Below, in pieces: positions 1-64,000 of a DNA stretch of 64,000 bases. The notes under the pieces were generated by a model. It searched no databases. It was not told the origin of the DNA and saw only the letters and a list, made by a program, of their open reading frames with translations. Position numbers and translations under genes: made by a program. The stretch is taken from the IMG/VR virus record IMGVR_UViG_3300031576_000002, positions 1 through 64,000 of that record. One strand, given 5' to 3'. Positions within the stretch are counted from its first letter, which is position 1. Each line of letters begins with the position of its first letter.

Positions 1-340
1 CGGTGGGGCTCACCCGCGCCGCAAATCGAGCGGTGCCCACGATCTCTGCCGTCTTCTGACGGTGCAGCCACACTTCAACGACAGGCGGCGGAGCTTGTGC
101 CGGGTTACCTGTCATGGACAGCCCCAGGCGCACCGCCATCGTGTCGAATACTCCGAGGAAGGTCTCGTAGCACATACGGCAGAAGCGCCCTGCCGTCGCC
201 GTGCCAAAAGGAGCCAGCGTGGGCTGCGGACCTCGCAGGCAACGGCTACACCGCGAGGATGTCTCGTAGGCCCACTCGGCGCCCATTACAACTGGGCTTT
301 GGTGATGGGGAGGACGCAGCGGCGTCCCCGGCACCCGCAT
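1..340 (-). CDS. Hypothetical protein with two CxxC pairs (runs off window edge)
   Basis: Manual translation from ATG at 340: open to the edge, contains CSRC and CRMC; starts 5 nt after the stop of 346-999. Confidence 0.4.
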   Translation of the reverse strand, partial: MRVPGTPLRPPHHQSPVVMGAEWAYETSSRCSRCLRGPQPTLAPFGTATAGRFCRMCYETFLGVFDTMAVRLGLSMTGNPAQAPPPVVEVWLHRQKTAEIVGTARFAARVSPT

Positions 341-345
341 CGGCT

Positions 346-999
346 TCAAGACACCGCCGGAAACAGTTTGAAGACCGACTCTTCCGTGTAGGAGACAGAT
401 CCGTCATGTGCAATGACTTCGGATCGAAATATCCGACCGTCTGCACGAACTACTTGGAATTCGTAATCACCGAAAGGGAAGATCCCGTCGAACGCTTTCC
501 CGTCTTGAGCCACGGGCAGCGCCGACGTAATCACTTCGCCACAACGGTAGATCTGTACCATCGTACCCACACCATTCAAAACGGTTTCCATCTCTCCGTC
601 TTGCAGGCGACCTGTCAGCCGTCCAATGGGCATGGCAACACACAAGTCCGTCTCCTCTCCTACATCGAACCGGACTTCGGTAGTTGCCGCGTACCAGCCT
701 TTCTTCAGAATGTGAATCTGGTAGTTACCCACCGGCGTAAAGCAGGGAACGACCTTGCGCCCCTCTTCCGTAACAGCAAAGTATCCGTCTCGCTGGTACT
801 CGCCCTTCTCGTCCGTCATCACGGTTCCGATCGGGCCAAACATGTCGTGAACGAACGTCATCTCCGCTCGATCAACAGGTCGCAAGAACTGATCCCGCAG
901 CGTACCCCGCAGAGAAAAGAGTTTCAGTTCCGCCGTCTTTGCGATTTCGATTTGCATTTCCGCCCCGTCCTTTATGGGTTCTCGCTCACACGAAACCAC
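346..999 (-). CDS. Hypothetical beta-rich protein, possibly carboxypeptidase-regulatory-like (prealbumin-like) repeats
   Basis: 'LRGTLRDQFLRPV...TDEKGEY...GNYQIHILKKGW' resembles this fold's pattern; a second degenerate repeat follows. Confidence 0.45.
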   Translation of the reverse strand: MVSCEREPIKDGAEMQIEIAKTAELKLFSLRGTLRDQFLRPVDRAEMTFVHDMFGPIGTVMTDEKGEYQRDGYFAVTEEGRKVVPCFTPVGNYQIHILKKGWYAATTEVRFDVGEETDLCVAMPIGRLTGRLQDGEMETVLNGVGTMVQIYRCGEVITSALPVAQDGKAFDGIFPFGDYEFQVVRADGRIFRSEVIAHDGSVSYTEESVFKLFPAVS

Positions 1000-1277
1000 G
1001 CTTTCCTGCGTTCGACTCGATCCCCTGGCACTGCCAGTTCCAGCACACGGTCAGGATTGTCTGCGACGTTCTGCCGTAGAAATCTTGGATCCCGCTTATC
1101 AATACGAATCCGAAAGTAGTTCGTTCCCGGAAACTGGCCCTGGAATGTTGCATGCGTCAGATCAAAGACCTGCGTGCCTAGATCGTCGAGAATCGCTACG
1201 ATCCGCACGGGAGCGCCAATGGGAAGACCCAGCGCTCTTCCGCGCAGTCTCCCACCCGACCAGGTTTCGGAGGCCAT
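972..1277 (-). CDS. Hypothetical protein
   Basis: ORF track; TAATG stop/start coupling with upstream ORF. Confidence 0.5.
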   Translation of the reverse strand: MASETWSGGRLRGRALGLPIGAPVRIVAILDDLGTQVFDLTHATFQGQFPGTNYFRIRIDKRDPRFLRQNVADNPDRVLELAVPGDRVERRKAWFRVSENP

Positions 1278-1906
1278 TATACCTGCACCCGCACTTCAAA
1301 TGTTTGATCTTTAAAGCTCGGAAGTAATCTCTGATTCAAACGCATGTACGTTTCGACCAAGGTTTCCAGACTTCCCGTGACACGGACTGCGTGCGAGACG
1401 TAGGCGTCCTGCAAAGTCTGCGTGGGTATCACGGGGAGGTCTGCTTCATGCCCTGTAACCTCGATCATTCCAATCGGTACGTCTTCATGTCGAAACGTGT
1501 AGGCTCGCTTCGTCTCGGCTTCCGCCCTGCCCTCGAACCGATTCAAGTGCGCGCGCAGTGCGTTCAGCATCACGCCAAGAAACCAGCAGCCGACCAGGCT
1601 CCAGTTCTCTGCCGGGCCGTCCTTCTCCAGCTCCGTCAAGATTTCTTCGGGCGCCAGAAAGTATCCGACTAGAGTTGCGCGCACTCTCACATCCGGCGCC
1701 CCCGTACAAAGGCGCAGAACGTGCAGCCAGCACCAGGGAGTTCCGGTAGAGGGATCCCAGAAAGCGGACTCCAGCCTCGGCGCCCAAGGAAGGCCAGTCC
1801 GCTCCGGAAGGACAATGCCTTCGGGCGGAGGCGGAAGCTCCAGCATCTTTTGTAGCTCTGCGCTCTCAATCATCAGGGATCTAGCCTCGCGTGGCAGTCT
1901 ACACAA
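1277..1906 (-). CDS. Hypothetical protein
   Basis: ORF track; tight packing in minus-strand operon. Confidence 0.55.
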   Translation of the reverse strand: MCRLPREARSLMIESAELQKMLELPPPPEGIVLPERTGLPWAPRLESAFWDPSTGTPWCWLHVLRLCTGAPDVRVRATLVGYFLAPEEILTELEKDGPAENWSLVGCWFLGVMLNALRAHLNRFEGRAEAETKRAYTFRHEDVPIGMIEVTGHEADLPVIPTQTLQDAYVSHAVRVTGSLETLVETYMRLNQRLLPSFKDQTFEVRVQV

Positions 1907-2060
1907 ATCGCGCCCGACAGGCCACAGCAGGTCCGACTCTCAATCTTCTCCGCATGGCTACAGAATTGCCGGATCTTCATCATCTCTGTCTGGTAATGCC
2001 CAAATGCAATCTTGTAGGACAGCGTTCGGCGCTCTGCTGCAAATGCGTCACGCGCCTTCT

Positions 2061-2492
2061 TTACGAATCCTTGGACTTCTTGGCGGCTTGCAGCCATTCG
2101 CGCTCTCGCTCTCGGGCTTCAGCAACGGGTACAAGTGCGATCTTATCCCGTCGAAACGGTTGCCCTTTTACGGATCGGTGCTGCGTCAACCGATAGGGAG
2201 ATCCGAGAGGGCCGGGGTAGCGCAGTCGTGCGACCGCCTCCACTACTGGACCAAAGTCCAGATAGGCTTTCAGTGATTCCTCCAGCCGCCTCTCCGAGAG
2301 GAGCTGCTTCCAGTCCGTCACGAACAGGTGCAGCGAAAATAGAAAAGCCCTCAAAGCCTGGACGCCGTCTTGAGTGCTGTAGGTATCCGTGAACGCAACA
2401 CGCTGCTCGACGCCCGCTTCTCCTGTAAAGCGTACATCCGCCAGGAGAGCGACCTCCGCGTTCGAGCGGTAGTCGGGGCGCACCCACAACAC
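2061..2492 (-). CDS. Hypothetical protein (likely GTG start at 2492)
   Basis: 3' part of track ORF 2061-2615; GTG directly follows the stop of 2494-2724. Confidence 0.45.
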   Translation of the reverse strand: MLWVRPDYRSNAEVALLADVRFTGEAGVEQRVAFTDTYSTQDGVQALRAFLFSLHLFVTDWKQLLSERRLEESLKAYLDFGPVVEAVARLRYPGPLGSPYRLTQHRSVKGQPFRRDKIALVPVAEAREREREWLQAAKKSKDS

Positions 2493-2493
2493 G

Positions 2494-2724
2494 TCATATT
2501 TTTGGGGGGTCAGCAGCAACGCCGGTGCCCTCCAAACGCTGCGCGAGCGCTTCGTAGATTTTCGGATCCGCTCCGGGCAGTTCACCCAGCGCGCGCAAGA
2601 TTCCGGCGTGTGCACGTAGGACGGCCGCTGCGCTTTCCTCCGGCCCCATTCCGTACTCTTGCCTCAGCGCCCAGAAGCTCGCCATCGTCACGGATGCCGC
2701 CTTGTTGATTAGCTCTCGCCTCAT
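2494..2724 (-). CDS. Hypothetical protein (MRRELINK...)
   Basis: ATG at 2724 immediately outside the TnpB cassette target duplication. Confidence 0.5.
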   Translation of the reverse strand: MRRELINKAASVTMASFWALRQEYGMGPEESAAAVLRAHAGILRALGELPGADPKIYEALAQRLEGTGVAADPPKI

Positions 2725-2733
2725 CGCTCCACC

Positions 2734-3959
2734 CATGCGTGACCGCTTAAGCCGCCACCTGAGCAGCACTTAAGCCATCCTCTCGCTTCACAGAGGACCT
2801 TACAAGCGTATCCTCTCCACGAAGGGACAGCAGAGCCCTGTCTAAGACATTCTTAGCAGCGTTGACATCTCTATCAAGAACCAGGTTGCAGTAAGGACAA
2901 CTGTGACTTCTTTCTCTCAAACTCTTCTTCACAGTCATTCCACATCCACTGCACTCTTGGCTGGTTCCTCTGGGATCTACTTTCACCACTATCCTACCAG
3001 CTTCTTCCGCTTTGTAGGACAGCATGTGAAGCAACATCCCCATTCCGACATCCTTGAAGCTACGTCTGAATCCACGGTTGAGCCCTTGACTCATCCCTTT
3101 CAGGTTCAGGTCTTCAACCGCAATCAGATCATAGTTCTGTACCAACTGCTTAGACACTCCGTCAAGAATGTATTTGCGGGTTCTTGTTACTTTCTGCCAA
3201 GCCTTAGCCAATACCTTGACTGCTTTTCTTCTACGGTTAGAGCCTTTCTTTCTTCTGGAAACCGTTCTCTGAGCATGCTTGAGCTTCTTCTCATTCCTGG
3301 CATAAACCCGTTGCCTCTCGATAAGGACTCCATCTGATGTAGCAACCAGAGCTTGCATGCCTAGATCAATGCCTATGACTTTGCCAGTCTTGGGGAGAGG
3401 TTCTGGAAGCGGTAGCTCACAGGATAAGACTGCGTACCAACCGTCAGCCTCTCTTTTGACTGTGACCTCTTTGACCTTAGCGTCTGGTGGAAGCTCTCGA
3501 TAAGGACTCCAACGGAAATGCCCCAGTTTGGATAGGTGAAGTCTCGGCCTATCAAACTTGAATCCAGTGCGGTTGTAGGTAAAGGAGTCGTACCGATCTC
3601 TGCTCTTGAATCTTGGAAAACCTGGCTTCTCTCCGCGCTTGACCCTTCTGAAGAAAGCCTTGTACGCTTTGTCCAGTTTCTGAAGGACTTGCTCAAGAAC
3701 TCTTGAATAGATTGTGTCATAGCCTTCTACCTGCTTGGAAACATGCTTAAGCTCCAGGCACTGATCGTAGTAGCTGAGAGTCCGCTTATGCTGCTTCCAC
3801 CCTAGGATTCGCTGTTCCAAGGCACAGTTGTAGAGGAAGCGGCATTGATCCAAGAGCCTCTGGAGGTTGATCTCCTGGGCTTTGGTCGGTTGAATCCGGA
3901 ACTTGTAGGAACGGCGCATAACTGCGGTATATCATAAATGGCTTAAGACGTCACACATG
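2734..3959 (-). mobile_element. Non-autonomous tnpB cassette with 20-bp terminal inverted repeats and 9-10-bp target-site duplication
   Basis: CATGCGTGACCGCTTAAGCC (2734-2753) vs GGCTTAAGACGTCACACATG (3940-3959): 17/20 complementary; flanks TCGCTCCACC (2724-2733) and CCGCTCCACC (3960-3969); no transposase inside. Confidence 0.8.
2747..3919 (-). CDS. tnpB: RNA-guided endonuclease TnpB (IS200/IS605 OrfB family)
   Basis: N-terminal HTH (YKFRIQPT), RuvC motifs GIDLG / VEDL / DRDVNAAKN, Zn finger CSGC...CPYC. Confidence 0.95.
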   Translation of the reverse strand: MRRSYKFRIQPTKAQEINLQRLLDQCRFLYNCALEQRILGWKQHKRTLSYYDQCLELKHVSKQVEGYDTIYSRVLEQVLQKLDKAYKAFFRRVKRGEKPGFPRFKSRDRYDSFTYNRTGFKFDRPRLHLSKLGHFRWSPYRELPPDAKVKEVTVKREADGWYAVLSCELPLPEPLPKTGKVIGIDLGMQALVATSDGVLIERQRVYARNEKKLKHAQRTVSRRKKGSNRRRKAVKVLAKAWQKVTRTRKYILDGVSKQLVQNYDLIAVEDLNLKGMSQGLNRGFRRSFKDVGMGMLLHMLSYKAEEAGRIVVKVDPRGTSQECSGCGMTVKKSLRERSHSCPYCNLVLDRDVNAAKNVLDRALLSLRGEDTLVRSSVKREDGLSAAQVAA

Positions 3960-4289
3960 CCGCTCCACCGGGAAGCGCCGGTCGATCTCTTCTGTCAACA
4001 GGCGCAGGCAAAGCACTTTCAGATTGTTTACAGCGATCGGAATGTCTCGATCGTGCGTCAGAAGGTAGAGCAGATAGCTCGTCTTAGATCGACGAATCGA
4101 CTCGATGAATTGCAGACCGAACTCTCTTGCTTTCTCGCGAGTCGTGCCCGGCGGGTAGACCGGCTCCGCTGCGAGAACTCGGTCTAGCTCTTGAATCGAG
4201 CGCTCAGACCAGCGCTCCTCTTCCGACTTCTCCGCTTCATTTCCCGTCATTGCTCTTTTCCTCGGGCTGCCGGAGTACATGGTTCGCAA
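3951..4289 (-). CDS. Hypothetical protein; stop codon lies inside the cassette TIR
   Basis: ORF track. Confidence 0.5.
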   Translation of the reverse strand: MRTMYSGSPRKRAMTGNEAEKSEEERWSERSIQELDRVLAAEPVYPPGTTREKAREFGLQFIESIRRSKTSYLLYLLTHDRDIPIAVNNLKVLCLRLLTEEIDRRFPVERHV

Positions 4290-4584
4290 GTCGTAGCAAA
4301 GGAGTCGGATCCCCTTCCAGCTTCAGATAGCGTGTCGCTCGATCCGGCCGTAGCTCCCCCTTCTCGACAGCCTCCAGCCACCCCTCCGGAATAGTCACCG
4401 TCAGCACTGGATCGTGGCTCGGAGGTTTGTCAAAGCGCAGCAATGGCACTTCTGCTAGATCGAGCGCGGCTGTCTCGGACCCGCATCGAAACAGCAAGGT
4501 CGCAGGCGCTGCCGCGACCCAGCCGTACGTCTCCACAAGGTCGCTCCAGAGGCGATTGAAGACGGTACGAAACGCCGCGGTCAC
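4237..4584 (-). CDS. SCP2 (sterol carrier protein-2)-like lipid-binding protein
   Basis: Size about 115 aa; 'LTVTIPEGWL...ELRP..A..YLKLEGDPTPLLRL' resembles the SCP2 C-terminal pattern. Confidence 0.5.
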   Translation of the reverse strand: MTAAFRTVFNRLWSDLVETYGWVAAAPATLLFRCGSETAALDLAEVPLLRFDKPPSHDPVLTVTIPEGWLEAVEKGELRPDRATRYLKLEGDPTPLLRLANHVLRQPEEKSNDGK

Positions 4585-4838
4585 GGGAACAGCGCTAGAG
4601 CCGCGTCCACAGCAACTTTGGCCGCCTGTGCAGCAGTAGTCGCTGTCATAATCTGCGTGAGCACGCCTGTCGGCAGCATCGTGGGCTGGAGGCCCTGAGC
4701 TGCCGTCTGGAGGCGTTGCAGGTCTACAAGCACGCCTGAATCCGCCGTAGAGTCTTGGAGCGCCTCCTGGACTTCCTGGAGGCGCTCCTTGATCTGAAGC
4801 GTAAAGTTGAGACTTTCCTGGCCATCCGTTTCAGCCAT
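4581..4838 (-). CDS. Hypothetical helical protein
   Basis: ORF track; overlapping stop/start with neighbour. Confidence 0.5.
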   Translation of the reverse strand: MAETDGQESLNFTLQIKERLQEVQEALQDSTADSGVLVDLQRLQTAAQGLQPTMLPTGVLTQIMTATTAAQAAKVAVDAALALFP

Positions 4839-4844
4839 GACAGC

Positions 4845-5036
4845 TCACCACTCACACGCCTGCTCAGCCTCTTCGAGCAGGAAGAGGACTTGGGAGCGAT
4901 CGTACTCGGTCGCCAGGATGCGTAGCAGAACCTTCTGCACTTCCTTGATCTGGCCGATGTTTACTTCCTTGAGCTTGCCTTCGGTCTCGGAAATCCGCTT
5001 CGCCAACACGTTCTGGTTGATCTTCGTGAAAGCCAT
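4845..5036 (-). CDS. Small hypothetical protein
   Basis: Strong SD AAGGAGGAG before ATG. Confidence 0.65.
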   Translation of the reverse strand: MAFTKINQNVLAKRISETEGKLKEVNIGQIKEVQKVLLRILATEYDRSQVLFLLEEAEQACEW

Positions 5037-5059
5037 TGGGTGCTCCTCCTTACTCCCTA

Positions 5060-5578
5060 CTATACACCGGCGCGCGAGCGCATCTCAGCAATGGCTTCGT
5101 GCGCCACCTTGATAAAGTCCTCGTCGCCCCGGCCTCGCGTCTCGTACAACGCCTCCGCGTACGCGACCTGCTTCCCAAAGGGTAGATTCGACGCGGCCAG
5201 CGTTGCGACCAGCCGCTTTCGCAACTGCGCCACTCGTGCAGTCGGCTTCACCGTAATCGTGGTACCGGGCTTGGACTGAGGCTCCACCGTAAGCGTACCA
5301 TCCGGGTTGGTCTTCTTGACCGTCCCCTTCTCTTTCGGGCCGGTCGGAGTCGTTGCAATCTCAACCGGCTTGCCCGCCAGTTCATCGGCTCTGCGTTCGT
5401 GTCCGCACATGCACTCATGCTCATCGGCATCGACATGGTGCTTGCACCGATGCTCTCCGGCACGGCAGAAGATGAACTCCGCTGAGGACGAGGTGTAGGG
5501 ATCTACAGCGGGGCAGGCATCTCGCTGCACGAACACGGTCTGCCCCTTGTCAAGAATGCGCGCCTGGATAGTTTGCAC
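5060..5578 (-). CDS. Hypothetical protein with Cys/His-rich segment and SH3-like segment
   Basis: SD GGAGGAA before GTG; CRAGEHRCKHH...HECMCGH. Confidence 0.55.
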   Translation of the reverse strand: MQTIQARILDKGQTVFVQRDACPAVDPYTSSSAEFIFCRAGEHRCKHHVDADEHECMCGHERRADELAGKPVEIATTPTGPKEKGTVKKTNPDGTLTVEPQSKPGTTITVKPTARVAQLRKRLVATLAASNLPFGKQVAYAEALYETRGRGDEDFIKVAHEAIAEMRSRAGV

Positions 5579-5591
5579 GGCTTCCTCCTCC

Positions 5592-6299
5592 TTACAATCC
5601 GGCTTCTGCCAGATCCCGCAGTGAGCGGAAATCGTCGAGCAGGTACGGAAGGTGTTCCTCTACGAGAGCTTCGACTCGATTCACATCCACCACGCCTGCC
5701 CGGATCAATGCTCGCACATCGGACTCGTCTGAATCAAATCCGCGCATCGCATCCAGCTTGAACAAGATCAGATACTCCGGTGAGACGACCCGGACCCCTC
5801 CACCTGGAAACTCCATCCTGGCTGCGTTTGAGATCGCCTCTTGCTGGTACGCTTTCAGCGCAAGCATGACATCAAGGTCCACGCCCGACGGACTCGCGTA
5901 CTTGATGAACTGATCTCCGCCAAGATCAACCAAACCGTCTGTCTCAAACCCAAGGTCGAGAATCCTTCGAGAAGCTTCGGAGTAGTCATCGCCGCGCAAG
6001 ATAACATCAATGTCGTCGGTAGTTCGCTGCTGCACGTAAGCGCGTACCCCGAGGCCTCCGATTACCGCGAACTCCACGCCGTCCAGTGCGCGCACGATAC
6101 GGGCAAAGGTGCTATCGAGCGGCTTGCTCTCCTGCGCTGAAAGGCTGCGAAGCGCGAGCGCTAAGGTGCTCCGCCCCGGACGATTCGCCAGGTTGAAAGC
6201 CAGACTCTCCAGAGTGCGCACCAATTCCTCGTCGTGCCGCATTTCTCGCAGCACAGCAGCAGCCTTTACCAGCCTAGCGCGAAGTCGTTCGCGATCCAT
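5592..6299 (-). CDS. Nucleotidyltransferase (Pol-beta superfamily, AbiEii/MenT/DUF6036-like) with N-terminal helical leader
   Basis: FAVIGG..V..Y...RTTDDID motif; VDLDV; 'VVSPEYLILFKLDA.R..D.SD'. Confidence 0.8.
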   Translation of the reverse strand: MDRERLRARLVKAAAVLREMRHDEELVRTLESLAFNLANRPGRSTLALALRSLSAQESKPLDSTFARIVRALDGVEFAVIGGLGVRAYVQQRTTDDIDVILRGDDYSEASRRILDLGFETDGLVDLGGDQFIKYASPSGVDLDVMLALKAYQQEAISNAARMEFPGGGVRVVSPEYLILFKLDAMRGFDSDESDVRALIRAGVVDVNRVEALVEEHLPYLLDDFRSLRDLAEAGL

Positions 6300-6300
6300 C

Positions 6301-6942
6301 TCAGCCGTTGCTTTCCAGTGCGGCGCACGGCTGCCGTGTCGTCAATCGTGGCGACAAGCAGCAGAGGCCACAGCCCGTACCGACACATTCCCCCCGCCAG
6401 GTATCGATCGGCAACAGCGGGATCTGACCGTCCGCATCTACTAATACAGTTCGCCCTGAGAGTTCGTCAGTCGCCACTTGGTAGCCTTGCTCTTGCACCA
6501 GACTGTCTACCTGACCCTGATCTATATAATACCCGCAGAGCGTACCTACGATCGCGCGCCACCTCCCGTCAGGGGATAGCACGATCGGCCACGCGATCCT
6601 CTGGCCGTCTGACGCGATGAATCCCGCCGGAAACGGCTCTCGGTTCTGCCCTCTGTACCAGGGACCGCAATGGTCCTCGGCCCAGCGCGCTTCGAGATCC
6701 GTGTGGATCGAGCACTTAAATCCGTTGGGATGGAACGCTCGAAGCCAGCGCTCCGTGCGCTCCAACATGTTCGCCTCGGCGGCGGTACGTTCACAGAAGC
6801 AGCGTGCGATCATTTTCTCACCTGGCGCAAAAAAGCCGGAGTCCGCGAGGACTCCGGCTGGAACTACCAGCGCAGCGAGCAACTGGCCGGGCAAAACCAT
6901 CGTACCTTCCGCCGGATCCTGTGTCAATCGCTCTCGGGCCAC
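6301..6942 (-). CDS. Hypothetical protein
   Basis: ORF track, sits between two nucleotidyltransferases. Confidence 0.5.
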   Translation of the reverse strand: MARERLTQDPAEGTMVLPGQLLAALVVPAGVLADSGFFAPGEKMIARCFCERTAAEANMLERTERWLRAFHPNGFKCSIHTDLEARWAEDHCGPWYRGQNREPFPAGFIASDGQRIAWPIVLSPDGRWRAIVGTLCGYYIDQGQVDSLVQEQGYQVATDELSGRTVLVDADGQIPLLPIDTWRGECVGTGCGLCCLSPRLTTRQPCAALESNG

Positions 6943-7607
6943 AAAGGTCTTCCCGCGTATCTCTCTAGCATCGAAATGGCGCGCTGAAGAGCCCCTACCT
7001 GCTGAATCTTCTCTGCGTAGCTCGCAGCCTTCCTGCGTGCGCGTAGGCGCTCTTTCGGGCTATCTGCGGGCACCGTGCTTCCCTGCCGCTGAAACTGCTG
7101 ATACCTCTCTACCAGCTTGTGCCGACTCAATATATCTGCAAGCAGATTCTTGTCGTGAGACTCCTCCAAGAGGAGGATCAGCTTGGCCCGATCCTTGGGG
7201 CGAAAGACTTTCAGGTAGATCGCGATTAGATACTCGATACGGAGTACCTTGGTCGGCACGCCGTAAGACGCGGAGACGGAGTTCTTCAGAGCCTCTTCTG
7301 TCATAGCGTCGTGAACCGGGATGAACTGCACGGGAACTCCAACAACGACTATGTTCCCATCTCGGTCAAAACTAGCAAACCCGAGATCCTGCAAGCGCTG
7401 GTAGATATGCCCGAGAATGTTTATCCCGCTCCCAGACACTTTGCAGTATACGTCCAGGTCGTAAGTCAGGACTGCTTCGGCATAGTAAATGGCTGCCATC
7501 CCGCCCGCAATGGCGTAATCTTGCACCAGCCCTTCCGCCACAAGACGGTTCAGAATCTCAACGGTCTTTTGCACTTTTAACCTCTCGGAAATTCGAGAGC
7601 ATTCCAC
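6924..7607 (-). CDS. Nucleotidyltransferase (same family) with C-terminal helical extension
   Basis: YAIAGGMA..YY.E..LTYDLD motif; 'EYLIAI.L...RPKD..K'. Confidence 0.8.
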   Translation of the reverse strand: MECSRISERLKVQKTVEILNRLVAEGLVQDYAIAGGMAAIYYAEAVLTYDLDVYCKVSGSGINILGHIYQRLQDLGFASFDRDGNIVVVGVPVQFIPVHDAMTEEALKNSVSASYGVPTKVLRIEYLIAIYLKVFRPKDRAKLILLLEESHDKNLLADILSRHKLVERYQQFQRQGSTVPADSPKERLRARRKAASYAEKIQQVGALQRAISMLERYAGRPLWPESD

Positions 7608-7966
7608 ACTTCATCAGGCAAGAATGTACAACGCTTCTTGCAAATCTCTTCCGCCAGCTCAGGCGGAGACACGATTCTCCGAATCGCTTCTTCCCGCAAC
7701 ACGACCCAGCCGCCGGTACGGTACGGGTTAGCCTGATTCCTCGATCGCTTCTCGTCCACCGAAATACAAATCACGCCCTGCGCCATCCACTCCTTGCACT
7801 TCTCGCAAGGCTCGCGGTTGACGCAAGTCCGCCGCGGTGCCTCTTCGTCGCCTTGAATCCGGCCGAAAAGGATGAGGGTTCCCTTGTCCTCGCCACAAAT
7901 GAAGCAAGTTTCGAGCGAGGGGTTAAGTCCATGCTTCGGTGAAACCAGAATGCTGTCCTTGTTCAT
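7577..7966 (-). CDS. Conserved phage Zn-binding hypothetical protein
   Basis: 'KHGLNPS...CFICG...EAPR...EPCEKC' pattern recalled from many phage hypotheticals. Confidence 0.65.
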   Translation of the reverse strand: MNKDSILVSPKHGLNPSLETCFICGEDKGTLILFGRIQGDEEAPRRTCVNREPCEKCKEWMAQGVICISVDEKRSRNQANPYRTGGWVVLREEAIRRIVSPPELAEEICKKRCTFLPDEVWNALEFPRG

Positions 7967-9762
7967 CGCGCATCCTTCCTGCTAACCACAGCACGGGCCA
8001 GCGCGGCCGAAAGCCTGCTCTCCATCTGATAGTGTTCGAGCGTTCCATCAGCGGTGTCGAAGATCAGGTGGGCCAACTCGTGCGCGAGCGAATTCAGGTT
8101 GTGGAGCACGAACTTCCGCAGGGTTACAGCACTCAGAGCCCCACGGGTATTCGCGGGCCACATCGCCGCGCGAGCAAACACGATAGTCCCTGTCTCCCTC
8201 ACCGCAGCCGCCAGCACGGGCACGTTCCGTTTGATCGTCTTCTCCCCCAGACGGGCCGTGAGTACCTTCCGGATCTTCCCCGAAGCGAGCTGGATCTTCC
8301 GGCCGAAGATCGGCTGGCAGACCTCGTCCCACGCAGGCTGGAGCTTGGTCAACGGCCGGGCGTCAATCTTGTCCTCGAACTGCACCACTTGCTCCCACTG
8401 ATTGATATGGGGGCACTTCTCGCGAACGATCCGGGTACGGACGGGATCGCTCACGATGTAGAGCGGGATGTGGTAGTAGCGGCACAGTCCCACCAACCGC
8501 TTGTGCTGCTCGACTGCCCACGCCTGCGTCCAGAACCCCGGCTGGAGGCCCTTCTCGGGCCGCTGGACGGACCGCCCAGGCGTTCCTTCGACGGGGCTAG
8601 CCGCCGGCACTGCCTGCCCCGCAGAAGCCTCCCTGAGCAGGTTCAGCGCGTTCTGGACCACGCCCACGCTCACGGCCCCGGTCGAGCCAGTCTGGCCACT
8701 GTCCGCCTGCCCTTCGCCCGCTCCCGTACTGCGAAACGCTGCCGCAAGCAGCCGGGGATCGACTCCGGCGAGCAGCGTAGCCGTCTGCGCCGCCTCCCGG
8801 ACAATCTTGAGATCGTCCTCGTACTCGATCCGATCGTCCTCGACCGACGCCTCATCGTCCGAACCTTCGAGACACTTCCACTCCAACGCCTCCTCCACCA
8901 CTTTCGGATCGACATAGGGCGCAAGCGCGTAACCCAGCCGTGCCAGATCGTTCTCGGAGAGTGCAGCCACGCAAGCGTTCGCCGCTTGAGTGACCTCCTT
9001 ACGGATCCGCTTGAGCGTGTCCTCCCACTTCTGATTGGGGATCACGTCCTTGCGGTCGGGTGCCCGCAGGGTGATTCCCTTGCTGACTTCGATCACGCCC
9101 CGCAGATGGGGCAGCGCTTCGATGGTGCGGACAATCCGACCACGGTGGAGCAGAACCGGGTGGGTATCCGACTGCTCGACGAAGGTGATAGATCCCGAGA
9201 AGTTCACGCCCGAGACCCGGTACTGCTCAACTTCTTCCGGCCTCACCTTGGGCAGTACGGCCTCGTTCAGCAGGACCTCTACGTTCGGGACGTAGAGCGC
9301 TTCCTTGCGGATTGCCTCCCGGATGGCGTCGGTATCGACGCCGACGGTAAGGCGAATCTCGACCTCGAAGCCCTTCGGCCGGTTCCCGGTTTGGACTTCG
9401 ACGTCCAAGACACCAGTCTCGATCGTGCGGTCCACGTCCCAGGTCGCGCTCCAGCCCTGCGACTGGACGTCGATGCGGGACGCCACCGGCAAGATTGAGA
9501 AGAAGCCCTCGCCAAAAGGGTTCTCGATTGCCGCAGTCTCGGCATCCCAGCCCGAACGGCTGAGGGTGAAGACCTCGGACGGGTCGGAGCATCCGACCCC
9601 GTCATCCTCGACCAACAGGTAGTCGCCTTCGAGCCAGAACGAAATGCGGGACGCCTTGGCCCGCTGGGCGTTCTGGATCAGCTCCGCCACGAAAGTCGTG
9701 GCATGGTAGCCGGCACTCCGCAGCTTGCGAAGGTGCCCGGCGAGATCAATGCCGATTTGCAT
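7963..9762 (-). CDS. GHKL (Hsp90/MutL-like) ATPase with C-terminal HEXXH zincin motif
   Basis: ELIQNA, EDDGVG, FGEGF Bergerat motifs; LAHELAH near C-terminus. Confidence 0.8.
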   Translation of the reverse strand: MQIGIDLAGHLRKLRSAGYHATTFVAELIQNAQRAKASRISFWLEGDYLLVEDDGVGCSDPSEVFTLSRSGWDAETAAIENPFGEGFFSILPVASRIDVQSQGWSATWDVDRTIETGVLDVEVQTGNRPKGFEVEIRLTVGVDTDAIREAIRKEALYVPNVEVLLNEAVLPKVRPEEVEQYRVSGVNFSGSITFVEQSDTHPVLLHRGRIVRTIEALPHLRGVIEVSKGITLRAPDRKDVIPNQKWEDTLKRIRKEVTQAANACVAALSENDLARLGYALAPYVDPKVVEEALEWKCLEGSDDEASVEDDRIEYEDDLKIVREAAQTATLLAGVDPRLLAAAFRSTGAGEGQADSGQTGSTGAVSVGVVQNALNLLREASAGQAVPAASPVEGTPGRSVQRPEKGLQPGFWTQAWAVEQHKRLVGLCRYYHIPLYIVSDPVRTRIVREKCPHINQWEQVVQFEDKIDARPLTKLQPAWDEVCQPIFGRKIQLASGKIRKVLTARLGEKTIKRNVPVLAAAVRETGTIVFARAAMWPANTRGALSAVTLRKFVLHNLNSLAHELAHLIFDTADGTLEHYQMESRLSAALARAVVSRKDAR

Positions 9763-9991
9763 TTAGCCTCCTCTGATTCTGAAAAATTGCCAGCCGATCC
9801 TGCGGCGGCAGACCTTCGTACTTGCGCACGCAAGAGGGACGAGCACACAGGTAGAATCCTGGTCCGTCGCCACCTCCACAAACTTCCCCATCAGTGCAAT
9901 AGCTATCGCCCGTAGGACGGCCGCAGCCGTCGCATCTCGGCCCGTTCCGGTACCGACCGGTACGACTGTTCCGCTCTTCCCAGCGCGCCAT
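9746..9991 (-). CDS. Small Cys-rich (Zn finger) protein
   Basis: CDGCG...C...C...CARPSC; ATG at 9991 just downstream of promoter. Confidence 0.55.
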   Translation of the reverse strand: MARWEERNSRTGRYRNGPRCDGCGRPTGDSYCTDGEVCGGGDGPGFYLCARPSCVRKYEGLPPQDRLAIFQNQRRLNANRH

Positions 9992-9998
9992 GGTTAGT

Positions 9999-10027
9999 AG
10001 TCTAATGAGACTGCATCCAAGTGTCAA
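9999..10027 (-). promoter_or_regulatory. Sigma70-type promoter with overlapping AGTCT-N4-AGACT palindrome
   Basis: TTGACA-17 nt-TAGACT on minus strand; palindrome 9999-10012. Confidence 0.8.
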
Positions 10028-10389
10028 GAGGGCAAACTAAGAATCCTGTCGCAGCCGTCACACCAGATTTCGTACCTACTGCCTGCCCGCGCCTTCCAGC
10101 CCTCTCCTTCCGTCTCCCCGTAGAGCGGCGCAATCGAGCGCAGGCCGCACAGCGTTCTCTGCGGTCGCCGCTCGTTCACGAGATGGCGCGCCCACATGTA
10201 GCCTTCCGCCTGCCGGATCAGGTAGCGCGCCGGCTGCTCGGGCAGGTCCACGACTCCGCACGTCGGGCACGGATACTGCGGGTCGGGCGGAAGGGATCCG
10301 ATAAAGCGAGTGCTACAGGCCAGGCAACGGAATGCCAGGAGTGGCAGGCCGCCTTCTCCAGTAACGCTCAGATCAGTCTCGCCGCGCAT
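10024..10389 (-). CDS. Hypothetical Zn-ribbon protein
   Basis: CLAC, CPTC, CDGC motifs. Confidence 0.55.
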   Translation of the reverse strand: MRGETDLSVTGEGGLPLLAFRCLACSTRFIGSLPPDPQYPCPTCGVVDLPEQPARYLIRQAEGYMWARHLVNERRPQRTLCGLRSIAPLYGETEGEGWKARAGSRYEIWCDGCDRILSLPS

Positions 10390-10400
10390 CTTCTCCCCTC

Positions 10401-10955
10401 CTAGCTACCACGCTGCTGAATAAACGCCCCGACTGCTTTGGCAACTGCAATGCTCTGTCTTGCCTTGAAGCTTACAGAATGCTCCCAAAGTGTGTTGTAC
10501 GCACCATCCCAGAAGGGGCTCAGATCCCGCACGACTTGCAAGTTTGCCCGCAGATAAGCGATCTCCTCCTCAATCTCGGCAATCCTATGCCGAGCGTTGG
10601 CTATTTCTTCTGCGAGGCTTCGCTCGGCCTGGGCGTACTGTGAGAACTTTTTCAGAAAAAAGCAGATCGCCTCAGCCGCCTCTGCCTCCTCGGGGTCCGC
10701 TTCTGCCGCTGCGGCTCGATACTCGGCACAGCGCGCACACAGGTCCCGGTGGAAATCTCCTACACTCTTTCTGTACTCGATTCCAGTCTCCGTTCGCCTC
10801 GCGTAGGCTTGCGTATATTTCCAAGACCTTACCCGTACCCACCCGGTCGAGCACGGTTCGCTCGACGAAGCCCGCCCAGACAGACGGCGGTACCGCACAC
10901 TTGTAGACTCTTCCAATGCTTTGAGCTTCTTATCTGTAATCGTCGTGTTTGCCAT
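10401..10955 (-). CDS. Hypothetical protein with coiled coil
   Basis: SD AGAGGAGAGG before ATG 10955. Confidence 0.55.
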   Translation of the reverse strand: MANTTITDKKLKALEESTSVRYRRLSGRASSSEPCSTGWVRVRSWKYTQAYARRTETGIEYRKSVGDFHRDLCARCAEYRAAAAEADPEEAEAAEAICFFLKKFSQYAQAERSLAEEIANARHRIAEIEEEIAYLRANLQVVRDLSPFWDGAYNTLWEHSVSFKARQSIAVAKAVGAFIQQRGS

Positions 10956-11136
10956 TAACACCCTCTCCTCTTTTTGTGCGCTCCTTCTGCACACGACCGT
11001 AAGCTGCTTCCGCTTGCTCCCGAGTCGTCTCGATCCCTTCTCGCGCCTGCGTAGAAATAATACAGCGGACCATCAGCTCCCGCCACTTCACGGAGTCTGC
11101 CAGAATTTCCTTGATCGAGAGACGTCTCATGCTCAC
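10930..11136 (-). CDS. Small hypothetical protein
   Basis: GTGA overlap with upstream frame. Confidence 0.5.
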   Translation of the reverse strand: MSMRRLSIKEILADSVKWRELMVRCIISTQAREGIETTREQAEAAYGRVQKERTKRGEGVNGKHDDYR

Positions 11137-11366
11137 TGTTTCCCCCCTTGCGCCACCTTCACTTTCAGGCGGCGCTTTGCGTCTTTCAAGGTGGCCCCGT
11201 ACACCACTCCTTTACTCCAAGCGCCAATCCACTTATTCGTACCGCGCAAGATCAGGACCTCTCGCGGCGATCTATGCACTTCCCCCACGAACTCTGTACG
11301 CCAGGTGCCATCCGACAGTCGTCGGTCGTAGGCGTAGTGGTACCGTCCTTCAGAGCAGCGGAACCA

Positions 11367-11840
11367 CTACAAGACAGTAGCATCCTGTTTAACTGCGTAG
11401 CCCTGGGCATTCACGATTCTTCTAGCCCGCACGATCTTCTCCTTTCTAGCGCAAGCGCTCACGCACACTCGCTTGCAACTGCGCACCGGCAAAGCGCGGA
11501 CATAGCGGGAGGTGCCCTGATGGACAAAGTTGGAGTAGTCACCGTTGAGGGCGACAAAGGCCGCCTCCGAGCCGCGCGATTCCGATGTCCAGGCCAGGAT
11601 TAGTTTTGGGGCAACTCTGGCAATCTTCTTGGCCTCCGCAAGCGTCGGAAGGCGCCAGTCAGTGTGACCACCTTCCCTGCAACCCGTGGCATAGTCCACA
11701 GCTTGCTGCCAGGTCAGATAGCGGCTTGCCCTAAGCGCCACCTGCAATGTACCGCCTCCCGTCTTCGCACCTCGCTGCTTCGTAGAGGACGTAGCGGCCT
11801 TCTCCTTCTTCCTGAGCGTATTCAAATCAATCTTTTTCAT
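11367..11840 (-). CDS. DUF1566 (Lcl C-terminal, C-type lectin fold) protein; putative DGR target 1
   Basis: TWQQAVDYA...GGHTDWRLPT..E...WTS...RALPVR motifs. Confidence 0.8.
   Translation of the reverse strand: MKKIDLNTLRKKEKAATSSTKQRGAKTGGGTLQVALRASRYLTWQQAVDYATGCREGGHTDWRLPTLAEAKKIARVAPKLILAWTSESRGSEAAFVALNGDYSNFVHQGTSRYVRALPVRSCKRVCVSACARKEKIVRARRIVNAQGYAVKQDATVL
11481..11591 (-). repeat. Putative DGR variable region VR1 (paralogous to 31776-31886)
   Basis: Identical 23-nt and 19-nt blocks shared with VR2; internal differences at codon positions 1/2 of NNY codons. Confidence 0.75.
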
Positions 11841-11957
11841 CGCTCTCCTCCGTCACTCCCTCGCCGCAGCACGGCGAAGCGGGTTCGAGTTGAATATCGT
11901 TGCCGCAGTAGCCGTGAACCTCGTAGCGTCCAATGCCGCCGTCTATTACTTCTCTTG

Positions 11958-14144
11958 TCAAACCACTGCCTCTAAGGCACAGAAACGAGAATTTCCCAGA
12001 ATGGTCAAGCGCTTCTTGGCTCGCGTCACTGCGATAAAGATCAGGTTCTTCTCCTGCTTGCGTTCCCACTCTTTCTTAGCCTTGGGGTGAGGCAACAGAC
12101 TGGGCTCCAGGATGTACACGCTATCAGCCTCAAGCCCCTTCCCGCGGTGGATACTGCTACAAATCACGCCCACGGCATCGTCCGAAAACACCTGCCCGAT
12201 CTTGTCTTCGAGATCGGCTAGTGTCATCGCACCATCCGACAACGCGATCAGGGTGTCCACCTTGTCGTCCAGAGCGTCGGTCGGGCGATCCAGCGCTTCC
12301 AGCTTGGCCGCCTCGCGCGTGTGATACTCGTTCAGCCGCGTCAAGAAGTCCACGATAGAGGTGCCGCCCAGCTTGCGAATCAGGGCGATCAGGCCAGCGC
12401 CAATATCCCTCCCCATAATCGTCGCCTTCTTACCCTGACGAATGAGGCCGAACGCGACCGAGACCAGGGGGGCATTGCACCGGCAGAGAACCATGTCCCC
12501 TGCTGCCAGCAGGTTCAGGGCCGCCTCAACTTTCGGCTCAATCCGCACCTCCCCTTCGGGAGCCGCCGCGCTGGCCTCGATCTCCGGTACAAACTGCCGG
12601 GCCAGGCGAACCACAGCTTGCGGGCACCGATACGAAATGCTAAGCGGCAGTACCTCTGCCTTCAGCTCGTTGATGAGCCGGTCCACCGCTTCCGCATCCG
12701 CTCCGCGGAACGAGTAGCATGCTTGATTCGCGTCGCCCACCGCAATGATGCGCCCATTCGGAGTCAGACTGCGCTGCAAGAGGCGGATCTGCGCCAAGTT
12801 GAGGTCTTGGCATTCGTCCACAAAGATCGTGTCATACTGCGCCACGGCCAGCTCCAGTGTCACCGGCAGCCATATCTGGTCGTCAAAATCCAGCTTCGTC
12901 GCCGTCTCAAAGTCCTTGCAGCGGTTGAGCACATCGGCCGCGATTACGATTGCCGCGTCTGCATCGCCATTCACGTCCAGTCCGTAGCGATCGATCAAAG
13001 AAATCGCTGCATCCCGCTCACGGAGGTCCGTCAAGGTCGCCTTTGCCAGAGATACCAGACGCTCCACAGAACGGGACAGCTCCTTGATCGCTTCCAAGCG
13101 CAGGTCAAGACCCCGCTCGCTCACAAGGATCTGCTTGATGAAGTCACGAATACGTCCGTTCGCGGTGTACTCGACCCGCTTCCCACCCAACGCCTTGTTG
13201 ACCGCGCCCCACCCCAGACTATTCAACGTCGAGATGTGGGCCGCCGAATCCGGGAGCCGCTTCTTGATCTCATTGGCAATCGACTTGTTAAAGGCGCAGA
13301 ATGCCACCCGTCCCTTCGCCAGCGGGAGAGCGCGCACCACGGTGGAGGTCTTGCCACTGCCGGCGGTGGCACGAATGACGACATTGCCGTGTCCATGCTC
13401 GACCGCTGCGAATACCCGCGCCTGATAGAGGCTCGGAGTGTACCCAGGCTTGCTGTACCGGGCCACCAGCTCCTCGTCCGTCAGAATGACCGGAGCCTCT
13501 TCCACCGGCTTAGCCTCGACCGAGGCCGGCGCGTTGACCTCCTCCTCGCGCACCTTCTCGATCCGGAGGCCGCCCTTGCCGGCCGCCTCGATCGCCTTGG
13601 GGTCGGTGGAGGGCGCCTTCTCGGTTGCGCGGCCCTTGCAGCCCGTGGCCTTCCACGCGGCGCAGGCGCGGAAGGTGCGCTCCGCGCCGGTCGCCTTGTC
13701 CTTGTACGCCTTGACGTAGATCGAGGCGCCACAGGTCGAGCAGGTACCGACCTCGTCCCGGATCCACTCGCGCAGGATGTTGCACTTGTCGCGCAAGCGG
13801 TCGAACAGCGCCGCCTTGGCCTGCGCCTCGTCGAGGCCGGCCGCAGCCGTCCGGTAGACACGGGGCTGCTTCTCGCGGAGGGGGACATCGTGGCGGGCGT
13901 CCACCACCACGATGCGGATGGCGTCCTCGCCGCAGTCGCGGCTAATGCCGGTACGAGCGTCGAGCGAGGAGTAGACCTTGACCTTGGCGGTCAGGATCTG
14001 CCGCTCGTAGACCAGCTCGTCACCCTGCTTGGGCGCGAGCACGAGCTTGGAGAAGGCCGCCTCGAACTCAGCCTTGGAGAAGGCAACGTAGGCCGCAGCC
14101 GGAGCATCCGGGGCGTCCTTCTTGGTAGCGCTCTTCTTCGCCAT
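11958..14144 (-). CDS. SF1 UvrD/PcrA-like helicase with N-terminal extension and Zn ribbon
   Basis: ATAGSGKT, FVDECQD, GDANQACYSFRGA, SYRCP, IHRGKGLE, FIAVTRAKK. Confidence 0.9.
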   Translation of the reverse strand: MAKKSATKKDAPDAPAAAYVAFSKAEFEAAFSKLVLAPKQGDELVYERQILTAKVKVYSSLDARTGISRDCGEDAIRIVVVDARHDVPLREKQPRVYRTAAAGLDEAQAKAALFDRLRDKCNILREWIRDEVGTCSTCGASIYVKAYKDKATGAERTFRACAAWKATGCKGRATEKAPSTDPKAIEAAGKGGLRIEKVREEEVNAPASVEAKPVEEAPVILTDEELVARYSKPGYTPSLYQARVFAAVEHGHGNVVIRATAGSGKTSTVVRALPLAKGRVAFCAFNKSIANEIKKRLPDSAAHISTLNSLGWGAVNKALGGKRVEYTANGRIRDFIKQILVSERGLDLRLEAIKELSRSVERLVSLAKATLTDLRERDAAISLIDRYGLDVNGDADAAIVIAADVLNRCKDFETATKLDFDDQIWLPVTLELAVAQYDTIFVDECQDLNLAQIRLLQRSLTPNGRIIAVGDANQACYSFRGADAEAVDRLINELKAEVLPLSISYRCPQAVVRLARQFVPEIEASAAAPEGEVRIEPKVEAALNLLAAGDMVLCRCNAPLVSVAFGLIRQGKKATIMGRDIGAGLIALIRKLGGTSIVDFLTRLNEYHTREAAKLEALDRPTDALDDKVDTLIALSDGAMTLADLEDKIGQVFSDDAVGVICSSIHRGKGLEADSVYILEPSLLPHPKAKKEWERKQEKNLIFIAVTRAKKRLTILGNSRFCALEAVV

Positions 14145-14167
14145 AATAGATTCTCCTTTCACTTAGT

Positions 14168-14196
14168 AATCTAATAAGACTGCACCCACCTGTCAA
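14168..14196 (-). promoter_or_regulatory. Sigma70-type promoter with degenerate AGTCT-N4-AGACT palindrome
   Basis: TTGACA-17 nt-TAGATT; AATCT-AATA-AGACT at 14168-14181. Confidence 0.75.
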
Positions 14197-14233
14197 GAGG
14201 CCCCCGCACTATTTTTCCGGCCCTGCCAAAATG

Positions 14234-14398
14234 TTAATAAATTCGGCCGACTAGGAAGGCCGCCAGCACAAGTAAGAATCCGGCAGTGATACCTGCTGCG
14301 ATCTGGATTCTACGATTCCGACGGCGACGCTCGACCGCCCGGACTACCGCCTGCTCTTCGGCGGCTAGATAGAACGCTACCCAGACAGGATCCATCAT
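14234..14398 (-). CDS. 54-aa membrane protein (not in ORF track)
   Basis: Manual translation MMDPVWVAFYLAAEEQAVVRAVERRRRNRRIQIAAGITAGFLLVLAAFLVGRIY; ATGA overlap with upstream small ORF. Confidence 0.5.
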   Translation of the reverse strand: MMDPVWVAFYLAAEEQAVVRAVERRRRNRRIQIAAGITAGFLLVLAAFLVGRIY

Positions 14399-14544
14399 CC
14401 GACTTTCCAATCCACTCCCTGCTCTACTGCTCCAAAAAAAATCTCACAGGACAAGCCGCCTGTCCAGGGCCACGCAAAAAACAGAGGAAGCGCTTGTACC
14501 CACTTCACTACTTCCAGTACCCAGTAGTAGTCCCCCATCAGCAT
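14395..14544 (-). CDS. 49-aa hydrophobic protein (not in ORF track)
   Basis: Manual translation MLMGDYYWVLEVVKWVQALPLFFAWPW... Confidence 0.3.
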   Translation of the reverse strand: MLMGDYYWVLEVVKWVQALPLFFAWPWTGGLSCEIFFGAVEQGVDWKVG

Positions 14545-14730
14545 CCCAGGAGACCTTACATGCTCTCGCAGATTTCTGTAAAAATCCTCTTCAAGATTAT
14601 CTGTCTCAGATCATACATAGCAGGCTTCTAAAATCTCAGTACACGATTCCTGCCGGTCCTCTATACGCCAGCCCTTCTCGATACTCTCCAGAAAACTTCT
14701 CTTCGTGGTGGGCTCAAAGCTGCCCATACC

Positions 14731-15054
14731 TCAAATCTCCAGCCGCAAGTAGCGCAGCCACTCCTCAATCACGTAAGCAGTTGCGACCGCGCCGAACCCG
14801 AATGCGATTGGCTCAACTAACGGTTGCAGCGTCCAGCTCCAAGGCATCCACGCCAGCCGAAGCGCGGCGGCAATCCAAAAGCTCAGGCACAGCTTGCACG
14901 ACCAGGGCTTCCGCTCCCAGATGATCGGAAGCTGGCCTAGCAGCCGCACCAACGGCGGCGGCTGATCGGTCGTCTTGGCCGTCAGGAACGGAAGGTACTG
15001 CTCCGTAAAGAGATGCGCTGCGCCGTAAGCCGACAGCAAAAATACAAGTTCCAC
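14731..15054 (-). CDS. Membrane protein, DUF1360-like
   Basis: Hydrophobic segments and CKLCLSFW motif. Confidence 0.6.
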   Translation of the reverse strand: MELVFLLSAYGAAHLFTEQYLPFLTAKTTDQPPPLVRLLGQLPIIWERKPWSCKLCLSFWIAAALRLAWMPWSWTLQPLVEPIAFGFGAVATAYVIEEWLRYLRLEI

Positions 15055-15056
15055 GG

Positions 15057-15704
15057 TTACGCCATCCGTTTGTCTTGCTGCGAGTTGACTTCTGCACCTT
15101 CTGTAAACCGTCGAATTATATTCGCCTCCATCTCAGGACTCCAGTCATGCAATGTCCGATTTCCAACCCCTGCGCCATTCGGCCATTCCAGATGTCCGTG
15201 CGTCAGCTTCACCCGCTCAAAATACTGCGGATCTCTCAACTGCCCGTAGACAGAGCCAATCATTATTGGCCGGAAATCAATCGTCTTCTCTGTCCCGTCG
15301 TCGAACATCATCTGGATCACTCCATGTCGTACAATGCGGTAATCCAGAATTTGATAGAATCTTGGTGCAGCAGCTTTCTTACGCGAACGCTTCTCGTACG
15401 GAGCAATCCTGTTTGGATGCTGTCCTACCGAGAGAAGTTCCCAATTTGCAAGTAGCTCACTCGCATGCTCTCTCGCCCATAACTGCACTTCCTTCTCCGC
15501 CTTGATAGCATCTTCTGTCAGCCTGAACGCCGAGGGAATCTCGTACACTGCGCTGGTTCCGTCTGTAAGCTCTGCGTGAAAGTGCGGTAAATGGTGAGGT
15601 TCATCAAACTCCGCATTCACGTAAACCCGGACATTCTTCCAACGTGATACTTCCGCCATCGCTGCTCGTCTAAGCTGCCGGGTAACTTTCTGGAGCCGTT
15701 TCAA
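15057..15704 (-). CDS. DUF4160 (HicA-like)-DUF2442 fusion protein
   Basis: EPHHLPHFHAE...EVQLWAREHASELLANW, then 'IQMMFDDG..KTIDF...L.DPQYF..VKL..G.LEWPNG'; start TTG 15704 or ATG 15659. Confidence 0.75.
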   Translation of the reverse strand: MKRLQKVTRQLRRAAMAEVSRWKNVRVYVNAEFDEPHHLPHFHAELTDGTSAVYEIPSAFRLTEDAIKAEKEVQLWAREHASELLANWELLSVGQHPNRIAPYEKRSRKKAAAPRFYQILDYRIVRHGVIQMMFDDGTEKTIDFRPIMIGSVYGQLRDPQYFERVKLTHGHLEWPNGAGVGNRTLHDWSPEMEANIIRRFTEGAEVNSQQDKRMA

Positions 15705-16570
15705 GATGCACCCACTCTCCGAAAAAGATTCCAATGCTCCTGCGCAAATCGTTCCCATGTCAGATGTTTGACCAATCGCCCCTCTTCATCACTGTCGCGC
15801 AATCTGTCGAGGTACAATGACTGCACGACCTCTACCAAACTGGTCAACGATCCACGATTGTAATGAATCGCGGGATAGCTCACGGCGTAGCCAATCGGCG
15901 GAATGATCGTCTGCACTCCGCATGCAAGCGCTTCGAGCAGCGGTACGGGACCACCCTCGATGTCGGACGTGCAAAGCAGGTAGTCGAGCCCGGCGTAGAA
16001 CGCAGGCAGTTTCTCGATCTGGAACGGTTCGGCCGAAAGCCCCCAGCCTTCCCCCATGATCCGCAAGACCACATGCTCTCGCACCCAGGGGTCGAACGCA
16101 AAGCGATGAAGAAGGTCGCGTCCCTTGCGCGTATCGAGGTTGTTTGTGGGCATATCATAGGTGCGGCCTACGACTCCAAGCACGAGGCGAGGCTTGTAGA
16201 TTGGGTCAACTCCAAGCTCGATTACGGTGATCTTCTCTTCTGGAATCCCGAAACGAAGAAGATCTTGCTTGGTGTACTCGGACATCGCCACGCAGAAGTC
16301 AACCCGCTTGGCTACGTCAATGAAGATCGGGCCGAGGACTTTCGCGGAGTAGTGACAGAAGAAAGCCCCGGACTTTTTTGCGCGCCCTGGGATCCTATCA
16401 AAATAGCCGTAGTTAATCGAAAATCTGATCTCTGCGTCCAGCCAGTAGTTCTCGTTCCAGCGCACTTCGTCTGGCGCTGCGTCCCGGATAACGCGGGCGC
16501 ACTTCGGCAGAATCCAGTTGCCGGGCTCGGAACAGAGATTAACTTGCATTCTGACCGGCCTTCTTAGCAC
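15701..16570 (-). CDS. Glycosyltransferase, GT-B (GT4-like)
   Basis: DYLLCTSDIEGGPVPLLEALACG motif; TWERFAQEH terminus. Confidence 0.85.
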   Translation of the reverse strand: MLRRPVRMQVNLCSEPGNWILPKCARVIRDAAPDEVRWNENYWLDAEIRFSINYGYFDRIPGRAKKSGAFFCHYSAKVLGPIFIDVAKRVDFCVAMSEYTKQDLLRFGIPEEKITVIELGVDPIYKPRLVLGVVGRTYDMPTNNLDTRKGRDLLHRFAFDPWVREHVVLRIMGEGWGLSAEPFQIEKLPAFYAGLDYLLCTSDIEGGPVPLLEALACGVQTIIPPIGYAVSYPAIHYNRGSLTSLVEVVQSLYLDRLRDSDEEGRLVKHLTWERFAQEHWNLFRRVGAS

Positions 16571-17312
16571 GATAGCGTCTTCCGTACGCCTTCACCCTCT
16601 CCGCAAACGCAGCATCATTTTTTATCCTATTCCGTATTCTCAGGTTTCGGCACGCTTTACATATCCGGCTAGTACGAAACTTGCCTCTATTGAGTAGTAG
16701 ATTGTCTCCATCTAACCTGTGCAATCCTTTTACGCAGACATTCAGACGACTGGATACCTGGCTTGGATGATTACCACGCCTTAAATTCTCTTGAGGAGTG
16801 ACAGGCTCTAAATGCGCAGGATTCACACAAGAGGTGTTTTTACACAGATGGTCCAGGTGCAACTCGGGCGGAATAGGCGTAAGAGCAATATGTTCGTACG
16901 CCCAGCGGTGGGCTCTTACAGAAGTCCCTTTATAGTAGAATACGCCATAACCGTCTAAATCCTTCCCGGTCTTCCACTCAAAGCAGCCGCTCGCAGTTAC
17001 GGTAACGCACCTGTTAAATCTCTCCAACGCCTTCACTTCATAGCGAGAAGCATAAGGTTCCAAATGAAGTGGCCCAACACAGCGCATATTACCGCAGATA
17101 GGTAGCAACCGGGCACTCCAGGGCAAAGGACCAATCATCCGCTTGTAGATCCAGTGAGACGCAGACTCTTGACGAGGCTTGCCGCCAGAAAAAAAGTGTC
17201 TATGACTCGACTGCCATATAAGGCACCAAGAAGAATTATCAGGTTCTACCTTAGCCAAAAATCTACTAAAAGGGTCTCCCCCGCTCCCCGCAGGTCTGCC
17301 TAATTTTTTCAT
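16539..17312 (-). CDS. Free-standing HNH homing endonuclease (two HNH-like repeats)
   Basis: CVGPLHLEP and HLDHLCKNTSCVNPAHLEPVTPQEN; C-terminal CVKGLH...CKAC; visibly lower GC than flanks. Confidence 0.85.
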   Translation of the reverse strand: MKKLGRPAGSGGDPFSRFLAKVEPDNSSWCLIWQSSHRHFFSGGKPRQESASHWIYKRMIGPLPWSARLLPICGNMRCVGPLHLEPYASRYEVKALERFNRCVTVTASGCFEWKTGKDLDGYGVFYYKGTSVRAHRWAYEHIALTPIPPELHLDHLCKNTSCVNPAHLEPVTPQENLRRGNHPSQVSSRLNVCVKGLHRLDGDNLLLNRGKFRTSRICKACRNLRIRNRIKNDAAFAERVKAYGRRYRAKKAGQNAS

Positions 17313-18094
17313 CTCTTTCCTGCCTCTCGTGCAGCTACCAACTTTTCTATCAACTCCCCGTGCCGCAGCTTGATCCACATCGAATTCTCATAGTAAAAAC
17401 TGTGCGTAGGCTTCCCATAACTACGACTACGCCAGTGCCAAATAGGATGTTCTCGCTGACAGACCACTCGCCAGCCCCGCTCTTGAACTTGCAGACACGC
17501 CTCACAGTCTTCCCAAGAATGCGGAAAAAATAGTTGGAAGCCGCCAATCTCCTCCCACAGACTACGAGGCATGAATAACCCACACCCAGTCACGCCCTCC
17601 ACATAAGCGCTCACCTGATACTCCGGCCGGTCATCCTCGAACTCGGCGATATGGTGCCAGCTTCCATCTGCCCGGTACTCCGTACCCACATGGCCCAACT
17701 TGCCCGTATCGGGAAACAGATGCTTCACCCCTATTATACCGGCGCGCTCAAAACGACTGAAGCAAGCTAGGGTTGCGCCTAGCCACTCAGGGTCTCGAAA
17801 CTCCAGATCCGTGTTCATGTGCGCGACGTAGGGCGTCGTCGCCATTGCGAACACACGATTGACTAGAACCGCGGACATTCCCGTTCTAGCAAAGCGCTCG
17901 TACTCGATCGGATAACTGACCTTCTTGCGAACGGCCTCGACCAGATCGTAGATAGGCTCGGTCGAGCCATCATCCACGATGACAGCGACAAAGTCGCGAT
18001 ACGTCGTCTGGTCGAGCGTTTCCAGCGCCACGCGCAGGAGCGCCGCCTGATTGTAAGTCGGGAAGACTAGAGTGACTGCGGCGGAGTAAACCAT
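17309..18094 (-). CDS. Glycosyltransferase family 2
   Basis: FPTYN, IVDDGS, MNTD, EIGGF, ED motifs. Confidence 0.9.
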   Translation of the reverse strand: MVYSAAVTLVFPTYNQAALLRVALETLDQTTYRDFVAVIVDDGSTEPIYDLVEAVRKKVSYPIEYERFARTGMSAVLVNRVFAMATTPYVAHMNTDLEFRDPEWLGATLACFSRFERAGIIGVKHLFPDTGKLGHVGTEYRADGSWHHIAEFEDDRPEYQVSAYVEGVTGCGLFMPRSLWEEIGGFQLFFPHSWEDCEACLQVQERGWRVVCQREHPIWHWRSRSYGKPTHSFYYENSMWIKLRHGELIEKLVAAREAGKR

Positions 18095-19206
18095 GTCTTG
18101 TGCGCCAGCTCGTCGTACATTTTTGAGAGGGCTTCTGCGGCTCGCGCCCAATCAAAGTTATCTTGCACGTACTTCTGCGACTCGTCAGTCAGTGGCGCTT
18201 CGACCGCATTCGAGATCGCGTCTGCGATCGAGGAGATCGAACTGGGCTCGCAGAGGAATGCACCTGGAAATTCCTCGAAGTAGGTCTGACTCGTCAGCAC
18301 AATCTTACAGCCCGCCAGCGCGGCTTCCAGGGCTACGTTAGGCATCGGGTCGAACGTAGACGCCAGCACCAGAATCCGGCTCTGCCTGTACAGGTCCGCC
18401 AGCTTCGCCCGGCTCAGGTTGCCGGCGTAGTTGAAGCGGTACTTTCGGCACTGCGACCAGTAGGCGGCATCCAGCACTGGACCCGCTAGAGTAGGAACGA
18501 TGCCATGACGTTCGCAGGCTTGCAGCACCAGCTCCTGATTCTTCCGGGGACTGATGCTGCCCGCGATCAGTACCTCGACGGGCCTGTCAGCGTCCAAGTC
18601 GCCCTGGAAGCTGGAATCGACGCCTTTCGTGAGGATTCGGAACTGCACTGCGCCGTCCAGCCCCGGGTACTCCGCCGTCAGAACTTGCCGCTCTCGGGCG
18701 GAGTAGACGAGAAGCGCGGTGGCTCTTTCCAGTACCGCCCTGACTTTGGAAGGCTCTGGGATTCGATGGATGAAGCGGGGGAAGTAGATTGGGGTGACGA
18801 GATAAGGGCGATCTCTCCGCCAGATTTCTACCGCCGCGCTCAGCGTCCAGGGCCATGCTGCATTGTAGAGATGGTAGATCGGAAACGTCGCCGCGCTACT
18901 AACCTCGGAAGCACACGGCGCTTGGATTCCTATTTTGTCGAGCGCGGTGCGGAACCCGTCCATCTCGACAAAGTCGCCGCCATCCCACGAGGATCGGTCT
19001 CGATTGACGAAGAGAACTTGGGCACCCGTTACCGTTTTGGCTGCAAGGTCTTTCCGCGAGAAGGGTTCCAACAGCATGCGGGAGCGGGAACGTGAAAACG
19101 CATGCGCAGCCCCACGTCGCGCCTCCTCCATGCGAAGCGCATGGATCTGGGCTCTACGAGTAGGAGGGGGTGCGAACGGCAGCTTGCCAACAGTGCGCGC
19201 CATCAC
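18067..19206 (-). CDS. Glycosyltransferase, GT4-like (true start probably near 19077-19131)
   Basis: GGD..EM, GSISPRKNQ, STFDPMPNVALEAALAG, FDWARAA. Confidence 0.85.
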   Translation of the reverse strand: MMARTVGKLPFAPPPTRRAQIHALRMEEARRGAAHAFSRSRSRMLLEPFSRKDLAAKTVTGAQVLFVNRDRSSWDGGDFVEMDGFRTALDKIGIQAPCASEVSSAATFPIYHLYNAAWPWTLSAAVEIWRRDRPYLVTPIYFPRFIHRIPEPSKVRAVLERATALLVYSARERQVLTAEYPGLDGAVQFRILTKGVDSSFQGDLDADRPVEVLIAGSISPRKNQELVLQACERHGIVPTLAGPVLDAAYWSQCRKYRFNYAGNLSRAKLADLYRQSRILVLASTFDPMPNVALEAALAGCKIVLTSQTYFEEFPGAFLCEPSSISSIADAISNAVEAPLTDESQKYVQDNFDWARAAEALSKMYDELAHKTWFTPPQSL

Positions 19207-19262
19207 TGCCCGCGCTCGGCAAGTTCTCTAGGGGGCACTGCTGCGATAACAACCATAGCAGT

Positions 19263-20423
19263 TCAGCCTCCCTTTTCCGCTAACTCATTAAGTCTGCCTA
19301 CAGGCGTAGGCAGCCCGCCAATAAGGGCATAGACACGTAATGCAGCACTGAACGCGGCCCCAGTGTAGACACCCCTGTGAATTGTTACACCTTTGCGGCC
19401 CATCATTTCAGCCAATGCCGCGATACCGTACTCAACATCCTGGGCTTTCACCTTGGAAAGAACATCTGCGGAGCCCACTGCCAGAGCAGCGCCCAGCTTG
19501 GCCTTCGAGAGATCGAAGCCCTCAGCCAGCATGCCACGCTCCATGTTTTTTCGGATCGCTTCCGACAACTTGGTCGCGGAAGGATCCTTCACGTCCATGG
19601 CGCCAAACATGACCGTACCGCTACCAAGCACAGTACCCAGGTCACGGCGATCGAACGCCATGTCCGCAGGCGTAGCTGCCAAAACCGTGAACGCTTGCAG
19701 CATCGACAGCACGGCCAGATTCGGCTTCTCCCACTTCATCGTCAAAGAAAGGTTCGGCCAAATCTTCGGTATCCGGTTGTTGTCCACGACAATGAGCGGC
19801 GTCAGCTCGCCGCGATCGACCTTATCGAAGAGTGTCGTCAGAACCCTGTGCGCGTTGCGGCAAACGCCGGGCTGCTCCGTCGTCTGTGGAATCGTCACGA
19901 TTGCGCCGATTCTCGGATAAGCCGGATCAGGCCGCTCCAAGGTCTCGGTGTAGCGCTTGACCGTGTCGAAGATGTTCTGCCGGCCTTCCTTTTCAATCAT
20001 CGCGCCAGAGCCACTGCCGCCACCAGAACCGCTCGCGCAGAGTACGACCTCCACGTTTGCGCCGAGGCTGGTATGCAGCAGGTCGAAGATCGCGTCGCGC
20101 GCTTCATGGATCAAGTCGAGGCCAACATCGGGATTCTTTCCTGCGCCTCCGGTGTCTCCCGCAAGCAGCTTGCGCTCTGCGGGAAGAGCCTTGAGCTGTT
20201 CGAGGTCGCCGGGCGCGGTATTGATCGCGCAGACACGTCGCCAGCCAAGTCGCCAAGCGGTCTCCGCTAGACGGCCGCCTGCCTGGCCGATTCCTACGAA
20301 TCCAATTCGCACCGCGGACTGGAACGTATCCTCGTGCGGATCGACAACGGTTTCGATCTCCGGCAGCTCGAAACTCGCCAGCGCGTCAAGTCCCGTCTTT
20401 GGCTCAGTCATCCCGTCCCCCAT
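19263..20423 (-). CDS. Tubulin/FtsZ-superfamily GTPase (PhuZ/TubZ/CetZ-like)
   Basis: GIGQAGG, INT, GAGKN, GSGGGSGSG signature, VDNN, D..D. Confidence 0.9.
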   Translation of the reverse strand: MGDGMTEPKTGLDALASFELPEIETVVDPHEDTFQSAVRIGFVGIGQAGGRLAETAWRLGWRRVCAINTAPGDLEQLKALPAERKLLAGDTGGAGKNPDVGLDLIHEARDAIFDLLHTSLGANVEVVLCASGSGGGSGSGAMIEKEGRQNIFDTVKRYTETLERPDPAYPRIGAIVTIPQTTEQPGVCRNAHRVLTTLFDKVDRGELTPLIVVDNNRIPKIWPNLSLTMKWEKPNLAVLSMLQAFTVLAATPADMAFDRRDLGTVLGSGTVMFGAMDVKDPSATKLSEAIRKNMERGMLAEGFDLSKAKLGAALAVGSADVLSKVKAQDVEYGIAALAEMMGRKGVTIHRGVYTGAAFSAALRVYALIGGLPTPVGRLNELAEKGG

Positions 20424-20424
20424 T

Positions 20425-21108
20425 TCAGGCTTCCGCGCCTTCTTCCATTTTGCGGTACGTGTAGTAGTAATCGCGCAGCTCTCTCCCTGAAAGATTTTTA
20501 ACCTTTTGTACTATCTCCGTCTTAGCCCGTTCAGGGTGCTGCTGCACAACCATACGAGTCAGGTGTTCCCGCAAGTTCTCTTCCTCGGAAGGCCCCCAGG
20601 TACGAGGCCATGCCCCGTACCTACGAAGATAGCGTACGAGAGCAGATCCCTTCAACAGGTAGGTAGGATGTTCTACACCTTCAGAGAAGTAATCTCCAGG
20701 CTCTGCCTGGGGGTACTCTTCCCGCTGATGTTCATAGCGTTCTGTCCCCTCTTCCGCATACTGCCAGCCTGGCACATCAGCTTCTCCGCCCTCCCCCGAC
20801 ATAACCGCCAACAACCCGTAAGCTCGAATCTGAGAATCGGTCACGGCATGCAGATCAGTCCCTAGACCATTCGCAATGCACGAGACCATCGCTGTCAGGG
20901 ATCTATCGACATCTCTCTTCTCGGCCGCAAAAACAAGTTCCGGCAGTTCTATTCCTGCCTCCTCGTACTCCTCGTAGGCGCCGCTTGCGTTCGGCCCTAC
21001 GCCGGGCAAAAGGCCAAACGCGCGAATGCTTTCCTCATGAAACGTACAAGTACCGTGCACCAAAGTCTTAGACGCCAAAAGACTTAGGGCACGCTGAATA
21101 GATTGCAA
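20425..21108 (-). CDS. Putative ADP-ribosyltransferase-fold protein
   Basis: LVHGT...SI...GLLP followed by LVFAA, typical of the H-x-T ART clade; downstream Y and E positions not verified. Confidence 0.45.
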   Translation of the reverse strand: MQSIQRALSLLASKTLVHGTCTFHEESIRAFGLLPGVGPNASGAYEEYEEAGIELPELVFAAEKRDVDRSLTAMVSCIANGLGTDLHAVTDSQIRAYGLLAVMSGEGGEADVPGWQYAEEGTERYEHQREEYPQAEPGDYFSEGVEHPTYLLKGSALVRYLRRYGAWPRTWGPSEEENLREHLTRMVVQQHPERAKTEIVQKVKNLSGRELRDYYYTYRKMEEGAEA

Positions 21109-21111
21109 GTC

Positions 21112-24100
21112 TTACTCCTCGCGACCACCCAGCAAGTCCTTCGACCCTATCGAGCCTTCCTCGGTTCCATGCAGCGACTTCTCAAGCTGTGCCTCGGCAT
21201 CTGCAAGAGCCGCCGCCTCTTCCGTAGCATCGGCGTCCGTGAGCACACCTTCAAGTGTCAGCACTTTCCGAATCGTAGCAATTTCCTCGTCGGTTCGCCC
21301 AAGGCTGACCAGCTCGGCGTCAATGTCGTCCCACTGCATCGACAGAATCTCGCCGCCCTCTGGAGCGCTTTTGAGCTGCGCCTTCTTCCCGAATTTCTTC
21401 CACTCAGGATGAGAGGTATCTCCCTCACGCAGGAGTTCCACAAGAGGTTCCACGTCTTCGTAGTGAACGCCGCAGAACTTGCCTTCTTTATCCCAGATCC
21501 TTGAAGAGATGTGATCGGACGCAACTGGAAAGCGGTAGGGATCGTGACCGTTGCCGCTCGACTTCTTGGAAGTCTTACGACTGGCCGTAGGCATTGGCGG
21601 AGCCCCCGGCAAGCCCTTCGGCCCTTCCTCGCCTTCCGCGAAGAGGTCGGGGTGCTTGTCCATGATCTCTTTCTTGTACTCCTTCTCCTCGACGATCTGG
21701 CGGCGTTCTGCGTCCAGATCGAGTCCTGCTCCGGTTGCCATCGTGCGTTCCGAAATGATTCCACGTTCCATGAGGTCCCGCCAGGTAGAGAGCAGCGCAT
21801 TGTCCTGCGTCGGCTCCAAGCGCTTGCGCCACCAAATGCGGGGAACGATGAGCTGGCTTTCCTTCTTCTGAATGCGAACGCGATGACTGAGTTCCGCCGG
21901 TGTTCGCCGGTAGAACTCGTTCATTTTCGCTATTGCGACGAAGATTTTGGGATTGATCCAGCGCCGCTCGAACATACGGCGGAAGGTTTGGAGGCGCTCA
22001 ACCATAGTCTGTAGACCTGCGACAGCACTGGCGTAGCTGGCCTCACCGAGGAGGAAAGATTTTGAAATGCCGAGACCTAAGAATTTAACGCGCTCGATGA
22101 AGTCCCATTCGCGACTGGCTGAGTTGTGGGATGAGATAAAATTCGCCAAATACAGGTGATTGCCGTCCGTTTCAAGATTATAGACATTCCCTTTGTAAGG
22201 TCTGGAAGACACATCCTTGACAGAATACTGTACCCAGTCCCCTACAACTTGATTCCCAGCACTTCTCTTAAAAGTCCCTGTATACTTTTTACCATTCAAG
22301 AGTCCGTAAAGTTTTCTAGCGCTCGCCTGCGTAAGCGTAATTGTGTGACGCTTAGGAGCGTTTACATGATTATTTCTACGATGGTACGCCTCTTCCCGGA
22401 TGCCTAAGCTAGGAGCGAACCCCGTAATCTGTAGCAGTCTTACCAACTGTGAAGCTAGCCAAGGCGAAGTAGTAGAGGCCATAAGAGAAAGACTTTCCCA
22501 CTTCATTACGTATTTGCGCGTCCAGCCATCTCCAAGAAAATAGCCTTTCAAAAGTTCAAGCTGGAGGTCTTCCTCCCAGCAAAAAATACTTCTATGCAGC
22601 CACTTCTCTTGTGAGTATTTATCGGCGTATTTAATCAAAAGCTCTGTCATCTTACGAGCGGGCTCTTTCGGGTAGCAGCCCCGGACGTGAACTCCGTTAC
22701 CATAGGCTTTGTAAACTGCGGGCTTTACTCCAAACTCTTTCCGCATAATGTCCATAATGTCTTTTATGATTGTCGTGTCGCTCTTATCCAGGGCAATAGA
22801 AATCCCAGCATCACGGTTCCTATTGACGGATACCGCACATCCATCTGCAAGATAGTATCCGATCAGACGAGCTACATCGGGCGATACAGGTCTAGTCTTT
22901 TTCCCTTTTATATGTCTCGGCGCGACGAGCAGGTCGCCCGCGCGGATTTCAGACGCGGGCGCCTCAGTCGGTACCGCACACGAAGAATATCGAAATTTTG
23001 AAAAAAATTTACCGCAATAGCCATTATGCTTTCTAGGCTTTGCCTTCTTACAAGGCTCCCCATTTTTATAGCAGGGCGGCCTTTTAATGACGAGCAGCCT
23101 GTGTTCAGCGGTCACGCAAACAGGCTCCGGCAAACCTTGTACGCACAGTGTTACCATAGTACCCTTGTATTTTAAGGGTTTCACATTCAACGCCTTTACC
23201 GGCGTACCAGAGCCTCCTTGTAGAATCGTATCAGGCTCCACAAATTCTATAGGGCACTGTGTTCCGTCCTCCAGCGTGATAAGCGTTCCAGCCGGATGAC
23301 ACAAAAGGCGATCACTTACACCAACAAGCTCCACACTCAATCCGTAATTATAAACGATTGCCGCGAATGGATCCGTCTCGGCAATCGCCAACATGTTAAG
23401 AAACGACTCTTCGTCGGACTTAGACGGTAAAAATCCCGTAGCGGGGTCTCCGAGTTTGAAGATTCTAAGAGGGGCGGCATTACGCTGCGCGACTGCCAGA
23501 TAGGCATTGATTAGGAAATCGCTGACCATCTGAATCTGGTATAGCCTTGACAACATGCTCGTGCCCAGATGGGTATACGGTGAAATCTTTCGAGCAATAT
23601 ATGTGGCATTCAAAGGATCCAGAGGTATTGGAATTCCTGCAATCGCGTAATGAATGATCTTGGGCGGCAATTTTGCCCTCGCCCTCACAAGCCTCGGATC
23701 TTGACTGGTCGCCAATGCTCGCAATTCTGGAGTCGGCTTCAAGTCAATAACAGGCTCGAAACCGGGTACTGGTACAGGAGTTACTGCAAGGTAGTCAGGA
23801 TTGTAAACCAGCAGGTTAGACCAATAATTCTTACGAGTGTCATAGATAAGATGAGGCACAACTTTTCCAGTAATCAGATACTCTCTTGCCAATTCCGGAA
23901 GCCAGCTTAAAAGATTGAGATCCGACATCATACTCTCATAAATCTCTTTGACTCGCGGATCATCTTCGAGCCCGAGAAGATCAAATTCCGAGAACGGAAG
24001 CTCGCTCCAGACGTCCAAGGCCGCCCCCACCGCAGGATCGCTGCGGTACATGTGCCGCCAAATTGCATTGGCCTGCACTTCACTACGGGGGTAGTAGAAC

Positions 24101-24423
24101 TTGTCTGGCGTCGAGTAGCGTGGATCGTAATAGATCGGCGTACTGATCTGCGCCGTAGACCTTCCCCCCGCGACCGTGCCCGACGTAAAGCCTGCATTCG
24201 TCGCAGACGCAGAACTCCCAAATCCTCCGAACGGGTCGGACTGCTGCGCGGTTCGGTGGAACCCGCGCCGGGTGTAGACCGCACCTGTTGCTCTAGGCTC
24301 GGAGGAGAATCCGCCTCGTGCCGACGTCTCATTGAAGAGACGCGACATGAAGTCACCTGACGCTTGATCGCGGTATTTTTTACCGTCGTTCGCCATTGTA
24401 TTTAACCGCCCCACATCCCACAC
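21112..24423 (-). CDS. Phage portal protein interrupted by an intein
   Basis: 'DPAVGAALDVWSELPFS', 'GTSM', 'RNAAPLRIFKLGD', 'LGLGISKSFLLGEASYASA' large-phage portal pattern; lies in the head/packaging region with TerL. Confidence 0.8.
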   Translation of the reverse strand: MWDVGRLNTMANDGKKYRDQASGDFMSRLFNETSARGGFSSEPRATGAVYTRRGFHRTAQQSDPFGGFGSSASATNAGFTSGTVAGGRSTAQISTPIYYDPRYSTPDKFYYPRSEVQANAIWRHMYRSDPAVGAALDVWSELPFSEFDLLGLEDDPRVKEIYESMMSDLNLLSWLPELAREYLITGKVVPHLIYDTRKNYWSNLLVYNPDYLAVTPVPVPGFEPVIDLKPTPELRALATSQDPRLVRARAKLPPKIIHYAIAGIPIPLDPLNATYIARKISPYTHLGTSMLSRLYQIQMVSDFLINAYLAVAQRNAAPLRIFKLGDPATGFLPSKSDEESFLNMLAIAETDPFAAIVYNYGLSVELVGVSDRLLCHPAGTLITLEDGTQCPIEFVEPDTILQGGSGTPVKALNVKPLKYKGTMVTLCVQGLPEPVCVTAEHRLLVIKRPPCYKNGEPCKKAKPRKHNGYCGKFFSKFRYSSCAVPTEAPASEIRAGDLLVAPRHIKGKKTRPVSPDVARLIGYYLADGCAVSVNRNRDAGISIALDKSDTTIIKDIMDIMRKEFGVKPAVYKAYGNGVHVRGCYPKEPARKMTELLIKYADKYSQEKWLHRSIFCWEEDLQLELLKGYFLGDGWTRKYVMKWESLSLMASTTSPWLASQLVRLLQITGFAPSLGIREEAYHRRNNHVNAPKRHTITLTQASARKLYGLLNGKKYTGTFKRSAGNQVVGDWVQYSVKDVSSRPYKGNVYNLETDGNHLYLANFISSHNSASREWDFIERVKFLGLGISKSFLLGEASYASAVAGLQTMVERLQTFRRMFERRWINPKIFVAIAKMNEFYRRTPAELSHRVRIQKKESQLIVPRIWWRKRLEPTQDNALLSTWRDLMERGIISERTMATGAGLDLDAERRQIVEEKEYKKEIMDKHPDLFAEGEEGPKGLPGAPPMPTASRKTSKKSSGNGHDPYRFPVASDHISSRIWDKEGKFCGVHYEDVEPLVELLREGDTSHPEWKKFGKKAQLKSAPEGGEILSMQWDDIDAELVSLGRTDEEIATIRKVLTLEGVLTDADATEEAAALADAEAQLEKSLHGTEEGSIGSKDLLGGREE
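22123..23301 (-). mobile_element. Intein with LAGLIDADG homing endonuclease (393 aa)
   Basis: Starts CHPAGTLI, ends VYNLET..NHLYLANFISSHN/S; LIGYYLADG and LLKGYFLGDG; lower GC. Confidence 0.92.
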
Positions 24424-24821
24424 TACCTAAAAATAGCCCAATCCTTAGACTCCTCAGCATCCGGAAAGTAAGCGATCCAGGCAGGTACAGGTATTCTCAG
24501 CAGGTACCCCACTTGTAGGCGATGATTGCCTTCAATCCCGTGAGGTCCGATAACAACAGGGCGCCGGAAGCCTACTTTTCTCACACTTTTCAGAAGACCT
24601 TCTAGTCTTTTCAGAGGCTCCGCTTGAAAAAAATCTCTCACCATATCTCCAGCCACGAACGGGTCTACCTGATCGCGCCGCCACACGATTATATCTTCTT
24701 CACTTACATCCAAAGTCGCTAATGCTTCATCTCTCACATTCGCTGGGAGTTCGGAAGTCTTCAAGTCAGCAGAGCTTCTCAGTGTACTTGCCACTTTTAG
24801 CAGACTATTCATTAGATTCAC
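24423..24821 (-). CDS. ParB/Srx-like domain protein
   Basis: LKSVRKVGFRRPVVI...IEGNHRL...IPVP. Confidence 0.75.
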   Translation of the reverse strand: MNLMNSLLKVASTLRSSADLKTSELPANVRDEALATLDVSEEDIIVWRRDQVDPFVAGDMVRDFFQAEPLKRLEGLLKSVRKVGFRRPVVIGPHGIEGNHRLQVGYLLRIPVPAWIAYFPDAEESKDWAIFR

Positions 24822-25129
24822 CGGAGAGCTTCAATCGCTGTCTTCAGTTTACCGAGCGAAGTCTCAATCTCATTCAAATTGGGCTGCATCAGTCGAATAG
24901 CCTGCACGATTTCACTTTCCATCCGGTCCAGCACTTCAGCCGGCGGGGCTCCGGGTGGCTTCTCCCTCCGCATTCGTTGCGTCTTTTCGAGTGCTTCCTT
25001 GAGCGCTCCTAGCGCTCTGGACACAGCAGTCGTCAAGCCGCTTGCTGTGGGCGAGGAGGAATACTGCAATCCACTGGATAGCAAATCGGGCGGAAGGAGT
25101 GATCCAGGTCTCAAGCTGTTGTCCGTCAC
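24818..25129 (-). CDS. Hypothetical helical protein (true start uncertain; overlaps next ORF)
   Basis: ORF track; ATGA-type coupling at 24818-24821. Confidence 0.4.
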   Translation of the reverse strand: MTDNSLRPGSLLPPDLLSSGLQYSSSPTASGLTTAVSRALGALKEALEKTQRMRREKPPGAPPAEVLDRMESEIVQAIRLMQPNLNEIETSLGKLKTAIEALR

Positions 25130-25556
25130 GGTTCATCCTCAGCATGCACCTATCGGACTTCTTCTCAAAGTACAGCGTAAGGTCAGCGTCAAGAAATCGT
25201 GTAACGGCCCCTTGCCCGCCAAAAGCTTCTGGAAGCGGTACCGGCTTTGGCCTCGGCACGAACACGGGTCGGAGCATCTTGTTCCATACCAGCGCGATCT
25301 TGAAGAGTCTATCACGGCAGCCGGGATACGTGCGATCTTTCGTGTTGTAGAGCGCACTCGGCCCGAACTGCGGTATGGCTCCGTCAAGGATCGAGAGCAA
25401 GATCGCGGGACGGTACCGCCGCATCCTGAGAAGCCGCTGGATCTTTTTCGGGAGGGTGCGTACCGGCGTATCCGATACAGGTAGCCCGTCCCTGCGCTGA
25501 ATGTGAATCCGGGAACGGGAGTAGTTCAGCGCGTGATCGTGATAGATCAGTTGCAC
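24936..25556 (-). CDS. Hypothetical protein
   Basis: ORF track. Confidence 0.45.
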   Translation of the reverse strand: MQLIYHDHALNYSRSRIHIQRRDGLPVSDTPVRTLPKKIQRLLRMRRYRPAILLSILDGAIPQFGPSALYNTKDRTYPGCRDRLFKIALVWNKMLRPVFVPRPKPVPLPEAFGGQGAVTRFLDADLTLYFEKKSDRCMLRMNRDGQQLETWITPSARFAIQWIAVFLLAHSKRLDDCCVQSARSAQGSTRKDATNAEGEATRSPAG

Positions 25557-25558
25557 TT

Positions 25559-26284
25559 TTACGTGTCGCCGTACTTGTCAGGTTCAGTCTCTAGCTTCTT
25601 GCAAGCTTCTTGGAGGAGCTGGAGAAACTTTTCAGTCAGCGCAGATCCATCTGGGTGTAGACTGATTACATGCAAGATATGCTTTTGCTCAGGCCCTTCT
25701 TCCATGACTTTCGGATTTCTGAGAATCGTTTTCCATACATCAACGTCATCCTGCGGCTCCCCTCTCAGCATCTTTGTAAGAATGGCAAAAGCTAGCGAAG
25801 GGCCTACTACCTGGACGCCGTGTGAAGTCGCTGGAATAGTTTCGCCTTCGTTCAGTGCGATCTCTAACGCCTCGGGTTTGTGCGTCACAAACTGGATCTT
25901 GACGCCACTTTCCCCATGCTTGAGTGTAATCCGATTCGGACGGAACGTACCCCCTGCTTCACGAATCTCGACTTCCCGAAATCTGTAACGGCTTGCGGCA
26001 TCTATTACTTTCGGCAAGGAGTGCGCGAAGATCATAAAATCGAGGTTTTCGGTCGCACGCACGTAGCCGTGAATTCCTAGCGCGGTCGCTCCGATCAGTA
26101 CGTAGGACACGCCCAGGTCGTCCAACATCCTGACTGCGTCACGCAGGGTAGCCCCAAAGTCGCCTGTACCCGCAGCACCTCGGTAGAGCAGCGCATCCCG
26201 CGCAAAACCTGTGCTCCACGCAAGCGTCCGATCCAAAGAGGGACGCCCATCAAGAAGGGCTGCGACTTCTTGCAGGGCCTGCAT
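25559..26284 (-). CDS. Nucleotidyltransferase-fold protein (same family as 5592), first catalytic Asp replaced by Asn
   Basis: YVLIGATAL.IHGY.RATENLD. Confidence 0.75.
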   Translation of the reverse strand: MQALQEVAALLDGRPSLDRTLAWSTGFARDALLYRGAAGTGDFGATLRDAVRMLDDLGVSYVLIGATALGIHGYVRATENLDFMIFAHSLPKVIDAASRYRFREVEIREAGGTFRPNRITLKHGESGVKIQFVTHKPEALEIALNEGETIPATSHGVQVVGPSLAFAILTKMLRGEPQDDVDVWKTILRNPKVMEEGPEQKHILHVISLHPDGSALTEKFLQLLQEACKKLETEPDKYGDT

Positions 26285-26290
26285 AGGAGG

Positions 26291-27094
26291 TCAGAGCTCG
26301 AAGCCTTGCGCCAGGATCTCACGGGTGGCTGCAAGGATCCGGTGGAAGCCTTTGATCTGCCGCCCAACGTCTTTTCGCTCGGAATCAGACGCGGCGGATA
26401 GCGACCAGCGGAATCCGGTCAGTCCGTTCTCGACTAGGCTGGCGATCTTCTGCGCCTCTTCCGCAACTTTCGCAGCGGCAACGATCAGGTCCTCGTCCTT
26501 CTCCGGCGCCTCGTCTCCAAGCACAAGCGAGATTTCCGACAGCGCCTCGACTGCTTCCGTATCTTCTGCCTGAGCCTGCGCCGTGCGCCGGACCCAGTCC
26601 AGATTGATCGGCGAGTTGAGATTGTGGAACGCCCTTCCCACGGCTTCATCTGCCTGAGTGTGCGTCAGGCCGTACTCGTGCTGGAGGCTGAGAGCGGTCT
26701 CGCCGATAGGACCGAGCGTGGTCATACGCTCGCCTTCCTCCGCCCGGGTATCGACCAGGGTGAAAATCTTGTAGGTCGAGTCGTAGTAGAGAAGCTGGCC
26801 GTACTGCTCGGGACTCGGCTCTCCCTGCGCCTTTTTGTGCAGAGAAGCTCCGACATCTACGGACTTCTTTTCAGGCTTCATGAACTCTTTGACGCACTCC
26901 CACCCGCACAACTCGGCGCCCATGGTCGGATTGTAGACCCAGCCTGGTTGCTTACCCGGACCAGGTGCCTTGTAACCGCATTGCTCGCAAGTCGTACCTG
27001 GACTAACGCTCTGTTCCCGCCAACCGCCAGGCTGGTGCTGAGCTTCCTTCGTGCTTTCAGTGGCTGACGGCAACATGGCTGGCCTCCTCGTCAA
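26291..27094 (-). CDS. Hypothetical protein (head region) with CEQC...CGWEC
   Basis: ORF track. Confidence 0.6.
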   Translation of the reverse strand: MTRRPAMLPSATESTKEAQHQPGGWREQSVSPGTTCEQCGYKAPGPGKQPGWVYNPTMGAELCGWECVKEFMKPEKKSVDVGASLHKKAQGEPSPEQYGQLLYYDSTYKIFTLVDTRAEEGERMTTLGPIGETALSLQHEYGLTHTQADEAVGRAFHNLNSPINLDWVRRTAQAQAEDTEAVEALSEISLVLGDEAPEKDEDLIVAAAKVAEEAQKIASLVENGLTGFRWSLSAASDSERKDVGRQIKGFHRILAATREILAQGFEL

Positions 27095-27269
27095 TCAATC
27101 GCAGCGCAGCTTTCACTTTCCCAAGATCCATCTCGAACGTCGTGTCCCCGATCTTGAACCATACAGGAGCAAAGTGCTCGGGAATGTTCGAGGGCGGACG
27201 AATGATTTCAACTTCGACCTGCCTCGCTTCTTTCGACTCTGGCTCGAAGTATTTTGCACGAACTCTCAT
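27057..27269 (-). CDS. Small hypothetical protein
   Basis: TAATG coupling with upstream ORF. Confidence 0.55.
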   Translation of the reverse strand: MRVRAKYFEPESKEARQVEVEIIRPPSNIPEHFAPVWFKIGDTTFEMDLGKVKAALRLIDEEASHVAVSH

Positions 27270-28792
27270 TAGACCTCCACCGCTGGCGTCTCGAACAGCT
27301 TGATGAGTTCCGCCATCTTCTTCTGGACGGCGTTCACGGTGGGATCAAGCCCTTCAAGGCGCCCCACGGCTTCGGCTAGATCCGACATGGGATCCCTGAA
27401 GAGTCGCTTGAGCTTGCCCACAACGTTGCCGATCTCCTCGATCAAGCGGCTGATGGGATTACTAGCCTGTGCCAGTCGGCGCATTGCAGGTCGCTGCATC
27501 TCCAACGACGGCGCGGGAGCTTCCTCGGGCACTCCCTGCTCCTGCTCACGTCGCTGGGTCTGCTTGACTTCCTTCGCGAGTCCGGGCGACCAGGGAAAGA
27601 TCGCCAGCAGCCGGTACAGGATGCGGCGCACGGGGCTGACAATCTTCTCCCGAACACGGTCCACCGCTGCCTCAATCTTGGCGTACTCACGGCTTTGCTC
27701 GCCGTAGATGTCCTTGAGTTCGTCGAGCACGGCCGCCAGCGTCTCCAGCCGGATCACGTCTTCGTCGGAGACATCGACCCGTTTCCCTTTCTTCATTGCA
27801 ATGATCCACTGTTCGTACTTGAAGTTCAGCTTCTCCGCAAGCTGAGAAGTACGGAAAATCTTGGTACTGTGCGCCGCCAGATGCGTTCCACCTGCCTCGG
27901 AAAAGTTGCTCGCGGATTCGGCCAGAGGAAGGAGATCGCTCAGCGCAGCATCCAACTTGGCGCCCAGCTCTTGCAGCTCCCGCTGGATCTCCTCGTGCTT
28001 CCGCCAGGTCTGCGACTTGTGCATCGCTTCCTGCGCCTTCTTCACGAGTTCCTTGCTCTCGGCCGCGAGCCCTTCCATGGAAGCCTTGACCTTGAGCGCA
28101 TTGTCGGTAAGCTTGGCGAGCTTCTTGTTGATCTGCTCCAGCTCAGTGAACTCCCGCTGAATGTCGATCTCGGGCGTCTTCTTCTTGAGACTGAGGTACT
28201 TATCCTCTTCCTCCTCTTCCACCGGCTGCGCCTGACACAAAATCGCGGCTACCCGTTCGATACGGGCCAGGGCTCGCGTCAGCAGCGTGAACTTGGGATC
28301 CAGGGACGCTGTCTTGATCCTCCCCTGCGTCCCGATCTCCCACTCGACCCAGACTGTAGAATCGGGACCTGGTGCGATCACTTCTCCGACGACACGCTTG
28401 CCTGCGGCCTCGGATCTCACGAGATCGCCTACCTCGAAATCGCGCGCGGTAGAGAGGCTGGCAACGTGCTCCCGCATGCCTTCCATGGCGGCTTTGACAG
28501 CGAAGGGGCGGTAGATCGTAGAAAGATCCTCGTGAATATCTTCGAGCGATCTTCCCAGCATCCACAACGCCACAGCGCGACTCTGGGCGTCTTCCTCTTT
28601 CTTCTTGGGCTGCGCAAGTCTTACTTCTGCGGCCTTGACCATAAGCCGCTCGCCCGTCGAGATAGAGGTCACGTATGCGACATCACCCGTGCGTCCTTCG
28701 TAGGTACCGATGTCGTCGCGCAACTCGACAGTCGCGCCAATGGGAATGTTACTCATCGAGAAGATCCTCCGCGCCGATATGCGTACCGACAT
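27269..28792 (-). CDS. Hypothetical protein with SH3-like and coiled-coil segments (probable virion protein)
   Basis: ORF track; strongly biased codon usage. Confidence 0.6.
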   Translation of the reverse strand: MSVRISARRIFSMSNIPIGATVELRDDIGTYEGRTGDVAYVTSISTGERLMVKAAEVRLAQPKKKEEDAQSRAVALWMLGRSLEDIHEDLSTIYRPFAVKAAMEGMREHVASLSTARDFEVGDLVRSEAAGKRVVGEVIAPGPDSTVWVEWEIGTQGRIKTASLDPKFTLLTRALARIERVAAILCQAQPVEEEEEDKYLSLKKKTPEIDIQREFTELEQINKKLAKLTDNALKVKASMEGLAAESKELVKKAQEAMHKSQTWRKHEEIQRELQELGAKLDAALSDLLPLAESASNFSEAGGTHLAAHSTKIFRTSQLAEKLNFKYEQWIIAMKKGKRVDVSDEDVIRLETLAAVLDELKDIYGEQSREYAKIEAAVDRVREKIVSPVRRILYRLLAIFPWSPGLAKEVKQTQRREQEQGVPEEAPAPSLEMQRPAMRRLAQASNPISRLIEEIGNVVGKLKRLFRDPMSDLAEAVGRLEGLDPTVNAVQKKMAELIKLFETPAVEV

Positions 28793-29531
28793 GTTCCCAG
28801 GCCCACAAATCCTCGGAAGGAATCTGGTGGGTCTCTTGCGTTCTCAGGTCGAGACTACAAACGCTGTCTTCCGTTGCTGCGATCACCTTGACCAGCGTGC
28901 GACCGTCCATACTGCGCAGCATGTCCCCTGCCGCAACAGACGCAGACATCGGGCGGGGATCGAACTCTTCTCCGAGGTCTTGGTAGTTCTGGCCCTCTTC
29001 CCACTGCGTTCGGAGTGGCTGCTCATCAAGCAGCAAGCTCGTCACTTCCGCACTTTTGCAGTGGGGGCAAGACAGATCCACGCTCTCGGTCGCTTGCATG
29101 CCAAAAAGAGTACCACACGCCGAGCAGCGAAAGCGAGAAGCGGCTGCCTCTTCCACCAGGTAGATCTTGTCCTGACTCTCTGCCACCTTCCGGTAGAGGC
29201 CCTTGGGAAGATCGCTACCCGTTGCACGCTGGTAGCGGATTCTTGCTTCGGGGTAGGACCAGCCATCTTCGACAAGGGCTTGCAAGATCACGGGATCGCC
29301 CGCAAGCATTTCACGGCCTCGGTGCTTGTTCATTTGTTCGCCTCTCCCTCGCGGATTCCAGGGACTCACAGGTGTCACGCCAAGGGTGGTGTCGCTGCGG
29401 TAGTCTACACCCTCTTCCCGGTAACGGTCGGCAGACCAACTGTAGTCCCGCGTCGTAGCGCCGGGATCCAGCCGGTCCCAGTCTCGCACACCCGTCGGCT
29501 GCTCCTTCTTCTTGATCCGTCGTCGGGGCAT
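28749..29531 (-). CDS. Hypothetical Zn-ribbon protein
   Basis: CSACG...CPHCKS. Confidence 0.6.
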   Translation of the reverse strand: MPRRRIKKKEQPTGVRDWDRLDPGATTRDYSWSADRYREEGVDYRSDTTLGVTPVSPWNPRGRGEQMNKHRGREMLAGDPVILQALVEDGWSYPEARIRYQRATGSDLPKGLYRKVAESQDKIYLVEEAAASRFRCSACGTLFGMQATESVDLSCPHCKSAEVTSLLLDEQPLRTQWEEGQNYQDLGEEFDPRPMSASVAAGDMLRSMDGRTLVKVIAATEDSVCSLDLRTQETHQIPSEDLWAWEHVGTHIGAEDLLDE

Positions 29532-30463
29532 CAGTCCTCGTCCTCTTCTTCGATGGTATCGCGCAGATCATCGACATTTTCATCCGTGATTTCTACGTCT
29601 TTGAACTCAGAGTACAAACGCTTGAGAAGCGTCACGTACTGCCAGCGTTCCAGCAGCTTGGACACGATATTGGCCGGAGCCAGGTTAGCACTTTCACCAG
29701 GTCCTACCGGACAATCTTCGCCCGGACACTTGTCCAAGTAGGTCGAAAAGACTTCGGCACGTTCCCTGTCGAACGTATCGTAGCTCGCAAGCACGGTCTC
29801 TACGTCATCATCCAGTTCCTGTATCTTACCGTCGATCCGTCGCATGACCGCAGCGCGCACGTCAAGAGGTACTTTGCGCAATGCTGCACGCAAAAAGTCG
29901 AGGTCGCGCAAATCGCGCTCGGTCTCGCCCAGTTCCAGATCGAGCTTTCGCGCCCAGCTCACGGCACGCGCGTAGACGTCCTCCTCAAGCTGCTCAGGAT
30001 CTTCAATGAGCGGGGCTGGGTCGTAGTCGAACCAAACTTCTTTCATCACGTCGTAGACGTTATCGAGAACGCCAATCCGCTTCGGCCATTCTTCTCGGGT
30101 CGCAATGAAAAAGTTCACAGGATGCTCGGCCACTTGGTAGCGGCCATTCAAGTCAGGCAGGATTTTTTTGATCTCGTCTCGCCTTCCTTCGTCTACGTCC
30201 AGGACAACGCCGATGTCGAGATCCGCCGCCGGTGCCCAGTTCTTTGACGTGATCGAGCCGGAAAGGAACACGCCTTCAAGAGCGTCTTCACTGAGCCCCG
30301 ACTCATCTAGTAGGTCGGACAGTCCATCACCGATTGCCTGGCGGGTCTCCTCACGGAGTCGAGGCGGATCCTCGGAAAGATCCCAGACAGTCTCGTCGAG
30401 CTGATCCAGTGGATAATCCAGCGGACCTGCCAGCAGAGCAATGGCGTTTTGAAGAAAGCTCAT
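29531..30463 (-). CDS. Nucleotidyltransferase (Pol-beta fold, GS...DxD)
   Basis: FLSGSIT..NW...ADLDI...HPVNFF; followed by helical domain. Confidence 0.8.
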   Translation of the reverse strand: MSFLQNAIALLAGPLDYPLDQLDETVWDLSEDPPRLREETRQAIGDGLSDLLDESGLSEDALEGVFLSGSITSKNWAPAADLDIGVVLDVDEGRRDEIKKILPDLNGRYQVAEHPVNFFIATREEWPKRIGVLDNVYDVMKEVWFDYDPAPLIEDPEQLEEDVYARAVSWARKLDLELGETERDLRDLDFLRAALRKVPLDVRAAVMRRIDGKIQELDDDVETVLASYDTFDRERAEVFSTYLDKCPGEDCPVGPGESANLAPANIVSKLLERWQYVTLLKRLYSEFKDVEITDENVDDLRDTIEEEDED

Positions 30464-31005
30464 GCACGCTCTCGTAGGCTGATCTCGATTCGCACGGCTC
30501 TCGATTCAGGCGTGACTCTTACTTCGACCCTGGAGGTATCAAGCGCTGCATCAAGCACTAACCGGGCTCTCCACCGTCTTGCCTCTCGATCATCGTCCCG
30601 CATCTGAAAGGTTTCATCTGGCTTCGGTATTCTACGTTTCCGCTTTCGTAGCCCCAGATCCAGTTCAGTCTGCTCGGTCGTACTTCGCGGACGTTCTGCA
30701 CGGTACAGGATTTCTTCTGCCAGTGGAGAAGCAGCTTTCAAAAAAGTCTGCCGTATGTACGGAAGCTGTCTCTCTGTCCACGCTGCGGATTCTACAGGTT
30801 TGCCTGAAGGGATGATGACTACGATACGGGCTCGGTCTCGTGGATGAAGTGTACCTTTCGGGTTCAGAAACTCTTTTGCCGCGTGTGCTACGGCAGCGCC
30901 TACTAACTGAAGATTTCTGAATTCTACTTTCGACAGTCCTTTATCATCCAGCGGAAGTTCCTGCTGACCCTTCAAGATACAGACCACGCGCCGAAGATGG
31001 ATCAT
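30460..31005 (-). CDS. Hypothetical protein
   Basis: ORF track; ATGA coupling. Confidence 0.5.
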   Translation of the reverse strand: MIHLRRVVCILKGQQELPLDDKGLSKVEFRNLQLVGAAVAHAAKEFLNPKGTLHPRDRARIVVIIPSGKPVESAAWTERQLPYIRQTFLKAASPLAEEILYRAERPRSTTEQTELDLGLRKRKRRIPKPDETFQMRDDDREARRWRARLVLDAALDTSRVEVRVTPESRAVRIEISLRERA

Positions 31006-32807
31006 CGTTCGCGCCGAAAGACGCGGTGAAACTCGCCCGGCGGCTGTTGGTGGAGCTGCACTTGATCGGCTTCATCCACGCCGTAGGGTGGCAGGCGACC
31101 CTGGTTCCAGCGGCGAATCTTGGGGCGTGCTTTGAGGCTCGGCATGATCGGGCCTAGACCACGGGCACGGTCCATGCGCTCCATCTCTTCCAGGTCGCCT
31201 ACCGTTAGAAAGCGACGCCGCTTGTGCGGAACGATCAGCGTTTGGTCCCGGTCTCTTTTCGCATACCCCCCACCCATGCCGGGGTAGTGATAGAGTTCGG
31301 GATCGACGTATTCGTCCGGCTCCAGAGATGTCCAGCGCGGTTGGTACTCCGCCGCCTCGTGAACAGTAACGCGATCCCCGACACCAATACGGCTTGTCCG
31401 GCAGAATCCGCCCGCAGTCTCCAGCACTCCCCCCACACTCGCACAATGGTAGAGGTCATGATCGCCTGGCTGGACGTTGTGGACGATGCGAGCTACCTGG
31501 TAGCCACTACCGGCGTGACGCAGGAACACCATGTCAATCGGGAACGGGACCGTGGACATGTGAAAGGTAACGGACGCGGGAACGTGGTAGGGAAAGAGCA
31601 TGGCTTGGTCACGCTCCAAGCTAGAGTGCTTTGAAAGTCCAATACGCTTTTCGCTATCGGAATCGGCAACGTGTGCCCGGAGCTGGACTTTCCCTAGCCT
31701 TAAAATTACTTCTCGCATTGCGGTTCCCCTTTTCTCCTTCTTACCCTCTAGCCCATCTTCACCGAACTTGCGAAGGCGCACCGGCAAAGCGCGGGAGAAG
31801 TGGGAGTAGCCCTGGGCGCCGAAGTTGGAGTTGCCATTGAAGAGGTAGACGTAAGCCGCCTCCGAGCCGCGCGATTCGGAGGTCCAAATCCATACGGGCT
31901 CTTTGTACAAGCCCGTCTCGTAAATCCTCTTCGCCTCTTCTGCCGTAGGAAGTCTCCAATCTGTGAATCCTCCCTCTCGATAGTTTCTGGCGTAGGTTGT
32001 GGCATCCTTCCAGTTGATGTCTTTTCCGTTGTGACCTTCGGCAACTTGAAGATTACCCAGCGGCTTGAGCCGCTTCTCTAGCTCTTCTGGATGACTGAAA
32101 AGCCACGCCTTTTCAAATTCTTCCGCCTTTACCTTTCCTAGCCCGATCTCATCCAAGATTGGAGCTATTTCTTTCGACACTCTCAGGTTTATTCTTTTAC
32201 CATCTACATCTTTCAACTGCCCACTTTCAGGATGAGCTAAGACGTAAGGCTCGCCACCCTTGAAAATCATATACAACGGTCCCTGCTCACTGTACTCCTT
32301 TGCTCTCTCTGGGTATCTAACACACCATCCTTGTGCGTCGTAGTCCTCGCATATACGCATGATTGCGGCTGGAGTCGTGGTCTTAACTACGGCGTAGGCT
32401 CCATCATCGTATATCTTCTGCTGTCCTTCCTTCTCCTCAATCTGCTTCTTATGTTCTTTGGACTCCTGACCTTTTGACTCTCGAATAACTTGGGCTAGAT
32501 CAGAAAAGGAACGGTACTGATTGATGTCTTTTGGACTTGTGAATCTCGGACTACTCTTTAGCTTGTCAAAGGTTATGAGAATGTCGTGAATCTTCTCAGA
32601 GTCCTCTGGAATTATAATGTCTTGCTTTTTGAGAAGTCGTAGGATCCACCCCAGATACTTCTTCTCGGTAGTAGGATCGGCTTCGGCAGCATCTCGTATC
32701 TTGGCTTCCTCGAACTGAGGAAACAGTTGGAGAAGCTTGGAAAGCCTTTCCTCCAAGCCTCCTCCCAGCAGCCAAACCGCAGAATGGAGCGTACCTGCCC
32801 TATTCAC
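31002..32807 (-). CDS. Multidomain protein: DPT..KY..W/KDINQY/WC phage domain + DUF1566 C-type lectin (putative DGR target 2) + DUF192
   Basis: INWKDATTYA...GGFTDWRLPT...WTSES...RALPVR; then 'VADS..EKRIGLS...MLFPY....FHM..VPFPIDMVFL...VLETAGG' (DUF192). Confidence 0.8.
   Translation of the reverse strand: MNRAGTLHSAVWLLGGGLEERLSKLLQLFPQFEEAKIRDAAEADPTTEKKYLGWILRLLKKQDIIIPEDSEKIHDILITFDKLKSSPRFTSPKDINQYRSFSDLAQVIRESKGQESKEHKKQIEEKEGQQKIYDDGAYAVVKTTTPAAIMRICEDYDAQGWCVRYPERAKEYSEQGPLYMIFKGGEPYVLAHPESGQLKDVDGKRINLRVSKEIAPILDEIGLGKVKAEEFEKAWLFSHPEELEKRLKPLGNLQVAEGHNGKDINWKDATTYARNYREGGFTDWRLPTAEEAKRIYETGLYKEPVWIWTSESRGSEAAYVYLFNGNSNFGAQGYSHFSRALPVRLRKFGEDGLEGKKEKRGTAMREVILRLGKVQLRAHVADSDSEKRIGLSKHSSLERDQAMLFPYHVPASVTFHMSTVPFPIDMVFLRHAGSGYQVARIVHNVQPGDHDLYHCASVGGVLETAGGFCRTSRIGVGDRVTVHEAAEYQPRWTSLEPDEYVDPELYHYPGMGGGYAKRDRDQTLIVPHKRRRFLTVGDLEEMERMDRARGLGPIMPSLKARPKIRRWNQGRLPPYGVDEADQVQLHQQPPGEFHRVFRRER
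31776..31886 (-). repeat. Putative DGR variable region VR2
   Basis: Same length as VR1 (37 codons), no indels, identical flanking blocks. Confidence 0.75.
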
Positions 32808-33133
32808 AGGATCACCGCGTTCTTGCCGTCAAAGTTTTCCCACGCGCAACCTATCGTGCTACACGACCACTTGATCGTATACCCCTCAATCCAGACTCGG
32901 AGAGTCTTCAGACAGTTGGGACAAAGAGGCTCCGGCCACTGGCCTTTTCTGTGCAACTCGTGCTGCGTATTGATAAGGACTTCATTCAAGAGTTGTAGGA
33001 TCGTAGTCACCAGGACAATGTTACCCGGATCCTTCCGAGCAAGGTCGAACAGGTTCGATAGCAGCGCAAGCGTATGGTCAAAGTTCAGCGCTCGCGGCTG
33101 CTGAATTCTCTCTTCCACGCCTACGACATTCAT
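32804..33133 (-). CDS. Hypothetical Zn-ribbon protein
   Basis: CPNC...CSTIGC. Confidence 0.55.
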   Translation of the reverse strand: MNVVGVEERIQQPRALNFDHTLALLSNLFDLARKDPGNIVLVTTILQLLNEVLINTQHELHRKGQWPEPLCPNCLKTLRVWIEGYTIKWSCSTIGCAWENFDGKNAVIL

Positions 33134-33354
33134 TCGAGTCCTCGTGGAATCTCGCCCATCGCAAGGTAGTAAGCCTGCTCGATCTTGCCCTGAGCCGCTG
33201 GATTGGGATTTGGGGAACGCTGAAGTTTGCGAATGAGTTCCGTGTAGCGCGCTCGAAGCTCGTCTTTCGAGGCGCCCGGAGGAAGTCCTAGCAGCTTGTG
33301 AGCATCTGCCAGCTCCATCGCTAGCAGAGCAATGATTGCTTGGAGCCTATGCAC
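33130..33354 (-). CDS. Truncated J-domain (DnaJ-like) protein lacking HPD
   Basis: AHKLLGLPPGASKDELRARYTELIRKL...IEQAY; HPD replaced by QRSPN. Confidence 0.6.
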   Translation of the reverse strand: MHRLQAIIALLAMELADAHKLLGLPPGASKDELRARYTELIRKLQRSPNPNPAAQGKIEQAYYLAMGEIPRGLE

Positions 33355-33364
33355 AAGCGCCTCC

Positions 33365-34045
33365 TCAAACTTCTACAATCAGGCTACTAACGTGGTGAGA
33401 CGGATAGCTATCCCCGGCAGGACCGGCAAGTCTGGCCCACGCCGCCATCGTGTAGCACGCATGCACGCTGTACACGCCCTGCGCGACACCATTCGCCGTC
33501 AAATACTTCTCGCTGGCTGGCGCTGGACGGTTCCAGCTTCCAATAACCAGTCGCGCTTTTTCACAGTTCATTCCTGACTTTTTAACTCTTACTGCAAACT
33601 TCACAAAGTCATCTGCGAGCAAATTACGAAAACCTTGCCACGCTACTTCTTGGCTCGACTTGGAATAGACTACGACACCTCTAGGTAGTGGATACACATA
33701 CTTTCGCGTATCATGTGGATAACGTGGATCACGCGGTAGGTCACGATACAAGTAGAAATACTCTCCGTCTGGAATTGGAACTACTTCTACCCTATCCCGA
33801 TAGCCTAGAATCTCCCGAGGCAGGGTTCCAACCGCGAGCGTAAAATCTACACAATCGGCACAACTCGTGTATGGAGAAGGGTGTCGCATCCAGCAGGGCT
33901 CTGCCGACACACCTACATAGGCCACCCCCCCCCGAGATAGCGGCCTAGCTGTTGGAGGTGCCTCTGCGAACACTTCCACGGAGGGTAGCGCAAGAACAGT
34001 CACGCCTGCCAGAACGCTCTTCCCGAAAGTACGGCGATCTATCAT
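33365..34045 (-). CDS. Hypothetical protein with twin-arginine (Tat)-like signal peptide
   Basis: DRRTFGK + hydrophobic stretch + VFA/E cleavage-like site. Confidence 0.55.
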   Translation of the reverse strand: MIDRRTFGKSVLAGVTVLALPSVEVFAEAPPTARPLSRGGVAYVGVSAEPCWMRHPSPYTSCADCVDFTLAVGTLPREILGYRDRVEVVPIPDGEYFYLYRDLPRDPRYPHDTRKYVYPLPRGVVVYSKSSQEVAWQGFRNLLADDFVKFAVRVKKSGMNCEKARLVIGSWNRPAPASEKYLTANGVAQGVYSVHACYTMAAWARLAGPAGDSYPSHHVSSLIVEV

Positions 34046-34662
34046 TCAGCCCTCCAACCCGTCGCATCTTCGACTGGCGCGAGCGAGTAGCGATTGACAC
34101 GCACGCCCTCGATCATGTGCTGAATCCCGACCAGGTCGCGGTCCACTTCAACGACCTTTCCTCGGCAGCGCAATCTCTCATTGACCACGGTCTGCCCGAT
34201 CCGAAACTCTTGCCGGGCAAGCAGACTCTTGACCTCCTGCGAGACTTCTTCCTGATACTTGGTCCCAGGCTTTGTCTTGGGCTTGCGATTCTGCTTCTCC
34301 GCCCACACTGCTAGGTGCTCCCGTACTTCAGGCTCAACGCCATCGGTCAGGATGTCAAAGGCTTCCCGATCAATCCCACCTTCTCGCTCGTCCAAGAGTT
34401 CGAGAAGCTGGCGGCGCCTCATGTAGTCGCGCAGCGCTCGCCCCTTCACGGAGCCTTCTGCCAGCAACGGTTCTGGATAGCGCACTTTAACTCCTTGGGC
34501 CGCAAGACCCAGCGCAAAAGTCTGCTTCTCTTCTTCGCCCAGCTTGGATGCGAGCACTTCGTAGAGCCCGGACTCCAACTCTTTCCGATCGTTCGTAGCC
34601 GCAAGCGCATGCTCCAGCGCTTCGTCAATAGTAAGCGAAAGAACTTTGTCGAGGGCATCCAT
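34042..34662 (-). CDS. Hypothetical protein
   Basis: ORF track. Confidence 0.55.
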   Translation of the reverse strand: MDALDKVLSLTIDEALEHALAATNDRKELESGLYEVLASKLGEEEKQTFALGLAAQGVKVRYPEPLLAEGSVKGRALRDYMRRRQLLELLDEREGGIDREAFDILTDGVEPEVREHLAVWAEKQNRKPKTKPGTKYQEEVSQEVKSLLARQEFRIGQTVVNERLRCRGKVVEVDRDLVGIQHMIEGVRVNRYSLAPVEDATGWRAE

Positions 34663-34664
34663 GT

Positions 34665-36680
34665 CTACAGACTCCTTCGGAATCGAATGACGCCGCCAAA
34701 CTTCTCCCTGGCTGGAAGTTGAGCGTACCGGGAAATGTGGACGCCTGCGTTAGCGACGATTTCGTTCCTACGGCGCCGCATGTCCTTGGCGTCCTCGAAA
34801 ATGTCTTGCGTCGCTAAACGGTGGACGCCGACAAAGCAGATTGCAAGGTCGCTGCTCCCGCCCCGGGGATGGTCCACCCGCTTCTCATTGGCACGCTCTA
34901 GCTGCCTCAGCTCGTAGTACGCCTTCGTCGCCGGTGCGTCTCGAAGCGCGGGGTCGTACTGAGGGCGTTCAGGCGCGGGCAGCTCGATCCGTCTTCCAAT
35001 TGCGTCGGCCGCAAAACGGTCGTAGTCATCTACATTGATGTTGTGCTCGTCTACTTTCAAGCCCGCTGCACGTAGCTGCTGGATCAAATAGACCGAGTTC
35101 CAGTGGTCGTAAGTTATTTGCGCAATGTTAATGTGCTTGCGCAGGTCCTGGAGAAACTTGAGCGTAGACGGAAAATGAACTTCCCTTACAGGCGCTACTA
35201 CACCGCGCGGTGGACGCAACGGGCGAAACTCAATGCACGCATCGTAGACCACGTGGTAGTGGGGAAGTTTCCCTTCTAGGTGCCCAATCACGATTCCGAA
35301 ACTGTCCGACCTATAACCAGGGTCGCAGTGGATCCAGCGCGGAATCACGCGATCCGTCCTGCACTTGTCAAGTACCATCCGAACATACGGATGATCGGCC
35401 TCCTCAAAAAATTCTTCCCTGCAAGTCAGCAGCGGTTTCCGCATTGTCGTGATTGCTTCCACAGCCCCTTCTGGAAGAAGGCGGGGACGAATCCCAAGTG
35501 GCTTCGCCATGAAGTCCCGCTCGGCACCTACAGGATCCGCTTCAAGAGCGGCGGCAAAGTCCTCCTGCGTAAACTCCGGATTCATCTCTGGCGTCGTGTA
35601 GTGACGGAAGAAAATTTTGAGACCTGGAAATTGACGGGCGTTACGCCCCAGGCGCATGATCTTATCTTCGTCGTGAATCGGCGAGGAGATCGAAAACATC
35701 ATCGGCTTACAGGGGGGAAGGACTCCGCGGCGCAGTAAGAACTTGTAACGCCCTTGCAACGTCTTGAGAGAGTGCGAAAGCACTCGGTAAACTTCGTCCG
35801 CACTGATCTTGGAGTCGCCCAGGCCGAAGCGGGCTAGCTCGTCAAGGTAGCAAGCAAGTCGGGTACTTCCCGCTAGCCCAGAAGAGTTGCTATTCCGGCT
35901 CACGCAGACAAATCCTTTTTCTATAAAGTCGATACGACTCTCGGCTTCATCGTCGAACAGGGCCTTACCTGTCTCCATTTCCCTTCGACGCAAGTCTGAA
36001 AGGTAGATTTGAAACCATGGACTACCGTAAAGAAATTGCTTGAAGTTGGCCCAAATCGTGTCTTTCGTCTGTAGTGCGGTACTCGCTACAAATGCAATCT
36101 CGATTGGAGGCCCTGACATCAAACCAAAGGCTTTTCGTACTGTAGAAGGAAGCCCTAGTAGACGGTGGACAAGATAAGATCCATCCCTGCCTGCGTAAAA
36201 GCTCTTACCCGCACGCATACCCGAGATAAGTACAAACTCCTCGTAGTCCGTTAAACGCTCCGCTCGTAGACAGTCCAAGCGGGTAATCCCGCACTCTAGG
36301 CATACGTCATTCTTGAAAATGATCTGCTTTGAAAAATCCTGCTGGTCTAACGGAATACGACGAATAGCTTCTACATCCTGGCAGTAGGGACACAGTAATT
36401 CGTAAAAATCGCGGAAAATTTCGTGGCTTCTCGGGTAGAGCGCTGGACCCGCGCTCAACTCTTCTCCCGTGTACAAAAACCCGGGAGTCTCGATCCAGTC
36501 GATGACGTTGGTAGCCTGCCTGGCAGCAGGCGACGCCGTGGGCGCGGTATTGGCATTGCTCGGATCGAGCCGAGCAATCTCGTCTAGGATCGGACTTGTC
36601 CGCCGCTCTAGCGAGTCAGACTTGCCCGTCTGCTGGCTTTTCGTCCTGCGGCGCGATTTTGACGGGCCACCGAGGCTCAA
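34665..36680 (-). CDS. terL: Terminase large subunit
   Basis: Walker A GMRAGKS, Walker B CYLDE, nuclease IHCDPG, C-terminal DHPRGGSSD. Confidence 0.9.
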   Translation of the reverse strand: MSLGGPSKSRRRTKSQQTGKSDSLERRTSPILDEIARLDPSNANTAPTASPAARQATNVIDWIETPGFLYTGEELSAGPALYPRSHEIFRDFYELLCPYCQDVEAIRRIPLDQQDFSKQIIFKNDVCLECGITRLDCLRAERLTDYEEFVLISGMRAGKSFYAGRDGSYLVHRLLGLPSTVRKAFGLMSGPPIEIAFVASTALQTKDTIWANFKQFLYGSPWFQIYLSDLRRREMETGKALFDDEAESRIDFIEKGFVCVSRNSNSSGLAGSTRLACYLDELARFGLGDSKISADEVYRVLSHSLKTLQGRYKFLLRRGVLPPCKPMMFSISSPIHDEDKIMRLGRNARQFPGLKIFFRHYTTPEMNPEFTQEDFAAALEADPVGAERDFMAKPLGIRPRLLPEGAVEAITTMRKPLLTCREEFFEEADHPYVRMVLDKCRTDRVIPRWIHCDPGYRSDSFGIVIGHLEGKLPHYHVVYDACIEFRPLRPPRGVVAPVREVHFPSTLKFLQDLRKHINIAQITYDHWNSVYLIQQLRAAGLKVDEHNINVDDYDRFAADAIGRRIELPAPERPQYDPALRDAPATKAYYELRQLERANEKRVDHPRGGSSDLAICFVGVHRLATQDIFEDAKDMRRRRNEIVANAGVHISRYAQLPAREKFGGVIRFRRSL

Positions 36681-37068
36681 AGGAATTTCCTTCCTGAAGG
36701 GTCGTCAGTCGGTCCAGCTCGAACATCCGCGTCGCCTGCTTGTTCCGGCAGAAGGCATACAGGACGAGCTTACCACCCATCTCGCGCAATTCGTAGGGCT
36801 CGATCATGCGCGTGGACTCGTTCCCGCCTCGGTCCCGGTACTTGACTCGCAACGTCTTGCGGTTGACCGCTGCCGCCCGGATTGCGTCCAGGGTGACTTC
36901 CATCGAAGAAAGGCCCATCTCAGGACTGTCTCCTTCCAAGGGCTGATTGATGAAGAGTTGGGGGCGGAAAGGACTTACCGCCTTGGGCTTTGGAGCACGC
37001 TTCCCTTTGGGAGGGGACGGCTTAAACCCGGCTGGAACTGATCCTTGTGGAAGCCGATGGTACGCCAC
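36616..37068 (-). CDS. Stand-alone WYL-domain protein
   Basis: AAVNRKTLRVKYRD..G..S.R.IEPY.L......LYAFC..KQA.RMF.LDR. Confidence 0.85.
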   Translation of the reverse strand: MAYHRLPQGSVPAGFKPSPPKGKRAPKPKAVSPFRPQLFINQPLEGDSPEMGLSSMEVTLDAIRAAAVNRKTLRVKYRDRGGNESTRMIEPYELREMGGKLVLYAFCRNKQATRMFELDRLTTLQEGNSFEPRWPVKIAPQDEKPADGQV

Positions 37069-37070
37069 AC

Positions 37071-37847
37071 CTATGCGGCCTTCATTTTCGAGCCGAGGAT
37101 GCGATCGACCTCGATGTTGAGCGCGGTCAGATCGTCCGTATCCAGCCCGCTTGCAAGCGCGGCCAGGAACTTCACCTTGATCTTCGTCCGCAGGTTGGGC
37201 ATCCGTACCAGCACTTTGACGAGCGCCAGCATCTCTTCCTCGTCAAAGCCTTCGATCACATGTGAGACGAAGTCAACGCCCAGAATGCCTTGGCCTAGGC
37301 GAGAGGCCAGTAGATCAAGGAAACGGGCTATCTCTTCATTGCTGCGCGCTACCAGCGCCTCCACCATCTCGACTGCGACATCTCTGCCTGACGCCTTGCC
37401 CTCCCCGAAAGTGGGCTTCTCTTCCTCTTCAGGAGAGGCGCTGGACTCTTTCTTCGTGCCGTACTTCTCCAAGAACTGTGGCTTGGACAGCTTCTTCGCG
37501 TCGCTGAGGATGCGATCTTTGTTCTTGGGGTTGATGACCTTCCTGGCCTGATAGATCAACTCAGGGTTGACACCGTCGAGTTCTTCCTGGATCGCGCCGG
37601 ACTTAGTGACTGCGTGCCGCCACGCCTGCATCAGCTTCGTACAACGCGCGGGATCCATCCCCTCCCGCAACAGCCACTCTTTCAGGGTAGCGGCCCCCTC
37701 GATACAAAAGAGTTGCTCCTCTGCCGCCTTCCAGAGCCACTTGCCCAGCTTGAAGCCGTTCATGCCGATCTCGGCGTGAATAGCTCGGATCTCGTTCAGT
37801 ATCTTTTCAGCGTAGTCCTTCTTGACCGGCTTGTCGCTTGCGCTCAT
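37071..37847 (-). CDS. Hypothetical helical, probably DNA-binding protein
   Basis: 'LGKWLWKA.EEQLF...LKEWL' pattern reminiscent of DUF3102-like phage proteins. Confidence 0.5.
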   Translation of the reverse strand: MSASDKPVKKDYAEKILNEIRAIHAEIGMNGFKLGKWLWKAAEEQLFCIEGAATLKEWLLREGMDPARCTKLMQAWRHAVTKSGAIQEELDGVNPELIYQARKVINPKNKDRILSDAKKLSKPQFLEKYGTKKESSASPEEEEKPTFGEGKASGRDVAVEMVEALVARSNEEIARFLDLLASRLGQGILGVDFVSHVIEGFDEEEMLALVKVLVRMPNLRTKIKVKFLAALASGLDTDDLTALNIEVDRILGSKMKAA

Positions 37848-37890
37848 GTCGCTCCCCGTCCTCGTTGTTAAACCCGTCCCTGCCCATACT

Positions 37891-39127
37891 ACTGGCTTTG
37901 CCTCAGAGTTCAGTAGGAGTTTAGCCGTGCTAAACCGCTACCCTTTCCTGAGTTGCAGCTTCCTCTCTACAAGCAAGATCCGCGTATGGTTGAAAGCCAG
38001 CAACCCTACCAAGATCACGAATGTTCTTGGCAGCGATGGTATCCGCAGGACCAGCATATCCGCAGCGGATACACTTGAACCAACCCCTTTCAGGACGGTT
38101 CTTCTTGTCAATACAGCCGCATTCAGTACAAGTTCTGGAAGTGTTCCTGGGATCGACCAAGACCACAGGAACTCCACATCTTCTTCCCTTGTACTGAATG
38201 AAGCTCCTCAACTGGTAGAAGCTCCAAGAGTGATGTTGACGCCGCTGAGCCTTTCTCACAGTTACTCTCTCCGTGATTCCAGTAAGGTCTTCCAAAGCAA
38301 CGGCACGGAGAGTGTCCTTGGCTTTCGTCACCACCTTCTTAGAGGTGCAGTGATTCACGTCTCTACCAAATCTGGACTCTTTACTTCTCCTCTTTCTGAG
38401 GAGCCTTTTTGCTGACTTGGTCCCTTTGGCTTGCAATTTTGCTCTTAGCTTGGAATGCCGATGTCTAAGCCCATTCACACGATCACCGGAGTAGGTGTCT
38501 CCGTCGGAATCGGCAAGGATATTCTTGACACCAAGATCGCAACCAAGAACATCTTGAGTCTGGATGAGAGGGGCCTCTGGAATGTCAAGAACTTGGTGGA
38601 TGTAGAAACGACCATCTCTGAATACCAAAGTTCCGTCTAGCTTACTGGAAAGATCGACTTGGAAAGGATTATGGAATCGGTAACGGCTTCCGTAGATGAG
38701 AATGGTTCCATCCCTCTTGCAGCTATGCCTGTGAACTGGAATCGCAGAATGTGGGCGGAACTTGACCTGTTTAAGGGCTCTCGGTCTGAAACTCTTGCCG
38801 TGCTTTTTCTTGAGCCTTTGGTTGGTAGACCTGAGCTTGGTTCTGGCTGTCTTGTAAGCAAAGGCAACTCTACGAGCTACTCTTTGTGCCTGGACTCCGG
38901 TAAGGTCGAAAAGTTCCTTGATCTCTCTATAGACCAAGTTGTTGAGAACAACCCACTGAAAAGTCTTTTCTTGGAGCGCAACCGCAGAGACATAGTTACA
39001 GGCTTGGTTGAAGACTTCCACCCTGGAGAGGAGTCCAGAAGTATCTGAAAGCGGGATCTGGAAGGTCAGGTGCATGGCACTAGATTAAACTACCTCAAAT
39101 TTTGAGGCAAGCCCTCATGTACTATAC
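37891..39127 (-). mobile_element. Solo tnpB element (IS200/IS605-related, no tnpA) with hairpin-bearing ends; boundaries approximate
   Basis: Hairpins CCTCAAAATTTGAGG upstream and GTTTAGC-ACG-GCTAAAC downstream; end segments recur at 61537-61578. Confidence 0.6.
37930..39075 (-). CDS. tnpB: RNA-guided endonuclease TnpB (second, divergent clade)
   Basis: GCDLG, LEDL, WSFYQL..FIQYK, TSRTCTECG...CIRCG...ADTIAAKNI. Confidence 0.93.
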   Translation of the reverse strand: MHLTFQIPLSDTSGLLSRVEVFNQACNYVSAVALQEKTFQWVVLNNLVYREIKELFDLTGVQAQRVARRVAFAYKTARTKLRSTNQRLKKKHGKSFRPRALKQVKFRPHSAIPVHRHSCKRDGTILIYGSRYRFHNPFQVDLSSKLDGTLVFRDGRFYIHQVLDIPEAPLIQTQDVLGCDLGVKNILADSDGDTYSGDRVNGLRHRHSKLRAKLQAKGTKSAKRLLRKRRSKESRFGRDVNHCTSKKVVTKAKDTLRAVALEDLTGITERVTVRKAQRRQHHSWSFYQLRSFIQYKGRRCGVPVVLVDPRNTSRTCTECGCIDKKNRPERGWFKCIRCGYAGPADTIAAKNIRDLGRVAGFQPYADLACREEAATQERVAV

Positions 39128-39137
39128 AACAGCAAAA

Positions 39138-39509
39138 TCAGGTTGCCGCGCCCTGGTTCAAGTGGAAGACGGCAGCACAGCGGAAAACGCTAGTAGAGCC
39201 ACTATCATTGGTGATCCGCGCGGCTACCCGGAACCCATTGGGGTGCAGCTTCGGCACGTTGGTATTCGCGGGAAAGACCCCCGGCACCTCGAACACTTTG
39301 ACATTCGGCGGGGGCGTCACCACTGTCGTCGAGATCACTTGATCGGCGTACAGGATCTCCACGGTAAAAGCAAGTCCTCCCATGGAGTGAATCGTGAAGG
39401 TAACGCCGTAGAACTCGGTGTCGCAAAGGACGGGTACTACATCGCTCTCAGCGGGTCCAAGCGTCAGCGTCTTGGGAATCGTGTTGGTCGTGGCACCGGC
39501 AAATGGCAT
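39138..39509 (-). CDS. Hypothetical beta-rich protein (probably structural)
   Basis: ORF track; SD GAGGAGG. Confidence 0.55.
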   Translation of the reverse strand: MPFAGATTNTIPKTLTLGPAESDVVPVLCDTEFYGVTFTIHSMGGLAFTVEILYADQVISTTVVTPPPNVKVFEVPGVFPANTNVPKLHPNGFRVAARITNDSGSTSVFRCAAVFHLNQGAAT

Positions 39510-39519
39510 AGCAACCTCC

Positions 39520-40338
39520 TCAACGGAAAAATTGCGAGTACACCGCGGCCAAGTGCTTGCAAAGCACTGAGCGGCCCTTCAGTTTGTAGCGAGTCCGTCT
39601 CCGCCTGCTGGGGTCCATAGGAGCATAGGTTCGCTGCGGCGCTGGTACTTGCTCCTTGTCGGCGGGCATGACCTTCATCTGCTGCGCTTTCCACCAAGCG
39701 CCCGAATACAAGAAATCAGGGCACCCGCAAAAAATTCTTACATCTGCCTGATGCAACTCCGGCGACGCCTTGGCGCGCACCTCGTCAAAGTCAATCGGAC
39801 GGGGGGTAGGCTTGGGTCTGCGCGGAGGTTTCGGTGGAGCCTTCTTGGGCGCAGGCTTGGGCGCTGTAGGCGCAGGAGCAGGCTTCGCAGGCGTCGGCTT
39901 GGACGGCGCTGGTTTTGGAGTCGGTGTCTTAGGCTTGAGCACTGGAGTAACAGGCTTGGACACACTCGGAACATCTGGAATCTTAGGAATCGTCTGCGAC
40001 ATCTTGAAGCGCTTGAGAAGATCTTCTTTCCGCTTAAGCTCATCGGGAGTCGTAGGCGCTGTAGGCTGCGCCTCTTCCATCTCAGACGGCTCCGGTCGCG
40101 GCCCTTGCAAGACAATCTTCTTCAGCGCGGGCCAGCTCACAATCTCGACAACTTGCTGCCAGGCGCCATGCTGGGAACCTGGACAAGTCGTATTCAGAAC
40201 TAGAACACCATCCTTGTCGTCAAAATCAATTAGATTGGCAAAGCACCCGCTCGATCTTCTTCGACGGCCTTCCGCTTGATCGTAGAGGCGGCGAAACGTC
40301 GCCGCTTCAATATGAAATTCAGAAGCTGTCAGTTCCAC
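39520..40338 (-). CDS. SWIM-type Zn finger protein with Pro/Lys-rich linker
   Basis: FCGCPDF...CKHL; KPAP repeats. Confidence 0.65.
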   Translation of the reverse strand: MELTASEFHIEAATFRRLYDQAEGRRRRSSGCFANLIDFDDKDGVLVLNTTCPGSQHGAWQQVVEIVSWPALKKIVLQGPRPEPSEMEEAQPTAPTTPDELKRKEDLLKRFKMSQTIPKIPDVPSVSKPVTPVLKPKTPTPKPAPSKPTPAKPAPAPTAPKPAPKKAPPKPPRRPKPTPRPIDFDEVRAKASPELHQADVRIFCGCPDFLYSGAWWKAQQMKVMPADKEQVPAPQRTYAPMDPSRRRRTRYKLKGRSVLCKHLAAVYSQFFR

Positions 40339-40341
40339 GGA

Positions 40342-41097
40342 TCACCAATTCGAAAGGAGAATCTGAATGCGTTCCTGAAACTGCTTGGCGCAAGCGTCAA
40401 ACCGCTGGTGGAAGTCCTTGCCGTGCTCTCTTACGAGTTCCACTGCGGCACTGCGTTCCTTCTCACCTGGAAGTTCCTGCTTGAGCGCCATGACCAGTTC
40501 TCGGATCGTCGTCGTGTAGAGCGCTGCCACCTCGCCCGTGTACGACTGAAAGATACCGTCAAGAAAAAGGTCCACCATCACCTTCGGATTCGCAATCTTG
40601 TGGATCGACTGCGCAAGATGATCGAGACGATCTACGGCAAGTAGGAAGGGCTCGACCTCGCCCTTCCGAAAGGGGGCGGGTTGCTTCTGCCGCTCGGCAA
40701 GATCTCGCGCGAGCCGCTCAAGGAGAGACCGAACCCCCTGCAAGCCTACATCCAGCTCTTGCGTCAATCCTGCGATCTTAGAATGGGTAAAGTAGCGTTC
40801 CGCGTTCTCGAACACTTCCTCGCTCGCGCTCGGCGTATGGTTGCGCTGAACACTCTGGAGCGCGTAGGCAACCCGTTGCTCTTCCGGTGCGTGACGGGAA
40901 AAGTGAATCGAAAAGTTACGGGGCGAGAATGGGCGAATGTCCAGGCCGCGAGTAGCGATAATTTCGTTGAGTGCGTTGCAGATGTCAAAGAGACTCGCTT
41001 CATCCTCAAAGCGCATACGTCCGGCAAGAGCTTTCAGCTCTTCCGGTAGATTACAGATTTTGCAGCGAGGCTCGTGCCGCAGACTTTGGTCAGACAC
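40342..41097 (-). CDS. Hypothetical protein, candidate terminase small subunit/DNA-binding
   Basis: CKIC...HTH-like...HFSRH N-terminus then helical region; near TerL. Confidence 0.4.
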   Translation of the reverse strand: MSDQSLRHEPRCKICNLPEELKALAGRMRFEDEASLFDICNALNEIIATRGLDIRPFSPRNFSIHFSRHAPEEQRVAYALQSVQRNHTPSASEEVFENAERYFTHSKIAGLTQELDVGLQGVRSLLERLARDLAERQKQPAPFRKGEVEPFLLAVDRLDHLAQSIHKIANPKVMVDLFLDGIFQSYTGEVAALYTTTIRELVMALKQELPGEKERSAAVELVREHGKDFHQRFDACAKQFQERIQILLSNW

Positions 41098-41117
41098 GGG
41101 GCGCTCCCCCGGCGCCC

Positions 41118-42329
41118 TCAGTAAAGGCGAGAACCGCCGTAAGCGGGCTCTCCGGGCAACATCAACGGAACCTTGCGCGTAGAGTCGTAAGGACCGCGGA
41201 CGTTGGTGTCCTGAAAGTTCATCATCGAGGGAATGCCATAGGGGCGGTAGTTGCGTGGCCTGGAAGCCAGCCGGTAGGAACCCGTGATCTTCGCTACCGT
41301 GTCACGATCGAGCGCGTGAACCTTTCCAGCCGACAGAAAGTACACAGGCTCCTGCACTTTCCCGTTCTCGACCGGCACGGGCACGATCCACTCCAGCACG
41401 GGACCAAGCTGAGTCGGAACTCGCACCTGCACACGGGCCTGAGCGCGCTTCACAGTTCCGTCCGCTGCGTGCTCGACCTTGGAGAAGCCGATGAACCGCA
41501 GCTTGGGCTGGTACACGAAATCAGCCCGTTGAAGTGCCGCATCAGCCGCCTGCATCACTCGTGAGCCAAGCTGGTGCATCGACACCTGGCTCTCGGTCAC
41601 GGAGTCGCGCTGCTGACTCTTCAAGCTGAAATTGAGCTTCTTGGTCGCCTCGACCAGCTTGGCCTTCTTGTTCTCCGGCTTGGCCTGGGCTGTCTTCATC
41701 AACTCGCCCGCAGGCTTCTCGCTGACTTCCCAGTGCGACCACGCCACCAAGAAGTTCTTGGAGTCAGGGAAATAGTCCACAATCTGCCCTGCCCTGCCCG
41801 TCTGACGATCGATCACCTTGTCCATCAGGTTGAAAGCCGCCGCGCCAAACTTGCGAAGCTTCCCGAGCAGTGCCTTCCGAACAGCCAGCGTCTGCTCGCC
41901 TGCCAGAATCTTACGCAGCTCGCCGCGTTCCGCAAGCTGGCGCAGGTGGTCAAACGTAGCAGCCGCCTTGTGAAGACCCTGCATCTTGGCGCGCGCCTGG
42001 AATTGCTCCAGGTCCCGCAGCGTGATCTGGCCTACCGGGTCGAGTTCCTGGCGGTTCCTGGCGGCCACCAGGAACCCGCGCAGCTCGGGCTGAGTCGGCA
42101 CCGCGTACTCCAGCAGCGCCCGGAGCATGGCTGTGCTCAGAACCTCGGGACTGGTAGATGCCTTCTTGGCTCGTCGCGCGTTCCTGGGGTCCAAAACCCT
42201 GCGATAGGGATTGGTTTTGGCCGATGCCTGCGCCTGCTGCCGCGCACGGAACTCGGGCGCAAACTGCTCGAAGTAGCCTCCCAGCGGGGAGGACTCGCGA
42301 AAAGACCGGCTCAGCACAGGCGTGTTCAC
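41118..42329 (-). CDS. Hypothetical protein (probable head/virion protein)
   Basis: ORF track; strongly biased codon usage. Confidence 0.6.
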   Translation of the reverse strand: MNTPVLSRSFRESSPLGGYFEQFAPEFRARQQAQASAKTNPYRRVLDPRNARRAKKASTSPEVLSTAMLRALLEYAVPTQPELRGFLVAARNRQELDPVGQITLRDLEQFQARAKMQGLHKAAATFDHLRQLAERGELRKILAGEQTLAVRKALLGKLRKFGAAAFNLMDKVIDRQTGRAGQIVDYFPDSKNFLVAWSHWEVSEKPAGELMKTAQAKPENKKAKLVEATKKLNFSLKSQQRDSVTESQVSMHQLGSRVMQAADAALQRADFVYQPKLRFIGFSKVEHAADGTVKRAQARVQVRVPTQLGPVLEWIVPVPVENGKVQEPVYFLSAGKVHALDRDTVAKITGSYRLASRPRNYRPYGIPSMMNFQDTNVRGPYDSTRKVPLMLPGEPAYGGSRLY

Positions 42330-42339
42330 GGGATCCCCC

Positions 42340-43182
42340 TTACTCCGCGCGCTTTCGGCCCTGCTCTTCCTTCACCAGAGCTTCCGCATAAGCGCGATCA
42401 CCGAACGCCTGCGTGTAGTAGTCCACGAGGTAGCTCTCTTCCTTCTCCTGAGAGTAGCCGCGCGGCTCCTCCGACTGATCGGGTGGGAACCCGGGATCCT
42501 TGCCGGGATGAACCGGAATCACCTGCGCGGTACGGAACACGAAACGGTGTCCGTCCAGGTCCACGATCGGGTTGCCGCGCCGGTCATAGCTCACCAGATG
42601 ACCGGTCCCCTCGGGAGTCCGTACCTTGGCGCCCACTTTCAGCCTGGCGGCCTCCTTGGGGCGGCTGTCCACGACCTCGACAGAGATCGGCTCGACACTC
42701 TCGGTCTCCTTGCGAACCAGCGCGTAGGCCCCGCTATCGTCCTTTTCCAGAGCCCAGATGCGATGGTCGTCGCCACCGGACTTGCGGAAGAGGCCCGTAC
42801 CGATGCGGACAAAACCAGGCGGAACGCTCGTCGAACTGCGCAGCGGAATCCGCTCTTCCTTGGTCTGGATCCCGACGCGAAGGCAGTTGTTCGCCGTACG
42901 TTCGATGTTGGCCCACACGATCTCCTTGGAGGGAAGCTCGTGTGCCAGGAACGCCGTCAAGTGGGCCGCAGGCGGAACGTCCAGCTCCGGCACAAACTTG
43001 ATGTCCACGTACTCCCCGCCGTCGTAGCGGTAGGGGGCGCTTCCGATCTTGAGATCGGTACGGTGGCCGCGCTTACGCATTCCAGCGGCCAAGCCGGCAA
43101 AGAAATTGTCGGCACCCACCGAGTAGCGATTCGCGGGATTCCCGAACTCCCGACTCAGATTGCGCGCTCGCATCGAAAACAT
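42340..43182 (-). CDS. Hypothetical protein (probable head/virion protein)
   Basis: ORF track; strongly biased codon usage. Confidence 0.6.
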   Translation of the reverse strand: MFSMRARNLSREFGNPANRYSVGADNFFAGLAAGMRKRGHRTDLKIGSAPYRYDGGEYVDIKFVPELDVPPAAHLTAFLAHELPSKEIVWANIERTANNCLRVGIQTKEERIPLRSSTSVPPGFVRIGTGLFRKSGGDDHRIWALEKDDSGAYALVRKETESVEPISVEVVDSRPKEAARLKVGAKVRTPEGTGHLVSYDRRGNPIVDLDGHRFVFRTAQVIPVHPGKDPGFPPDQSEEPRGYSQEKEESYLVDYYTQAFGDRAYAEALVKEEQGRKRAE

Positions 43183-43285
43183 GTTTACCCCTCCCCCATG
43201 CGCTTCCGCAGAACCCCTCGAAGACCCTTAATCCAGATTAACATCTCAAGGTCGAGTGTCAGTGTTGCTACCACGTCCAGGCTCT

Positions 43286-43747
43286 TCATGAGGCCGTTGA
43301 CGACTGTGCGAACGTAGGACTGCTGCCAGACGCTTGCTTCGCACGCAAAGCCCTCTTGCGGCCCGTCGTACTCAGGTAGCGTTTCTTTCTTTGCCCCGCT
43401 GAGTGCTCCTGCATGAACGTCGAAAGATCCGTCTTGAAGTATCGCTTTATCATCGTATACAGGTACGGAATCGAAACTCCCAGCGCTGCGCACTGCGCTT
43501 GCAGTGTCCCGAACTGTTGAGAGGTCTCGACCAGAATGTCTTTGATGTCGCGTCGAACCCGTCCGCTGAATTTCCATTCGATCCACACTACTTTCGGCGG
43601 CTTCCAACGGTAGCACTCAAAACTGCACCAGAGCATGCCCTTCTTGACCCGACTGGGAAACAGATGCTTCGTGACAGGTCCCCCGCATGCAATGCAGGTA
43701 TATCTCCCTTTCGGGGTTGAAGCTCTCGTTGGCGCAGCTTGGTCCAC
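43286..43747 (-). CDS. Zn finger + HTH putative regulator
   Basis: CIACG...WCSFEC; AALGVSIPYLYTMIKR. Confidence 0.6.
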   Translation of the reverse strand: MDQAAPTRASTPKGRYTCIACGGPVTKHLFPSRVKKGMLWCSFECYRWKPPKVVWIEWKFSGRVRRDIKDILVETSQQFGTLQAQCAALGVSIPYLYTMIKRYFKTDLSTFMQEHSAGQRKKRYLSTTGRKRALRAKQASGSSPTFAQSSTAS

Positions 43748-43817
43748 AGCCTCAAGGGTACGTGCCTAGTCCAACGCTACCTAAAGTGCTATTGCAACCG
43801 CAACGCCCACAGTCCCG

Positions 43818-44174
43818 TCAAAGCGGCGTTTTTCTGGCTGCACGACCTTCCACCCCAAAGTTGTCGGGATTCCTTAGAACATGGGTGCGGTACTTCGCCA
43901 TCGCATTCATCAGGTCGCGTTCTATCGTCGCCAGCGGGTACCCCAGCAGAGAAGCGATCTCGGCAGGGCTATGGTCGCGGTCGGGATCATTCCAGTCACA
44001 GTGCGTCGGAAGCTTTCGGTTGAAATGGTCACATCTTGAAAAAGTGCAGTCTCGGTCGCCTACTCCGACCCTCCAGCGCCAGCATGGAAACCGTCGCGTC
44101 AGGTCTTCCTTGCTCACCGAGAGAAGCCAGGCTCGACAGGAGCCCCGGGTAAGTCTATGAAAAACCGCGTCCAA
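43818..44174 (-). CDS. Sigma region-4-like HTH protein with Cys cluster
   Basis: HSPAEIASLLGYPLATIERDLMNAMAK. Confidence 0.6.
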   Translation of the reverse strand: MDAVFHRLTRGSCRAWLLSVSKEDLTRRFPCWRWRVGVGDRDCTFSRCDHFNRKLPTHCDWNDPDRDHSPAEIASLLGYPLATIERDLMNAMAKYRTHVLRNPDNFGVEGRAARKTPL

Positions 44175-44410
44175 CAGCCTGCACGCGCAGCAGCCTTACT
44201 CCACAGAACGCGAATCGCTGCCAAAGTAGATCCGCCTTGTCCGATCACACGGCCGTAGTCCTTTTGATCCACCATGATCTCCAGGACCAGCGTGTGACCG
44301 CCTGCAATCTTGACCACGCTCACTTTTTCTGGAGCCTCGACAATGAGGCGAATACACGCCTCCAAGGTGAGGCGTAGCGATTCAGCAGGGTCGAAAGTAA
44401 CGGAATCCAT
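44114..44410 (-). CDS. khpA: KH-domain RNA-binding protein (KhpA-like)
   Basis: LIVEAPEKVSV...LEIMVDQKDYGRVIGQGG.TL.AIR. Confidence 0.8.
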   Translation of the reverse strand: MDSVTFDPAESLRLTLEACIRLIVEAPEKVSVVKIAGGHTLVLEIMVDQKDYGRVIGQGGSTLAAIRVLWSKAAARAGCWTRFFIDLPGAPVEPGFSR

Positions 44411-46473
44411 CAGGCAGCGGCGCGGCTCTGCCCGATAATGTCGCCCACCTCGACGGGATCTGTCAAGAGCTTCGTGATCCCGCCCTCCTTTCGCGCGATC
44501 CAGACCTGGTCGAACACGTCGAGCGGAATGGACTCTGGATCCGCATTGGTGGTCACGATCACAGTCTTGGACTCGTCTCGAATCGTTCGCAGCACTTCGA
44601 GGATCTGGGCGTGTCCCAGCGTATCTACATCGCGCAGGATTTCGTCGAACCCTACAAAGTTGAAAGACTTGGAAACTGTCTCGGCCAGTCTCCAGAGAGC
44701 AAAGAGCACCGCCACGGTCACTCGCTTGCGCTCCCCGCCCGACCACGCTGCGATAGGAAGCGCTCCCTTCACGGGATCTTCTACGGTCAGGTCGAGAACT
44801 TCCCCCTTGCCTTTGGTTTTGAAGCTGAAGGCGGCAGATACCTTGCCCTCGGTCAGAATCGCCAAGTAACGCGCTACTTCGGCGTTCAACGTGTCCAAAA
44901 GGGCTCGAATCTTGGCCGCACGAATCTGCGGAAATACATCTTTCTCCGCAACCCTGAAAACGTCCAGACGCGCCTGCGCCTCTTCCTGCTCTTTCTTCAG
45001 CGTCTCCAGTTGCGCCTGCGCCTGTGCATGGCGTTCCTCGATTTCGCCAATATGCTTCATCTTCTCCGTCAGGCGCCCTACTTCTGCCTCTGCCTGCCGC
45101 AGTACATCCTCTGCGATGGCAAGATCATTCTCTATTTTTCGACGACTTGTCTCCAGCTTCTTTAGATCCTCTTCCCCTACATCTTGCTCGACAGGATCGA
45201 TCTCTTCATCTTCTCCTCCCGGCCTGTACCCCGCAATCTCGTGCGTGAGCCGTTGATACTCCGCTATACGTTTCTTGATCTTCTCGGCCTTTTGCTGCTT
45301 GGTCTCGTACTTGACCAACTTCTCCGCAAGAGCTTCCTTTTGGCTTTCAAGACTCGTAACCAGCTCTTCCCTATCGTGCTCGTCTAGCGGGCGCAAGCAG
45401 GTAGGACACTTCGCACCCTCAACCGCCTGTAGGACTTCGACGCCTTCTGTGAGTTCCCCAAGCTTGCTCTCGGTCGTAGCGACCCGATTGCAAATCTGCC
45501 GGTAGCGATCCTCGAACGCTTGGGAATCCGTTAGATGATCGCCCAGCTTCCCTTCCAACTCTTCAAGTTGTGCCTGCTTCTTCGTGACTTCATCTCGGAC
45601 CCGCTGCTGCCGTTCGACCTGCCGCATCCGTTCATTCTTGCGGGCTAGTTCCTCTCTCCCTCTCGTAATACGGGTGTCCAAGCTCTTCCTTCGATTCTGC
45701 AAATCTGCGACTTGCACATCGACACGGTCTAGCTTCTCGCGCTCTGTCCGAAGCTGCATGACGATCAAGTCCGCATCGTCGAGCGCTTCCGCGCTTTCCA
45801 GAAGTGTCTCCGCCGTTTCGATCTGCCCTGCGATTCGTTCGACCGCCATCTCAGCCGAGCGGATATAGCCTCTAGCCGTCTCTTGACAGTCCCGCCAAAG
45901 ATCGAATCCAAACAGCTTCGAGAAAAATCCTTGTCGGGCCAGGTTGGTGCCAAATACGAACTCGTGAAGATCGTCCTGACCGATCAGGACAGCGCCGCGG
46001 AACACGTCGTAGGACACTCCAAGCAACTTCTCAATCTGCGACCCGACTGGACCCTTCTGCGTCAGATCCGCCCATTCATCGGCGCCGTCAAAAAGCCGGT
46101 AGGAGTTCTGATGAACGGGATGTCCCCTTGTGAGACGAACCCGGTAGGGGTGCCCTGCAACTTCAAAGTCGAGTTCGATCTTCGCGCCCTGCTCCTGCTG
46201 AACGGTATTGATGATCGCATCGTGCCCGATACCTCGGGACGTTTTCTCGTAGAGGGCGTAGCTAATCATATCTAGCAAACTGGATTTTCCTGATCCGTTA
46301 CTTCCCCCGAGATCATGATTTTGGCCTAGAAGTAGAACCAAACCCTGTCCGTCAAGATCCACTTCTACGGACCCCAGAGATAAAAAGTTCTCGGCACGAG
46401 CTTTCAAGAGCTTAATCACAGGTACTCCGTCCACTCGATGAGAGCGCGAATTTCCGCACGGGGGCACGGCCAA
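44410..46473 (-). CDS. sbcC: SbcC/Rad50/gp46-like SMC ATPase
   Basis: NFLS, GSNGSGKS, Zn hook CPTC, WSGGE signature, FDE. Confidence 0.92.
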   Translation of the reverse strand: MAVPPCGNSRSHRVDGVPVIKLLKARAENFLSLGSVEVDLDGQGLVLLLGQNHDLGGSNGSGKSSLLDMISYALYEKTSRGIGHDAIINTVQQEQGAKIELDFEVAGHPYRVRLTRGHPVHQNSYRLFDGADEWADLTQKGPVGSQIEKLLGVSYDVFRGAVLIGQDDLHEFVFGTNLARQGFFSKLFGFDLWRDCQETARGYIRSAEMAVERIAGQIETAETLLESAEALDDADLIVMQLRTEREKLDRVDVQVADLQNRRKSLDTRITRGREELARKNERMRQVERQQRVRDEVTKKQAQLEELEGKLGDHLTDSQAFEDRYRQICNRVATTESKLGELTEGVEVLQAVEGAKCPTCLRPLDEHDREELVTSLESQKEALAEKLVKYETKQQKAEKIKKRIAEYQRLTHEIAGYRPGGEDEEIDPVEQDVGEEDLKKLETSRRKIENDLAIAEDVLRQAEAEVGRLTEKMKHIGEIEERHAQAQAQLETLKKEQEEAQARLDVFRVAEKDVFPQIRAAKIRALLDTLNAEVARYLAILTEGKVSAAFSFKTKGKGEVLDLTVEDPVKGALPIAAWSGGERKRVTVAVLFALWRLAETVSKSFNFVGFDEILRDVDTLGHAQILEVLRTIRDESKTVIVTTNADPESIPLDVFDQVWIARKEGGITKLLTDPVEVGDIIGQSRAAA

Positions 46474-46700
46474 GTCTTTCGGCCGCCTTCATCCCGGTAG
46501 TGACGCCCATCGCTAAGGATTTTTGCAGGAAAATCAGGATCGTCGCAGTCGGTGCAAGATACAGCTTGCGCTGCTTCCTCTAACGCATTGACACGACTGA
46601 TCTCCACCGCATCTTCCACGACTTCGTTAATGTGATCGCACTCTGCGCAATGGGGAGTTCGGCGCGGATAGCATCCATTGCAGGTTAACTCTAAAGCCAC
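46416..46700 (-). CDS. Small Cys-rich protein
   Basis: CNGC, CAEC, CTDC. Confidence 0.5.
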   Translation of the reverse strand: MALELTCNGCYPRRTPHCAECDHINEVVEDAVEISRVNALEEAAQAVSCTDCDDPDFPAKILSDGRHYRDEGGRKTWPCPRAEIRALIEWTEYL

Positions 46701-46990
46701 GGATTCATCACCGCCCGCAAAAGCCCTTCACTCTTCATCATTTCCAAAAGCGGCAAGGCTCTACATGAATCCGCGCCGTGAATGGCTCCACTAAATGGAT
46801 TTTTTCCCCGGCAGTCCCGGCATACCACCCAGCAGGCATCTTCCAGCGCCACCTGTCGCGCAGCTCCCGACTCCGCGTACCGGGCGTCGATGCTACTAGG
46901 CTTGAGCGCTTCTGCCCGCCAACACGGCTCGATTGTGTTCGAGTGGGTGTCCCTGCAAATCGGACACTCGTCATACTCAGAAAGGCTCAT
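46691..46990 (-). CDS. Small Cys-rich protein
   Basis: CPIC, CRDC. Confidence 0.5.
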   Translation of the reverse strand: MSLSEYDECPICRDTHSNTIEPCWRAEALKPSSIDARYAESGAARQVALEDACWVVCRDCRGKNPFSGAIHGADSCRALPLLEMMKSEGLLRAVMNPWL

Positions 46991-48093
46991 ATTGCCCTAG
47001 CTGTCTCTCGTATCAGCGCCAAACACTGCTCCTTCAAGTCGTCCACCGGCACCGACCAATCCTTGCGCGAGGCGAGAAACGCGATCAACTCTTCTTCCGG
47101 AGACTTGCCTAGCTGCGACAGCACCGCCCCTTGGATCTCTACTTTGCCAGGCTGTGAGCTTTCTACGAATCGCTTCTCAACCAGCAGCGTAACTTCCCGC
47201 TTGGCCGCGCTGGCCCGCAAGGCAGGAATATCCAGAGCCCGCAGTTCCGCCGGAGTGTCGCTGACCGTCAGCTTGAGGATAGTTCGCGGTACACAAGTTT
47301 GTACCGCACCCTTGACTTCGTCCGCTTGAACCGTCGCCGCCGCAAGACGGTACGGCTTCTCCAACAAGATCGGCCTTGTCTTCACGCCTTGCGACATGAT
47401 CGTAACTAAGATCCCGCCGCTATCCTCGTAGGCTTCCCCAAAGTCCTTCTGCACGAGACTGCCGGAGTAGTAAGCAGGAGTCTCGCACTTGATCCGCTGG
47501 CGCTTGTGAATGTCACCGGCCGCGACATAGTCCACGTCCAGCTTGTCGAGAATCCTTGGATCGAGTCCTTTGTCTGCGGGCATGCCTCTGTACGCAGCAC
47601 CTTGGAAGGTCTCGTGCAGCATGAGAATGATGGGCTTCTCGATCTTCTCCGGGTGAAAACCTGGCCAGTTTCGCGGCTGAAATCGCTCAGGTCCACCGTA
47701 GGGCGGGATCACAACCAGAACGAACGTCTCGAACTCCTCGACCGCTAGCGTATCGAAGACACGAAGGTGGTGGAACCTGCCCTCTACAATCTGGAGCGTC
47801 TTGAGGGTGTGGTAGCCATTCAGCTCCCGGTTCAGGTAGTCGTGGTTCCCCGGCATGACAAGCACTGGAATTTCCAACTTGTCTACTCGATCGAACCAGG
47901 CAAGCAGCGCGTCCTTCTCCTGCTGGTGCGGATGAGGGTGCTCGAAGATGTCGCCCGCTAGCAGGATCGCCTCGACGGTTTCCCGTCTCGCAACCTCGAC
48001 GATCTCATCGAGCGCGAGCATCTGCCGTTCGAGGCTTCCTGGCAGCTTGCGCTGCGCCCCGATCTGCAAATCAGCAATATGCACAAACCTCAT
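46987..48093 (-). CDS. sbcD: SbcD/Mre11/gp47-like metallophosphoesterase nuclease
   Basis: HIADLQ, AGDIF, PGNHD, AGDIH, YSGS..Q.DFGE. Confidence 0.92.
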   Translation of the reverse strand: MRFVHIADLQIGAQRKLPGSLERQMLALDEIVEVARRETVEAILLAGDIFEHPHPHQQEKDALLAWFDRVDKLEIPVLVMPGNHDYLNRELNGYHTLKTLQIVEGRFHHLRVFDTLAVEEFETFVLVVIPPYGGPERFQPRNWPGFHPEKIEKPIILMLHETFQGAAYRGMPADKGLDPRILDKLDVDYVAAGDIHKRQRIKCETPAYYSGSLVQKDFGEAYEDSGGILVTIMSQGVKTRPILLEKPYRLAAATVQADEVKGAVQTCVPRTILKLTVSDTPAELRALDIPALRASAAKREVTLLVEKRFVESSQPGKVEIQGAVLSQLGKSPEEELIAFLASRKDWSVPVDDLKEQCLALIRETARAI

Positions 48094-48095
48094 AG

Positions 48096-48329
48096 CTACG
48101 CGACTCCAATTCTCAACAGCTCGCGAAATACGGGAGACACAAACTCCTCCCCCATCGTCTCGGGTTCAAGCCAAGACTCTCCTTTACGGCACGCAGCGAT
48201 TCTGTTCAAGACCGCGCGAATCTCTTTCGCCTGGGTAGGCTCTCCTAGCAATTCCAACTGCTTCGCCAAGTCCTCTATGTACTCGGCTGCCTGATCCCAA
48301 GTCTGAAGCTGAAAGTCCCGACCTGCCAT
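48096..48329 (-). CDS. Hypothetical protein
   Basis: ORF track. Confidence 0.5.
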   Translation of the reverse strand: MAGRDFQLQTWDQAAEYIEDLAKQLELLGEPTQAKEIRAVLNRIAACRKGESWLEPETMGEEFVSPVFRELLRIGVA

Positions 48330-48340
48330 AAGGTTCCAAG

Positions 48341-48362
48341 CGGGGCCGGAAGACCGGCCCCG
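48341..48362. other. Perfect 9-bp GC hairpin after the SSB-like gene (mRNA stabiliser or weak terminator)
   Basis: CGGGGCCGG-AAGA-CCGGCCCCG; no clear U-tract on the minus strand. Confidence 0.5.
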
Positions 48363-48377
48363 TTTGCCTCTGTACGC

Positions 48378-49007
48378 TCAGTCGTCGTCCAGTTCGACCG
48401 AATCCATATCGGAGAATTCCTCGTCGTCGTCATCCGCGGACTTCGCGGCTTTCTTCTTGGGCGCAGGCTCGTCTTCCTCCACCTTGCGCTTGGGAGGCTC
48501 GTCCTCCTCCACCCGCCTCTTCTTGACCGCGGGTTCCCTGTAGTCCACCGGCGCAGCTCGCTTCTTGGGGGCCGCCTCTTCCACCTTGCGCTTGGGGGCG
48601 GGCTCGCCGTCCTCGACCGGGCTCTTCTTCTTCTTGATCCGCCAAAGCTTGTCCACATTCGCCCAAGAGTTCCCCTTCGTGTCTTCGGTCACTTCCACAT
48701 TGATTCGCACGCGCGTTCCGATGTAGGCACGCAGATCGTCGTCGTCCAGCCCTTGGCCAAAGTCGATGTCCACGCTCAGCGCGTCCATGACCGCATCGAG
48801 CTTGCCCTTTCCCGTACCGGAGAACTTCGTGTTTGTAATCATGGACACGACGCAGCCATCGTACTCGCCGCCATCCTTGATCTCGAACATCCACCGGATG
48901 CTGGGGCCAAACTTCGGCTTCTCGACTTCCTTGATGTCCTTGAGCACGGCTTCGTACACGTCCGGCTCTGGAATCTTGATCTCTTCCTTGACCACTCTGA
49001 GTGCCAT
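48378..49007 (-). CDS. Probable single-stranded DNA-binding protein (OB-fold, acidic tail)
   Basis: YEAVLKDI...FGPSIRW.FEI...GTRVRINV...NSWANV; ends DSVELDDD; neighbours RecA and SbcCD. Confidence 0.65.
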   Translation of the reverse strand: MALRVVKEEIKIPEPDVYEAVLKDIKEVEKPKFGPSIRWMFEIKDGGEYDGCVVSMITNTKFSGTGKGKLDAVMDALSVDIDFGQGLDDDDLRAYIGTRVRINVEVTEDTKGNSWANVDKLWRIKKKKSPVEDGEPAPKRKVEEAAPKKRAAPVDYREPAVKKRRVEEDEPPKRKVEEDEPAPKKKAAKSADDDDEEFSDMDSVELDDD

Positions 49008-49054
49008 TTTGCTGCCTCCCCTTTTATCGACTCACGGTCGATTTGAGTTCTTAG

Positions 49055-49666
49055 CTACGCTCGCATCGAGCGCTTGATGTGAATTCCGCCGGTCTCGCCT
49101 CGCGAAATTTCTCCCAGGTCTGCCTGCATCTGAACCACGGTGATTTGACGGCTCACCGACTGAAACGCCTGGTCTAGGTTGTCCAGAATGAGCCCGACCT
49201 GCCGGTCGTACAAAGTTGCATGTGCAACTCCTTGCCGAACAAGGCGGCGCAATTTCCTGAGCGTACCTGGAACCAGTTGGTTCGCCGCCGCCAGCCTGAG
49301 TGTCTGGTTGGACTGGCTGTGAACCTCGGGACGGTTGAGCATTGCCATGTTGACGTGGTGCTCGACTTCCTCCCCTACATCAGACTCCAAGCTCTTCCAG
49401 AGATGGTGGGCCGCGACCGCCTCCGTCTTCGCTACCACGGTACGATCACGGTAGGATTGGATCCGCTCGATCTGATGACTCACTTCAGAGAGCGGAAGCG
49501 ACGACGGATCTTTCGACAGGTTCACGGTGTAGCCACGCAACTCTTGCATCGTCGCTATGTAGTCGGGCTGCGCCTGCACAAGCTTCTCGTACTTCCTGGC
49601 GAGCTTCTTCGCCTGGGCTACGCGCTCTTGACTTGGAACGCTTTCGTCACGATTCTCTGAATCCAT
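49055..49666 (-). CDS. Hypothetical helical protein (possible recombination mediator)
   Basis: ORF track; lies between RecA and SSB. Confidence 0.5.
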   Translation of the reverse strand: MDSENRDESVPSQERVAQAKKLARKYEKLVQAQPDYIATMQELRGYTVNLSKDPSSLPLSEVSHQIERIQSYRDRTVVAKTEAVAAHHLWKSLESDVGEEVEHHVNMAMLNRPEVHSQSNQTLRLAAANQLVPGTLRKLRRLVRQGVAHATLYDRQVGLILDNLDQAFQSVSRQITVVQMQADLGEISRGETGGIHIKRSMRA

Positions 49667-49854
49667 GGATCTCGCTTCCCAGACGCACGTATGTCTTCGT
49701 CGATCAGATTTTCGATCTGCCTGTGCAGGTCCGCGCTGACTTGTTCAAGGTCTTCACCATCAGCGACAGTCGTTGTGATACTGGTGGAGAATTCGACGGA
49801 CTGGTAGTCAGCCGACACTCTCTTGACTACGCCCTTGCTCAGCTTCAACGGCAT
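49618..49854 (-). CDS. Small hypothetical protein
   Basis: 'SADYQSVEFSTSIT' pattern; ORF track. Confidence 0.5.
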   Translation of the reverse strand: MPLKLSKGVVKRVSADYQSVEFSTSITTTVADGEDLEQVSADLHRQIENLIDEDIRASGKRDPWIQRIVTKAFQVKSA

Positions 49855-51688
49855 GGGGTTTCTCGCGCAGGGCTCGCCGGACCTCTTTCAAAAACTCGGG
49901 ATCTTCGCTGAGCGCCTGCTTTAGCTTTTCGCGACCGATGTAGCTTCTCCCCAGCAGCGTGAGTTTTCTACGGTCGCCTTCTACTATACCGCGTGAGATT
50001 GCGGCGCGAAGAACGCCGGAAACCACGTCGATTCCAGTTTTGTAATTGAGGATGACCTCGGCCTCTCCGCCTGGAGGGGCAAACTTGTTTTTCACTACTT
50101 TGATCTTGACCGTGTGCGCGTCTGGAATTTTATCTCCGCCGGCACGACTTACCCGCACGCTGAGCGCCTTCCAGTGTTTCAGCGCTCTCCCGCCGGGCTG
50201 ATCTTCGGGACTGCCCCACATGACATTCACTTTGCTACGGAGCTGGTTGATGAATACCAACACGGTACTCGTCTTGTTAAGACGGGGAGCGATCTTCGCA
50301 AGTCCGTGCTGGACAAGGCGTGCTTGCAGGCCGGGAATCTCTTTGTCCTCGACATCTCCCGCAACGACCCGGGCAGGCGTCACGACTGCGATCGAGTCCA
50401 CCACGATCACGGCGTAGCGATCCTGGTCGATCAGCGCGTAGAGCAGATCGAAGAAGCGTTCGCCACTGGGAACGCCGTCTGAATTCTCGGGAAGGCCCTT
50501 GACCCGCACCAACCGCTTGCGCTGAATTCCAAGCGTCCGCATCCAAGTAGGAGGAGTTGCCTGCTCCAGATCGCAGTAGACACACGGTTTCTTCAAGTCC
50601 TTTTGAATAGAGCCAATCATGTGAAGCATGAGCGCCGACTTCCCTGAATTGTGAACAACGAAACCATTTGCTACATAATTGTTGAACGGGCTTGCCACCC
50701 TCAAGTCGTATGTTCGGCATTTGCCCGCTTTACGAATGACAGAAATGTGATCCTCTACTGCCACAAAACGTAGATTGTTGTGCCGTTCAAGTGCATGCTC
50801 CCTTCCATGCGCGCTGGGCGACATTACAACAAGATTTTCTAATGCGTCATTTTTACAGTCTTCGTCTAGGTGGTGTACGTGCTCTGCTTGAGATAAGAAC
50901 TTTAACCCTTCAAGCCGCCCGTCGTTAAGAAGCCGAACATACTCCTTAAACGATAGTCCGTTCAAAGCAGCTTCCACGACAGCCCTGGAACGCCTTAGCC
51001 TGCGGTAGGTGTAGCATTTGCCCGCTGTGCCAGGCACTCTCTTAGTAGGGGCGTTGGGATGGAACTTCACAAAAATGTCAATTCGACTAATAGCTGGAGT
51101 ACGCTCGCGCACACGGTACGGAGTACGATTGTGGATATAAACTGAGTCACCTACTACCAAATCGGCCAAAGCTGTATAGCACTCACCTGTCCAGAATTTG
51201 TGCTCAGGTGTAGCTTTTAGACGGTACCCCTTAAACGTCTCAACTTCTAGGCATTGCCGCACACCCGTCGAGATTACATCCACAACTCTATTTTGAAAAA
51301 TACGCCCCTCTTCGTTCACGCAAGAAGTAAAAAAGTATGAATCGACTATAGCAGAGCGCTTATACATCCCTAGTCCTGACATCGGAATCCCGTGAAAACG
51401 GTTGTACAGCCGCTCAACCGTCCCCCCTTTGCAGCTTTGACGCCGCCCTTCTGGGGTTCGCGTGCCATAGCGTATAAAAGTGCTAGCCTCCACGCAGGAT
51501 TCCGGACCCCAGGCTTCCACAATCTTGCCTTGGGGAAGGCCCCCAATTCCAGTAGCTACATCAAAATCCTCGATGCCAGTCGAGTAGACGCGGGTGTACT
51601 GATCGTCTGCCTCAAATCCTCGTCCGATGCAGGGACCGAATTTGGCCACCAGTCCGTCTAACTCGTTCTTTTTCTTTTCTTCTTTCAT
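49808..51688 (-). CDS. recA: RecA-like recombinase with an intein in the P-loop
   Basis: GIGGLPQGKIVE.WGPES/SGKS, VVDS, QARL, FINQLR, PGGRALK, KNKFAPP. Confidence 0.95.
   Translation of the reverse strand: MKEEKKKNELDGLVAKFGPCIGRGFEADDQYTRVYSTGIEDFDVATGIGGLPQGKIVEAWGPESCVEASTFIRYGTRTPEGRRQSCKGGTVERLYNRFHGIPMSGLGMYKRSAIVDSYFFTSCVNEEGRIFQNRVVDVISTGVRQCLEVETFKGYRLKATPEHKFWTGECYTALADLVVGDSVYIHNRTPYRVRERTPAISRIDIFVKFHPNAPTKRVPGTAGKCYTYRRLRRSRAVVEAALNGLSFKEYVRLLNDGRLEGLKFLSQAEHVHHLDEDCKNDALENLVVMSPSAHGREHALERHNNLRFVAVEDHISVIRKAGKCRTYDLRVASPFNNYVANGFVVHNSGKSALMLHMIGSIQKDLKKPCVYCDLEQATPPTWMRTLGIQRKRLVRVKGLPENSDGVPSGERFFDLLYALIDQDRYAVIVVDSIAVVTPARVVAGDVEDKEIPGLQARLVQHGLAKIAPRLNKTSTVLVFINQLRSKVNVMWGSPEDQPGGRALKHWKALSVRVSRAGGDKIPDAHTVKIKVVKNKFAPPGGEAEVILNYKTGIDVVSGVLRAAISRGIVEGDRRKLTLLGRSYIGREKLKQALSEDPEFLKEVRRALREKPHAVEAEQGRSQESVG
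50648..51496 (-). mobile_element. Intein with HNH endonuclease (283 aa)
   Basis: Starts CVEASTFI, ends TYDL.V...NNYVANGFVVHN/S; internal HVHHLDEDCKNDALENL. Confidence 0.92.
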
Positions 51689-54450
51689 GCAGCCTCCACA
51701 AGCTTAGGAAATAGATCGGCGTGAGCTTCGAAAAACTTCTCCGGCTTCATCATCTCGCTCAGGCTGAACCCTACTTCCATCTCAACCGGCATGGAAATAT
51801 CGAACGTCGGGTGCAGCATTCCGCGTACCTTGCTGCAAACCTTCATCGCTTTCGGTAGATCCTGGACTGCGACTTCGGAGAGGATCGCGTCGTGAATGTG
51901 CAGGCAGATCCTCGCATCAAGTTTCGTCTTTTTGTATGCCCTGAGCAGGTTCACCGCACGAGTTGTGTTCTCATCGTGACAGGCACCCTGAATGGGGGAG
52001 TTGGAGGCTTCTCGATCTTGCTTCGTCACCCAGTCTACTTTCCGGCCTCGAATGCCCCGAATGACGCGGATACGTCCGTGAAGGGAGCGAACGAACCCGG
52101 TCGTCCTCGCAAAAGCACGGACGTTCGCTACGAACTGGTGCGCCTGCCGGTAACGACCCCAGAAGGCTTCCTGGATCTTCTTCGCCACTTCCAGTGGGAT
52201 CCCTACCTGCATGGCTAGAGTTTCTGGCCCCCCGCCATAGATCGTCTCGAACACGCCGGTCTTGGCTTTCTCCCGTAGATCGCCGCCTGTCTCTTTGTCT
52301 TTCTGGATTTCCTCTTCTGTCTTCTCAAATGCAACCGAGGCAACGTAGCGGTGAACATCGAACCCGGTGCGAATGTCTTCCTTCATTATCTCGTCATTGG
52401 CGTAGATTGCCAGCAGCCGAAACTCGGCTTGCGCGTAGTCCTCTTTGATGAAGGCATAGCCCGGCCTAGCCCTGAATATCGATTTGATCTCTTTGGCCCT
52501 TGGGCCACGATTGGGAATGTTCTGGAGATTGATGGGACGCTTCGAGGACCATCTTCCCGTCTCCGTGCCGATGACGAAGTATTCGGCGCGTAGCATTCCA
52601 TCCTTGCCGATATTTTTGAGAACGCTATTTTTGAGATACGAGATGTAAGAGAGGAGCTGGCGAGTACGCGACAGCTCGTTCACAACGGGATGATCGTATT
52701 TTTCCAAGACCTTCTTGCCGGTCGCTCGCGACCCTTTCTTCGTCATGTGTAGAACAGGAAGCTCCAGAATATCGAACAGCAGCGTGTGCATGTGCTTGGT
52801 GGAGCGGCAGTTGAACGTGACAGGCCGCAGCGGCTTTCGTGGCTGAAAGGGTTTCTTTCCCTGCGCCTCGCGCTGAGCCTCGGTCTTCGCGTCGCGCCTT
52901 TCCGTCTCGATCGTGCCAACTCTGCGAATTTCTTCTAGCTCGAAGAGCTTCGAATTTACCTGCGTGACTTCTTTCTGGTACTGGTCGATCAGATCGAGAA
53001 CTCGGTCTTTGTCGATGTAGACCCCGCCCTCCATCATGTGATCGGCGAGTTGAAGGACGGGCGCCATGATCTGAAAATAGAACTCTTCCAGGCCGAGACC
53101 TACGGGGCTGGGAACTCTGATGTCAAAGTTGCGGATCCGTCCGAGCAGGCTATCGACGACTCGCCACTCCGCGTCCGCATCGGCTGCGGCGTAGCGGTAC
53201 AGGGTTTCTTCGGGCAGCAGCGCATAGCTACTTCCTCGGATCAGCTTGGACTTTGCGCGATCGAGCGGCTCTTCGTAGTTTCCAAGCTCGGTCCAGTGGA
53301 AGCTGAGTTCCTTGAGGCCGTGCCCTCCCTCTTGGTCGATCAAGTGAGAGAGAACCATGCCGTCGATATGAAAGCCCTTGACTCTGATGCCGAGGTCGTG
53401 GCGAAGGATGCGGCAATCGAACAGGCGGGCATTGTGCCCGATCTTCTTGATCGTGGGGTCTTCCAGGAGTCTCTTGAGGGTGCCGTGCAAAACTGCTTCT
53501 TGCGCAGGAGTCCAAAACGGCTGCAAGGCTTGCCCAGGAGTCGCAACCTGGTGCCGCCAGGGAATCGTCGCGGCTTTGCCTTTGGCCCAGCAAAAGCTGA
53601 TGCAGAGAATCTTATCTTCGCGTGCAACGGGATAGCCACGCCGCAAGGCCGTATCTGGCGGCGAGGTTTCCAAGTCGAACGAGATCGTGTCGCAGCCTTC
53701 CAGGAGTTCGAGGAGATTCTTTGCGGCTTTGAATGTGTCCGCGATGCGATAGTCCGGTAGAGCACTGGGGACTTCGATGCCGGCGTAGCTTGCCATCATC
53801 CGAATCGCGTTCGTAAAGCTGATGGGATCCAGCCATTCCAGCGGATCCTGCTTCTCTCGCCTCAGGTAGGCAGCGGGGTGATATGCCGGAATCAGGTAGG
53901 GGCCTCCTCCCTGCCATTGGCGTTTTCGATCGGAAAGGAACACGTCTCCGACTACGTCCTGCATCACGACCTGCTTTTTGAATCCGAACATCCGCAGCAC
54001 TTCACGAGTTGCAGTTCCGCCGAGAAGGCCAATCACACGAGGACGGTAGCGAGCAATATCTTTCCAGAGGTAGTCGAGGCAGGGCTCGTAGATTGCTCGG
54101 TTAGGTACACGGTTGAGGGGAAGCTTGCAGCGAATCGTGTTGGCAACCCAGACCTGCTTGGCTAGACCGAGCTGGTCGAGGTGCTGATTCAGGAACTGTC
54201 CGGCTGGACCTACGAACGGGGTATCGAGCGCTACTTCGTAGTCGCCGGGAGCTTCTCCCACGAGCATGATGGGGTTGCGAGGATCGCCACGGTTTCCCAC
54301 GAGAGTACGGCGGACGACTTTTGGCTCTCCTCCATCCTCGGCACACTTTACGAGCGAGGTCTCCCACAGGGAGCACTTCGTACAGCGGACCTTCTCACCC
54401 GGCACAGCTTGAGCGAGAAGATCTTCGAGAAAGCCAACTTGGTCGTTCAC
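51685..54450 (-). CDS. polA: Family A DNA polymerase with N-terminal family-4 uracil-DNA glycosylase domain and 3'-5' exonuclease
   Basis: CTKC...GEAPG..E...PFVG.AG...RC...HP; FDLET, GHN..FD, YAAADA; QNIP, DYAQAEFR, KT..F..IYG, IHD. Confidence 0.95.
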   Translation of the reverse strand: MNDQVGFLEDLLAQAVPGEKVRCTKCSLWETSLVKCAEDGGEPKVVRRTLVGNRGDPRNPIMLVGEAPGDYEVALDTPFVGPAGQFLNQHLDQLGLAKQVWVANTIRCKLPLNRVPNRAIYEPCLDYLWKDIARYRPRVIGLLGGTATREVLRMFGFKKQVVMQDVVGDVFLSDRKRQWQGGGPYLIPAYHPAAYLRREKQDPLEWLDPISFTNAIRMMASYAGIEVPSALPDYRIADTFKAAKNLLELLEGCDTISFDLETSPPDTALRRGYPVAREDKILCISFCWAKGKAATIPWRHQVATPGQALQPFWTPAQEAVLHGTLKRLLEDPTIKKIGHNARLFDCRILRHDLGIRVKGFHIDGMVLSHLIDQEGGHGLKELSFHWTELGNYEEPLDRAKSKLIRGSSYALLPEETLYRYAAADADAEWRVVDSLLGRIRNFDIRVPSPVGLGLEEFYFQIMAPVLQLADHMMEGGVYIDKDRVLDLIDQYQKEVTQVNSKLFELEEIRRVGTIETERRDAKTEAQREAQGKKPFQPRKPLRPVTFNCRSTKHMHTLLFDILELPVLHMTKKGSRATGKKVLEKYDHPVVNELSRTRQLLSYISYLKNSVLKNIGKDGMLRAEYFVIGTETGRWSSKRPINLQNIPNRGPRAKEIKSIFRARPGYAFIKEDYAQAEFRLLAIYANDEIMKEDIRTGFDVHRYVASVAFEKTEEEIQKDKETGGDLREKAKTGVFETIYGGGPETLAMQVGIPLEVAKKIQEAFWGRYRQAHQFVANVRAFARTTGFVRSLHGRIRVIRGIRGRKVDWVTKQDREASNSPIQGACHDENTTRAVNLLRAYKKTKLDARICLHIHDAILSEVAVQDLPKAMKVCSKVRGMLHPTFDISMPVEMEVGFSLSEMMKPEKFFEAHADLFPKLVEAA

Positions 54451-54953
54451 GAGTCTTGATCGTCGCTTTTTTCGGCAGGAGCTACATGGAACATGTCGCC
54501 CTTCTCTACAATACCCCGAGTCCGGACGAGGTGTGAGAGAGCCAGCTTGAGACGGACATTCAGGATCTTGTGAGCAGACTCAGGAAGCTTCGCTCCAAAG
54601 ACTCCGAACAGGTCGGAGAAGCTCCGCGGCTTGCTTGAGATGGATTCGAGCACTGAAGTGCGGAACACCTCTGGATCTGAAAGATCATCTTTTGCGACTA
54701 CCGGCCTATCAACCTTTTCCGAAGGAGTCGAAACGACCTTGGACGTCTTGACTGGCTTAGGTAGTGAAGCCGCAGTCTCGTCCTTGATGAGAGGAATCAG
54801 AGGGTAGGTACCTGGCACGAGAACTTCGTTCTCCGTGTGTAGATTCAAGACGGCTGTCTTAGAACCTTCCTGTCGAAGCACCTTCAACTCTTTCCCATAC
54901 TTTGAGAGGTAGTAGCTACCTACCTGAGCATTTTTTGCAAGCACCTCCGCCAT
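54447..54953 (-). CDS. Hypothetical protein with C-terminal winged-helix-like region
   Basis: SD GGAGG before ATG 54953. Confidence 0.55.
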   Translation of the reverse strand: MAEVLAKNAQVGSYYLSKYGKELKVLRQEGSKTAVLNLHTENEVLVPGTYPLIPLIKDETAASLPKPVKTSKVVSTPSEKVDRPVVAKDDLSDPEVFRTSVLESISSKPRSFSDLFGVFGAKLPESAHKILNVRLKLALSHLVRTRGIVEKGDMFHVAPAEKSDDQDS

Positions 54954-54986
54954 GTCCGATCCTCCAATAGCCAGGGTTATCTGACC

Positions 54987-55028
54987 TAGTTGTGGTACCA
55001 CAACTAGCTAGCATTATACTACCTATCT
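54987..55028 (-). promoter_or_regulatory. 42-bp promoter+palindrome element, copy 1
   Basis: Minus strand AGATAGGTAGTATAAT then palindrome; 36/42 identical to 61621-61662. Confidence 0.8.
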
Positions 55029-55045
55029 AACGGTTTTCTCATTGC

Positions 55046-55059
55046 AGTCTTATAAGACT
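55046..55059. promoter_or_regulatory. AGTCT-TATA-AGACT operator-like palindrome
   Basis: Perfect match to the motif at 9999, 56324 and 56383. Confidence 0.6.
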
Positions 55060-55400
55060 TCCGATATTTTCTTTGTACCTACCACTTTTCTTACACATCT
55101 CTGTAAGATCAAAAGCATTTAAGCTTATGGACACTGGTCAAGTGTCCCTCTTGGAGATCCTATTACGTGCCGTACAAGAAGGCAAGAGTAAGGCGGACTC
55201 GAAAAGAAGCTCGCAAAAAGAATCACCATCAACCAGGTCGAGTAAAGGGGGATCATTAAAGGGCCGAGCATATCTTAGCTCTAGCCGGAGATACTATGAC
55301 CTACTTGTTACGTAGTGGCGCGACGTTTAGATGGACGACTTTACGTGCCCCACTTGTTGACTCGACTTTTATTGTACCACGGAAGATCGACCACACACTT

Positions 55401-55562
55401 AAAGCTGCGTTGAAAAAAGGGCCAGAATCGGCAAGTTTTTGCATTAACAGACGTTTTTCAACTTAAACTCCCGTTGGAAAAACAGCCTGTTTCTGCGTAG
55501 GTCCACGTAAAACTGCCGTTGGATTCGTGAACTGTCGTTGCAGATTTGATAAACTGGCGTTG
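55401..55562. repeat. Iteron-like 12-bp direct repeats (plus strand, consensus near AAACTGnCGTTG)
   Basis: 55401 AAAGCTGCGTTG, 55465 AAACTCCCGTTG, 55510 AAACTGCCGTTG, 55529 GAACTGTCGTTG, 55551 AAACTGGCGTTG. Confidence 0.55.
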
Positions 55563-55620
55563 GAATTCTATCAAGCCTTGTTGGACGAGCAAGCGCTCGC
55601 AAAGGCTCGACGAGATGCCC

Positions 55621-55654
55621 AAAAAAGAAGGGAGCCGCCTTTCAGTGGCTCCCT
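55621..55654 (-). terminator. Rho-independent terminator after the sigma factor gene
   Basis: Minus strand GGGAGCC-actgaaaggc-GGCTCCC followed by TTCTTTTTT. Confidence 0.8.
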
Positions 55655-55678
55655 AAAACTACTAATACAGATTGATAT

Positions 55679-56290
55679 TTACTGGCTGACCGAAGCGCGC
55701 ATCTTTGCGAATACCCGCTCCTCGAACCTCTGGCACGTCTCACTGTGGATTCCCAGGCGGCGGGCGATACGAAGGGTCGTACCATCCTCCTCGACCCACG
55801 CCTCCACAAAACTACGCTCGGTCGGTGTGAGCACTGCCAGCGCGTGCTGGACAAGCTCCCGCCGTTCTGCGCCTGCGAAGGCGGTAGCGGGCGTGCTCAG
55901 GTGCAGCGAGTGATGCTCGGGAGCAGGTCCAAAGTCGTGCGGGATTTCCCGCCCTGCGCCCCTTTTGAAAGACTTGTACCGGTTGCTCAGAATGTTCTTG
56001 GTCTTGAGCTTGAGCGCGGTGGCAGGCTCGAAGCCGTACGGTTGCGCGCCCTTCTTCTGGAACATCGCCCAGAGGCCCAGCAGGCACTCCTGGGAGAGAT
56101 CCTCCCAGTCTTCAGGACGACCGCTGCCGTGAGAGGACTTCCACGAAGCGGTCTTGGTGTACTTCTCGAAGCTCTTGAAGAGAGCTTCTGCCGCTACCTT
56201 CTTGACTCGTATACGACCCTTCTTCTTGATCGACGGAACGAACGCCTGCGCTGCGAGTGCCGAGATCCTCTCGGCGTGAGCTGCTGCCAT
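55679..56290 (-). CDS. RNA polymerase sigma factor (sigma70/ECF-like)
   Basis: Region 2 'WEDLSQECLLGLW'; region 4 'LTPTER...LRIARRLGIHSETC'. Confidence 0.8.
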   Translation of the reverse strand: MAAAHAERISALAAQAFVPSIKKKGRIRVKKVAAEALFKSFEKYTKTASWKSSHGSGRPEDWEDLSQECLLGLWAMFQKKGAQPYGFEPATALKLKTKNILSNRYKSFKRGAGREIPHDFGPAPEHHSLHLSTPATAFAGAERRELVQHALAVLTPTERSFVEAWVEEDGTTLRIARRLGIHSETCQRFEERVFAKMRASVSQ

Positions 56291-56318
56291 GCGATTCCCC
56301 TTTCAGCGGAAGGCCCGC

Positions 56319-56411
56319 ATAGTAGTCTTATCAGACTTGCTTGTCAAGCCCCTGGCTCGACGAGCTGTTCGCCTTGGGGTACAGTCTAATGAGACTGTAG
56401 TAGTCTGTCAA
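56319..56411 (-). promoter_or_regulatory. Tandem sigma70 promoters, each with an AGTCT-N4-AGACT palindrome
   Basis: TTGACA-17-TACTAT (56319-56347, palindrome 56324-56337) and TTGACA-17-TAGACT (56383-56411, palindrome 56383-56396). Confidence 0.8.
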
Positions 56412-56427
56412 GTACTGAGCGCTGCGC

Positions 56428-56895
56428 CTACAGCCGCTCCAGCTCGCGCAGAAGCGCCTTCCGCCCCTGCTCCAGCAGCGCTACCGTCCGGTACGACGGA
56501 GCTGGAAGGCTAAGCCAGCGCTGGTCTAGACGGTCCCAGAGACGGTCTCTTTCCTGCACGGATAACGTCGATTTCCCGACCAGGAGGCTCAGGCGCTTCC
56601 AGAGGGCATCACAGTCCTTCCGGAGCGCCTGAGCCCGTAAGTAGGCCGCAGAACGCTCTATATCGAGGTCGGATACGGTATCCTCACCACCTTCAAGAAT
56701 GTCGATCAGGCGGGCTCTAGGACCGCCCCGCTGGCAGGAGAAGCAGTGCCACAGGCCCTCATCAGGCCGGAAGCTGAAGCTGGGATGCTCGTCCTTGTGG
56801 AAGGGGCAGCGGCCAAGCAGGTGGCCGTCCGACAGGTGGGAGACAACCTCGATCCCCAGCCGGGCCAGGAAGGCTTCTGCGCGCTCAGGATCCAT
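56428..56895 (-). CDS. Stand-alone CHC2 primase zinc-binding domain protein
   Basis: CPFHKDEHPSF...WHCFSC..GG; no TOPRIM domain. Confidence 0.85.
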   Translation of the reverse strand: MDPERAEAFLARLGIEVVSHLSDGHLLGRCPFHKDEHPSFSFRPDEGLWHCFSCQRGGPRARLIDILEGGEDTVSDLDIERSAAYLRAQALRKDCDALWKRLSLLVGKSTLSVQERDRLWDRLDQRWLSLPAPSYRTVALLEQGRKALLRELERL

Positions 56896-58267
56896 GCTGC
56901 GACTTCTTCCCCTTCATTTTTATCTTCCAGTCGCCGACGTAGCTCCAAGCTGGAGCAAAGCAGACGTAGCTGAACACGAACCTGCGACCGAAGCGATCCT
57001 TCTCGATAATCATTTTGAGCTTGCTATGCAGCGCGTCTTCCTTGGACTGGCGAAGGTGGACGATGGTCTCGCAGTGGGGGGCGATGTAATGGCTGAGCCC
57101 GATCGAGTCTACGGTCTCGGCCGTATCCCCCTTCTTCTTATTTGCCTCTCTTGATTCCTGGACAGCGGTAATGGCAGGGATAGCGGTTCGTCGCGTGAAG
57201 TTGTGAAGCTCCTGAAAGAGTAGATCGTACTTCTCACTGCGGCCGTCCCTGAACTTTCGCACCGGCATCATGATCCCGGCGTAGTCGATCACGACCACGT
57301 CTGGAAACGCCCCCGTTCTCGTGCGGAAGATTTCGACTTCGCGGTAGAGGTCGGTTACCGTCGCCTGATCTGGTAGATCGACCATGTAGAAGGGCGGCTT
57401 GATCTTCTTCTGAGCTTTGAGTAACGCCTTGTACTTGTCCCTTTCCGCGTCGGAGAGCTTTGCATTCCGAATCAGGGCGGAATCGAGCATGCCTGCGCGG
57501 GCATCGTAGCAGTGCTTGAGTTCCGTGTGCGACATCTCCAGGCTCAGGTAGAGGACGGACTTGCCTTGCTGCGCGACATTGTACGCAATCGAGATCATCG
57601 TCCGGCTCTTTCCACCGGACGTACCTGAGTAGAGGCAGGTGAGGGATCCCGGAGCGATCCCGCCCGTGGACTGATCGAGAAACTCGATCCCGAACGGGAT
57701 GGCCCGAACTACGGCCTCGCCACGTGCTTTGGCGTTGTACTCGCGCCAGCGTTCGGACACATCGTCAGAGACAAACCCACGCCACTGAACATTGTCCTGC
57801 GCGCCACCTTCTTGCAGGAGGCGGGCTAGGATGTCGGAACGGAGCTTCTTGTAGTCTCTTCCGCTGCCAAGACCTTCCTGGATGGAGCGCCCAACGGTAA
57901 GAAGCTGCCGTCCTTCCCAGAGATCCGCCAAGCGATTGCGGTAGAAGTCGATATTGGCGGTGTCATGTTCGACTTTGGAGATCCGGCTATAGGCTGTGAG
58001 GAGCTTCGCTTTCTTATCCGCGTCGCGGGCGTGCTGATCGAGAAAGGTGTAGAATACTTCGGGCGCGGGATAGCCTTGATGCGCTTTCCGAAAAGCTCGA
58101 AAAGCTGCCAGCAAATCTTTGTGGCTAGTCCTTGTGAAAAGCTCGGGAGGTATGGATTCTACTTGCGGACCAGTCTCACGACTTATCAGGCAGGCAAGGA
58201 GGGCCGCTTCGGCCTCGACGTCGGCCAGGATGAGGAGAGGCTCCTCTTTTTTGACCTTCAGCGCCAT
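56885..58267 (-). CDS. dnaB: DnaB-like replicative helicase
   Basis: SGTSGGKS, YLSLEM, VVIDY, TAVQ, SIGLSH, KDRFG. Confidence 0.9.
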   Translation of the reverse strand: MALKVKKEEPLLILADVEAEAALLACLISRETGPQVESIPPELFTRTSHKDLLAAFRAFRKAHQGYPAPEVFYTFLDQHARDADKKAKLLTAYSRISKVEHDTANIDFYRNRLADLWEGRQLLTVGRSIQEGLGSGRDYKKLRSDILARLLQEGGAQDNVQWRGFVSDDVSERWREYNAKARGEAVVRAIPFGIEFLDQSTGGIAPGSLTCLYSGTSGGKSRTMISIAYNVAQQGKSVLYLSLEMSHTELKHCYDARAGMLDSALIRNAKLSDAERDKYKALLKAQKKIKPPFYMVDLPDQATVTDLYREVEIFRTRTGAFPDVVVIDYAGIMMPVRKFRDGRSEKYDLLFQELHNFTRRTAIPAITAVQESREANKKKGDTAETVDSIGLSHYIAPHCETIVHLRQSKEDALHSKLKMIIEKDRFGRRFVFSYVCFAPAWSYVGDWKIKMKGKKSQHGS

Positions 58268-59007
58268 CGCTCGTGCTCGCGGAAACTCTCGCCTTCCAAG
58301 GTGACGGGTACGAGGCTCCGGAGCCGATCGACGATATGGTCAGGGAATAGATCGCTGAGTGTCTGCACTCCTCTCGACTTTTCAGCGGGGGGGACTTCAA
58401 TGGGGCAGTTCGCGGTCGCGATCAAGGCACAGTCGTTGTCGTAGACCTCAGACATCAACTCCTGAATCGCCTCGTTCCGCATCTTGCCGGGAACGCTCTC
58501 GTCCATGAGCACCGCAACCTTGTCGATCTCTTCCAGAGCTAGCAGCCGGGAGCGCAGGATCCGCTCAACCCGATTGCGCTTCGCCATGTCGCGGAGCGAT
58601 TCGATCCGCAGGTTCACTAGGGCGGAGAGACGGATCACGTAGGCGCTGTAGTTCCGCTCGCAGGCTTCTCGAATCAGGAGCGCCGTGATGGCACTTTTGG
58701 CGACTCCTGGAGGCCCTTGGATGTAGAGGCCGCCTCCGGTGCGGATTCTCTGATCGAGCGTATCAACGAAGTCCTCGACCTTTGCAAGCTGCTTCTGATT
58801 GACGGCGCGGAACTCCCCGTGGAGGCTCTTCCAACCAAAGCCGCGGTAGCGCCGTTTGACATTGGCGCGGTCTAGTCGGTACTCCAGCACCGCCTTGGCC
58901 GCGCAGCTACACGACCTGAACTCTCCCGACTCTGGATCCAGAGTCACACCCATGCCGGAGCAGACCCGGCAGGGAATAGGAGATCTAGCGGGCTTACCCG
59001 TTTGCAC
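58258..59007 (-). CDS. DnaC/IstB-like AAA+ helicase loader
   Basis: CRVC...CSC Zn site, GPPGVAKS, LALEEID, ATAN, DRL. Confidence 0.85.
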   Translation of the reverse strand: MQTGKPARSPIPCRVCSGMGVTLDPESGEFRSCSCAAKAVLEYRLDRANVKRRYRGFGWKSLHGEFRAVNQKQLAKVEDFVDTLDQRIRTGGGLYIQGPPGVAKSAITALLIREACERNYSAYVIRLSALVNLRIESLRDMAKRNRVERILRSRLLALEEIDKVAVLMDESVPGKMRNEAIQELMSEVYDNDCALIATANCPIEVPPAEKSRGVQTLSDLFPDHIVDRLRSLVPVTLEGESFREHERWR

Positions 59008-59030
59008 TGCGACTCTCGACTAGGGCGCGC

Positions 59031-59597
59031 TTAGTGGATCGGATGCGCAGCTTCATCCCTACGACGTACAATACCCCAGTCGATCGCAGCTTTTCGGGTG
59101 GGCGCCATCGACTTCGAGGGCATCCGGGTCGTGAGCTGGAACATCTTCTCACTTGTGATGTGCCCAAGCATGGGAACGAATCGAGCGCTGTAAAAACGCT
59201 CGAAGCAGGCGTCCACGAACTCCTTGTACTCAATGGGAGACCAGCGGTGCTGGTCTTGAAAGCATGCGATCCGCGCCGTAAGCGCCGGAACCTCTCGCCT
59301 GGAGACGGAAAGTGGACGGTTGTAGCAGCGGTAATACCGTTGGGTGAAATAGTGTAAAATGTCTTTCGACGTCCAAGCTGCGTATTCCTTTTCCGTCAGT
59401 TTTTTCGGTTCTTTCGCGCTCTTGAGGTTTTGGTTCTCTTCGAGTGCGGCTGCGTACCTATCCCGCAGGATTTGCAGTTTCTTGCACAGCTTTGCGTTCT
59501 TCCGCTGTAGCTCCCGGTAGGACTGTAAGACGTCGAGTTCGACGGGATCTCTTCGTGGGTCTGAGACGTTCTGCCGGCCCGATTTGCCCGCTGCCAT
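59031..59597 (-). CDS. Hypothetical protein, possible replication initiator/loader partner
   Basis: Immediately upstream of the DnaC-like gene; overlaps the SF2 helicase end. Confidence 0.4.
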   Translation of the reverse strand: MAAGKSGRQNVSDPRRDPVELDVLQSYRELQRKNAKLCKKLQILRDRYAAALEENQNLKSAKEPKKLTEKEYAAWTSKDILHYFTQRYYRCYNRPLSVSRREVPALTARIACFQDQHRWSPIEYKEFVDACFERFYSARFVPMLGHITSEKMFQLTTRMPSKSMAPTRKAAIDWGIVRRRDEAAHPIH

Positions 59598-61029
59598 AGA
59601 TCCTCCGACGGAATACGCGGAACGGAGGTTGCTCGCTGCGTAAAAACTTGACCGTCCGTTCTGCGTGATTTTTTAGGTGGACTACATCTGGCTGAAAAAA
59701 GACGGCGGTTGCCCGCTTCTTTCCCTCCGACACGGTCATCGACCGCAAACGCTGGAAGGCTTTGATCGCGGACTTCTTGACATCTGCTACGACAATCGCG
59801 TCGAGGGTGGGGAGATCCACGGCTTCGTCGATCAGCGTGGAGATGAGACAGACCCCGTCTTGCTCTTCGATGTGCCGCAAGCCGGCACGACGTTCGCCTG
59901 GAGAACTCTTGCCCGACACGAATAGGCTGCGCGGGATGGCGCGTTCGAGCTGCTGACCGTGTGGAACGTGTCCGACGATAACAGCGACTGTCTTCCCGCG
60001 GCGGCGTAGGTATTCTACGATGTGTGCAACAGTTCTGTGGTAGCGGTCGTTGTCCACCAGCGCGGTCTTGTAGACCTGCTGGTAGCCGCCCCGAGTATCA
60101 AGGTCTTCGGCAGGAAGCTGGAACACGGTCACGTCCAGAGGGAGTATGATACCCCGCTCGACCGCCTCCTCGTAGCTCATGTGGTAGAGGATCGGCCCCG
60201 TGACTGCTTCAATGCCGATGTCGGAAGCGTCTTCTCTCCACGGCGTTGCCGTGAGTCCGACCACATAAGCAGCTTTGTGGAACTCCTGCGCAAGTAGCTG
60301 AGCAATGTCGCTGCTGGTATGGTGCGCTTCGTCCCAAACTACAACTTTGGAGTCCCGGCAGATTCTTTGTACGGGCGCGTGCCTTAGAAGGGGCAGAATT
60401 CTTTCCTTCTTCATTCCTTTGGGGCAGTCCTTCCTCTTGACCTTCAGCCCGAATGCGGAGGCAAGAGACTGGAATGTAACAACTAGAATATCACCATCTA
60501 GGTCTGCCTTGCCGTCCGCGATGACGCCTACCTTGGCCCCTGGCAGCAATTTTCGGAATTTATTCGCAGCTTGGTGTGCAACCTCCGCCTGCCAGACAAT
60601 GTATAGAAATGGGCTCAGCGAAGTTCTACGAAACAGCTCTACTGCGAGAATAGTTTTTCCGCTCCTTGGAGGAGCCGATACAATTCCTCGCCGGTATCGC
60701 TGAACCTGCTCCAGAACATCGGGCTGAAAAGAGCGCAGGGGAAAGGCAGGACAGAACTCTTCTTCGGGGTACTCCGGCCGCAGGTCTTCGACGATCCGGT
60801 AGGGCTCCTCGATAGAGTCGAGGTACTGACATGCGCGCGGCAAGAGCCCGGTAAGGAACCTACCACCTTTGTGCAAAAAGCTCTTTCTGCCGTCCCATCC
60901 GTGGGCGTAGGCCCTCGTAAAAACGTAGCCCGGAATGGAGTAGCTCAGCGCGAACCGAAGCTCTTCGGTGAGCTTTTCACTGAGCCCGGCGACACGGGTA
61001 GTAGCGGAATCAACGTAGATCTGAAGCAT
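59458..61029 (-). CDS. SF2 helicase (UvsW/XPB/Res-like)
   Basis: PPRSGKT, DEAHH, GLTATP.R.D, DEAVDLP, FQRLR. Confidence 0.9.
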   Translation of the reverse strand: MLQIYVDSATTRVAGLSEKLTEELRFALSYSIPGYVFTRAYAHGWDGRKSFLHKGGRFLTGLLPRACQYLDSIEEPYRIVEDLRPEYPEEEFCPAFPLRSFQPDVLEQVQRYRRGIVSAPPRSGKTILAVELFRRTSLSPFLYIVWQAEVAHQAANKFRKLLPGAKVGVIADGKADLDGDILVVTFQSLASAFGLKVKRKDCPKGMKKERILPLLRHAPVQRICRDSKVVVWDEAHHTSSDIAQLLAQEFHKAAYVVGLTATPWREDASDIGIEAVTGPILYHMSYEEAVERGIILPLDVTVFQLPAEDLDTRGGYQQVYKTALVDNDRYHRTVAHIVEYLRRRGKTVAVIVGHVPHGQQLERAIPRSLFVSGKSSPGERRAGLRHIEEQDGVCLISTLIDEAVDLPTLDAIVVADVKKSAIKAFQRLRSMTVSEGKKRATAVFFQPDVVHLKNHAERTVKFLRSEQPPFRVFRRRIYGSGQIGPAERLRPTKRSRRTRRLTVLPGATAEERKAVQETANPAG

Positions 61030-61034
61030 GGGGG

Positions 61035-61535
61035 CTAGCCAGCAAAATTCAGGCGTATCTGTTCGGGCTTGACAGCGGCTAGAAAATCATCTAGCCGCAC
61101 AACTGCGACACGGGGCTTGCGGAGAATGAGGGTTGTTCCGCTGCGTCCTGATTTCCAGCCCAGAAGAATAAGATCGCTACGGCGCAGCATGACGAAGCTA
61201 CAGGTGAAGTTTCCCTTGAAGATGAGGAGCCCCAGAGAAGCCGGCGTCTTCTCCCGCTGCAACTGCTCCCAGAAGCGGAACAGCTTCGGCCCTCGGGTAT
61301 CGGATTCCAGAAGCAGCTTCCACGACCACGCCTTCGTGTTCTTACATTCCACGGTGATTGGGAAGGGGGCCGCTTCCGGTTTCACAACTCCTATGTCGCC
61401 GTGGCCGGTGTTGGAGAAGCGGGCGTGGCTGCCAGAGCCGCTAGTACGCCAGAGCGCATGGCGGTCTCCACACCACCATCCGCCTAGAAGGCGTGCGATT
61501 TCGCGCTCATACTGAGAGCCCTTGGCACTCGACAT
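61035..61535 (-). CDS. Holliday junction resolvase (Hjc-like PD-(D/E)xK)
   Basis: KGSQYEREIA...RTSGSG...GDI...VECKN. Confidence 0.85.
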   Translation of the reverse strand: MSSAKGSQYEREIARLLGGWWCGDRHALWRTSGSGSHARFSNTGHGDIGVVKPEAAPFPITVECKNTKAWSWKLLLESDTRGPKLFRFWEQLQREKTPASLGLLIFKGNFTCSFVMLRRSDLILLGWKSGRSGTTLILRKPRVAVVRLDDFLAAVKPEQIRLNFAG

Positions 61536-61536
61536 G

Positions 61537-61578
61537 ACTGGCTTTGCCTCAGAGAGTCTCGAATTTTGAGGCAAGCCC
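61537..61578 (-). mobile_element. 42-bp hairpin mini-element made of the two ends of the second tnpB element
   Basis: 61537-61554 identical to 37891-37908; 61558-61578 20/21 identical to 39094-39114. Confidence 0.65.
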
Positions 61579-61620
61579 GACTATACGATACCGCTTGAGA
61601 TTAGGTAAGCTCAGCCTACC

Positions 61621-61662
61621 GAGTTGTGGCAGAACAACTAGGTAGGATTATACTACCTATCT
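61621..61662 (-). promoter_or_regulatory. 42-bp promoter+palindrome element, copy 2
   Basis: 36/42 identical to 54987-55028. Confidence 0.8.
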
Positions 61663-62757
61663 GGCAGCCGCCATCGGAACCCGGGTGCCGGGATGGCTGA
61701 GCGGCATGGACACCTGGCTCTTGGAAAGTGTGAAATAGCGCTTGGTCTCTTTCGGAGACCGTGCACACACTTCCTCGATTGCGGTTTTCCACAGTTTGTA
61801 GTTTTCGTGAATGTTATACTTTTGGACGACCTCTTCCCGCGCATTCGCGACAAGCTGCTCAGCAAAGGCAGGATCTCCAAGCAGCCTGCGAATCTGCGAA
61901 AGCCACTCTGAATCGTCCGCAATCAAGAGTCCAGTTCTCTCGTGCTCGATGGCTGCCGTGTAGGGTCCGACGGCAGAAGCGATCGTGGGCGTTCCCACCA
62001 AGCTCATCTCAAAAATCTTGATATTCGACTTTGACTGATTAAAGACATGGTCTGCCAAAGGAGCTAGGCCGATGTCAAAATCGCAAAGGGCTAGGGTCGT
62101 GTAATAGTCCACCCACTGAACCCAGTGAACCTGGTAGGCGCCTTTGAAGTCGGGAAACTGGAAGAGCTTGATCGCGGCCTCTCCCGAGTCTCGAAGCGTT
62201 TCTAGCGCGGGCTGTACTCGCGCAAAATCCATCTTGTGCGTACCGCTGCCTGTCCATCCTACGACAGGCTTGCGGTTGTTGCGAGGTCGCTGGGGAATCT
62301 GGTCGGGATCGAACGAGTTGGGTAGTACATAGACATGCTTGTTGTGCTGACCGTACACCTTGGCTAGATGCTCGGTCGATACGAAGATCGCGTCGCACTC
62401 TTCCAGGAAGTAGGTAAAGTTCTGCCGAATGTCGGGGTGAGTGAAAAGTTCGTGGCTTGGATTCCACTCCGGCAAACTGAAGAAGTCATCATCCGCTTCG
62501 TAGATCACGCGCGTCTTGGCGTTCTTGCGCCCAGTCAGGGCGTTGGCGAAGCTGCGGCCGTCTACCTGCCTTTGGAGGATGATGGCGCGACTTGCTTCGA
62601 TGTCCTCGGGCTTCATCTGGTACGTGATCTTGATTCGATACTGGTCGGGATGATGGGTTGCGATTGCGTTAAGGGGGAAGAAAAGCCGGTAGCCGTAGCA
62701 AGCTCCAAAATCGGCCTGATACGCCGTGATCCGAATGGGCTTAGCTTTTGTGTTCAT
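61657..62757 (-). CDS. Glycosyltransferase, GT-B (phage type)
   Basis: GACYGYRL..P, IILQRQ, YEADDD, GWTGS.TH..D, DIGLAPL..H.FNQSKSNIK.FE. Confidence 0.85.
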   Translation of the reverse strand: MNTKAKPIRITAYQADFGACYGYRLFFPLNAIATHHPDQYRIKITYQMKPEDIEASRAIILQRQVDGRSFANALTGRKNAKTRVIYEADDDFFSLPEWNPSHELFTHPDIRQNFTYFLEECDAIFVSTEHLAKVYGQHNKHVYVLPNSFDPDQIPQRPRNNRKPVVGWTGSGTHKMDFARVQPALETLRDSGEAAIKLFQFPDFKGAYQVHWVQWVDYYTTLALCDFDIGLAPLADHVFNQSKSNIKIFEMSLVGTPTIASAVGPYTAAIEHERTGLLIADDSEWLSQIRRLLGDPAFAEQLVANAREEVVQKYNIHENYKLWKTAIEEVCARSPKETKRYFTLSKSQVSMPLSHPGTRVPMAAAR

Positions 62758-63143
62758 GTAGGCCCAGGCTTTCCGACTAGCAGGGGGATCGGCTCTTCGG
62801 GAAGGATGGGCAGCTCTTCCGGGAATAGAATGGGTGTAAGAACACGAATCTGTTCGACAGTTGTGATGACTTTTTTGCTAAAAAGAATGTCAACAAGAGT
62901 ACGGAACGCCCCTAGCAGACCAGCATCAGCATCTTCGAGGGCAGAGATTCGCCCTTCATGGTCAAGTAGAGTAGGATCGACGTAGGTCGATCGCCACTCT
63001 TCTAGTATAGCGACCCGTGTCTGAAGGTCAGCGACATCGGCTTGGAGTGCAGTAATCGCGTTCTCGGCCGTAGTCATGCGATCTCCAAGATCGTTGATCT
63101 GATCTTGAAGATCGTCGCAAGTAGTCTGGTCGCAAGCAGCCAT
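62754..63143 (-). CDS. Coiled-coil protein (fibritin/fibre-like)
   Basis: Heptads DLQDQINDL...ITALQADVADLQTRVAILE...RISALE. Confidence 0.55.
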   Translation of the reverse strand: MAACDQTTCDDLQDQINDLGDRMTTAENAITALQADVADLQTRVAILEEWRSTYVDPTLLDHEGRISALEDADAGLLGAFRTLVDILFSKKVITTVEQIRVLTPILFPEELPILPEEPIPLLVGKPGPT

Positions 63144-63149
63144 AGACTT

Positions 63150-63983
63150 TTACTTCAGCAGGTTGAGCACTTCCTGTAGCATGTCCGCCGTCTCCATCGG
63201 AGACCGCTCTTCGTCGCAGCTTTGCGCCAGTTCGTTCAAGCGCTGCTCTGTCTTGGACTTGTCCCGGTGGAACTCCCGGGGGTAGACAAAGATGAGAACG
63301 GATTCTCCAGGAGAAGGAACCTGAGTTTGTGTCACTGTATACTCCCCAAAAACTTCCCCAAACGGGCCAAAACTTATAATAATTGGTATTGTAGCTACTA
63401 TCGTAGTTCCTGATTCTGTGTTTGTGAGGAACGTAGATAGCGGACGATCTGCAACAGTTGGGTCGCCAGGAGCCGTTCCCGCCATGAACTTGTTCTGGCT
63501 GATGGTAAAGCCGTTCAAACTCTCCGATTCAATGACAAAAAAGTAGTAAAGGTGGTGGGTATCAATGAAAAATGGAAGGCGCTGCGATCTCATGAACTCT
63601 ACTACATTTGAGACCGGATGCCCGATCGAGCCTCCCCCGTTAATTATAATCTCGTTAGAGAGGTGCGCGAGAAGTTCATCGGGTAGCAGAACCTCGGGAT
63701 TCGTCCTCAAGTCGATCGGTGTCACAGCCTGGTATGGATAGGTCTTGCTGTCTGGTGCTTCCGGATCTCGGGTAAAAGGCCGCAAGACCCGAAGCTCTTG
63801 CAGGTACAGAAGCAGTTCTCGATTAGGCACAAGAAGAAGCCAGACTGGAAAATCTTCTTCTAGTACCTCATTCTGAATACGCGGAATATCAGTCAGAGGC
63901 ACGGCTTCTGGAAAGCGCCGCTCAAAGATCGCGGTACGCTCTTTCCTGCCGTCAGGAATTGGCTTTTCAGGGTCATACCACAA
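63150..63983 (-). CDS. Hypothetical protein
   Basis: ORF track. Confidence 0.55.
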   Translation of the reverse strand: MWYDPEKPIPDGRKERTAIFERRFPEAVPLTDIPRIQNEVLEEDFPVWLLLVPNRELLLYLQELRVLRPFTRDPEAPDSKTYPYQAVTPIDLRTNPEVLLPDELLAHLSNEIIINGGGSIGHPVSNVVEFMRSQRLPFFIDTHHLYYFFVIESESLNGFTISQNKFMAGTAPGDPTVADRPLSTFLTNTESGTTIVATIPIIISFGPFGEVFGEYTVTQTQVPSPGESVLIFVYPREFHRDKSKTEQRLNELAQSCDEERSPMETADMLQEVLNLLK

Positions 63984-64000
63984 ATAGCGCCCCTGTTGAT

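What the first reader, a model, noticed from the sequence alone, without database searches (positions are those of the whole stretch)
19263..20423. Phage tubulin of the GQAGG (CetZ/TubZ-like) type
Full tubulin/FtsZ signature. The GQAGG start resembles CetZ/TubZ more than FtsZ's GGGG. Established: PhuZ positions DNA or the phage nucleus in some jumbo phages, and TubZ partitions plasmids and prophages. No nuclear-shell gene was recognised here; a ParB-like gene lies 4 kb away.
Basis: partly seen in the sequence, partly recalled or inferred. Interest (0 to 1): 0.6.

Follow-up and report, generated by a model that had tools for sequence, protein, structure and literature searches.

The report
TubZ-like tubulin in a jumbo phage
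A 205-kb uncultivated phage from a cave metagenome encodes an intact tubulin/FtsZ-type GTPase that belongs to a large, apparently unstudied phage-only branch near plasmid TubZ. It has none of the partners known for phage tubulins (no nuclear shell, no TubR/centromere) and sits in the head-gene operon right after the portal gene.

Summary
The ORF is real. It lies at window 19263-20423 on the minus strand and encodes 386 aa. It passes Pfam Tubulin, and all GTP-binding loops and both T7 catalytic aspartates are intact. A confident AlphaFold model (pLDDT 89) is closest to TubZ (Z 37), then CetZ (35.5) and FtsZ (~30). Profile comparisons rank RepX/TubZ first and PhuZ far last.

It is not a recent host FtsZ capture. 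Its best relative anywhere is 36-38% identical, and it falls inside a phage-only clade: 289 IMG/VR contigs against five MAG contigs in 185,579 species genomes.

This clade has no C-terminal tail. Instead it has an acidic N-terminal stretch with a conserved LP[D/E]I motif (FELPEIE in this protein).

The likely complete genome has no chimallin (positive control passed), integrase, ParA or ParB_N. There is no TubR-like gene or iteron array beside the tubulin. The gene follows portal and a 227-aa ORF with gaps of 1-3 nt. Relatives also sit next to terminase, portal or baseplate genes, or next to replication genes.

Best reading: a GTP-driven filament that organises lytic infection without a phage nucleus. 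That function is inferred, not shown. It is a new variant of a known kind, of moderate interest.

The parts
19263..20423 (-). Tubulin/FtsZ-superfamily GTPase gene, 386 aa (P0001), TubZ-like fold
   Evidence: ORF. Pfam Tubulin 33.6 bits. AF2 model pLDDT 89.4. TubZ-Bt Z 37.2 with 342 residues aligned. RepX profile E 2.8e-42.
20352..20372 (-). N-terminal acidic peptide motif FELPEIE (residues 18-24), inside a disordered, acidic 38-residue extension (9 D/E, 1 K/R)
   Evidence: The motif [LMIV]P[DE][IFLY] is found in 60 of 71 clade members, about 30 residues before the G-box. It appears in 6.8% of shuffled N-termini and in 0 of 24 Group I proteins. pLDDT is below 50 for residues 1-9 and 19-30. Coordinates.
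20274..20294 (-). T1 loop / G-box GIGQAGG (residues 44-50), phosphate binding
   Evidence: G44, G46 and G49 are invariant in alignments A2 and A4. Column profile.
20004..20024 (-). T4 tubulin signature GGGSGSG (residues 134-140)
   Evidence: The glycines are invariant in 71 of 71 Group II sequences and align with FtsZ GGGTGTG.
19641..19655 (-). T7 synergy loop FDRRD (residues 257-261) with both catalytic aspartates
   Evidence: D258 and D261 are conserved in 71 of 71 Group II members and align with E. coli FtsZ D209 and D212.
19266..19301 (-). Short C-terminal helix VGRLNELAEKGG. The protein ends here, with no H11 extension and no tail.
   Evidence: All Group II proteins end 10-20 residues after GGLxxP..LxEL. 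Group I and TubZ carry about 70 further residues. Model helix 375-385.
20425..21108 (-). 227-aa ORF immediately upstream; its stop is 1 nt before the tubulin ATG. Function unknown, possibly an ADP-ribosyltransferase-like fold. Not a dedicated tubulin partner.
   Evidence: Junction sequence. Nine phage homologues, none beside a tubulin. Only weak ART signals. No wHTH detected.
21112..24423 (-). Portal protein gene (1103 aa) interrupted by a LAGLIDADG intein; first gene of the tightly packed portal / 227-aa / tubulin string
   Evidence: phrog_16240 portal E 1.9e-80. LAGLIDADG_3 and Intein_splicing. A 3-nt gap to the next ORF. No promoter-like or terminator-like site on the minus strand between these genes.
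15701..19206 (-). Downstream block: GT1 (18067-19206), GT2 (17309-18151), HNH endonuclease (16539-17378), GT4/GT1 fragment-like (15701-16570)
   Evidence: Pfam and PHROG hits. Sugar-metabolism genes also flank relatives' tubulins.

Best explanation
The gene encodes a functional, polymerising tubulin/FtsZ-superfamily GTPase with a TubZ-like fold. It belongs to a large phage-specific clade, here called Group II.

Proposed mechanism:
- GTP binds through loops T1-T6.
- Head-to-tail assembly inserts the T7 loop (D258, D261) into the next subunit's nucleotide pocket. This triggers hydrolysis and gives dynamic filaments.
- The acidic N-terminal LP[D/E]I peptide replaces the C-terminal tails of TubZ, PhuZ and FtsZ. 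It acts either as the inter-subunit contact or as the cargo or adaptor handle.
- The gene is co-transcribed with the portal gene in a lytic 205-kb phage that has no chimallin shell. The filament most likely organises the infected cell by positioning replicating or packaging DNA, or procapsids. That would be a PhuZ-like job done without a phage nucleus, rather than plasmid-style segregation.

Shown: the ORF, the motifs, the fold, clade membership, gene context and the absence of partners.
Inferred: polymerisation, the role of the N-terminal peptide, late co-expression and the cellular function.
For: Fold and motifs:
- Intact ORF with complete T1, T3, T4 and T7 motifs. The catalytic aspartates are 100% conserved in 71 clade members.
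- Confident model: pLDDT 89.4, pTM 0.88.
- Fold ranking: TubZ-Bt Z 37.2, TubZ-Bc 37.1, CetZ2 35.5, c-st TubZ 32.1, FtsZ ~30; Foldseek gives the same order.
- Profile ranking: RepX 2.8e-42, then CetZ2, then FtsZ. hhalign: RepX 99.1% (7e-19), FtsZ 7e-15, PhuZ 1.7e-4.

Phage-specific family:
- 27 word-search hits at 36% identity or less.
- 289 IMG/VR contigs against 5 MAG contigs in 185,579 genomes.
- The query sits in a 71-row clade with SH-aLRT 97.
- Conserved N-terminal motif and missing C-terminal tail.

Lytic phage without a nucleus:
- No chimallin, with a phiKZ positive control.
- No integrase, ParA or ParB_N.
- The genome is probably complete, given a 227-nt end overlap.
- Portal relatives are Rctr197k, PaBG, Erwinia Y3 and phage G, not Chimalliviridae.

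Late-operon context:
- Portal, the 227-aa ORF and the tubulin are separated by 1-3 nt with no promoter or terminator between them.
- Independent lineages place the tubulin next to packaging or structural genes: TerL-portal-TUB (clade A), TerL-TUB-portal (L025, L040, L043), baseplate-TUB (L010), and portal...TUB (L001).
Against: - No experiment and no RNA data exist; the only run holding the sequence is cave-metagenome DNA.
- The homodimer prediction gave no verdict, so polymerisation rests on motif conservation alone.
- Context is not uniform. In clade B and in Group I the gene sits in the replication module (RecA, DnaB, UvsW). The link to portal may therefore be synteny rather than function.
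- The query is on a long branch (1.63) and its Pfam score only just passes (33.6 against 33).
- Deep relationships to TubZ, RepX and c-st TubZ are an unresolved polytomy, and CetZ could not be put in the tree.
- The host is unknown.
- CheckV rates the record 85% complete, so a missing partner cannot be fully excluded.
Confidence: 0.5

Rival explanations
1. It is the motor of a type III (TubZRC-like) partition system. It would segregate the phage genome as an extrachromosomal element during pseudolysogeny or a carrier state, as in Clostridium phage c-st.
For: The nearest solved relatives by profile and fold are the plasmid and prophage partition proteins RepX/TubZ and c-st TubZ. A 12-bp x 8.6 tandem array exists elsewhere in the genome, at G000 104529-104631. 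The 227-aa upstream protein has no assigned function.
Against: Canonical operons have a gene of about 80-115 aa (wHTH TubR in pBtoxis and c-st) directly upstream. Here the upstream gene is a 227-aa protein whose homologues occur in phages without a tubulin, and it gives no wHTH signal. No iterons lie within 14000-27500. The 12-bp array is 84 kb away and lies inside an ORF that codes EESM repeats. The TubR-binding C-terminal tail is absent. No integrase, ParA or ParB_N was found.
Confidence: 0.2
2. It manipulates the host's own FtsZ or cell division, for example by co-polymerising with or poisoning the Z-ring, to block division and enlarge the cell for a big burst.
For: With the single sequence, the best PDB sequence hits are FtsZ (1.5e-7). 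The structure aligns with FtsZ at Z ~30. Large phages commonly interfere with host division (general knowledge).
Against: The profile and the fold both prefer TubZ over FtsZ. It is only 19-26% identical to FtsZ structures. No FtsZ_C domain was reported by Pfam, and it lacks the FtsZ C-terminal peptide. Clade-wide conservation of both catalytic aspartates fits an autonomous dynamic polymer better than a capping poison. The family is conserved across phages whose hosts probably differ, at similar divergence from all FtsZ.
Confidence: 0.15
3. It is a PhuZ-like spindle serving a replication compartment built from an unrecognised, non-chimallin shell protein.
For: It is a jumbo phage with many genes of unknown function. 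Tubulin and compartment formation go together in Chimalliviridae (PMC7824862, PMC10299810).
Against: There is no chimallin, with a positive control. Similarity to PhuZ is negligible. The portal lineage is PaBG / phage G-like. Relatives, and weakly this genome, encode sigma-70-type factors, which suggests reliance on host RNA polymerase. The test for multisubunit RNA polymerase was uninformative.
Confidence: 0.07
4. It is a decaying or non-functional remnant.
For: The Pfam score is marginal, the terminal branch is long, and there is no C-terminal tail.
Against: The frame is open over its full length. All catalytic and nucleotide-binding residues are kept. The tail-less architecture is shared by all 71 clade members. 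The model is highly confident.
Confidence: 0.03

Closest known systems
TubZ / RepX of Bacillus megaplasmids (pBtoxis TubZ-Bt; pXO1-type RepX, TubZ-Bc)
   Same: Best fold match (Z 37.2 and 37.1, 333-342 residues aligned). Best profile match (RepX 2.8e-42; hhalign 99.1%). Gln-containing T1 loop, the DN motif and the two acidic T7 residues are shared. An N-terminal helix before the core also aligns (model 13..386 against TubZ 6..393).
   Different: Only 17-19% identity. No long H11 helix and no C-terminal tail. No TubR gene and no tubC iterons. Encoded in a lytic phage's head operon rather than at a plasmid replication/partition locus. Carries an acidic N-terminal LP[D/E]I peptide that TubZ lacks. 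Pfam TubZ-like_C scores below its cut-off (20.6 against 26).
TubZ of Clostridium botulinum phage c-st (TubZRC plus TubY)
   Same: Phage-encoded, TubZ-type fold (Z 32.1). hhalign 98.4%, 9.5e-15. IGQGGG T1 loop.
   Different: c-st TubZ has an 81-aa regulator (TubR) directly upstream and a MerR-type gene downstream, and it serves a plasmid-prophage. None of these is present here.
PhuZ of Chimalliviridae (phiKZ gp039, 201phi2-1 gp59)
   Same: A tubulin-superfamily protein of a jumbo phage. Like PhuZ, it carries an acidic terminal peptide outside the core.
   Different: Sequence similarity is essentially nil (BLASTP E 2.2; hhalign 49%; no hit to phrog_4733). PhuZ is not among the top 50 structural matches. 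The acidic peptide is N-terminal here, not C-terminal. There is no chimallin.
CetZ (archaeal cell-shape tubulin homologues)
   Same: Second-best fold (CetZ2 Z 35.5, rmsd 2.3, 310 residues aligned) and second-best profile match (5.8e-32).
   Different: CetZ is archaeal and cellular. About 20% identity. No CetZ sequence with a reference was available, so it is not in the tree.
Bacillus phage G gp138 ('FtsZ-like')
   Same: The only hit in 50,697 deposited phage genomes (24% identity, E 4e-7). Phage G also shares a portal lineage with this phage.
   Different: It is preceded by a 98-aa gene, a TubR-like position. It falls outside the clade in the tree. It matches phrog_17961 and phrog_4733, whereas this protein matches no PHROG.
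FtsZ
   Same: Same superfamily and the same catalytic T7 aspartates.
   Different: T1 is GGGGGN in FtsZ and GQAGG here. Pfam reported no FtsZ_C domain, and there is no C-terminal FtsA/ZipA-binding peptide. Lower fold and profile scores than TubZ. Not nested in cellular FtsZ.

Membership tests
Tubulin/FtsZ superfamily | Pfam Tubulin GTPase domain above the gathering score | tested here: met
   PF00091 33.6 bits against a cut-off of 33, E 6e-8. Genome-wide search gives 33.5 bits. The family profile against PDB reaches 148 bits.
Tubulin/FtsZ superfamily | Nucleotide-binding loops T1 and T4 (GGGTG[ST]G-type signature) and a T7 loop with catalytic acidic residues | tested here: met
   GIGQAGG, GGGSGSG and FDRRD are present. 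D258 and D261 align with EcFtsZ D209 and D212 and are conserved in 71 of 71 clade members.
Tubulin/FtsZ superfamily | Two-domain fold: Rossmann-like GTPase domain, H7 helix, C-terminal activation domain | tested here: met
   AF2 pLDDT 89.4. Z 29-37 against TubZ, CetZ and FtsZ over 290-342 residues.
Tubulin/FtsZ superfamily | GTP-dependent polymerisation | not testable with these tools
   The homodimer plus GTP prediction gave no verdict. This needs biochemistry.
TubZ (type III partition, TubZRC) | Closest sequence and fold relationship to TubZ/RepX | tested here: met
   Top by profile, hhalign, Foldseek and VIA. The margin over CetZ is small (Z 37.2 against 35.5) and the tree is unresolved at depth.
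TubZ (type III partition, TubZRC) | Small wHTH DNA-binding adaptor TubR encoded directly upstream | tested here: not met
   The upstream gene is a 227-aa protein with no HTH hit, and it is not linked to tubulins elsewhere. The reference operons all have an 81-115 aa gene upstream.
TubZ (type III partition, TubZRC) | Centromere tubC: an array of short direct repeats next to the operon | tested here: not met
   Only two-copy, chance-level repeats in 14000-27500. There are two weak tandem repeats in the whole window. The one strong 12-bp array in the genome is 84 kb away and lies in coding sequence.
TubZ (type III partition, TubZRC) | Extended C-terminal helix H11 plus a flexible tail that binds TubR and supports assembly | tested here: not met
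   The protein ends at residue 386, about 10 residues into the last helix. TubZ-Bt, RepX and the Group I relatives continue for about 50-100 residues.
TubZ (type III partition, TubZRC) | Pfam TubZ-like_C domain | tested here: inconclusive
   PF22453 scores 20.6 bits, below the cut-off of 26; E 4.8e-4.
PhuZ (Chimalliviridae spindle tubulin) | Sequence membership in the PhuZ family | tested here: not met
   No hit to phrog_4733, while phiKZ PhuZ scores 4.6e-118. BLASTP E 2.2. hhalign probability 49%.
PhuZ (Chimalliviridae spindle tubulin) | Co-occurrence with the chimallin nuclear shell | tested here: not met
   phrog_4795 is absent from the 205-kb genome; the phiKZ control scores 1.8e-232. The phiKZ ChmA protein query is also negative.
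PhuZ (Chimalliviridae spindle tubulin) | Acidic C-terminal tail that docks on the neighbouring subunit | tested here: not met
   There is no C-terminal tail. An acidic peptide exists, but at the N-terminus.
FtsZ | FtsZ_C domain and a conserved C-terminal peptide; GGGTGG-type T1 | tested here: not met
   Pfam reports only Tubulin and a weak TubZ-like_C. T1 has Gln. There is no tail.
CetZ | Placement within the archaeal CetZ clade | not tested
   No CetZ sequence with a reference was available for the tree. Only PDB comparisons were possible (second best).

The most novel reading that the evidence does not exclude
Group II phage tubulins are a third architectural class of viral cytoskeletal filament. 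They have a TubZ-like core whose partner-binding or assembly peptide has moved to the N-terminus (acidic LP[D/E]IP motif). They are encoded beside terminase, portal or baseplate genes of large phages that form no nucleus. They would act as a track or scaffold that brings procapsids and replicating DNA together for packaging, i.e. cytoskeleton-guided virion assembly without a chimallin compartment.
Probability: 0.25. Interest if true: 0.75.

Novelty: new variant of a known kind. Interest (0 to 1): 0.55.

Why it matters
Phage tubulins are so far understood through two paradigms: PhuZ spindles that centre and rotate the chimallin nucleus, and TubZRC partition of plasmid-prophages.

This gene represents a widespread phage-only branch, with hundreds of metagenomic contigs up to about 200 kb, that fits neither paradigm:
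- no shell gene;
- no TubR gene or centromere;
- no C-terminal tail;
- a conserved N-terminal acidic motif;
- repeated placement beside packaging and structural genes.

If these proteins polymerise, cytoskeleton-based organisation of infection would be more common among large phages than the nucleus-forming family alone suggests. They would also give a compact new tubulin (386 aa) with an unusual tail topology for studying filament assembly and cargo coupling.

Tried and rejected
- **Homodimer prediction:** Complex prediction with two copies of the protein plus GTP scored 0.00 against a mark of 0.42. The verdict was 'no answer', so it counts neither for nor against self-assembly.
- **Genome scan with alignment A2:** It was repeated with the closer alignment A4.
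- **Multisubunit RNA polymerase test:** PF00623 was silent in the phiKZ control as well, so the test is uninformative.
- **Search for a conserved partner gene:** all-against-all BLAST, clustering and phmmer of neighbours across 84 loci found no neighbour family shared with this phage.
- **The 227-aa upstream protein as adaptor:**
  - Its homologues are not linked to tubulins.
  - The model is only pLDDT 66.8.
  - Foldseek found nothing below E 1.
  - VIA-wide reached at most Z 7, on a helical tail.
  - It is rejected as a TubR-like adaptor, but its fold remains unsettled.
- **Clade-A HMMs:** the portal and terminase HMMs did not reach this phage's portal. The link is through the shared phrog_16240 only.
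- **DNA similarity:** blastn of 18000-24500 against phage genomes found no match.
- **RNA evidence:** only one cave-metagenome DNA sample holds the sequence.
- The word search and the IMG/VR scan had already placed the protein.
- **Recent FtsZ capture:** rejected.
- **ParB-like neighbour:** rejected.
Full report
**1. The observation**

Window 19263-20423 matches one open reading frame exactly. The frame is on the minus strand, not the plus strand: ATG at 20423, stop codon ending at 19263, 386 residues. The plus-strand frame is full of stops.

The protein (P0001) passes the Pfam Tubulin model, though only just: 33.6 bits against a cut-off of 33, E 6e-8. It also gives a sub-threshold hit to TubZ-like_C. 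It matches no PHROG family. The single sequence finds FtsZ, CetZ and RepX chains in the PDB.

All functional motifs are in place:

| Motif | Sequence | Residues |
|---|---|---|
| T1 | GIGQAGG | 44-50 |
| T3 | GGAGKN | 92-97 |
| T4 | GGGSGSG | 134-140 |
| DN pair | DN | 214-215 |
| T7 | FDRRD | 257-261 |

D258 and D261 align with the catalytic D209 and D212 of E. coli FtsZ. TubZ-Bt, c-st TubZ and a Paenibacillus TubZ-like protein have Gln there, while FtsZ has GGGGGN.

**2. The genome**

The window is the first 64 kb of a single 205,227-bp IMG/VR virus record, 56% G+C, with most genes on the minus strand. The last 227 nt repeat the first 227 nt (226 of 227 identical). The assembly therefore closes on itself and is probably complete, although CheckV estimates 85%. 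The only sequencing run that holds the region is a cave metagenome, and it is DNA only.

It is a tailed phage. The evidence:
- Portal gene at 21112-24423 (phrog_16240, E 1.9e-80), interrupted by a LAGLIDADG intein.
- Large terminase at 34665-36680 and a helicase at 11958-14162.

The portal's nearest deposited relatives are Virus Rctr197k (37%), Pseudomonas phage PaBG, Erwinia phage Y3 and Bacillus phage G. None is a phiKZ-like phage.

**3. Which tubulin it is**

An AlphaFold2 model built on 28 homologues is confident: pLDDT 89.4, pTM 0.88. Only residues 1-9 and 19-30 are disordered.

| Comparison | TubZ / RepX | CetZ | FtsZ | PhuZ |
|---|---|---|---|---|
| Foldseek, PDB | TubZ-Bt 1.8e-22 | CetZ2 2.9e-21 | ~1e-18 | not in the 50 rows listed |
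| VIA-align | TubZ-Bt Z 37.2 (342 aligned); TubZ-Bc 37.1; c-st TubZ 32.1 | CetZ2 35.5 | ~30 | not in top 50 |
| Family profile vs PDB | RepX/TubZ-Bc 2.8e-42; TubZ-Bt 1.6e-25 | CetZ2 5.8e-32 | M. jannaschii 6e-31 | not in the 60 shown |
| hhalign | RepX 99.1%, 7e-19; c-st TubZ 9.5e-15 | not available | E. coli 7e-15 | phiKZ 49%, 1.7e-4 |

BLASTP against phiKZ PhuZ gives E 2.2. The protein is therefore TubZ-like, with CetZ close behind. It is not a PhuZ.

**4. Relatives**

- The word search found 27 relatives, the best only 36% identical.
- Among 50,697 deposited phage genomes only Bacillus phage G gp138 is hit, at 24% identity.
- Among plasmids there are distant TubZ-like genes of Paenibacillus and Alicyclobacillus.
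- A pattern scan of IMG/VR found 289 viral contigs encoding a relative. The best 80 are all 31-37% identical.
- The same kind of scan over one genome for each of 185,579 prokaryotic species found five. All are MAG contigs at 30% identity or less over the full-length matches (35-37% only over two fragments of 63-73 residues): Phycisphaeraceae twice, Nanopelagicales, Margulisiibacteriota and Methanophagales.

The family is essentially viral.

A maximum-likelihood tree was built from 104 sequences and 394 columns, using IQ-TREE quick mode with the reference proteins added. It splits the phage proteins into two groups:
- **Group I:** 25 rows (SH-aLRT 89), among them phiKZ PhuZ, whose placement on a branch of 9.3 changes per column carries no meaning. 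The other 24 are phage proteins of 416-550 aa.
- **Group II:** 71 rows, SH-aLRT 97. It contains the query, which pairs with P0002.

Deeper links to TubZ-Bt, RepX, c-st TubZ and phage G gp138 form an unresolved polytomy. The query has a long terminal branch (1.63). No CetZ sequence with a reference was available, so CetZ is not in the tree.

**5. Architecture**

Group I proteins, like TubZ, continue about 70 residues past the core into a strongly basic tail (...KIKxKxSAxGKL...DRRRK). All Group II proteins stop 10-20 residues after GGLxxP..(K/R)LxEL. The query ends ...RLNELAEKGG. The short C-terminus is therefore a clade trait, not a truncation.

Group II instead has an acidic N-terminal extension. 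The median net charge is -10 over 37 residues, against 0 in Group I. The extension carries a short conserved motif about 30 residues before the G-box, typically D(I/L)xLPDIP(M/L/I)P. The pattern [LMIV]P[DE][IFLY] occurs in 60 of 71 Group II N-termini, in 6.8% of shuffled N-termini and in 0 of 24 Group I proteins. The query has FELPEIE (residues 18-24) in a segment with nine acidic residues and one basic residue. This lies in the low-confidence part of the model.

By analogy with established systems, this peptide is the obvious candidate for a subunit contact or a partner handle. The analogies are PhuZ's acidic C-terminal tail docking on the next subunit, TubZ's tail binding TubR, and FtsZ's C-terminal peptide binding FtsA/ZipA. 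This is inference from the literature, not a test made here.

**6. Partners and context**

*Absent partners*
- The chimallin HMM (phrog_4795) finds nothing in the genome, while it scores 1.8e-232 on phiKZ in the same call. A protein query with phiKZ ChmA is also negative.
- There is no integrase, no ParA/CbiA and no ParB_N anywhere.
All ORFs of 100 aa or more within about 7 kb were scanned with Pfam.

*Comparison with canonical tubZ operons*
- Each canonical operon fetched for comparison has a small gene of 81-115 aa directly upstream: pBtoxis, pBc239, Planococcus, Paenibacillus, phage G and c-st.
- Here the upstream gene (20425-21108) encodes a 227-aa protein. Its nine homologues lie in other phages, and the two contexts examined have no tubulin nearby.
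- That protein gives only weak hints of an ADP-ribosyltransferase-type fold and none of a winged helix.
- No iteron array lies near the gene.
- The only strong tandem array in the genome is 12 bp x 8.6 at 104529-104631. It is 84 kb away, inside a small ORF that codes EESM repeats.

*Local gene order*
- Portal, the 227-aa ORF and the tubulin are separated by 3 and 1 nt, with no promoter-like or terminator-like site between them on that strand. They probably form one late transcript, but this is inferred.
- Three glycosyltransferase genes and an HNH endonuclease follow downstream.

*Context in relatives*
- Clade A of Group II shows sigma factor, ERCC4, TerL, portal, tubulin.
- A sister group has TerL, tubulin, portal (L025, L040, L043).
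- L010 has a baseplate wedge gene directly upstream.
- The closest relative, L001, has an intein-bearing portal four genes upstream.
- Clade B and Group I place the tubulin in replication modules, with RecA, DnaB and primase, or UvsW-like helicase and DnaB.
- Homologues of those replication genes exist in this phage, but 36-40 kb away.
- Sugar-nucleotide or glycosyltransferase genes recur near the tubulin in both groups. I have no explanation for this.

**7. Interpretation**

- *Secure:* this is a real, intact tubulin/FtsZ-superfamily GTPase with a TubZ-like fold. It belongs to a phage-specific clade with an unusual tail topology, in a probably complete, apparently lytic 205-kb phage without a nuclear-shell gene.
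- *Likely (about 0.75):* it forms GTP-dependent dynamic filaments, because every residue needed for binding and for polymerisation-coupled hydrolysis is conserved across the clade. The one computational test of self-association gave no verdict.
- *Most probable role (about 0.5):* spatial organisation of lytic infection, that is, positioning replicating or packaging DNA or procapsids. This rests on the missing partition partners, the missing lysogeny genes and the repeated placement beside packaging and structural genes.
- *Rivals:* a TubZRC-type partition role in a carrier state (0.2), interference with host FtsZ (0.15), a spindle for an unrecognised compartment (0.07), and a dead gene (0.03).

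**8. Novelty**

The literature available here describes three kinds of phage tubulin:
- PhuZ in Chimalliviridae (PMC7950403, PMC10299810, PMC13282480);
- TubZ of c-st, cited in PMC7824862;
- the FtsZ-like gene of phage G (PMC12484599).

Surveys mention tubulin homologues in huge or jumbo phages only in the PhuZ/nucleus context (PMC7162821, PMC9123017, PMC12625630). The broad FtsZ/tubulin phylogeny in PMC9871819 does not cover viruses. I found no description of this clade, its N-terminal motif or its link to portal genes. The library is incomplete, however, so this is not proof of absence.

I rate the finding a new variant of a known kind, of moderate interest. The fold and the general idea of a phage tubulin are familiar. 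The architecture, the missing partners and the breadth of the family are not.

Noticed in passing
window 22123-22980 (within portal ORF 21112-24423, minus strand): The portal gene carries an intein with a LAGLIDADG homing-endonuclease domain. It runs from about residue 482 to 767 (Cys482 ... His-Asn767 | Ser768). G+C drops to 0.475 in 22001-24000. The closest tubulin-bearing relative, L001, also has an intein-bearing portal.
   Followed up: partly
window 20425-21108 (minus strand): The 227-aa ORF between portal and tubulin belongs to a small phage family (9 homologues, one fused to a GNAT acetyltransferase). Invariant residues include H18-G19-T20, Y45, E57 and PGDY137-140. Signals of an ADP-ribosyltransferase-type fold are weak but all point the same way: Tpt1/KptA and PARP Pfam hits at E 0.004-0.016, Atlas DarT/PARP clusters at TM 0.42-0.43, and a VIA-wide match to an ADPR complex (9ld3) at Z 5.9. 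The fold is not settled.
   Followed up: partly
window 1-227 and G000:C1:205001-205227: The contig ends overlap by 227 nt (226 of 227 identical). The assembly is therefore circular or terminally redundant and the genome of about 205,000 bp is probably complete, although IMG/VR lists it as linear and CheckV estimates 85%.
   Followed up: partly
G000:C1:104529-104631 (outside the window): A strong tandem array of a 12-bp unit (TCTTCCATGGAC) x 8.6, 95% matches. It lies inside a 122-aa minus-strand ORF and would encode (EESM)n. It has the size and period of a tubC-like centromere, but it is 84 kb from the tubulin and in coding sequence.
   Followed up: partly
window 15701-19206 (minus strand); loci L001, L002, L004, L005, L020, L030: Three glycosyltransferase genes (GT1, GT2, GT4-like), with an HNH endonuclease ORF between two of them, follow the tubulin directly. 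Sugar-nucleotide or glycosyltransferase genes recur next to the tubulin in both Group I and Group II relatives. The reason is unknown.
   Followed up: partly
alignment A2 / tree rows P0004-P0027 (Group I) versus Group II: The two phage tubulin groups have opposite tail designs. Group I has a C-terminal extension of about 70 residues ending in a very basic tail (up to +12 over the last 25 residues). Group II has no C-terminal tail but has an acidic N-terminal extension with an LP[D/E]I motif.
   Followed up: yes
window 15057-15758 (minus strand): A 233-aa protein combines DUF4160 and DUF2442, two small domains usually found as separate proteins. It is the gene about 4 kb from the tubulin, and it is not ParB-like.
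   Followed up: no
window 56885-58267 and 59458-61029 (minus strand): A DnaB-type helicase and a UvsW-like helicase here are homologous (24-30% identity) to the genes that flank the tubulin in the Group I phages L002, L004 and L005. In this phage they lie 36-40 kb from the tubulin, so the tubulin has a different genomic position relative to a shared replication module.
   Followed up: partly
window 47714-47794 (minus strand); window 55679-56290 (minus strand): A single tRNA-Arg(TCG) gene. A 203-aa ORF has a weak Sigma70_r2 match (E 0.006, below the cut-off). Relatives encode clear sigma-70-type factors, which suggests use of the host RNA polymerase.
   Followed up: no
loci L097-L101 (genome contigs): The only cellular-genome records with a relative are five MAG contigs: Phycisphaeraceae twice, Nanopelagicales, Margulisiibacteriota and Methanophagales. 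The full-length matches are 29-30% identical; the two short fragments are 35-37% identical. They may be phage contigs binned into MAGs, and they give no host for this phage.
   Followed up: partly

What the first reader, a model, noticed from the sequence alone, without database searches (positions are those of the whole stretch)
20425..33354. Shared N-terminal leader on unrelated enzyme-like proteins: possible capsid-targeting signal for an injected effector cocktail
Seen: MQSIQRALSLLA (ART-like, 21108), MQALQEVAALLD (NTase, 26284), MSFLQNAIALLA (NTase, 30463), MHRLQAIIALLA (J-domain, 33354). Looser matches: MNSLLKVASTLR (ParB-like), MIHLRRVVCILK (31005), TLHSAVWLLG (DGR target 2), RLVKAAAVLR (NTase 5592), MKRLQKVTRQLR (DUF4160 fusion). 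The catalytic domain begins right after the leader. Established: T4 internal proteins share a 10-aa capsid-targeting sequence (MKTYQEFIAE) with a similar hydrophobic-Q-x-hydrophobic layout. Inference: a modular tag loads diverse host-takeover or anti-defence enzymes, one possibly DGR-diversified, into the head.
Basis: partly seen in the sequence, partly recalled or inferred. Interest (0 to 1): 0.75.

Follow-up and report, generated by a model that had tools for sequence, protein, structure and literature searches.

The report
Shared N-terminal address tag on phage effectors
An uncultivated 205-kb phage puts the same 12-residue N-terminal helix on at least five otherwise unrelated enzyme-like proteins, and comparison with other phages suggests it is an address tag that loads them into the virus head for injection with the DNA, as in phage T4.

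Summary
Four proteins in the window start with M-x-x-[LI]-Q-x-[AVI]-[LAI]-[SA]-L-L-[AD], each at the first possible start codon. A fifth copy lies outside the window at genome position 139721. Leave-one-out scoring ranks each leader 0-15th among 304,631 six-frame positions. An unbiased N-terminal clique test gives 5 members against 2-3 at control offsets. The nearest relative, Rctr197k, has none. Beyond residue 13 the carriers are unrelated: an ART-like protein, two NTases, a J-like protein and an unknown 62-aa protein.

The main new evidence comes from the ART-like domain, which has 247 homologues. Some sit inside giant polyvalent proteins. Most stand alone behind short pre-sequences that differ by lineage. 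In other phages those pre-sequences are shared with unrelated neighbours: MNWYKK on 8 of 15 genes of one contig, and MI[KR]LKxLLxE on 9 of 22 genes of a T4-like jumbo phage. One homologue starts MKTFLQYITE, close to the T4 capsid-targeting sequence MKTYQEFIAE.

A capsid-targeting role is therefore the best explanation (about 0.55), but it is inferred. No conserved cleavage site or gp21-type protease was found, the cargo is mostly acidic, and the complex prediction gave no answer. The DGR link is unsupported. I file it as a new variant of a known kind.

The parts
21073..21108 (-). Leader 1, MQSIQRALSLLA (TTG start; AGGAG 6 nt upstream), the first 12 codons of gene 20425-21108
   Evidence: PSSM 26.8. 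Leave-one-out rank 0 of 304,631.
20425..21108 (-). Carrier 1, 227 aa, immediately downstream of the portal gene. Divergent ART-like domain: HGT at residues 18-20, with family-invariant H18 and E136 and nearly invariant Y45
   Evidence: 247 homologues, with the domain starting at residues 10-13. AF2 pLDDT 93.6, with the leader as a separate helix at residues 4-11 and a mean pLDDT of 68 over the first 10 residues. Top PDB and Atlas look-alikes are ART folds, but weak.
26249..26284 (-). Leader 2, MQALQEVAALLD (ATG start, 6 nt after the upstream stop)
25559..26284 (-). Carrier 2, 241 aa, minimal NTase (DUF6036-like, below threshold). Its paralogue at genome 143696-144403 starts with a degenerate leader, MERLKNLANRLA
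30428..30463 (-). Leader 3, MSFLQNAIALLA (ATG start overlapping the upstream stop, ATGA)
29531..30463 (-). Carrier 3, 310 aa, very acidic (pI 4.2). NTase of the PF01909 type, from a widespread phage family that is elsewhere fused to PAP2, cytidylyltransferase, Zeta-toxin, M23 and LPD16 domains
   Evidence: The homologue in L034 lacks the leader.
33319..33354 (-). Leader 4, MHRLQAIIALLA (GTG start; AGGAGG 5 nt upstream)
33130..33354 (-). Carrier 4, 74 aa, J-domain-like fold without an HPD motif
   Evidence: Pfam DnaJ E = 0.0013, below the cut-off. Atlas structure TM 0.65-0.75 to DnaJ-domain proteins.
24423..24812 (-). Second-tier leader-like N-terminus MNSLLKVASTLR (PSSM 8.4); 129-aa protein of unknown family
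   Evidence: No Pfam hit.
30460..31005 (-). Second-tier leader-like N-terminus MIHLRRVVCILK (PSSM 10.0); 181 aa, unknown
34042..34662 (-). Second-tier leader-like N-terminus MDALDKVLSLTI (PSSM 11.4); 206 aa, unknown, just downstream of TerL
15057..15704 (-). Second-tier leader-like N-terminus MKRLQKVTRQLR if the TTG at 15704 is used (PSSM 10.8); DUF4160-DUF2442 fusion
21112..24423 (-). Portal gene (contains an intein-like insert). It bounds the leader-rich block on one side
   Evidence: 37% identical to the Rctr197k portal region. Translation.
34665..36680 (-). Large terminase. It bounds the block on the other side. Four of the five strong leaders lie in this 7.9% of the genome (P = 2e-4)

Best explanation
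The 12-residue N-terminal helix M-x-x-[LI]-Q-x-h-h-[SA]-L-L-[ADT] is a modular, phage-specific address peptide. It is attached to a set of otherwise unrelated effector-type proteins: an ART-like enzyme, two nucleotidyltransferases, a J-like protein and a small unknown protein. A graded second tier of M-[KEQ]-R-L-[QRK]-type N-termini may belong to the same system.

The most likely destination is the inside of the prohead. The helix would dock on a core, scaffold or shell component during head assembly, so that the cargo is packaged and then delivered into the host with the DNA. This would be functionally equivalent to the T4 capsid-targeting sequence. It would be an alternative to fusing the same domains into one injected polyvalent protein.

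Shown: the motif, its position at true N-termini, selection at the peptide level, the unrelatedness of the carriers, and the recurrence of the same arrangement with different tags in other phages. Inferred: docking in the prohead, packaging, and injection. Open: whether the leader is cleaved off. Nothing in the sequence indicates cleavage.
For: 1. The motif is real, lies at the N-terminus and is specific to this genome. Codons differ between copies.
2. The carriers are unrelated beyond residue 13. In the confident AF2 model the leader is a separate helix (residues 4-11) with lower confidence, followed by a break.
3. The ART-like cargo family has 247 homologues. Eight listed members have the domain inside proteins over 1,000 aa (up to 5,251 aa), and the examples scanned carry PBECR5, GNAT or 2H phosphoesterase domains. 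This is the polyvalent-protein architecture that PMC5512222 argues is packaged and injected, and that paper lists ARTs and Pol-beta NTases among the commonest domains. A further 103 members are solo proteins with a pre-sequence of 4-38 residues.
4. In other phages the pre-sequence is shared with unrelated neighbours. MNWYKK heads 8 of 15 genes in L014, including two ART-like proteins, an Acb1-like protein and a DUF5661 protein. The same tag heads AAA_33/Zeta-like kinases, ART-PolyVal, a GNAT fusion, Acb1-like proteins and HTH proteins in many IMG/VR contigs. A complete 548-kb phage has 11 copies in four clusters, with 0 for the control pattern.
5. In a 352-kb T4-like phage (Gp23 and gp13 Pfam hits), 9 of 22 genes start MI[KR]LKxLLxE. 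The tag is about 10 residues long and ends in [LIV]-x-E, the layout of the T4 CTS MKTYQEFIAE (PMC8442874). Homologue P0130 starts MKTFLQYITE. [LIVM]-x-E is enriched in the pre-sequences, 54/103 against 16/103 (P = 3e-8).
6. In T4, residues 4 and 7 of the CTS carry the targeting information (PMC9026906). Here position 4 ([LI]), Q5, and positions 7 and 8 are the conserved ones.
7. Four of the five strong copies lie between the portal and TerL genes (P = 2e-4). In the nearest relative that slot holds a single 2,175-aa ORF with a GNAT domain.
8. A head maturation protease, a scaffold candidate and an MCP are all present.
Against: - There is no direct evidence of packaging.
- The leader lacks a conserved Glu or any fixed cleavage motif.
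- No gp21-type (PF03420) protease is detectable in the genome.
- Four of the five carriers are acidic (pI 4.2-5.8), whereas the T4 internal proteins are highly basic (PMC8442874).
- The complex prediction with the scaffold candidate and the MCP gave no answer.
- No close relatives exist in which to test conservation of the leader. The best MCP identities are 36-43%, and the nearest relative lacks the motif.
- The MNWYKK lineage is not T4-like by the protease test, so extending the T4 mechanism to it and to this phage is by analogy.
Confidence: 0.55

Rival explanations
1. The leader is a docking peptide for a different common partner inside the infected cell, not the prohead. Candidates include a phage hub protein, a compartment or filament system (a TubZ-like tubulin is encoded next to carrier 1), a chaperone or regulator, or mutual co-assembly of the carriers into one complex.
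For: The T4 hallmarks are missing: there is no cleavage motif, no gp21-type protease and the cargo is acidic. A tubulin/TubZ-like gene lies at 19263-20423, directly downstream of carrier 1. One carrier is a J-like co-chaperone domain. The invariant Q5 and the small residues at positions 9 and 12 fit a specific helix-groove contact, but they do not identify the partner.
Against: The homologous cargo family carries T4-type CTS-like tags in a T4-like phage and sits inside polyvalent proteins. The tagged sets in other phages are dominated by effector and anti-defence domains such as Acb1-like, ART-PolyVal and Zeta-like kinases, for which delivery with the DNA has an obvious rationale. No candidate hub was identified.
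Confidence: 0.2
2. The similarity is not a shared signal. Each N-terminal helix is an integral first helix of its own domain, and the resemblance is convergence of generic amphipathic helices.
For: Most solo homologues of the ART-like domain have some N-terminal helix before beta-1. The paralogue of p26284 keeps a degenerate version in the same register. Atlas structural alignments of p30463 and p33354 begin within residues 1-7. The motif is hydrophobic and helix-forming, and one high-scoring 'sixth copy' at 139391 is more probably a lipoprotein signal peptide.
Against: A generic helix does not explain several results. Each leader ranks 0-15th of 304,631 positions against the others. The 5-member clique appears only in the N-terminal register. 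The motif is absent from Rctr197k. Q5 is invariant. The ART-like protein's leader resembles unrelated proteins of its own genome more than the pre-sequences of its own homologues. The embedded copies and the L034 NTase homologue lack it. Other phages show the same sharing of tags within a genome.
Confidence: 0.1
3. The leader controls the amount or timing of the proteins and not their location. It could be a shared N-terminal degron, a stabilising signal or a recognition site for a processing enzyme, giving the set co-ordinated turnover.
For: It is N-terminal, short and conserved on functionally diverse proteins. Nothing in the sequence excludes this reading.
Against: No known bacterial N-degron or protease-adaptor motif matches it (my own knowledge, not tested). 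This reading does not explain the link to polyvalent-protein domains or to T4-type CTS-like tags in homologues.
Confidence: 0.08
4. The conserved element is really nucleotide-level: a translation-initiation enhancer, a regulatory RNA site, a promoter part or a recombination site that overlaps gene starts.
For: It always coincides with the start codon. In AT-rich phages the MNWYKK tag is encoded by A/U-rich codons.
Against: Synonymous positions vary freely between copies in all three lineages, and the upstream 15-45 nt are not conserved. Start codons differ (ATG, GTG, TTG). A motif 36 nt long with many synonymous differences between copies is too diverged for homologous recombination.
Confidence: 0.03

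Closest known systems
T4 capsid-targeting sequence (CTS) of the internal proteins IPI/IPII/IPIII and Alt (Mullaney and Black 1996; reviewed in PMC9026906, PMC3012670, PMC5694885; sequence MKTYQEFIAE in PMC8442874)
   Same: It is a short N-terminal peptide (10-20 residues) shared by otherwise diverse, non-essential proteins. The conserved positions match: hydrophobic or aromatic at 4, Q at 5, hydrophobic at 7-8, a small residue at 9. The cargo includes an ART-type enzyme, as with Alt. The genes are clustered in a variable region. Homologues of the ART-like cargo in T4-like phages carry T4-type tags.
   Different: There is no terminal [LI]-x-E cleavage motif and no detectable gp21/S77 protease. 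The phage is not T4-like: its MCP matches phrog_2522 and the closest TerL is Rctr197k at 31%. The leader is 12 residues long and ends in LL[ADT]. The cargo is mostly acidic, not basic. Packaging has not been demonstrated.
Polyvalent proteins of phages and conjugative elements (Iyer et al. 2017, PMC5512222)
   Same: The domain repertoire is the same: ART, Pol-beta NTases, GNAT, 2H phosphoesterase, Zeta-like kinases. The ART-like domain of carrier 1 is found inside proteins of 1,000-5,251 aa, and three of the four giants scanned carry PBECR5, GNAT or LigT domains. The predicted purpose is the same: effectors delivered with the DNA.
   Different: Here the domains are separate small proteins that share a peptide tag, not one fused polypeptide. 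The paper's text, as searched, does not describe such tags. 'Standalone' occurs once in it, and 'MNWYKK' is absent from the searchable literature.
P1 DarB N-terminal packaging signal (PMC9024508)
   Same: An N-terminal segment of 30 residues is sufficient to send an anti-restriction enzyme or a reporter into the capsid of a phage that is not T4-like.
   Different: It has been described for one protein and depends on other Dar proteins. It is not a motif shared by many cargo proteins, and there is no sequence resemblance.
Propeptides of giant-phage head and ejection proteins (phiKZ, SPN3US; PMC5694885)
   Same: These are jumbo phages that load many internal proteins. The paralogues gp53 and gp54 share an identical 15-residue N-terminus that is thought to act like a CTS.
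   Different: Those propeptides are mostly over 100 residues long, are cleaved at A/S-x-E, and are shared between paralogues, not between unrelated folds.
Cargo-loading peptides of encapsulins and encapsulation peptides of bacterial microcompartments (my own knowledge, not tested here)
   Same: A short amphipathic helix plus a linker directs diverse enzymes into a protein shell, which in encapsulins has the HK97 fold.
   Different: These are cellular compartments. The peptides are usually C-terminal in encapsulins, and there is no injection.

Membership tests
T4-type capsid-targeting sequence | A short (10-20 aa) peptide at the extreme N-terminus, shared by several otherwise unrelated proteins of one phage | tested here: met
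   Five proteins carry it, all at the first start codon, and they are unrelated beyond residue 13.
T4-type capsid-targeting sequence | Targeting determinants at about residues 4 and 7 (PMC9026906) | tested here: inconclusive
   Positions 4 ([LI]), 5 (Q), 7 and 8 are the conserved ones. This is a layout resemblance only.
T4-type capsid-targeting sequence | The peptide ends in the prohead-protease cleavage motif ([LI]-x-E in T4) and is removed | tested here: not met
   There is no conserved Glu. [LIVMA]-x-E occurs at scattered positions (4, 12, 18, 22) or not at all within the first 30 residues.
T4-type capsid-targeting sequence | A gp21-type (Peptidase_S77) prohead protease in the genome | tested here: not met
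   PF03420 gives no match in the 205-kb genome at E up to 10. A head maturation protease of another PHROG family is present (phrog_18299, E = 8e-36).
T4-type capsid-targeting sequence | The peptide is sufficient for incorporation into proheads, and the cargo is present in virions and injected | not testable with these tools
   This needs proteomics or reporter packaging. The complex prediction gave no answer.
T4-type capsid-targeting sequence | The cargo is small and highly basic (the internal proteins) | tested here: not met
   The pI values are 5.05, 5.77, 4.19 and 4.27 for four carriers. Only the J-like protein is basic, at 9.2.
Solo version of a polyvalent-protein domain | The same domain family occurs inside very large multi-domain phage proteins together with other conflict domains | tested here: met
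   The p21108 domain lies at residues 1487-1721 of a 4,678-aa protein and at 1102-1323 of a 5,251-aa protein. Three of the four giant homologues scanned carry PBECR5, GNAT or LigT domains. For p30463, Atlas look-alikes are fused to PAP2, CTP_transf, Zeta_toxin, M23 and LPD16 domains.
ADP-ribosyltransferase superfamily (carrier 1) | ART fold with an H-Y-E or R-S-E catalytic triad | tested here: inconclusive
   H18 and E136 are invariant and Y45 nearly so in 32 homologues. Nearly all of the top PDB hits are ART folds (Tpt1/KptA, DarT1, MbcT, PARP, ART toxins), but with E of 0.1 or more and TM 0.25-0.33. Atlas TM is about 0.43. There is no Pfam ART hit.
Sec, Tat or lipoprotein signal peptide | A basic n-region, a hydrophobic h-region of about 10 or more residues, and a cleavage site or lipobox | tested here: not met
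   The five leaders have 6-7 hydrophobic residues, a net charge of -2 to +1, and are followed by polar domain sequence. The neighbouring protein at 139391 (…LSLLTALALTASC) does look like a lipoprotein signal and is excluded.
   There is no PF00078 match in the genome. The only repeat of 60 nt or more (11472-11591 and 31767-31886, 77% identical) has 8 of 28 mismatches at A.

The most novel reading that the evidence does not exclude
Short N-terminal address tags that differ by lineage may be a general, so far undescribed way for tailed phages well beyond the T4 group to load a variable set of solo effector and anti-defence enzymes into the virion. Examples are this phage's MxxLQxhh[SA]LLA, MNWYKK[AS]Q in many uncultivated phages including a 548-kb megaphage, MI[KR]LKxLLxE, and MxxxREYxRLxLxE. 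The cargo includes ART-like enzymes, NTases, Acb1-like anti-CBASS phosphodiesterases, Zeta-like kinases and GNATs. This would be the unfused counterpart of polyvalent proteins. If so, the injected proteome of any phage could be read from its genome by finding N-terminal peptides shared among unrelated proteins.
Probability: 0.4. Interest if true: 0.8.

Novelty: new variant of a known kind. Interest (0 to 1): 0.68.

Why it matters
Which proteins a phage injects with its DNA is known for only a handful of model phages, yet it decides the first minutes of infection and the outcome against host defences. If this leader and its counterparts in other lineages are packaging tags, injected effectors could be predicted from sequence alone in uncultivated phages.

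It would also mean that anti-defence enzymes such as Acb1-like phosphodiesterases may arrive ready-made. It would link two known strategies, the T4 capsid-targeting sequence and polyvalent proteins, as alternative solutions to the same problem. Finally, it would provide new short tags for loading foreign proteins into capsids that are not T4-like.

Tried and rejected
Searches for close relatives, needed to test conservation of the leader, led nowhere:
- The TerL scan of IMG/VR found nothing.
- MCP-profile scans of IMG/VR and of JGI metagenomes found only the genome itself and relatives at 25-36% identity.
- Word-based protein searches with both NTases returned only the query.
- GenBank phages hold no homologue of the ART-like protein.
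- The 32-sequence alignment was too diverse for a pattern scan.
- Several homologue contigs were too short to inform.
- The 352-kb record behind L140 is not held, so its gp21 protease could not be checked.

Other dead ends:
- The complex prediction of scaffold candidate, MCP and the 62-aa carrier gave 'no answer', with pLDDT 37-48. It counts neither way.
- Pfam and PHROGs gave nothing for the second-tier proteins or for the 62-aa carrier.

Considered and rejected:
- A DNA repeat or regulatory element, because codons vary.
- A signal peptide, because the leader is too short and is not basic.
- A beta-clamp or PIP-box-like motif, because the spacing of Q and the hydrophobic pair does not fit (my own knowledge, not tested).
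- The 'sixth copy' at 139391, which is probably a lipoprotein signal peptide.
- The DGR link.

I corrected it, and it is still at background level.

Full report
**What the window is.** The window is the first 64 kb of a single 205,227-bp contig (JGI Ga0247727_10000083). The contig is an uncultivated tailed phage that CheckV rates 85% complete. A home-made Markov and RBS gene caller finds about 238 genes, all but one on the minus strand, with SD-type ribosome-binding sites. TerL lies at 34665-36680 and the portal at 21112-24423. The rest of the head module lies 80 kb away at 115-120 kb: a maturation protease, a 544-aa coiled-coil scaffold candidate, a 240-aa protein and the MCP. The nearest phage on record is Virus Rctr197k, from a methane-oxidising/anammox enrichment culture, with 31% TerL and 43% MCP identity. 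No closer relative was found in IMG/VR or in JGI metagenomes.

Each sits at the first start codon of its ORF, with a good RBS or coupled to the stop of the upstream gene. In a leave-one-out PSSM each leader is exceeded by only 0-15 of 304,631 six-frame positions. A blind all-against-all comparison of residues 2-12 of all called proteins returns the same group as the most cohesive cluster. It adds a fifth member outside the window, MKEIQAVLSLLT at 139721, which heads a 62-aa ORF. The largest mutual-similarity clique is 5 in the N-terminal register and 2-3 at nine control offsets.

**Controls.** Rctr197k, used as a control genome, has no N-terminal clique above background and none of its 180 N-termini score 10 or more, against 10 of 238 here. 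Codons differ between the copies and the upstream DNA is unrelated, so selection acts on the peptide. Four of the five strong copies lie in the portal-TerL block, which is 7.9% of the genome (P = 2e-4).

**A graded second tier.** There is a weaker second tier of in-register N-termini, many of the form M-[KEQ]-R-L-[QRK]-x-[VAI]. Excluding the four defining proteins, 9 of 234 N-termini score 8 or more, against 0.47% of internal windows (P = 2e-6). The two that are offset from the start (TLHSAVWLLG and RLVKAAAVLR) are at background level. A high-scoring neighbour at 139391 is better read as a lipoprotein signal peptide.

**The carriers.**
- Beyond residue 13 the five proteins show no similarity to each other.
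- Carrier 1 (227 aa, just downstream of the portal gene) folds with high confidence (pLDDT 93.6). Its best matches are nearly all ART-fold enzymes but are statistically weak, and the family keeps an H...Y...E pattern.
- Carrier 3 is an acidic NTase from a large phage family (Atlas TM 0.75-0.77).
- Carrier 2 is a minimal NTase whose paralogue begins with a degenerate leader in the same register.
- Carrier 4 has a J-domain-like fold without HPD.
- The fifth carrier is unknown.
- In the AF2 model the leader is a separate helix at residues 4-11, with lower confidence (first 10 residues average pLDDT 68), followed by a three-residue break before beta-1.

**Comparative evidence.** An exhaustive HMMER search with carrier 1 found 247 homologues, and their alignments start at residues 10-13, just after the leader. 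Eight of the 149 listed homologues have the domain embedded in proteins of more than 1,000 residues. Examples are residues 1487-1721 of a 4,678-aa protein and 1102-1323 of a 5,251-aa protein. Of the four giants scanned, three carry PBECR5, GNAT or 2H phosphoesterase domains. This is the architecture of the polyvalent proteins that Iyer et al. argue are packaged and injected with the DNA. That paper lists ARTs and Pol-beta NTases among the commonest modules (PMC5512222). Another 103 homologues are solo proteins in which the conserved TLYHGT start is preceded by 4-38 residues (median 16) of lineage-specific sequence.

**The same arrangement in other phages.**
- In a 9.7-kb contig, 8 of 15 genes start with MNWYKK or MNWFK. 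They include the ART-like homologue, a second ART-like protein, an Acb1-like phosphodiesterase and a DUF5661 protein.
- The exact tag occurs in at least 119 IMG/VR stretches. It heads AAA_33/Zeta-like kinases, ART-PolyVal, a GNAT fusion, Acb1-like proteins and multi-HTH proteins.
- A complete 548-kb phage has 11 such starts in four clusters, against 0 for the control pattern.
- In a 352-kb T4-like phage (Gp23 and gp13), 9 of 22 neighbouring genes start MI[KR]LKxLLxE. They include the ART-like homologue, ART-PolyVal, an Acb1-like protein, a GNAT and a lysozyme. This tag has the length and the [LI]-x-E ending of the T4 CTS MKTYQEFIAE (PMC8442874).
- One homologue starts MKTFLQYITE.
- [LIVM]-x-E is enriched 3.4-fold in the pre-sequences.
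- A fourth tag type, MxxxREY[VI]RLxLxE, is shared by two neighbours in L139.
- The NTase homologue in L034 lacks any leader. The homologue of the N-terminal part of the 601-aa protein in the megaphage starts MSWYKKAQ.
- 'MNWYKK' does not occur in the searchable literature.

**Mechanism.** The best-supported reading is that the leader is an address peptide that docks the cargo in the assembling prohead, so that it is packaged and injected. This is the role shown for the T4 CTS, whose targeting information lies at residues 4 and 7 and which works on foreign proteins (PMC9026906, PMC3012670). An analogous role is shown for the first 30 residues of P1 DarB (PMC9024508).

The conserved positions here are [LI]4, Q5, h7, h8, [SA]9, L10 and L11. 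They would form one face of a short helix that is largely buried in a partner. Only positions 2, 3 and 6 vary freely.

The synteny fits this reading. The nearest relative has a single 2,175-aa GNAT-containing ORF between TerL and the portal. This phage has 16 small genes there, and four to seven of them are tagged.

The link from tag to capsid is inferred throughout. The leader has no fixed cleavage motif. No S77 protease is detectable. Four carriers are acidic. The one complex prediction allowed gave no answer. I put the capsid-targeting reading at about 0.55. That the leader is a real modular tag of some kind I put at about 0.9.

**Rivals.**
- A docking peptide for another hub, such as the adjacent TubZ-like tubulin, a chaperone or co-assembly of the carriers, is the main alternative (0.2).
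- Generic or integral first helices (0.1) do not explain the rank statistics, the register specificity, the invariant Q5, the absence from the control genome, or the within-genome sharing seen in other phages.
- A degron or turnover signal is possible but has no support (0.08).
- A nucleotide-level element is essentially excluded by the codon comparison (0.03).

The DGR idea is not supported. No reverse transcriptase was found. The single long repeat, which links 31767-31886 with 11472-11591, has mismatches at all four bases. 'ParB-like' has no family support.

**Novelty.** The principle, a CTS, is known from T4 and P1, and CTS-like sequences have been noted in T4 relatives (PMC9026906). Three things are new here. 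The first is a distinct 12-residue leader in a jumbo phage that is not T4-like and shows no T4-type processing signature. The second is that its cargo belongs to polyvalent-protein domain families. The third is that the same families carry other lineage-specific tags elsewhere, including the widespread and apparently undescribed MNWYKK tag. I file it as a new variant of a known kind, with a plausible wider reading described in the novel case.

Noticed in passing
L014 (ENA ERZ27315768 k141_393010); L041, L050, L056, L093, L098 (IMG/VR); G001 = IMGVR_UViG_3300033145_003233: The N-terminal tag MNWYKK[AS]Q heads many unrelated proteins in numerous uncultivated phages. These include Acb1-like proteins, ART-PolyVal, AAA_33/Zeta-like kinases, GNAT and HTH proteins. 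A complete 548-kb megaphage has 11 copies in four clusters. The string is absent from the searchable literature.
   Followed up: partly
L140:7978-17930 (ENA ERZ27249449 k141_510518, 352-kb contig): A T4-like jumbo phage (Gp23, gp13) has 9 of 22 neighbouring genes starting MI[KR]LKxLLxE. This is a 10-residue T4-CTS-like tag ending in [LIV]-x-E. It sits on a lysozyme, an ART-like protein, ART-PolyVal, an Acb1-like protein and a GNAT.
   Followed up: partly
window 21112-24423 (-): The portal gene carries an intein-like insert. It has Cys at the N-terminal junction, ...SSHN/S at the C-terminal junction, and two LAGLIDADG-like blocks (YYLADGCA and GYFLGDGW). I read this from the translation only.
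   Followed up: no
window 19263-20423 (-): A tubulin/FtsZ-family gene of the TubZ type (PF00091 E = 6e-8; TubZ-like_C E = 5e-4) lies directly downstream of the ART-like carrier. It is followed by two glycosyltransferase-like genes.
   Followed up: partly
window 33365-34045 (-): A 226-aa protein starts MIDRRTFGKSVLAGVTVLALPSVEVFA, which looks like a twin-arginine (Tat) signal peptide. It lies between the J-like carrier and the gene downstream of TerL. It has no family hit.
   Followed up: no
window 11472-11591 and 31767-31886: A 120-nt direct repeat (77% identical) links the lectin/FGE-like region of the 601-aa protein (residues 308-347) with a 157-aa ORF at 11367-11840. The mismatches are at all four bases, so it is not a TR-to-VR pair. 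It could be two paralogous domain ends, or two variable regions whose template was not found.
   Followed up: partly
Rctr197k 46139-52666 (L141): The feature annotated only as a misc_feature is an intact 2,175-aa ORF with a GNAT domain at residues 1765-1820. It fills the TerL-portal interval and is a candidate polyvalent protein.
   Followed up: partly
whole genome G000: About 237 of 238 called genes are on one strand across 205 kb. The first 50 nt of the contig recur at 205001-205050, which is 177 nt before the contig end, but the match does not extend to 100 nt.
   Followed up: no
G000 104312-104680 (-): A 122-aa protein with a second-tier leader-like start (MQRLSRIIRAIG) is followed by an acidic tandem repeat (EESMEES...).
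   Followed up: no
G000 138516-139391 (-), next to the fifth leader gene: A 291-aa protein begins MSTYPKGRSLQRFLSLLTALALTASC. It matches the leader PSSM (21.8) at offset 6 but looks like a lipoprotein signal peptide. It has a weak glycosyl-hydrolase catalytic-core hit (E = 0.0014).
   Followed up: partly

What the first reader, a model, noticed from the sequence alone, without database searches (positions are those of the whole stretch)
31002..32807. DGR-type variable region buried inside a three-domain fusion
VR2 is not C-terminal. It follows a large-phage 'DPT..KY..W...KDINQY...WC' domain and reads in frame into a DUF192 domain that has its own SD (AAGGAGAAAAGGGG) and ATG. VR1 shows the same arrangement with an in-frame downstream SD and start. 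Both long and short products are possible, coupling a hypervariable binder to other domains.
Basis: partly seen in the sequence, partly recalled or inferred. Interest (0 to 1): 0.6.

Follow-up and report, generated by a model that had tools for sequence, protein, structure and literature searches.

The report
Orphan DGR-type variable region in fused gene
A 205-kb cave phage has a real 601-codon gene in which a small retroelement-type variable lectin domain sits between a widespread viral N-terminal module and a DUF192 domain, but the complete genome has no reverse transcriptase or template repeat, so the "variable" region is probably a frozen relic.

Summary
The ORF at 31002-32807 (-) is real and uninterrupted. 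Three assemblies of the same sample (JGI, ENA, Logan) agree across the VR2-to-DUF192 junction, so no stop is hidden. It has four segments:
- an N-terminal module (aa ~13-235) absent from Pfam, with 1,698 mostly N-terminal relatives whose C-terminal parts are unrelated;
- a ~93-aa C-type-lectin domain of the Lcl_C/DUF1566 class carrying the 120-nt VR2 block;
- DUF192 (E 1e-19), preceded by a good ribosome-binding site and an ATG at M364;
- a 120-aa tail with no match.

VR2 bears a clear retrohoming signature. Against VR3 (genome 182946-183078), 0 of 40 third codon positions differ but 21 first or second positions do. In the flanking scaffold 33 of 50 third positions differ (p 2.5e-11).

The engine is missing. 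The two assemblies close the genome into a 205,000-bp circle, and it holds no RT, no Avd homologue and no adenine-bearing template repeat. Distant relatives of the lectin domain in other viral contigs are canonical DGR targets that stop 0-12 aa after the VR. Here VR1, VR2 and VR3 all run on.

My best reading is an orphaned DGR target fused in frame to neighbouring modules. Ongoing hypervariation is not supported. "VR1 has the same arrangement" holds only superficially.

The parts
31002..32807 (-). 601-codon ORF (GTG start overlapping the upstream gene's stop by 4 nt; 4-nt overlap with the downstream gene). Gene callers start at codon 18 (584 aa).
   Evidence: Homology to the paralogue P0003 starts at residue 13, upstream of the called start.
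32103..32807 (-). N-terminal viral module, aa ~13-235. It is not in Pfam or PHROGs. The fold is confidently predicted and has no clear PDB match.
   Evidence: no family. (1,698 relatives). (similarity ends at aa ~234). (pLDDT 90.2). (no PDB match; weak GNAT-like Z<=7). (BFVD: PA5oct 'structural protein' E 1.5e-9, and PcfJ-like proteins).
31767..32045 (-). C-type-lectin domain of the Lcl_C/DUF1566 class, aa 255-347. It is homologous from 'LQVA' to 'VR(L/S)(R/C)K' to whole small target genes elsewhere in the genome.
   Evidence: AF2 gives pLDDT 85-96 over this part. The best PDB match is the Legionella Lcl C-terminal domain 8q4e, E 9.3e-5.
31767..31886 (-). VR2: a 120-nt repeat block with 13 variable NNC/NNT codons between invariant anchors.
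31719..31766 (-). 16-codon linker holding the SD-like AGGAG...GGGG (about 31726-31738) in front of the in-frame ATG.
31365..31718 (-). DUF192 domain from M364 (Pfam match aa 377-481).
   Evidence: (PDB 3m7a, E 1.1e-4). (the nearest Atlas clusters are stand-alone 119-138-aa DUF192 proteins, mostly viral; score 0.84, a lead only).
31002..31364 (-). C-terminal tail, aa 482-601, with no family match, no paralogue and the highest G+C of the gene (0.628).
11367..11840 (-). VR1 gene (157 aa): a lectin domain plus a 34-aa Cys-rich tail. The VR1 block is 11472-11591.

Best explanation
The 601-codon ORF is a genuine single reading frame. A complete small DGR-target gene (a ~93-aa C-type-lectin domain ending in the variable region) is embedded in frame between a promiscuous viral N-terminal module and a DUF192 unit. 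That DUF192 unit is normally a stand-alone small phage gene and still carries its own ribosome-binding site and ATG.

Shown: VR2 was written by mutagenic retrohoming from a template it shared with VR3. The two blocks are identical at every third codon position and at all scaffold codons, and they differ only at first and second positions of NNC/NNT codons.

Shown: the phage genome, closed at 205,000 bp, encodes no reverse transcriptase, no Avd and no template repeat. VR1, VR2 and VR3 are therefore orphan variable regions. VR1 has also drifted at 7 third positions.

Inferred: an ancestral DGR served at least three targets lying within a 54-kb arc of the circle, and its RT-TR cassette was later lost. 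Once retrohoming stopped, the cis-acting elements that normally keep a VR next to an intergenic region were no longer needed. Stops after the VRs could then be lost and the targets could run into downstream sequence (+34, +90 and +254 residues).

Inferred: today the protein is a fixed-specificity lectin-type binder tethered to the N-module and to DUF192. Internal initiation at M364 may add a free DUF192-plus-tail product.
For: Real ORF with no hidden stop.

Domains.

Retrohoming signature: for VR2 against VR3, third-position differences are 0/40 inside the block and 33/50 in the flanking scaffold (p 2.5e-11), and 21 first/second-position differences lie inside the block. AAC/AAT codons survive in some copies at variable sites.

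The family is a true DGR-target family. Relatives in L148 and L144 sit beside an RT (E 2e-44 and 2e-39 to BPP-1 Brt) and a TR in which 14 of 15 and 15 of 16 mismatches are adenines.

Canonical relatives end 0-12 aa after the domain, and the genome's fourth, degenerate paralogue ends one codon after the block.

Complete genome: the ENA contig bridges the ends of the JGI contig, which share a 227-nt terminal repeat with 1 mismatch.

No RT, Avd or TR.

Stand-alone viral DUF192 clusters. RBS strength at M364. Mosaic G+C of 0.468 / 0.563 / 0.565 / 0.628 across the four segments.

Roux et al. 2021 (PMC8144416) explain the near-universal C-terminal VR by the need for intergenic cis elements.
Against: - Zero drift between VR2 and VR3 at about 100 non-variable bases means the last homing was recent relative to the divergence of the paralogues. 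A DGR still acting from elsewhere is therefore not excluded.
- The order of events (loss first, fusion after) is inferred from one genome. No relative with separate genes was found.
- Contigs cannot show rare VR variants.
- Three different extensions on three targets could instead reflect a selected design.
- No relic stop codon can be identified in the linker. Out-of-frame stops there are at chance level.
Confidence: 0.55

Rival explanations
1. The variable regions are still being diversified, by an RT and template repeat encoded outside the phage genome: on the host chromosome, on a co-resident prophage, or on a satellite. In that case the cis-acting homing elements would lie inside the coding linkers.
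For: VR2 and VR3 are identical at all 40 third positions and all scaffold codons, while their flanks are saturated with changes. This points to recent homing from one template. DGR components work in trans in experiments, and remote targets are known in bacteria (Wu et al. 2018, PMC5758913).
Against: - No TR-like copy was found in the genome, in IMG/VR, or in one genome per GTDB species.
- No conserved hairpin lies downstream of the three VRs; folding z-scores are -0.7 to +1.0.
- The assemblies show a single VR2 sequence at full depth.
- Wu et al. argue that remote targets are not expected for phage DGRs, because they would not be inherited together.
Confidence: 0.17
2. The fusion arose while the DGR was active and is a selected design: a diversifiable binder placed internally to aim the N-module and DUF192 at variable ligands. 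The RT-TR cassette was lost only afterwards.
For: All three homed targets carry different C-terminal extensions. The N-module is habitually fused to varied partners, and its BFVD relatives include ankyrin- and LRR-bearing proteins.
Against: The 18 ORFs from related viral contigs aligned keep the VR at the C-terminus. No second example of N-module+CLec or CLec+DUF192 exists among the 150 best N-module relatives or near the lectin relatives.
Confidence: 0.18
3. The pattern is not DGR-related. The copies are lectin paralogues kept alike by gene conversion, with diversifying selection on binding residues.
For: The identical 23-nt and 19-nt anchors could support recombination.
Against: Gene conversion would also homogenise the variable codons. 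The single-codon mosaic of invariant and NNC codons with no third-position change is the expected outcome of AAC-codon mutagenesis. Homologues of the domain are targets of verified DGRs.
Confidence: 0.06
4. The long ORF is an assembly or sequencing artefact that hides a stop or frameshift between the lectin domain and DUF192.
For: Stops occur in both other frames within the 16-codon linker.
Against: The JGI, ENA (MEGAHIT) and Logan assemblies, and small contigs of a second run, are identical through the junction. All come from one sample.
Confidence: 0.03

Closest known systems
DGR target proteins of the DUF1566/Lcl_C class (category 'd', CLec2 of Wu et al. 2018; example Legionella LdtA)
   Same: Same lectin-fold domain, and the same VR layout of a WTS...A.V.L..G.S....Q.....VR motif with NNC variable codons. 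Multiple targets occur per element, and the phage targets lie within about 50 kb of each other.
   Different: No RT, Avd or TR exists in the complete genome. The VR is internal, 254 residues before the stop, instead of at the C-terminus. Downstream sequence is coding rather than intergenic.
Bordetella phage BPP-1 Mtd/Brt/Avd/TR cassette
   Same: A phage-borne lectin-fold binder whose variable codons fit adenine-specific mutagenesis.
   Different: BPP-1 has the whole cassette adjacent, with the VR at the very end of mtd. Neither Brt nor Bbp7 has a homologue here.
Stand-alone DUF192 (COG1430) proteins, PDB 3m7a and 3pjy
   Same: The Pfam match is well above the cut-off, and aa 367-474 align to most of 3m7a.
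   Different: Here the domain is read in frame behind a lectin domain and followed by a 120-aa tail. There is no signal peptide. The family's function is unknown.
Nested in-frame phage genes made by internal initiation (for example lambda C/Nu3; from general knowledge)
   Same: An in-frame RBS plus ATG inside a longer ORF, placed at a domain boundary.
   Different: No expression data exist here, so the short product is hypothetical.

Membership tests
Diversity-generating retroelement (complete system) | DGR-clade reverse transcriptase in the same element | tested here: not met
   PF00078 gave no candidate in 205 kb, although the control genomes matched. The YxDD scan found only non-RT ORFs. 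BPP-1 Brt found nothing by the genome search, and phmmer --max against all six-frame ORFs gave a best E of 1.2. The genome is closed.
Diversity-generating retroelement (complete system) | Template repeat that matches the VR except for adenines at the variable sites | tested here: not met
   Only three copies of the block exist, and all are VR-like and coding. The anchor pattern is absent from IMG/VR and from GTDB genomes.
Diversity-generating retroelement (complete system) | Accessory Avd or HRDC gene | tested here: not met
   BPP-1 Bbp7 (Avd) has no homologue, and there is no Pfam hit near VR3. This is a weak test, because Avd proteins diverge fast.
DGR target / variable region | Differences confined to template-adenine sites (first and second positions of AAC/AAT codons) inside an otherwise identical block | tested here: met
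   VR2 against VR3 shows 21 differences at positions 1 and 2 and none at position 3 in 40 codons. The flanks show 33 of 50 third positions changed. This is inferred without the template.
DGR target / variable region | VR within a C-type-lectin fold | tested here: met
   Lcl_C at 33.4 bits. AF2 pLDDT is 85-96 and Foldseek finds 8q4e at E 9.3e-5. Relatives are targets of verified DGRs.
DGR target / variable region | VR at the C-terminus, followed by intergenic cis elements (IMH, hairpin) | tested here: not met
   254 coding residues follow VR2, 90 follow VR3 and 34 follow VR1. No conserved or unusually stable hairpin was found.
DGR target / variable region | Population heterogeneity at variable sites | not testable with these tools
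   Only contigs were available. They show one sequence, and contigs drop rare variants.
DUF192 (PF02643) | Profile match above the curated cut-off | tested here: met
   70.9 bits against a cut-off of 27, covering profile positions 2-95 of 96.
Lcl_C / DUF1566 (PF07603) | Profile match above the curated cut-off | tested here: inconclusive
   33.4 bits against a cut-off of 34.9. The precomputed annotation of P0001 lists PF07603, and the fold match supports it.
PcfJ-like / polyvalent-protein modules (for the N-terminal module) | Profile or fold match to PF14284 or to a described polyvalent-protein domain | tested here: inconclusive
   There is no Pfam hit. BFVD Foldseek hits to PcfJ-like proteins have E 1e-4 to 1e-2 with low TM scores. 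One of 84 relatives carries ART-PolyVal.

The most novel reading that the evidence does not exclude
The three internal variable regions are live targets of a DGR encoded outside the phage (on the host or on another mobile element). The homing signals would then be embedded in coding linkers. That would make this a phage that borrows a retroelement in trans to retune a binder tethered to an N-terminal virion- or injection-type module and to DUF192.
Probability: 0.12. Interest if true: 0.8.

Novelty: new variant of a known kind. Interest (0 to 1): 0.4.

Why it matters
DGR surveys start from the reverse transcriptase, so targets that have outlived their retroelement are largely unseen. This is a closed 205-kb phage genome with three such orphan targets, none of them C-terminal. 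It fits the published idea that C-terminal VR placement is enforced by homing signals: once homing stops, the constraint should go, and that is what is seen here. It also warns that a VR-like pattern alone does not show ongoing hypervariation.

Two by-products may be useful. First, the N-terminal module is a large viral domain family (1,698 hits) that is absent from Pfam. It has a confident predicted fold and no clear match among solved structures. Second, DUF192 appears as a phage gene that can be captured into a larger protein.

Tried and rejected
- Close relatives of the 601-aa protein, or of the neighbouring terminase, in IMG/VR: none.
- Word-index protein search with the full length, the N-terminal 250 aa and the C-terminal 351 aa: only the protein itself, plus one 931-aa Sel1/Lcl_C protein that matches the lectin part.
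- The exact 23-mer anchor in IMG/VR: none.
All hits were chance matches in GC-rich DNA, with none extending beyond about 36 nt.
- A two-anchor pattern in GTDB genomes and in IMG/VR: none.
- tblastn of the lectin domain against GenBank phages: none.
- The lectin alignment against GTDB genomes: one distant Chlorobiales hit, not informative.
- Hairpins or IMH-like structure after the VRs: not above shuffled controls.
- Promoter and terminator scans of the gene: at chance level.
- Rfam over 9-34 kb: nothing.
- Remnants of a cassette next to VR3 or VR1: none.
- PDB matches for the N-module: none by profile or Foldseek, and only weak GNAT-like Z<=7 by VIA, below the tool's stated noise level.
- The DUF192 half of the second AF2 model was unusable (pLDDT <50) because the alignment had no DUF192 relatives.
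- The idea that the record misses about 15% of the genome, which could have hidden the RT, was rejected after the circle was closed.
Full report
**1. What is there**

The window is the first 64 kb of a 205,227-bp IMG/VR virus record from a cave metagenome. On the minus strand, 31002..32807 is one open frame of 601 codons. It overlaps the stop of the upstream gene and the start of the downstream gene by 4 nt each. A terminase large subunit lies about 2 kb upstream (phrog_17415, E 2.9e-46). The other neighbours have no family. Gene callers start the gene at codon 18 (584 aa), but homology to a paralogue begins at residue 13, so the longer form is likely.

**2. Domains**

Pfam finds Lcl_C at aa 260-339 (33.4 bits; cut-off 34.9), a weak FGE-sulfatase match, and DUF192 at aa 377-481 (70.9 bits; cut-off 27).

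- *Lectin domain.* An AlphaFold2 model built on an alignment with lectin relatives gives pLDDT 85-96 for this domain. Its best solved match is the Legionella Lcl C-terminal domain (8q4e, E 9.3e-5), followed by other C-type-lectin folds.
- *N-terminal module.* The first 235 residues have no Pfam or PHROG family. An exhaustive HMMER search finds 1,698 relatives (514 at E<=1e-10). In these the ~200-aa module is mostly N-terminal, in proteins of 218 to 2,733 aa.
  - Similarity to the two closest relatives of comparable length (P0003 620 aa, P0007 600 aa) stops at about residue 234 and residue 201.
  - None of the 150 best relatives carries a lectin or DUF192 part.
  - Only 4 of 84 scanned relatives have any Pfam domain (ART-PolyVal, DUF4116, DUF5661, Ribosomal_L50).
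  - A paralogue lies at genome 99.8-101.7 kb.
  - The module folds confidently (pLDDT 90.2) but has no clear solved relative.
  - In BFVD it matches a PA5oct protein annotated as structural (E 1.5e-9), proteins of other large phages and of marseilleviruses, and more weakly PcfJ-like proteins.
It behaves as a promiscuous N-terminal module, and its function is unknown.
- *DUF192 part.* It aligns to PDB 3m7a and 3pjy, both uncharacterised. The nearest ESM-Atlas clusters are stand-alone DUF192 proteins of 119-138 aa, mostly viral (score 0.84, a lead only).
- *Tail.* The last 120 residues match nothing and have no paralogue.
- *Composition.* G+C differs by segment: 0.468, 0.563, 0.565 and 0.628.

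**3. The variable region**

A 120-nt block (31767-31886) recurs at 11472-11591 (VR1, in a 157-aa ORF). It also recurs at genome 182946-183078 (VR3, in a 190-aa ORF).

Read codon by codon, the block has invariant scaffold codons interleaved with 13 variable codons. These differ at the first and/or second position and end in C, or in T at one codon shared by all three copies. AAC or AAT survives at some of these sites in one or two copies.

| Comparison | Third-position differences | First/second-position differences |
|---|---|---|
| VR2 vs VR3, inside the block (40 codons) | 0 | 21 |
| VR2 vs VR3, upstream lectin scaffold (50 codons) | 33 | 35 |

- Third-position differences are far rarer inside the block than in the flank (Fisher p 2.5e-11).
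- Within a 35-codon core of the block, first/second-position changes (18) outnumber third-position changes (0) (p 5e-4).
- VR1 shares the pattern but has 7 private third-position changes.
- A fourth lectin paralogue directly after the VR3 gene shows ordinary divergence (21 of 39 third positions) and does not belong to the set.

This is what retrohoming from a common AAC-rich template produces. Gene conversion would not leave a single-codon mosaic.

The domain family is also a true DGR-target family. Nineteen viral contigs encode distant relatives (31-44% identity). Two of these loci (L148, L144) carry an RT (E 2e-44 and 2e-39 to BPP-1 Brt). They also carry a template repeat whose mismatches to the VRs are adenines in 14 of 15 and 15 of 16 cases.

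**4. The engine is absent, and the genome is complete**

- No fourth, adenine-bearing copy of the block exists in the record, even with 7-nt words.
- No RVT_1 match was found, while the control genomes matched.
- The only YxDD-bearing ORFs are not RTs.
- BPP-1 Brt and Avd find nothing; the best E is 1.2 with all HMMER filters off.
- CheckV rates the record 85% complete, which could have hidden the cassette. However, an ENA assembly of the same phage (205,093 bp) runs straight across the two ends of the JGI contig. Those ends share a 227-nt repeat with one mismatch.
- The genome is therefore a 205,000-bp circle, or a terminally redundant molecule, and nothing is missing.
- On that circle the three VRs lie within a 54-kb arc: VR3 to VR1 is 33.5 kb and VR1 to VR2 is 20.3 kb.
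- No cassette remnants lie beside VR1 or VR3.

**5. Position of the VR**

In the 18 ORFs from related viral contigs aligned, the ORF ends 0-12 residues after the lectin domain, typically with ...VRAVRAGQF and a stop. The fourth paralogue here also ends one codon after the block.

VR1, VR3 and VR2 instead continue for 34, 90 and 254 residues with unrelated sequences. Homology of VR2's domain to the small target genes runs from "LQVA", 8-10 residues after their start codons, to the last codon of the block. A whole small target gene is therefore embedded in frame.

Roux et al. 2021 describe C-terminal VRs as near-universal. They attribute this to the need for cis-acting homing elements to be intergenic (PMC8144416). 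Wu et al. 2018 describe the DUF1566 class and non-adjacent phage targets within about 50 kb (PMC5758913). Iyer et al. 2021 found no such lectin domains in 224 jumbo phages (PMC7824862).

**6. Is the fusion an artefact?**

No.

- A 28,462-nt Logan contig covers 29500-31877 and a 72,708-nt contig covers 31859-33500 with no difference.
- Small contigs of a second run of the same sample cover 31512-31856 without difference.
- The assembly graph breaks only at the 41 nt shared by VR2 and VR3.
- The "other letters" listed by the tool are VR1 cross-mapping.
- The ENA contig is identical over 7,546 nt including the whole gene.

All these data come from one sample.

**7. Internal start**

The ATG of M364 is preceded by AGGAG...GGGG. 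The duplex with a generic anti-SD is -7.8 kcal/mol, stronger than for 96% of 630 internal in-frame ATGs and 85% of crudely called starts. It lies 13 residues before the Pfam DUF192 match. A short DUF192-plus-tail product of about 238 aa is therefore plausible but not shown.

VR1 has AAGGAG and an in-frame GTG at the same distance from its block (24-25 nt), but only 20 codons follow. That spacing may be a relic of the RBS of a former downstream gene. This is inference.

**8. Interpretation**

- *Shown:* a real fused ORF; a lectin domain bearing a retrohoming signature shared with two other genes; no RT, TR or Avd in a closed genome; and non-canonical, internal placement of all three VRs.
- *Inferred:* the lineage once had a DGR serving these targets, and the cassette was lost. 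With homing gone, the constraint that keeps VRs at gene ends lapsed, and stops were lost so that the targets ran into downstream sequence. For VR2 that sequence was a DUF192 gene that still shows its own translation signals.
- *Function:* the present protein would be a fixed-specificity binder tethered to an N-terminal module of unknown but possibly virion-associated role. That suggestion rests on one annotated relative.
- *Main rival:* a DGR acting in trans, suggested by the absence of any drift between VR2 and VR3.

**9. Verdict**

The "hypervariable binder" reading lacks its engine. This is a new variant of a known kind: an orphan, internal DGR-type VR in a fused phage protein. Interest is moderate.

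Noticed in passing
window 1-227 and genome 205001-205227: The record's first and last 227 nt are the same apart from one mismatch at position 100, and an ENA contig bridges the ends. The genome is therefore closed at 205,000 bp, although it is listed as linear and 85% complete.
   Followed up: yes
window 2747-3919 (-): A TnpB / IS605 OrfB-like gene (HTH_OrfB_IS605, OrfB_IS605 and Cas12f1-like TNB domains). Two further copies, about 87% identical, lie at genome ~146.7-147.9 kb and ~160.0-161.3 kb. The copy in the window lies in the arc between VR3 and VR1, where a lost DGR cassette could have been.
   Followed up: partly
window 32103-32807 (-) and genome 99756-101744 (-): The N-terminal module is a large family absent from Pfam (1,698 hits, mostly viral, with invariant W, WC and Y positions). 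Its predicted fold is confident (pLDDT 90) and has no clear solved relative. A second copy in this genome heads a ~620-663-aa protein with an unrelated C-terminal part.
   Followed up: partly
L004 6370-6678 (-) = genome 182369-182677: A fourth lectin paralogue (102 aa) starts with an ATGA overlap on the VR3 gene and ends one codon after the VR-equivalent block. Its block has diverged normally, so it looks like an older target that is no longer homed.
   Followed up: yes
L004 6675-6965 (-) = genome 182674-182964: The VR3 gene also continues past its VR, into a 90-residue extension with no family, no paralogue and no internal SD.
   Followed up: partly
window 54984-55028 and 61618-61662: A 45-nt direct repeat (87% identity) whose 5' part is itself palindromic (ACCTAGTTGTGG..CCACAACTAG). 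It is possibly a repeated regulatory or terminator element.
   Followed up: no
window 36616-37068 (-); L004 8830-9717 (-): A WYL-domain protein lies directly upstream of the terminase gene. An NYN-domain (RNase-like) protein lies about 2 kb from VR3.
   Followed up: no
window 11133-11366: About 370 nt downstream of the VR1 gene hold only ORFs of 43-68 aa on the coding strand and no Rfam match. This is an unusually loose stretch in an otherwise tightly packed strand.
   Followed up: partly
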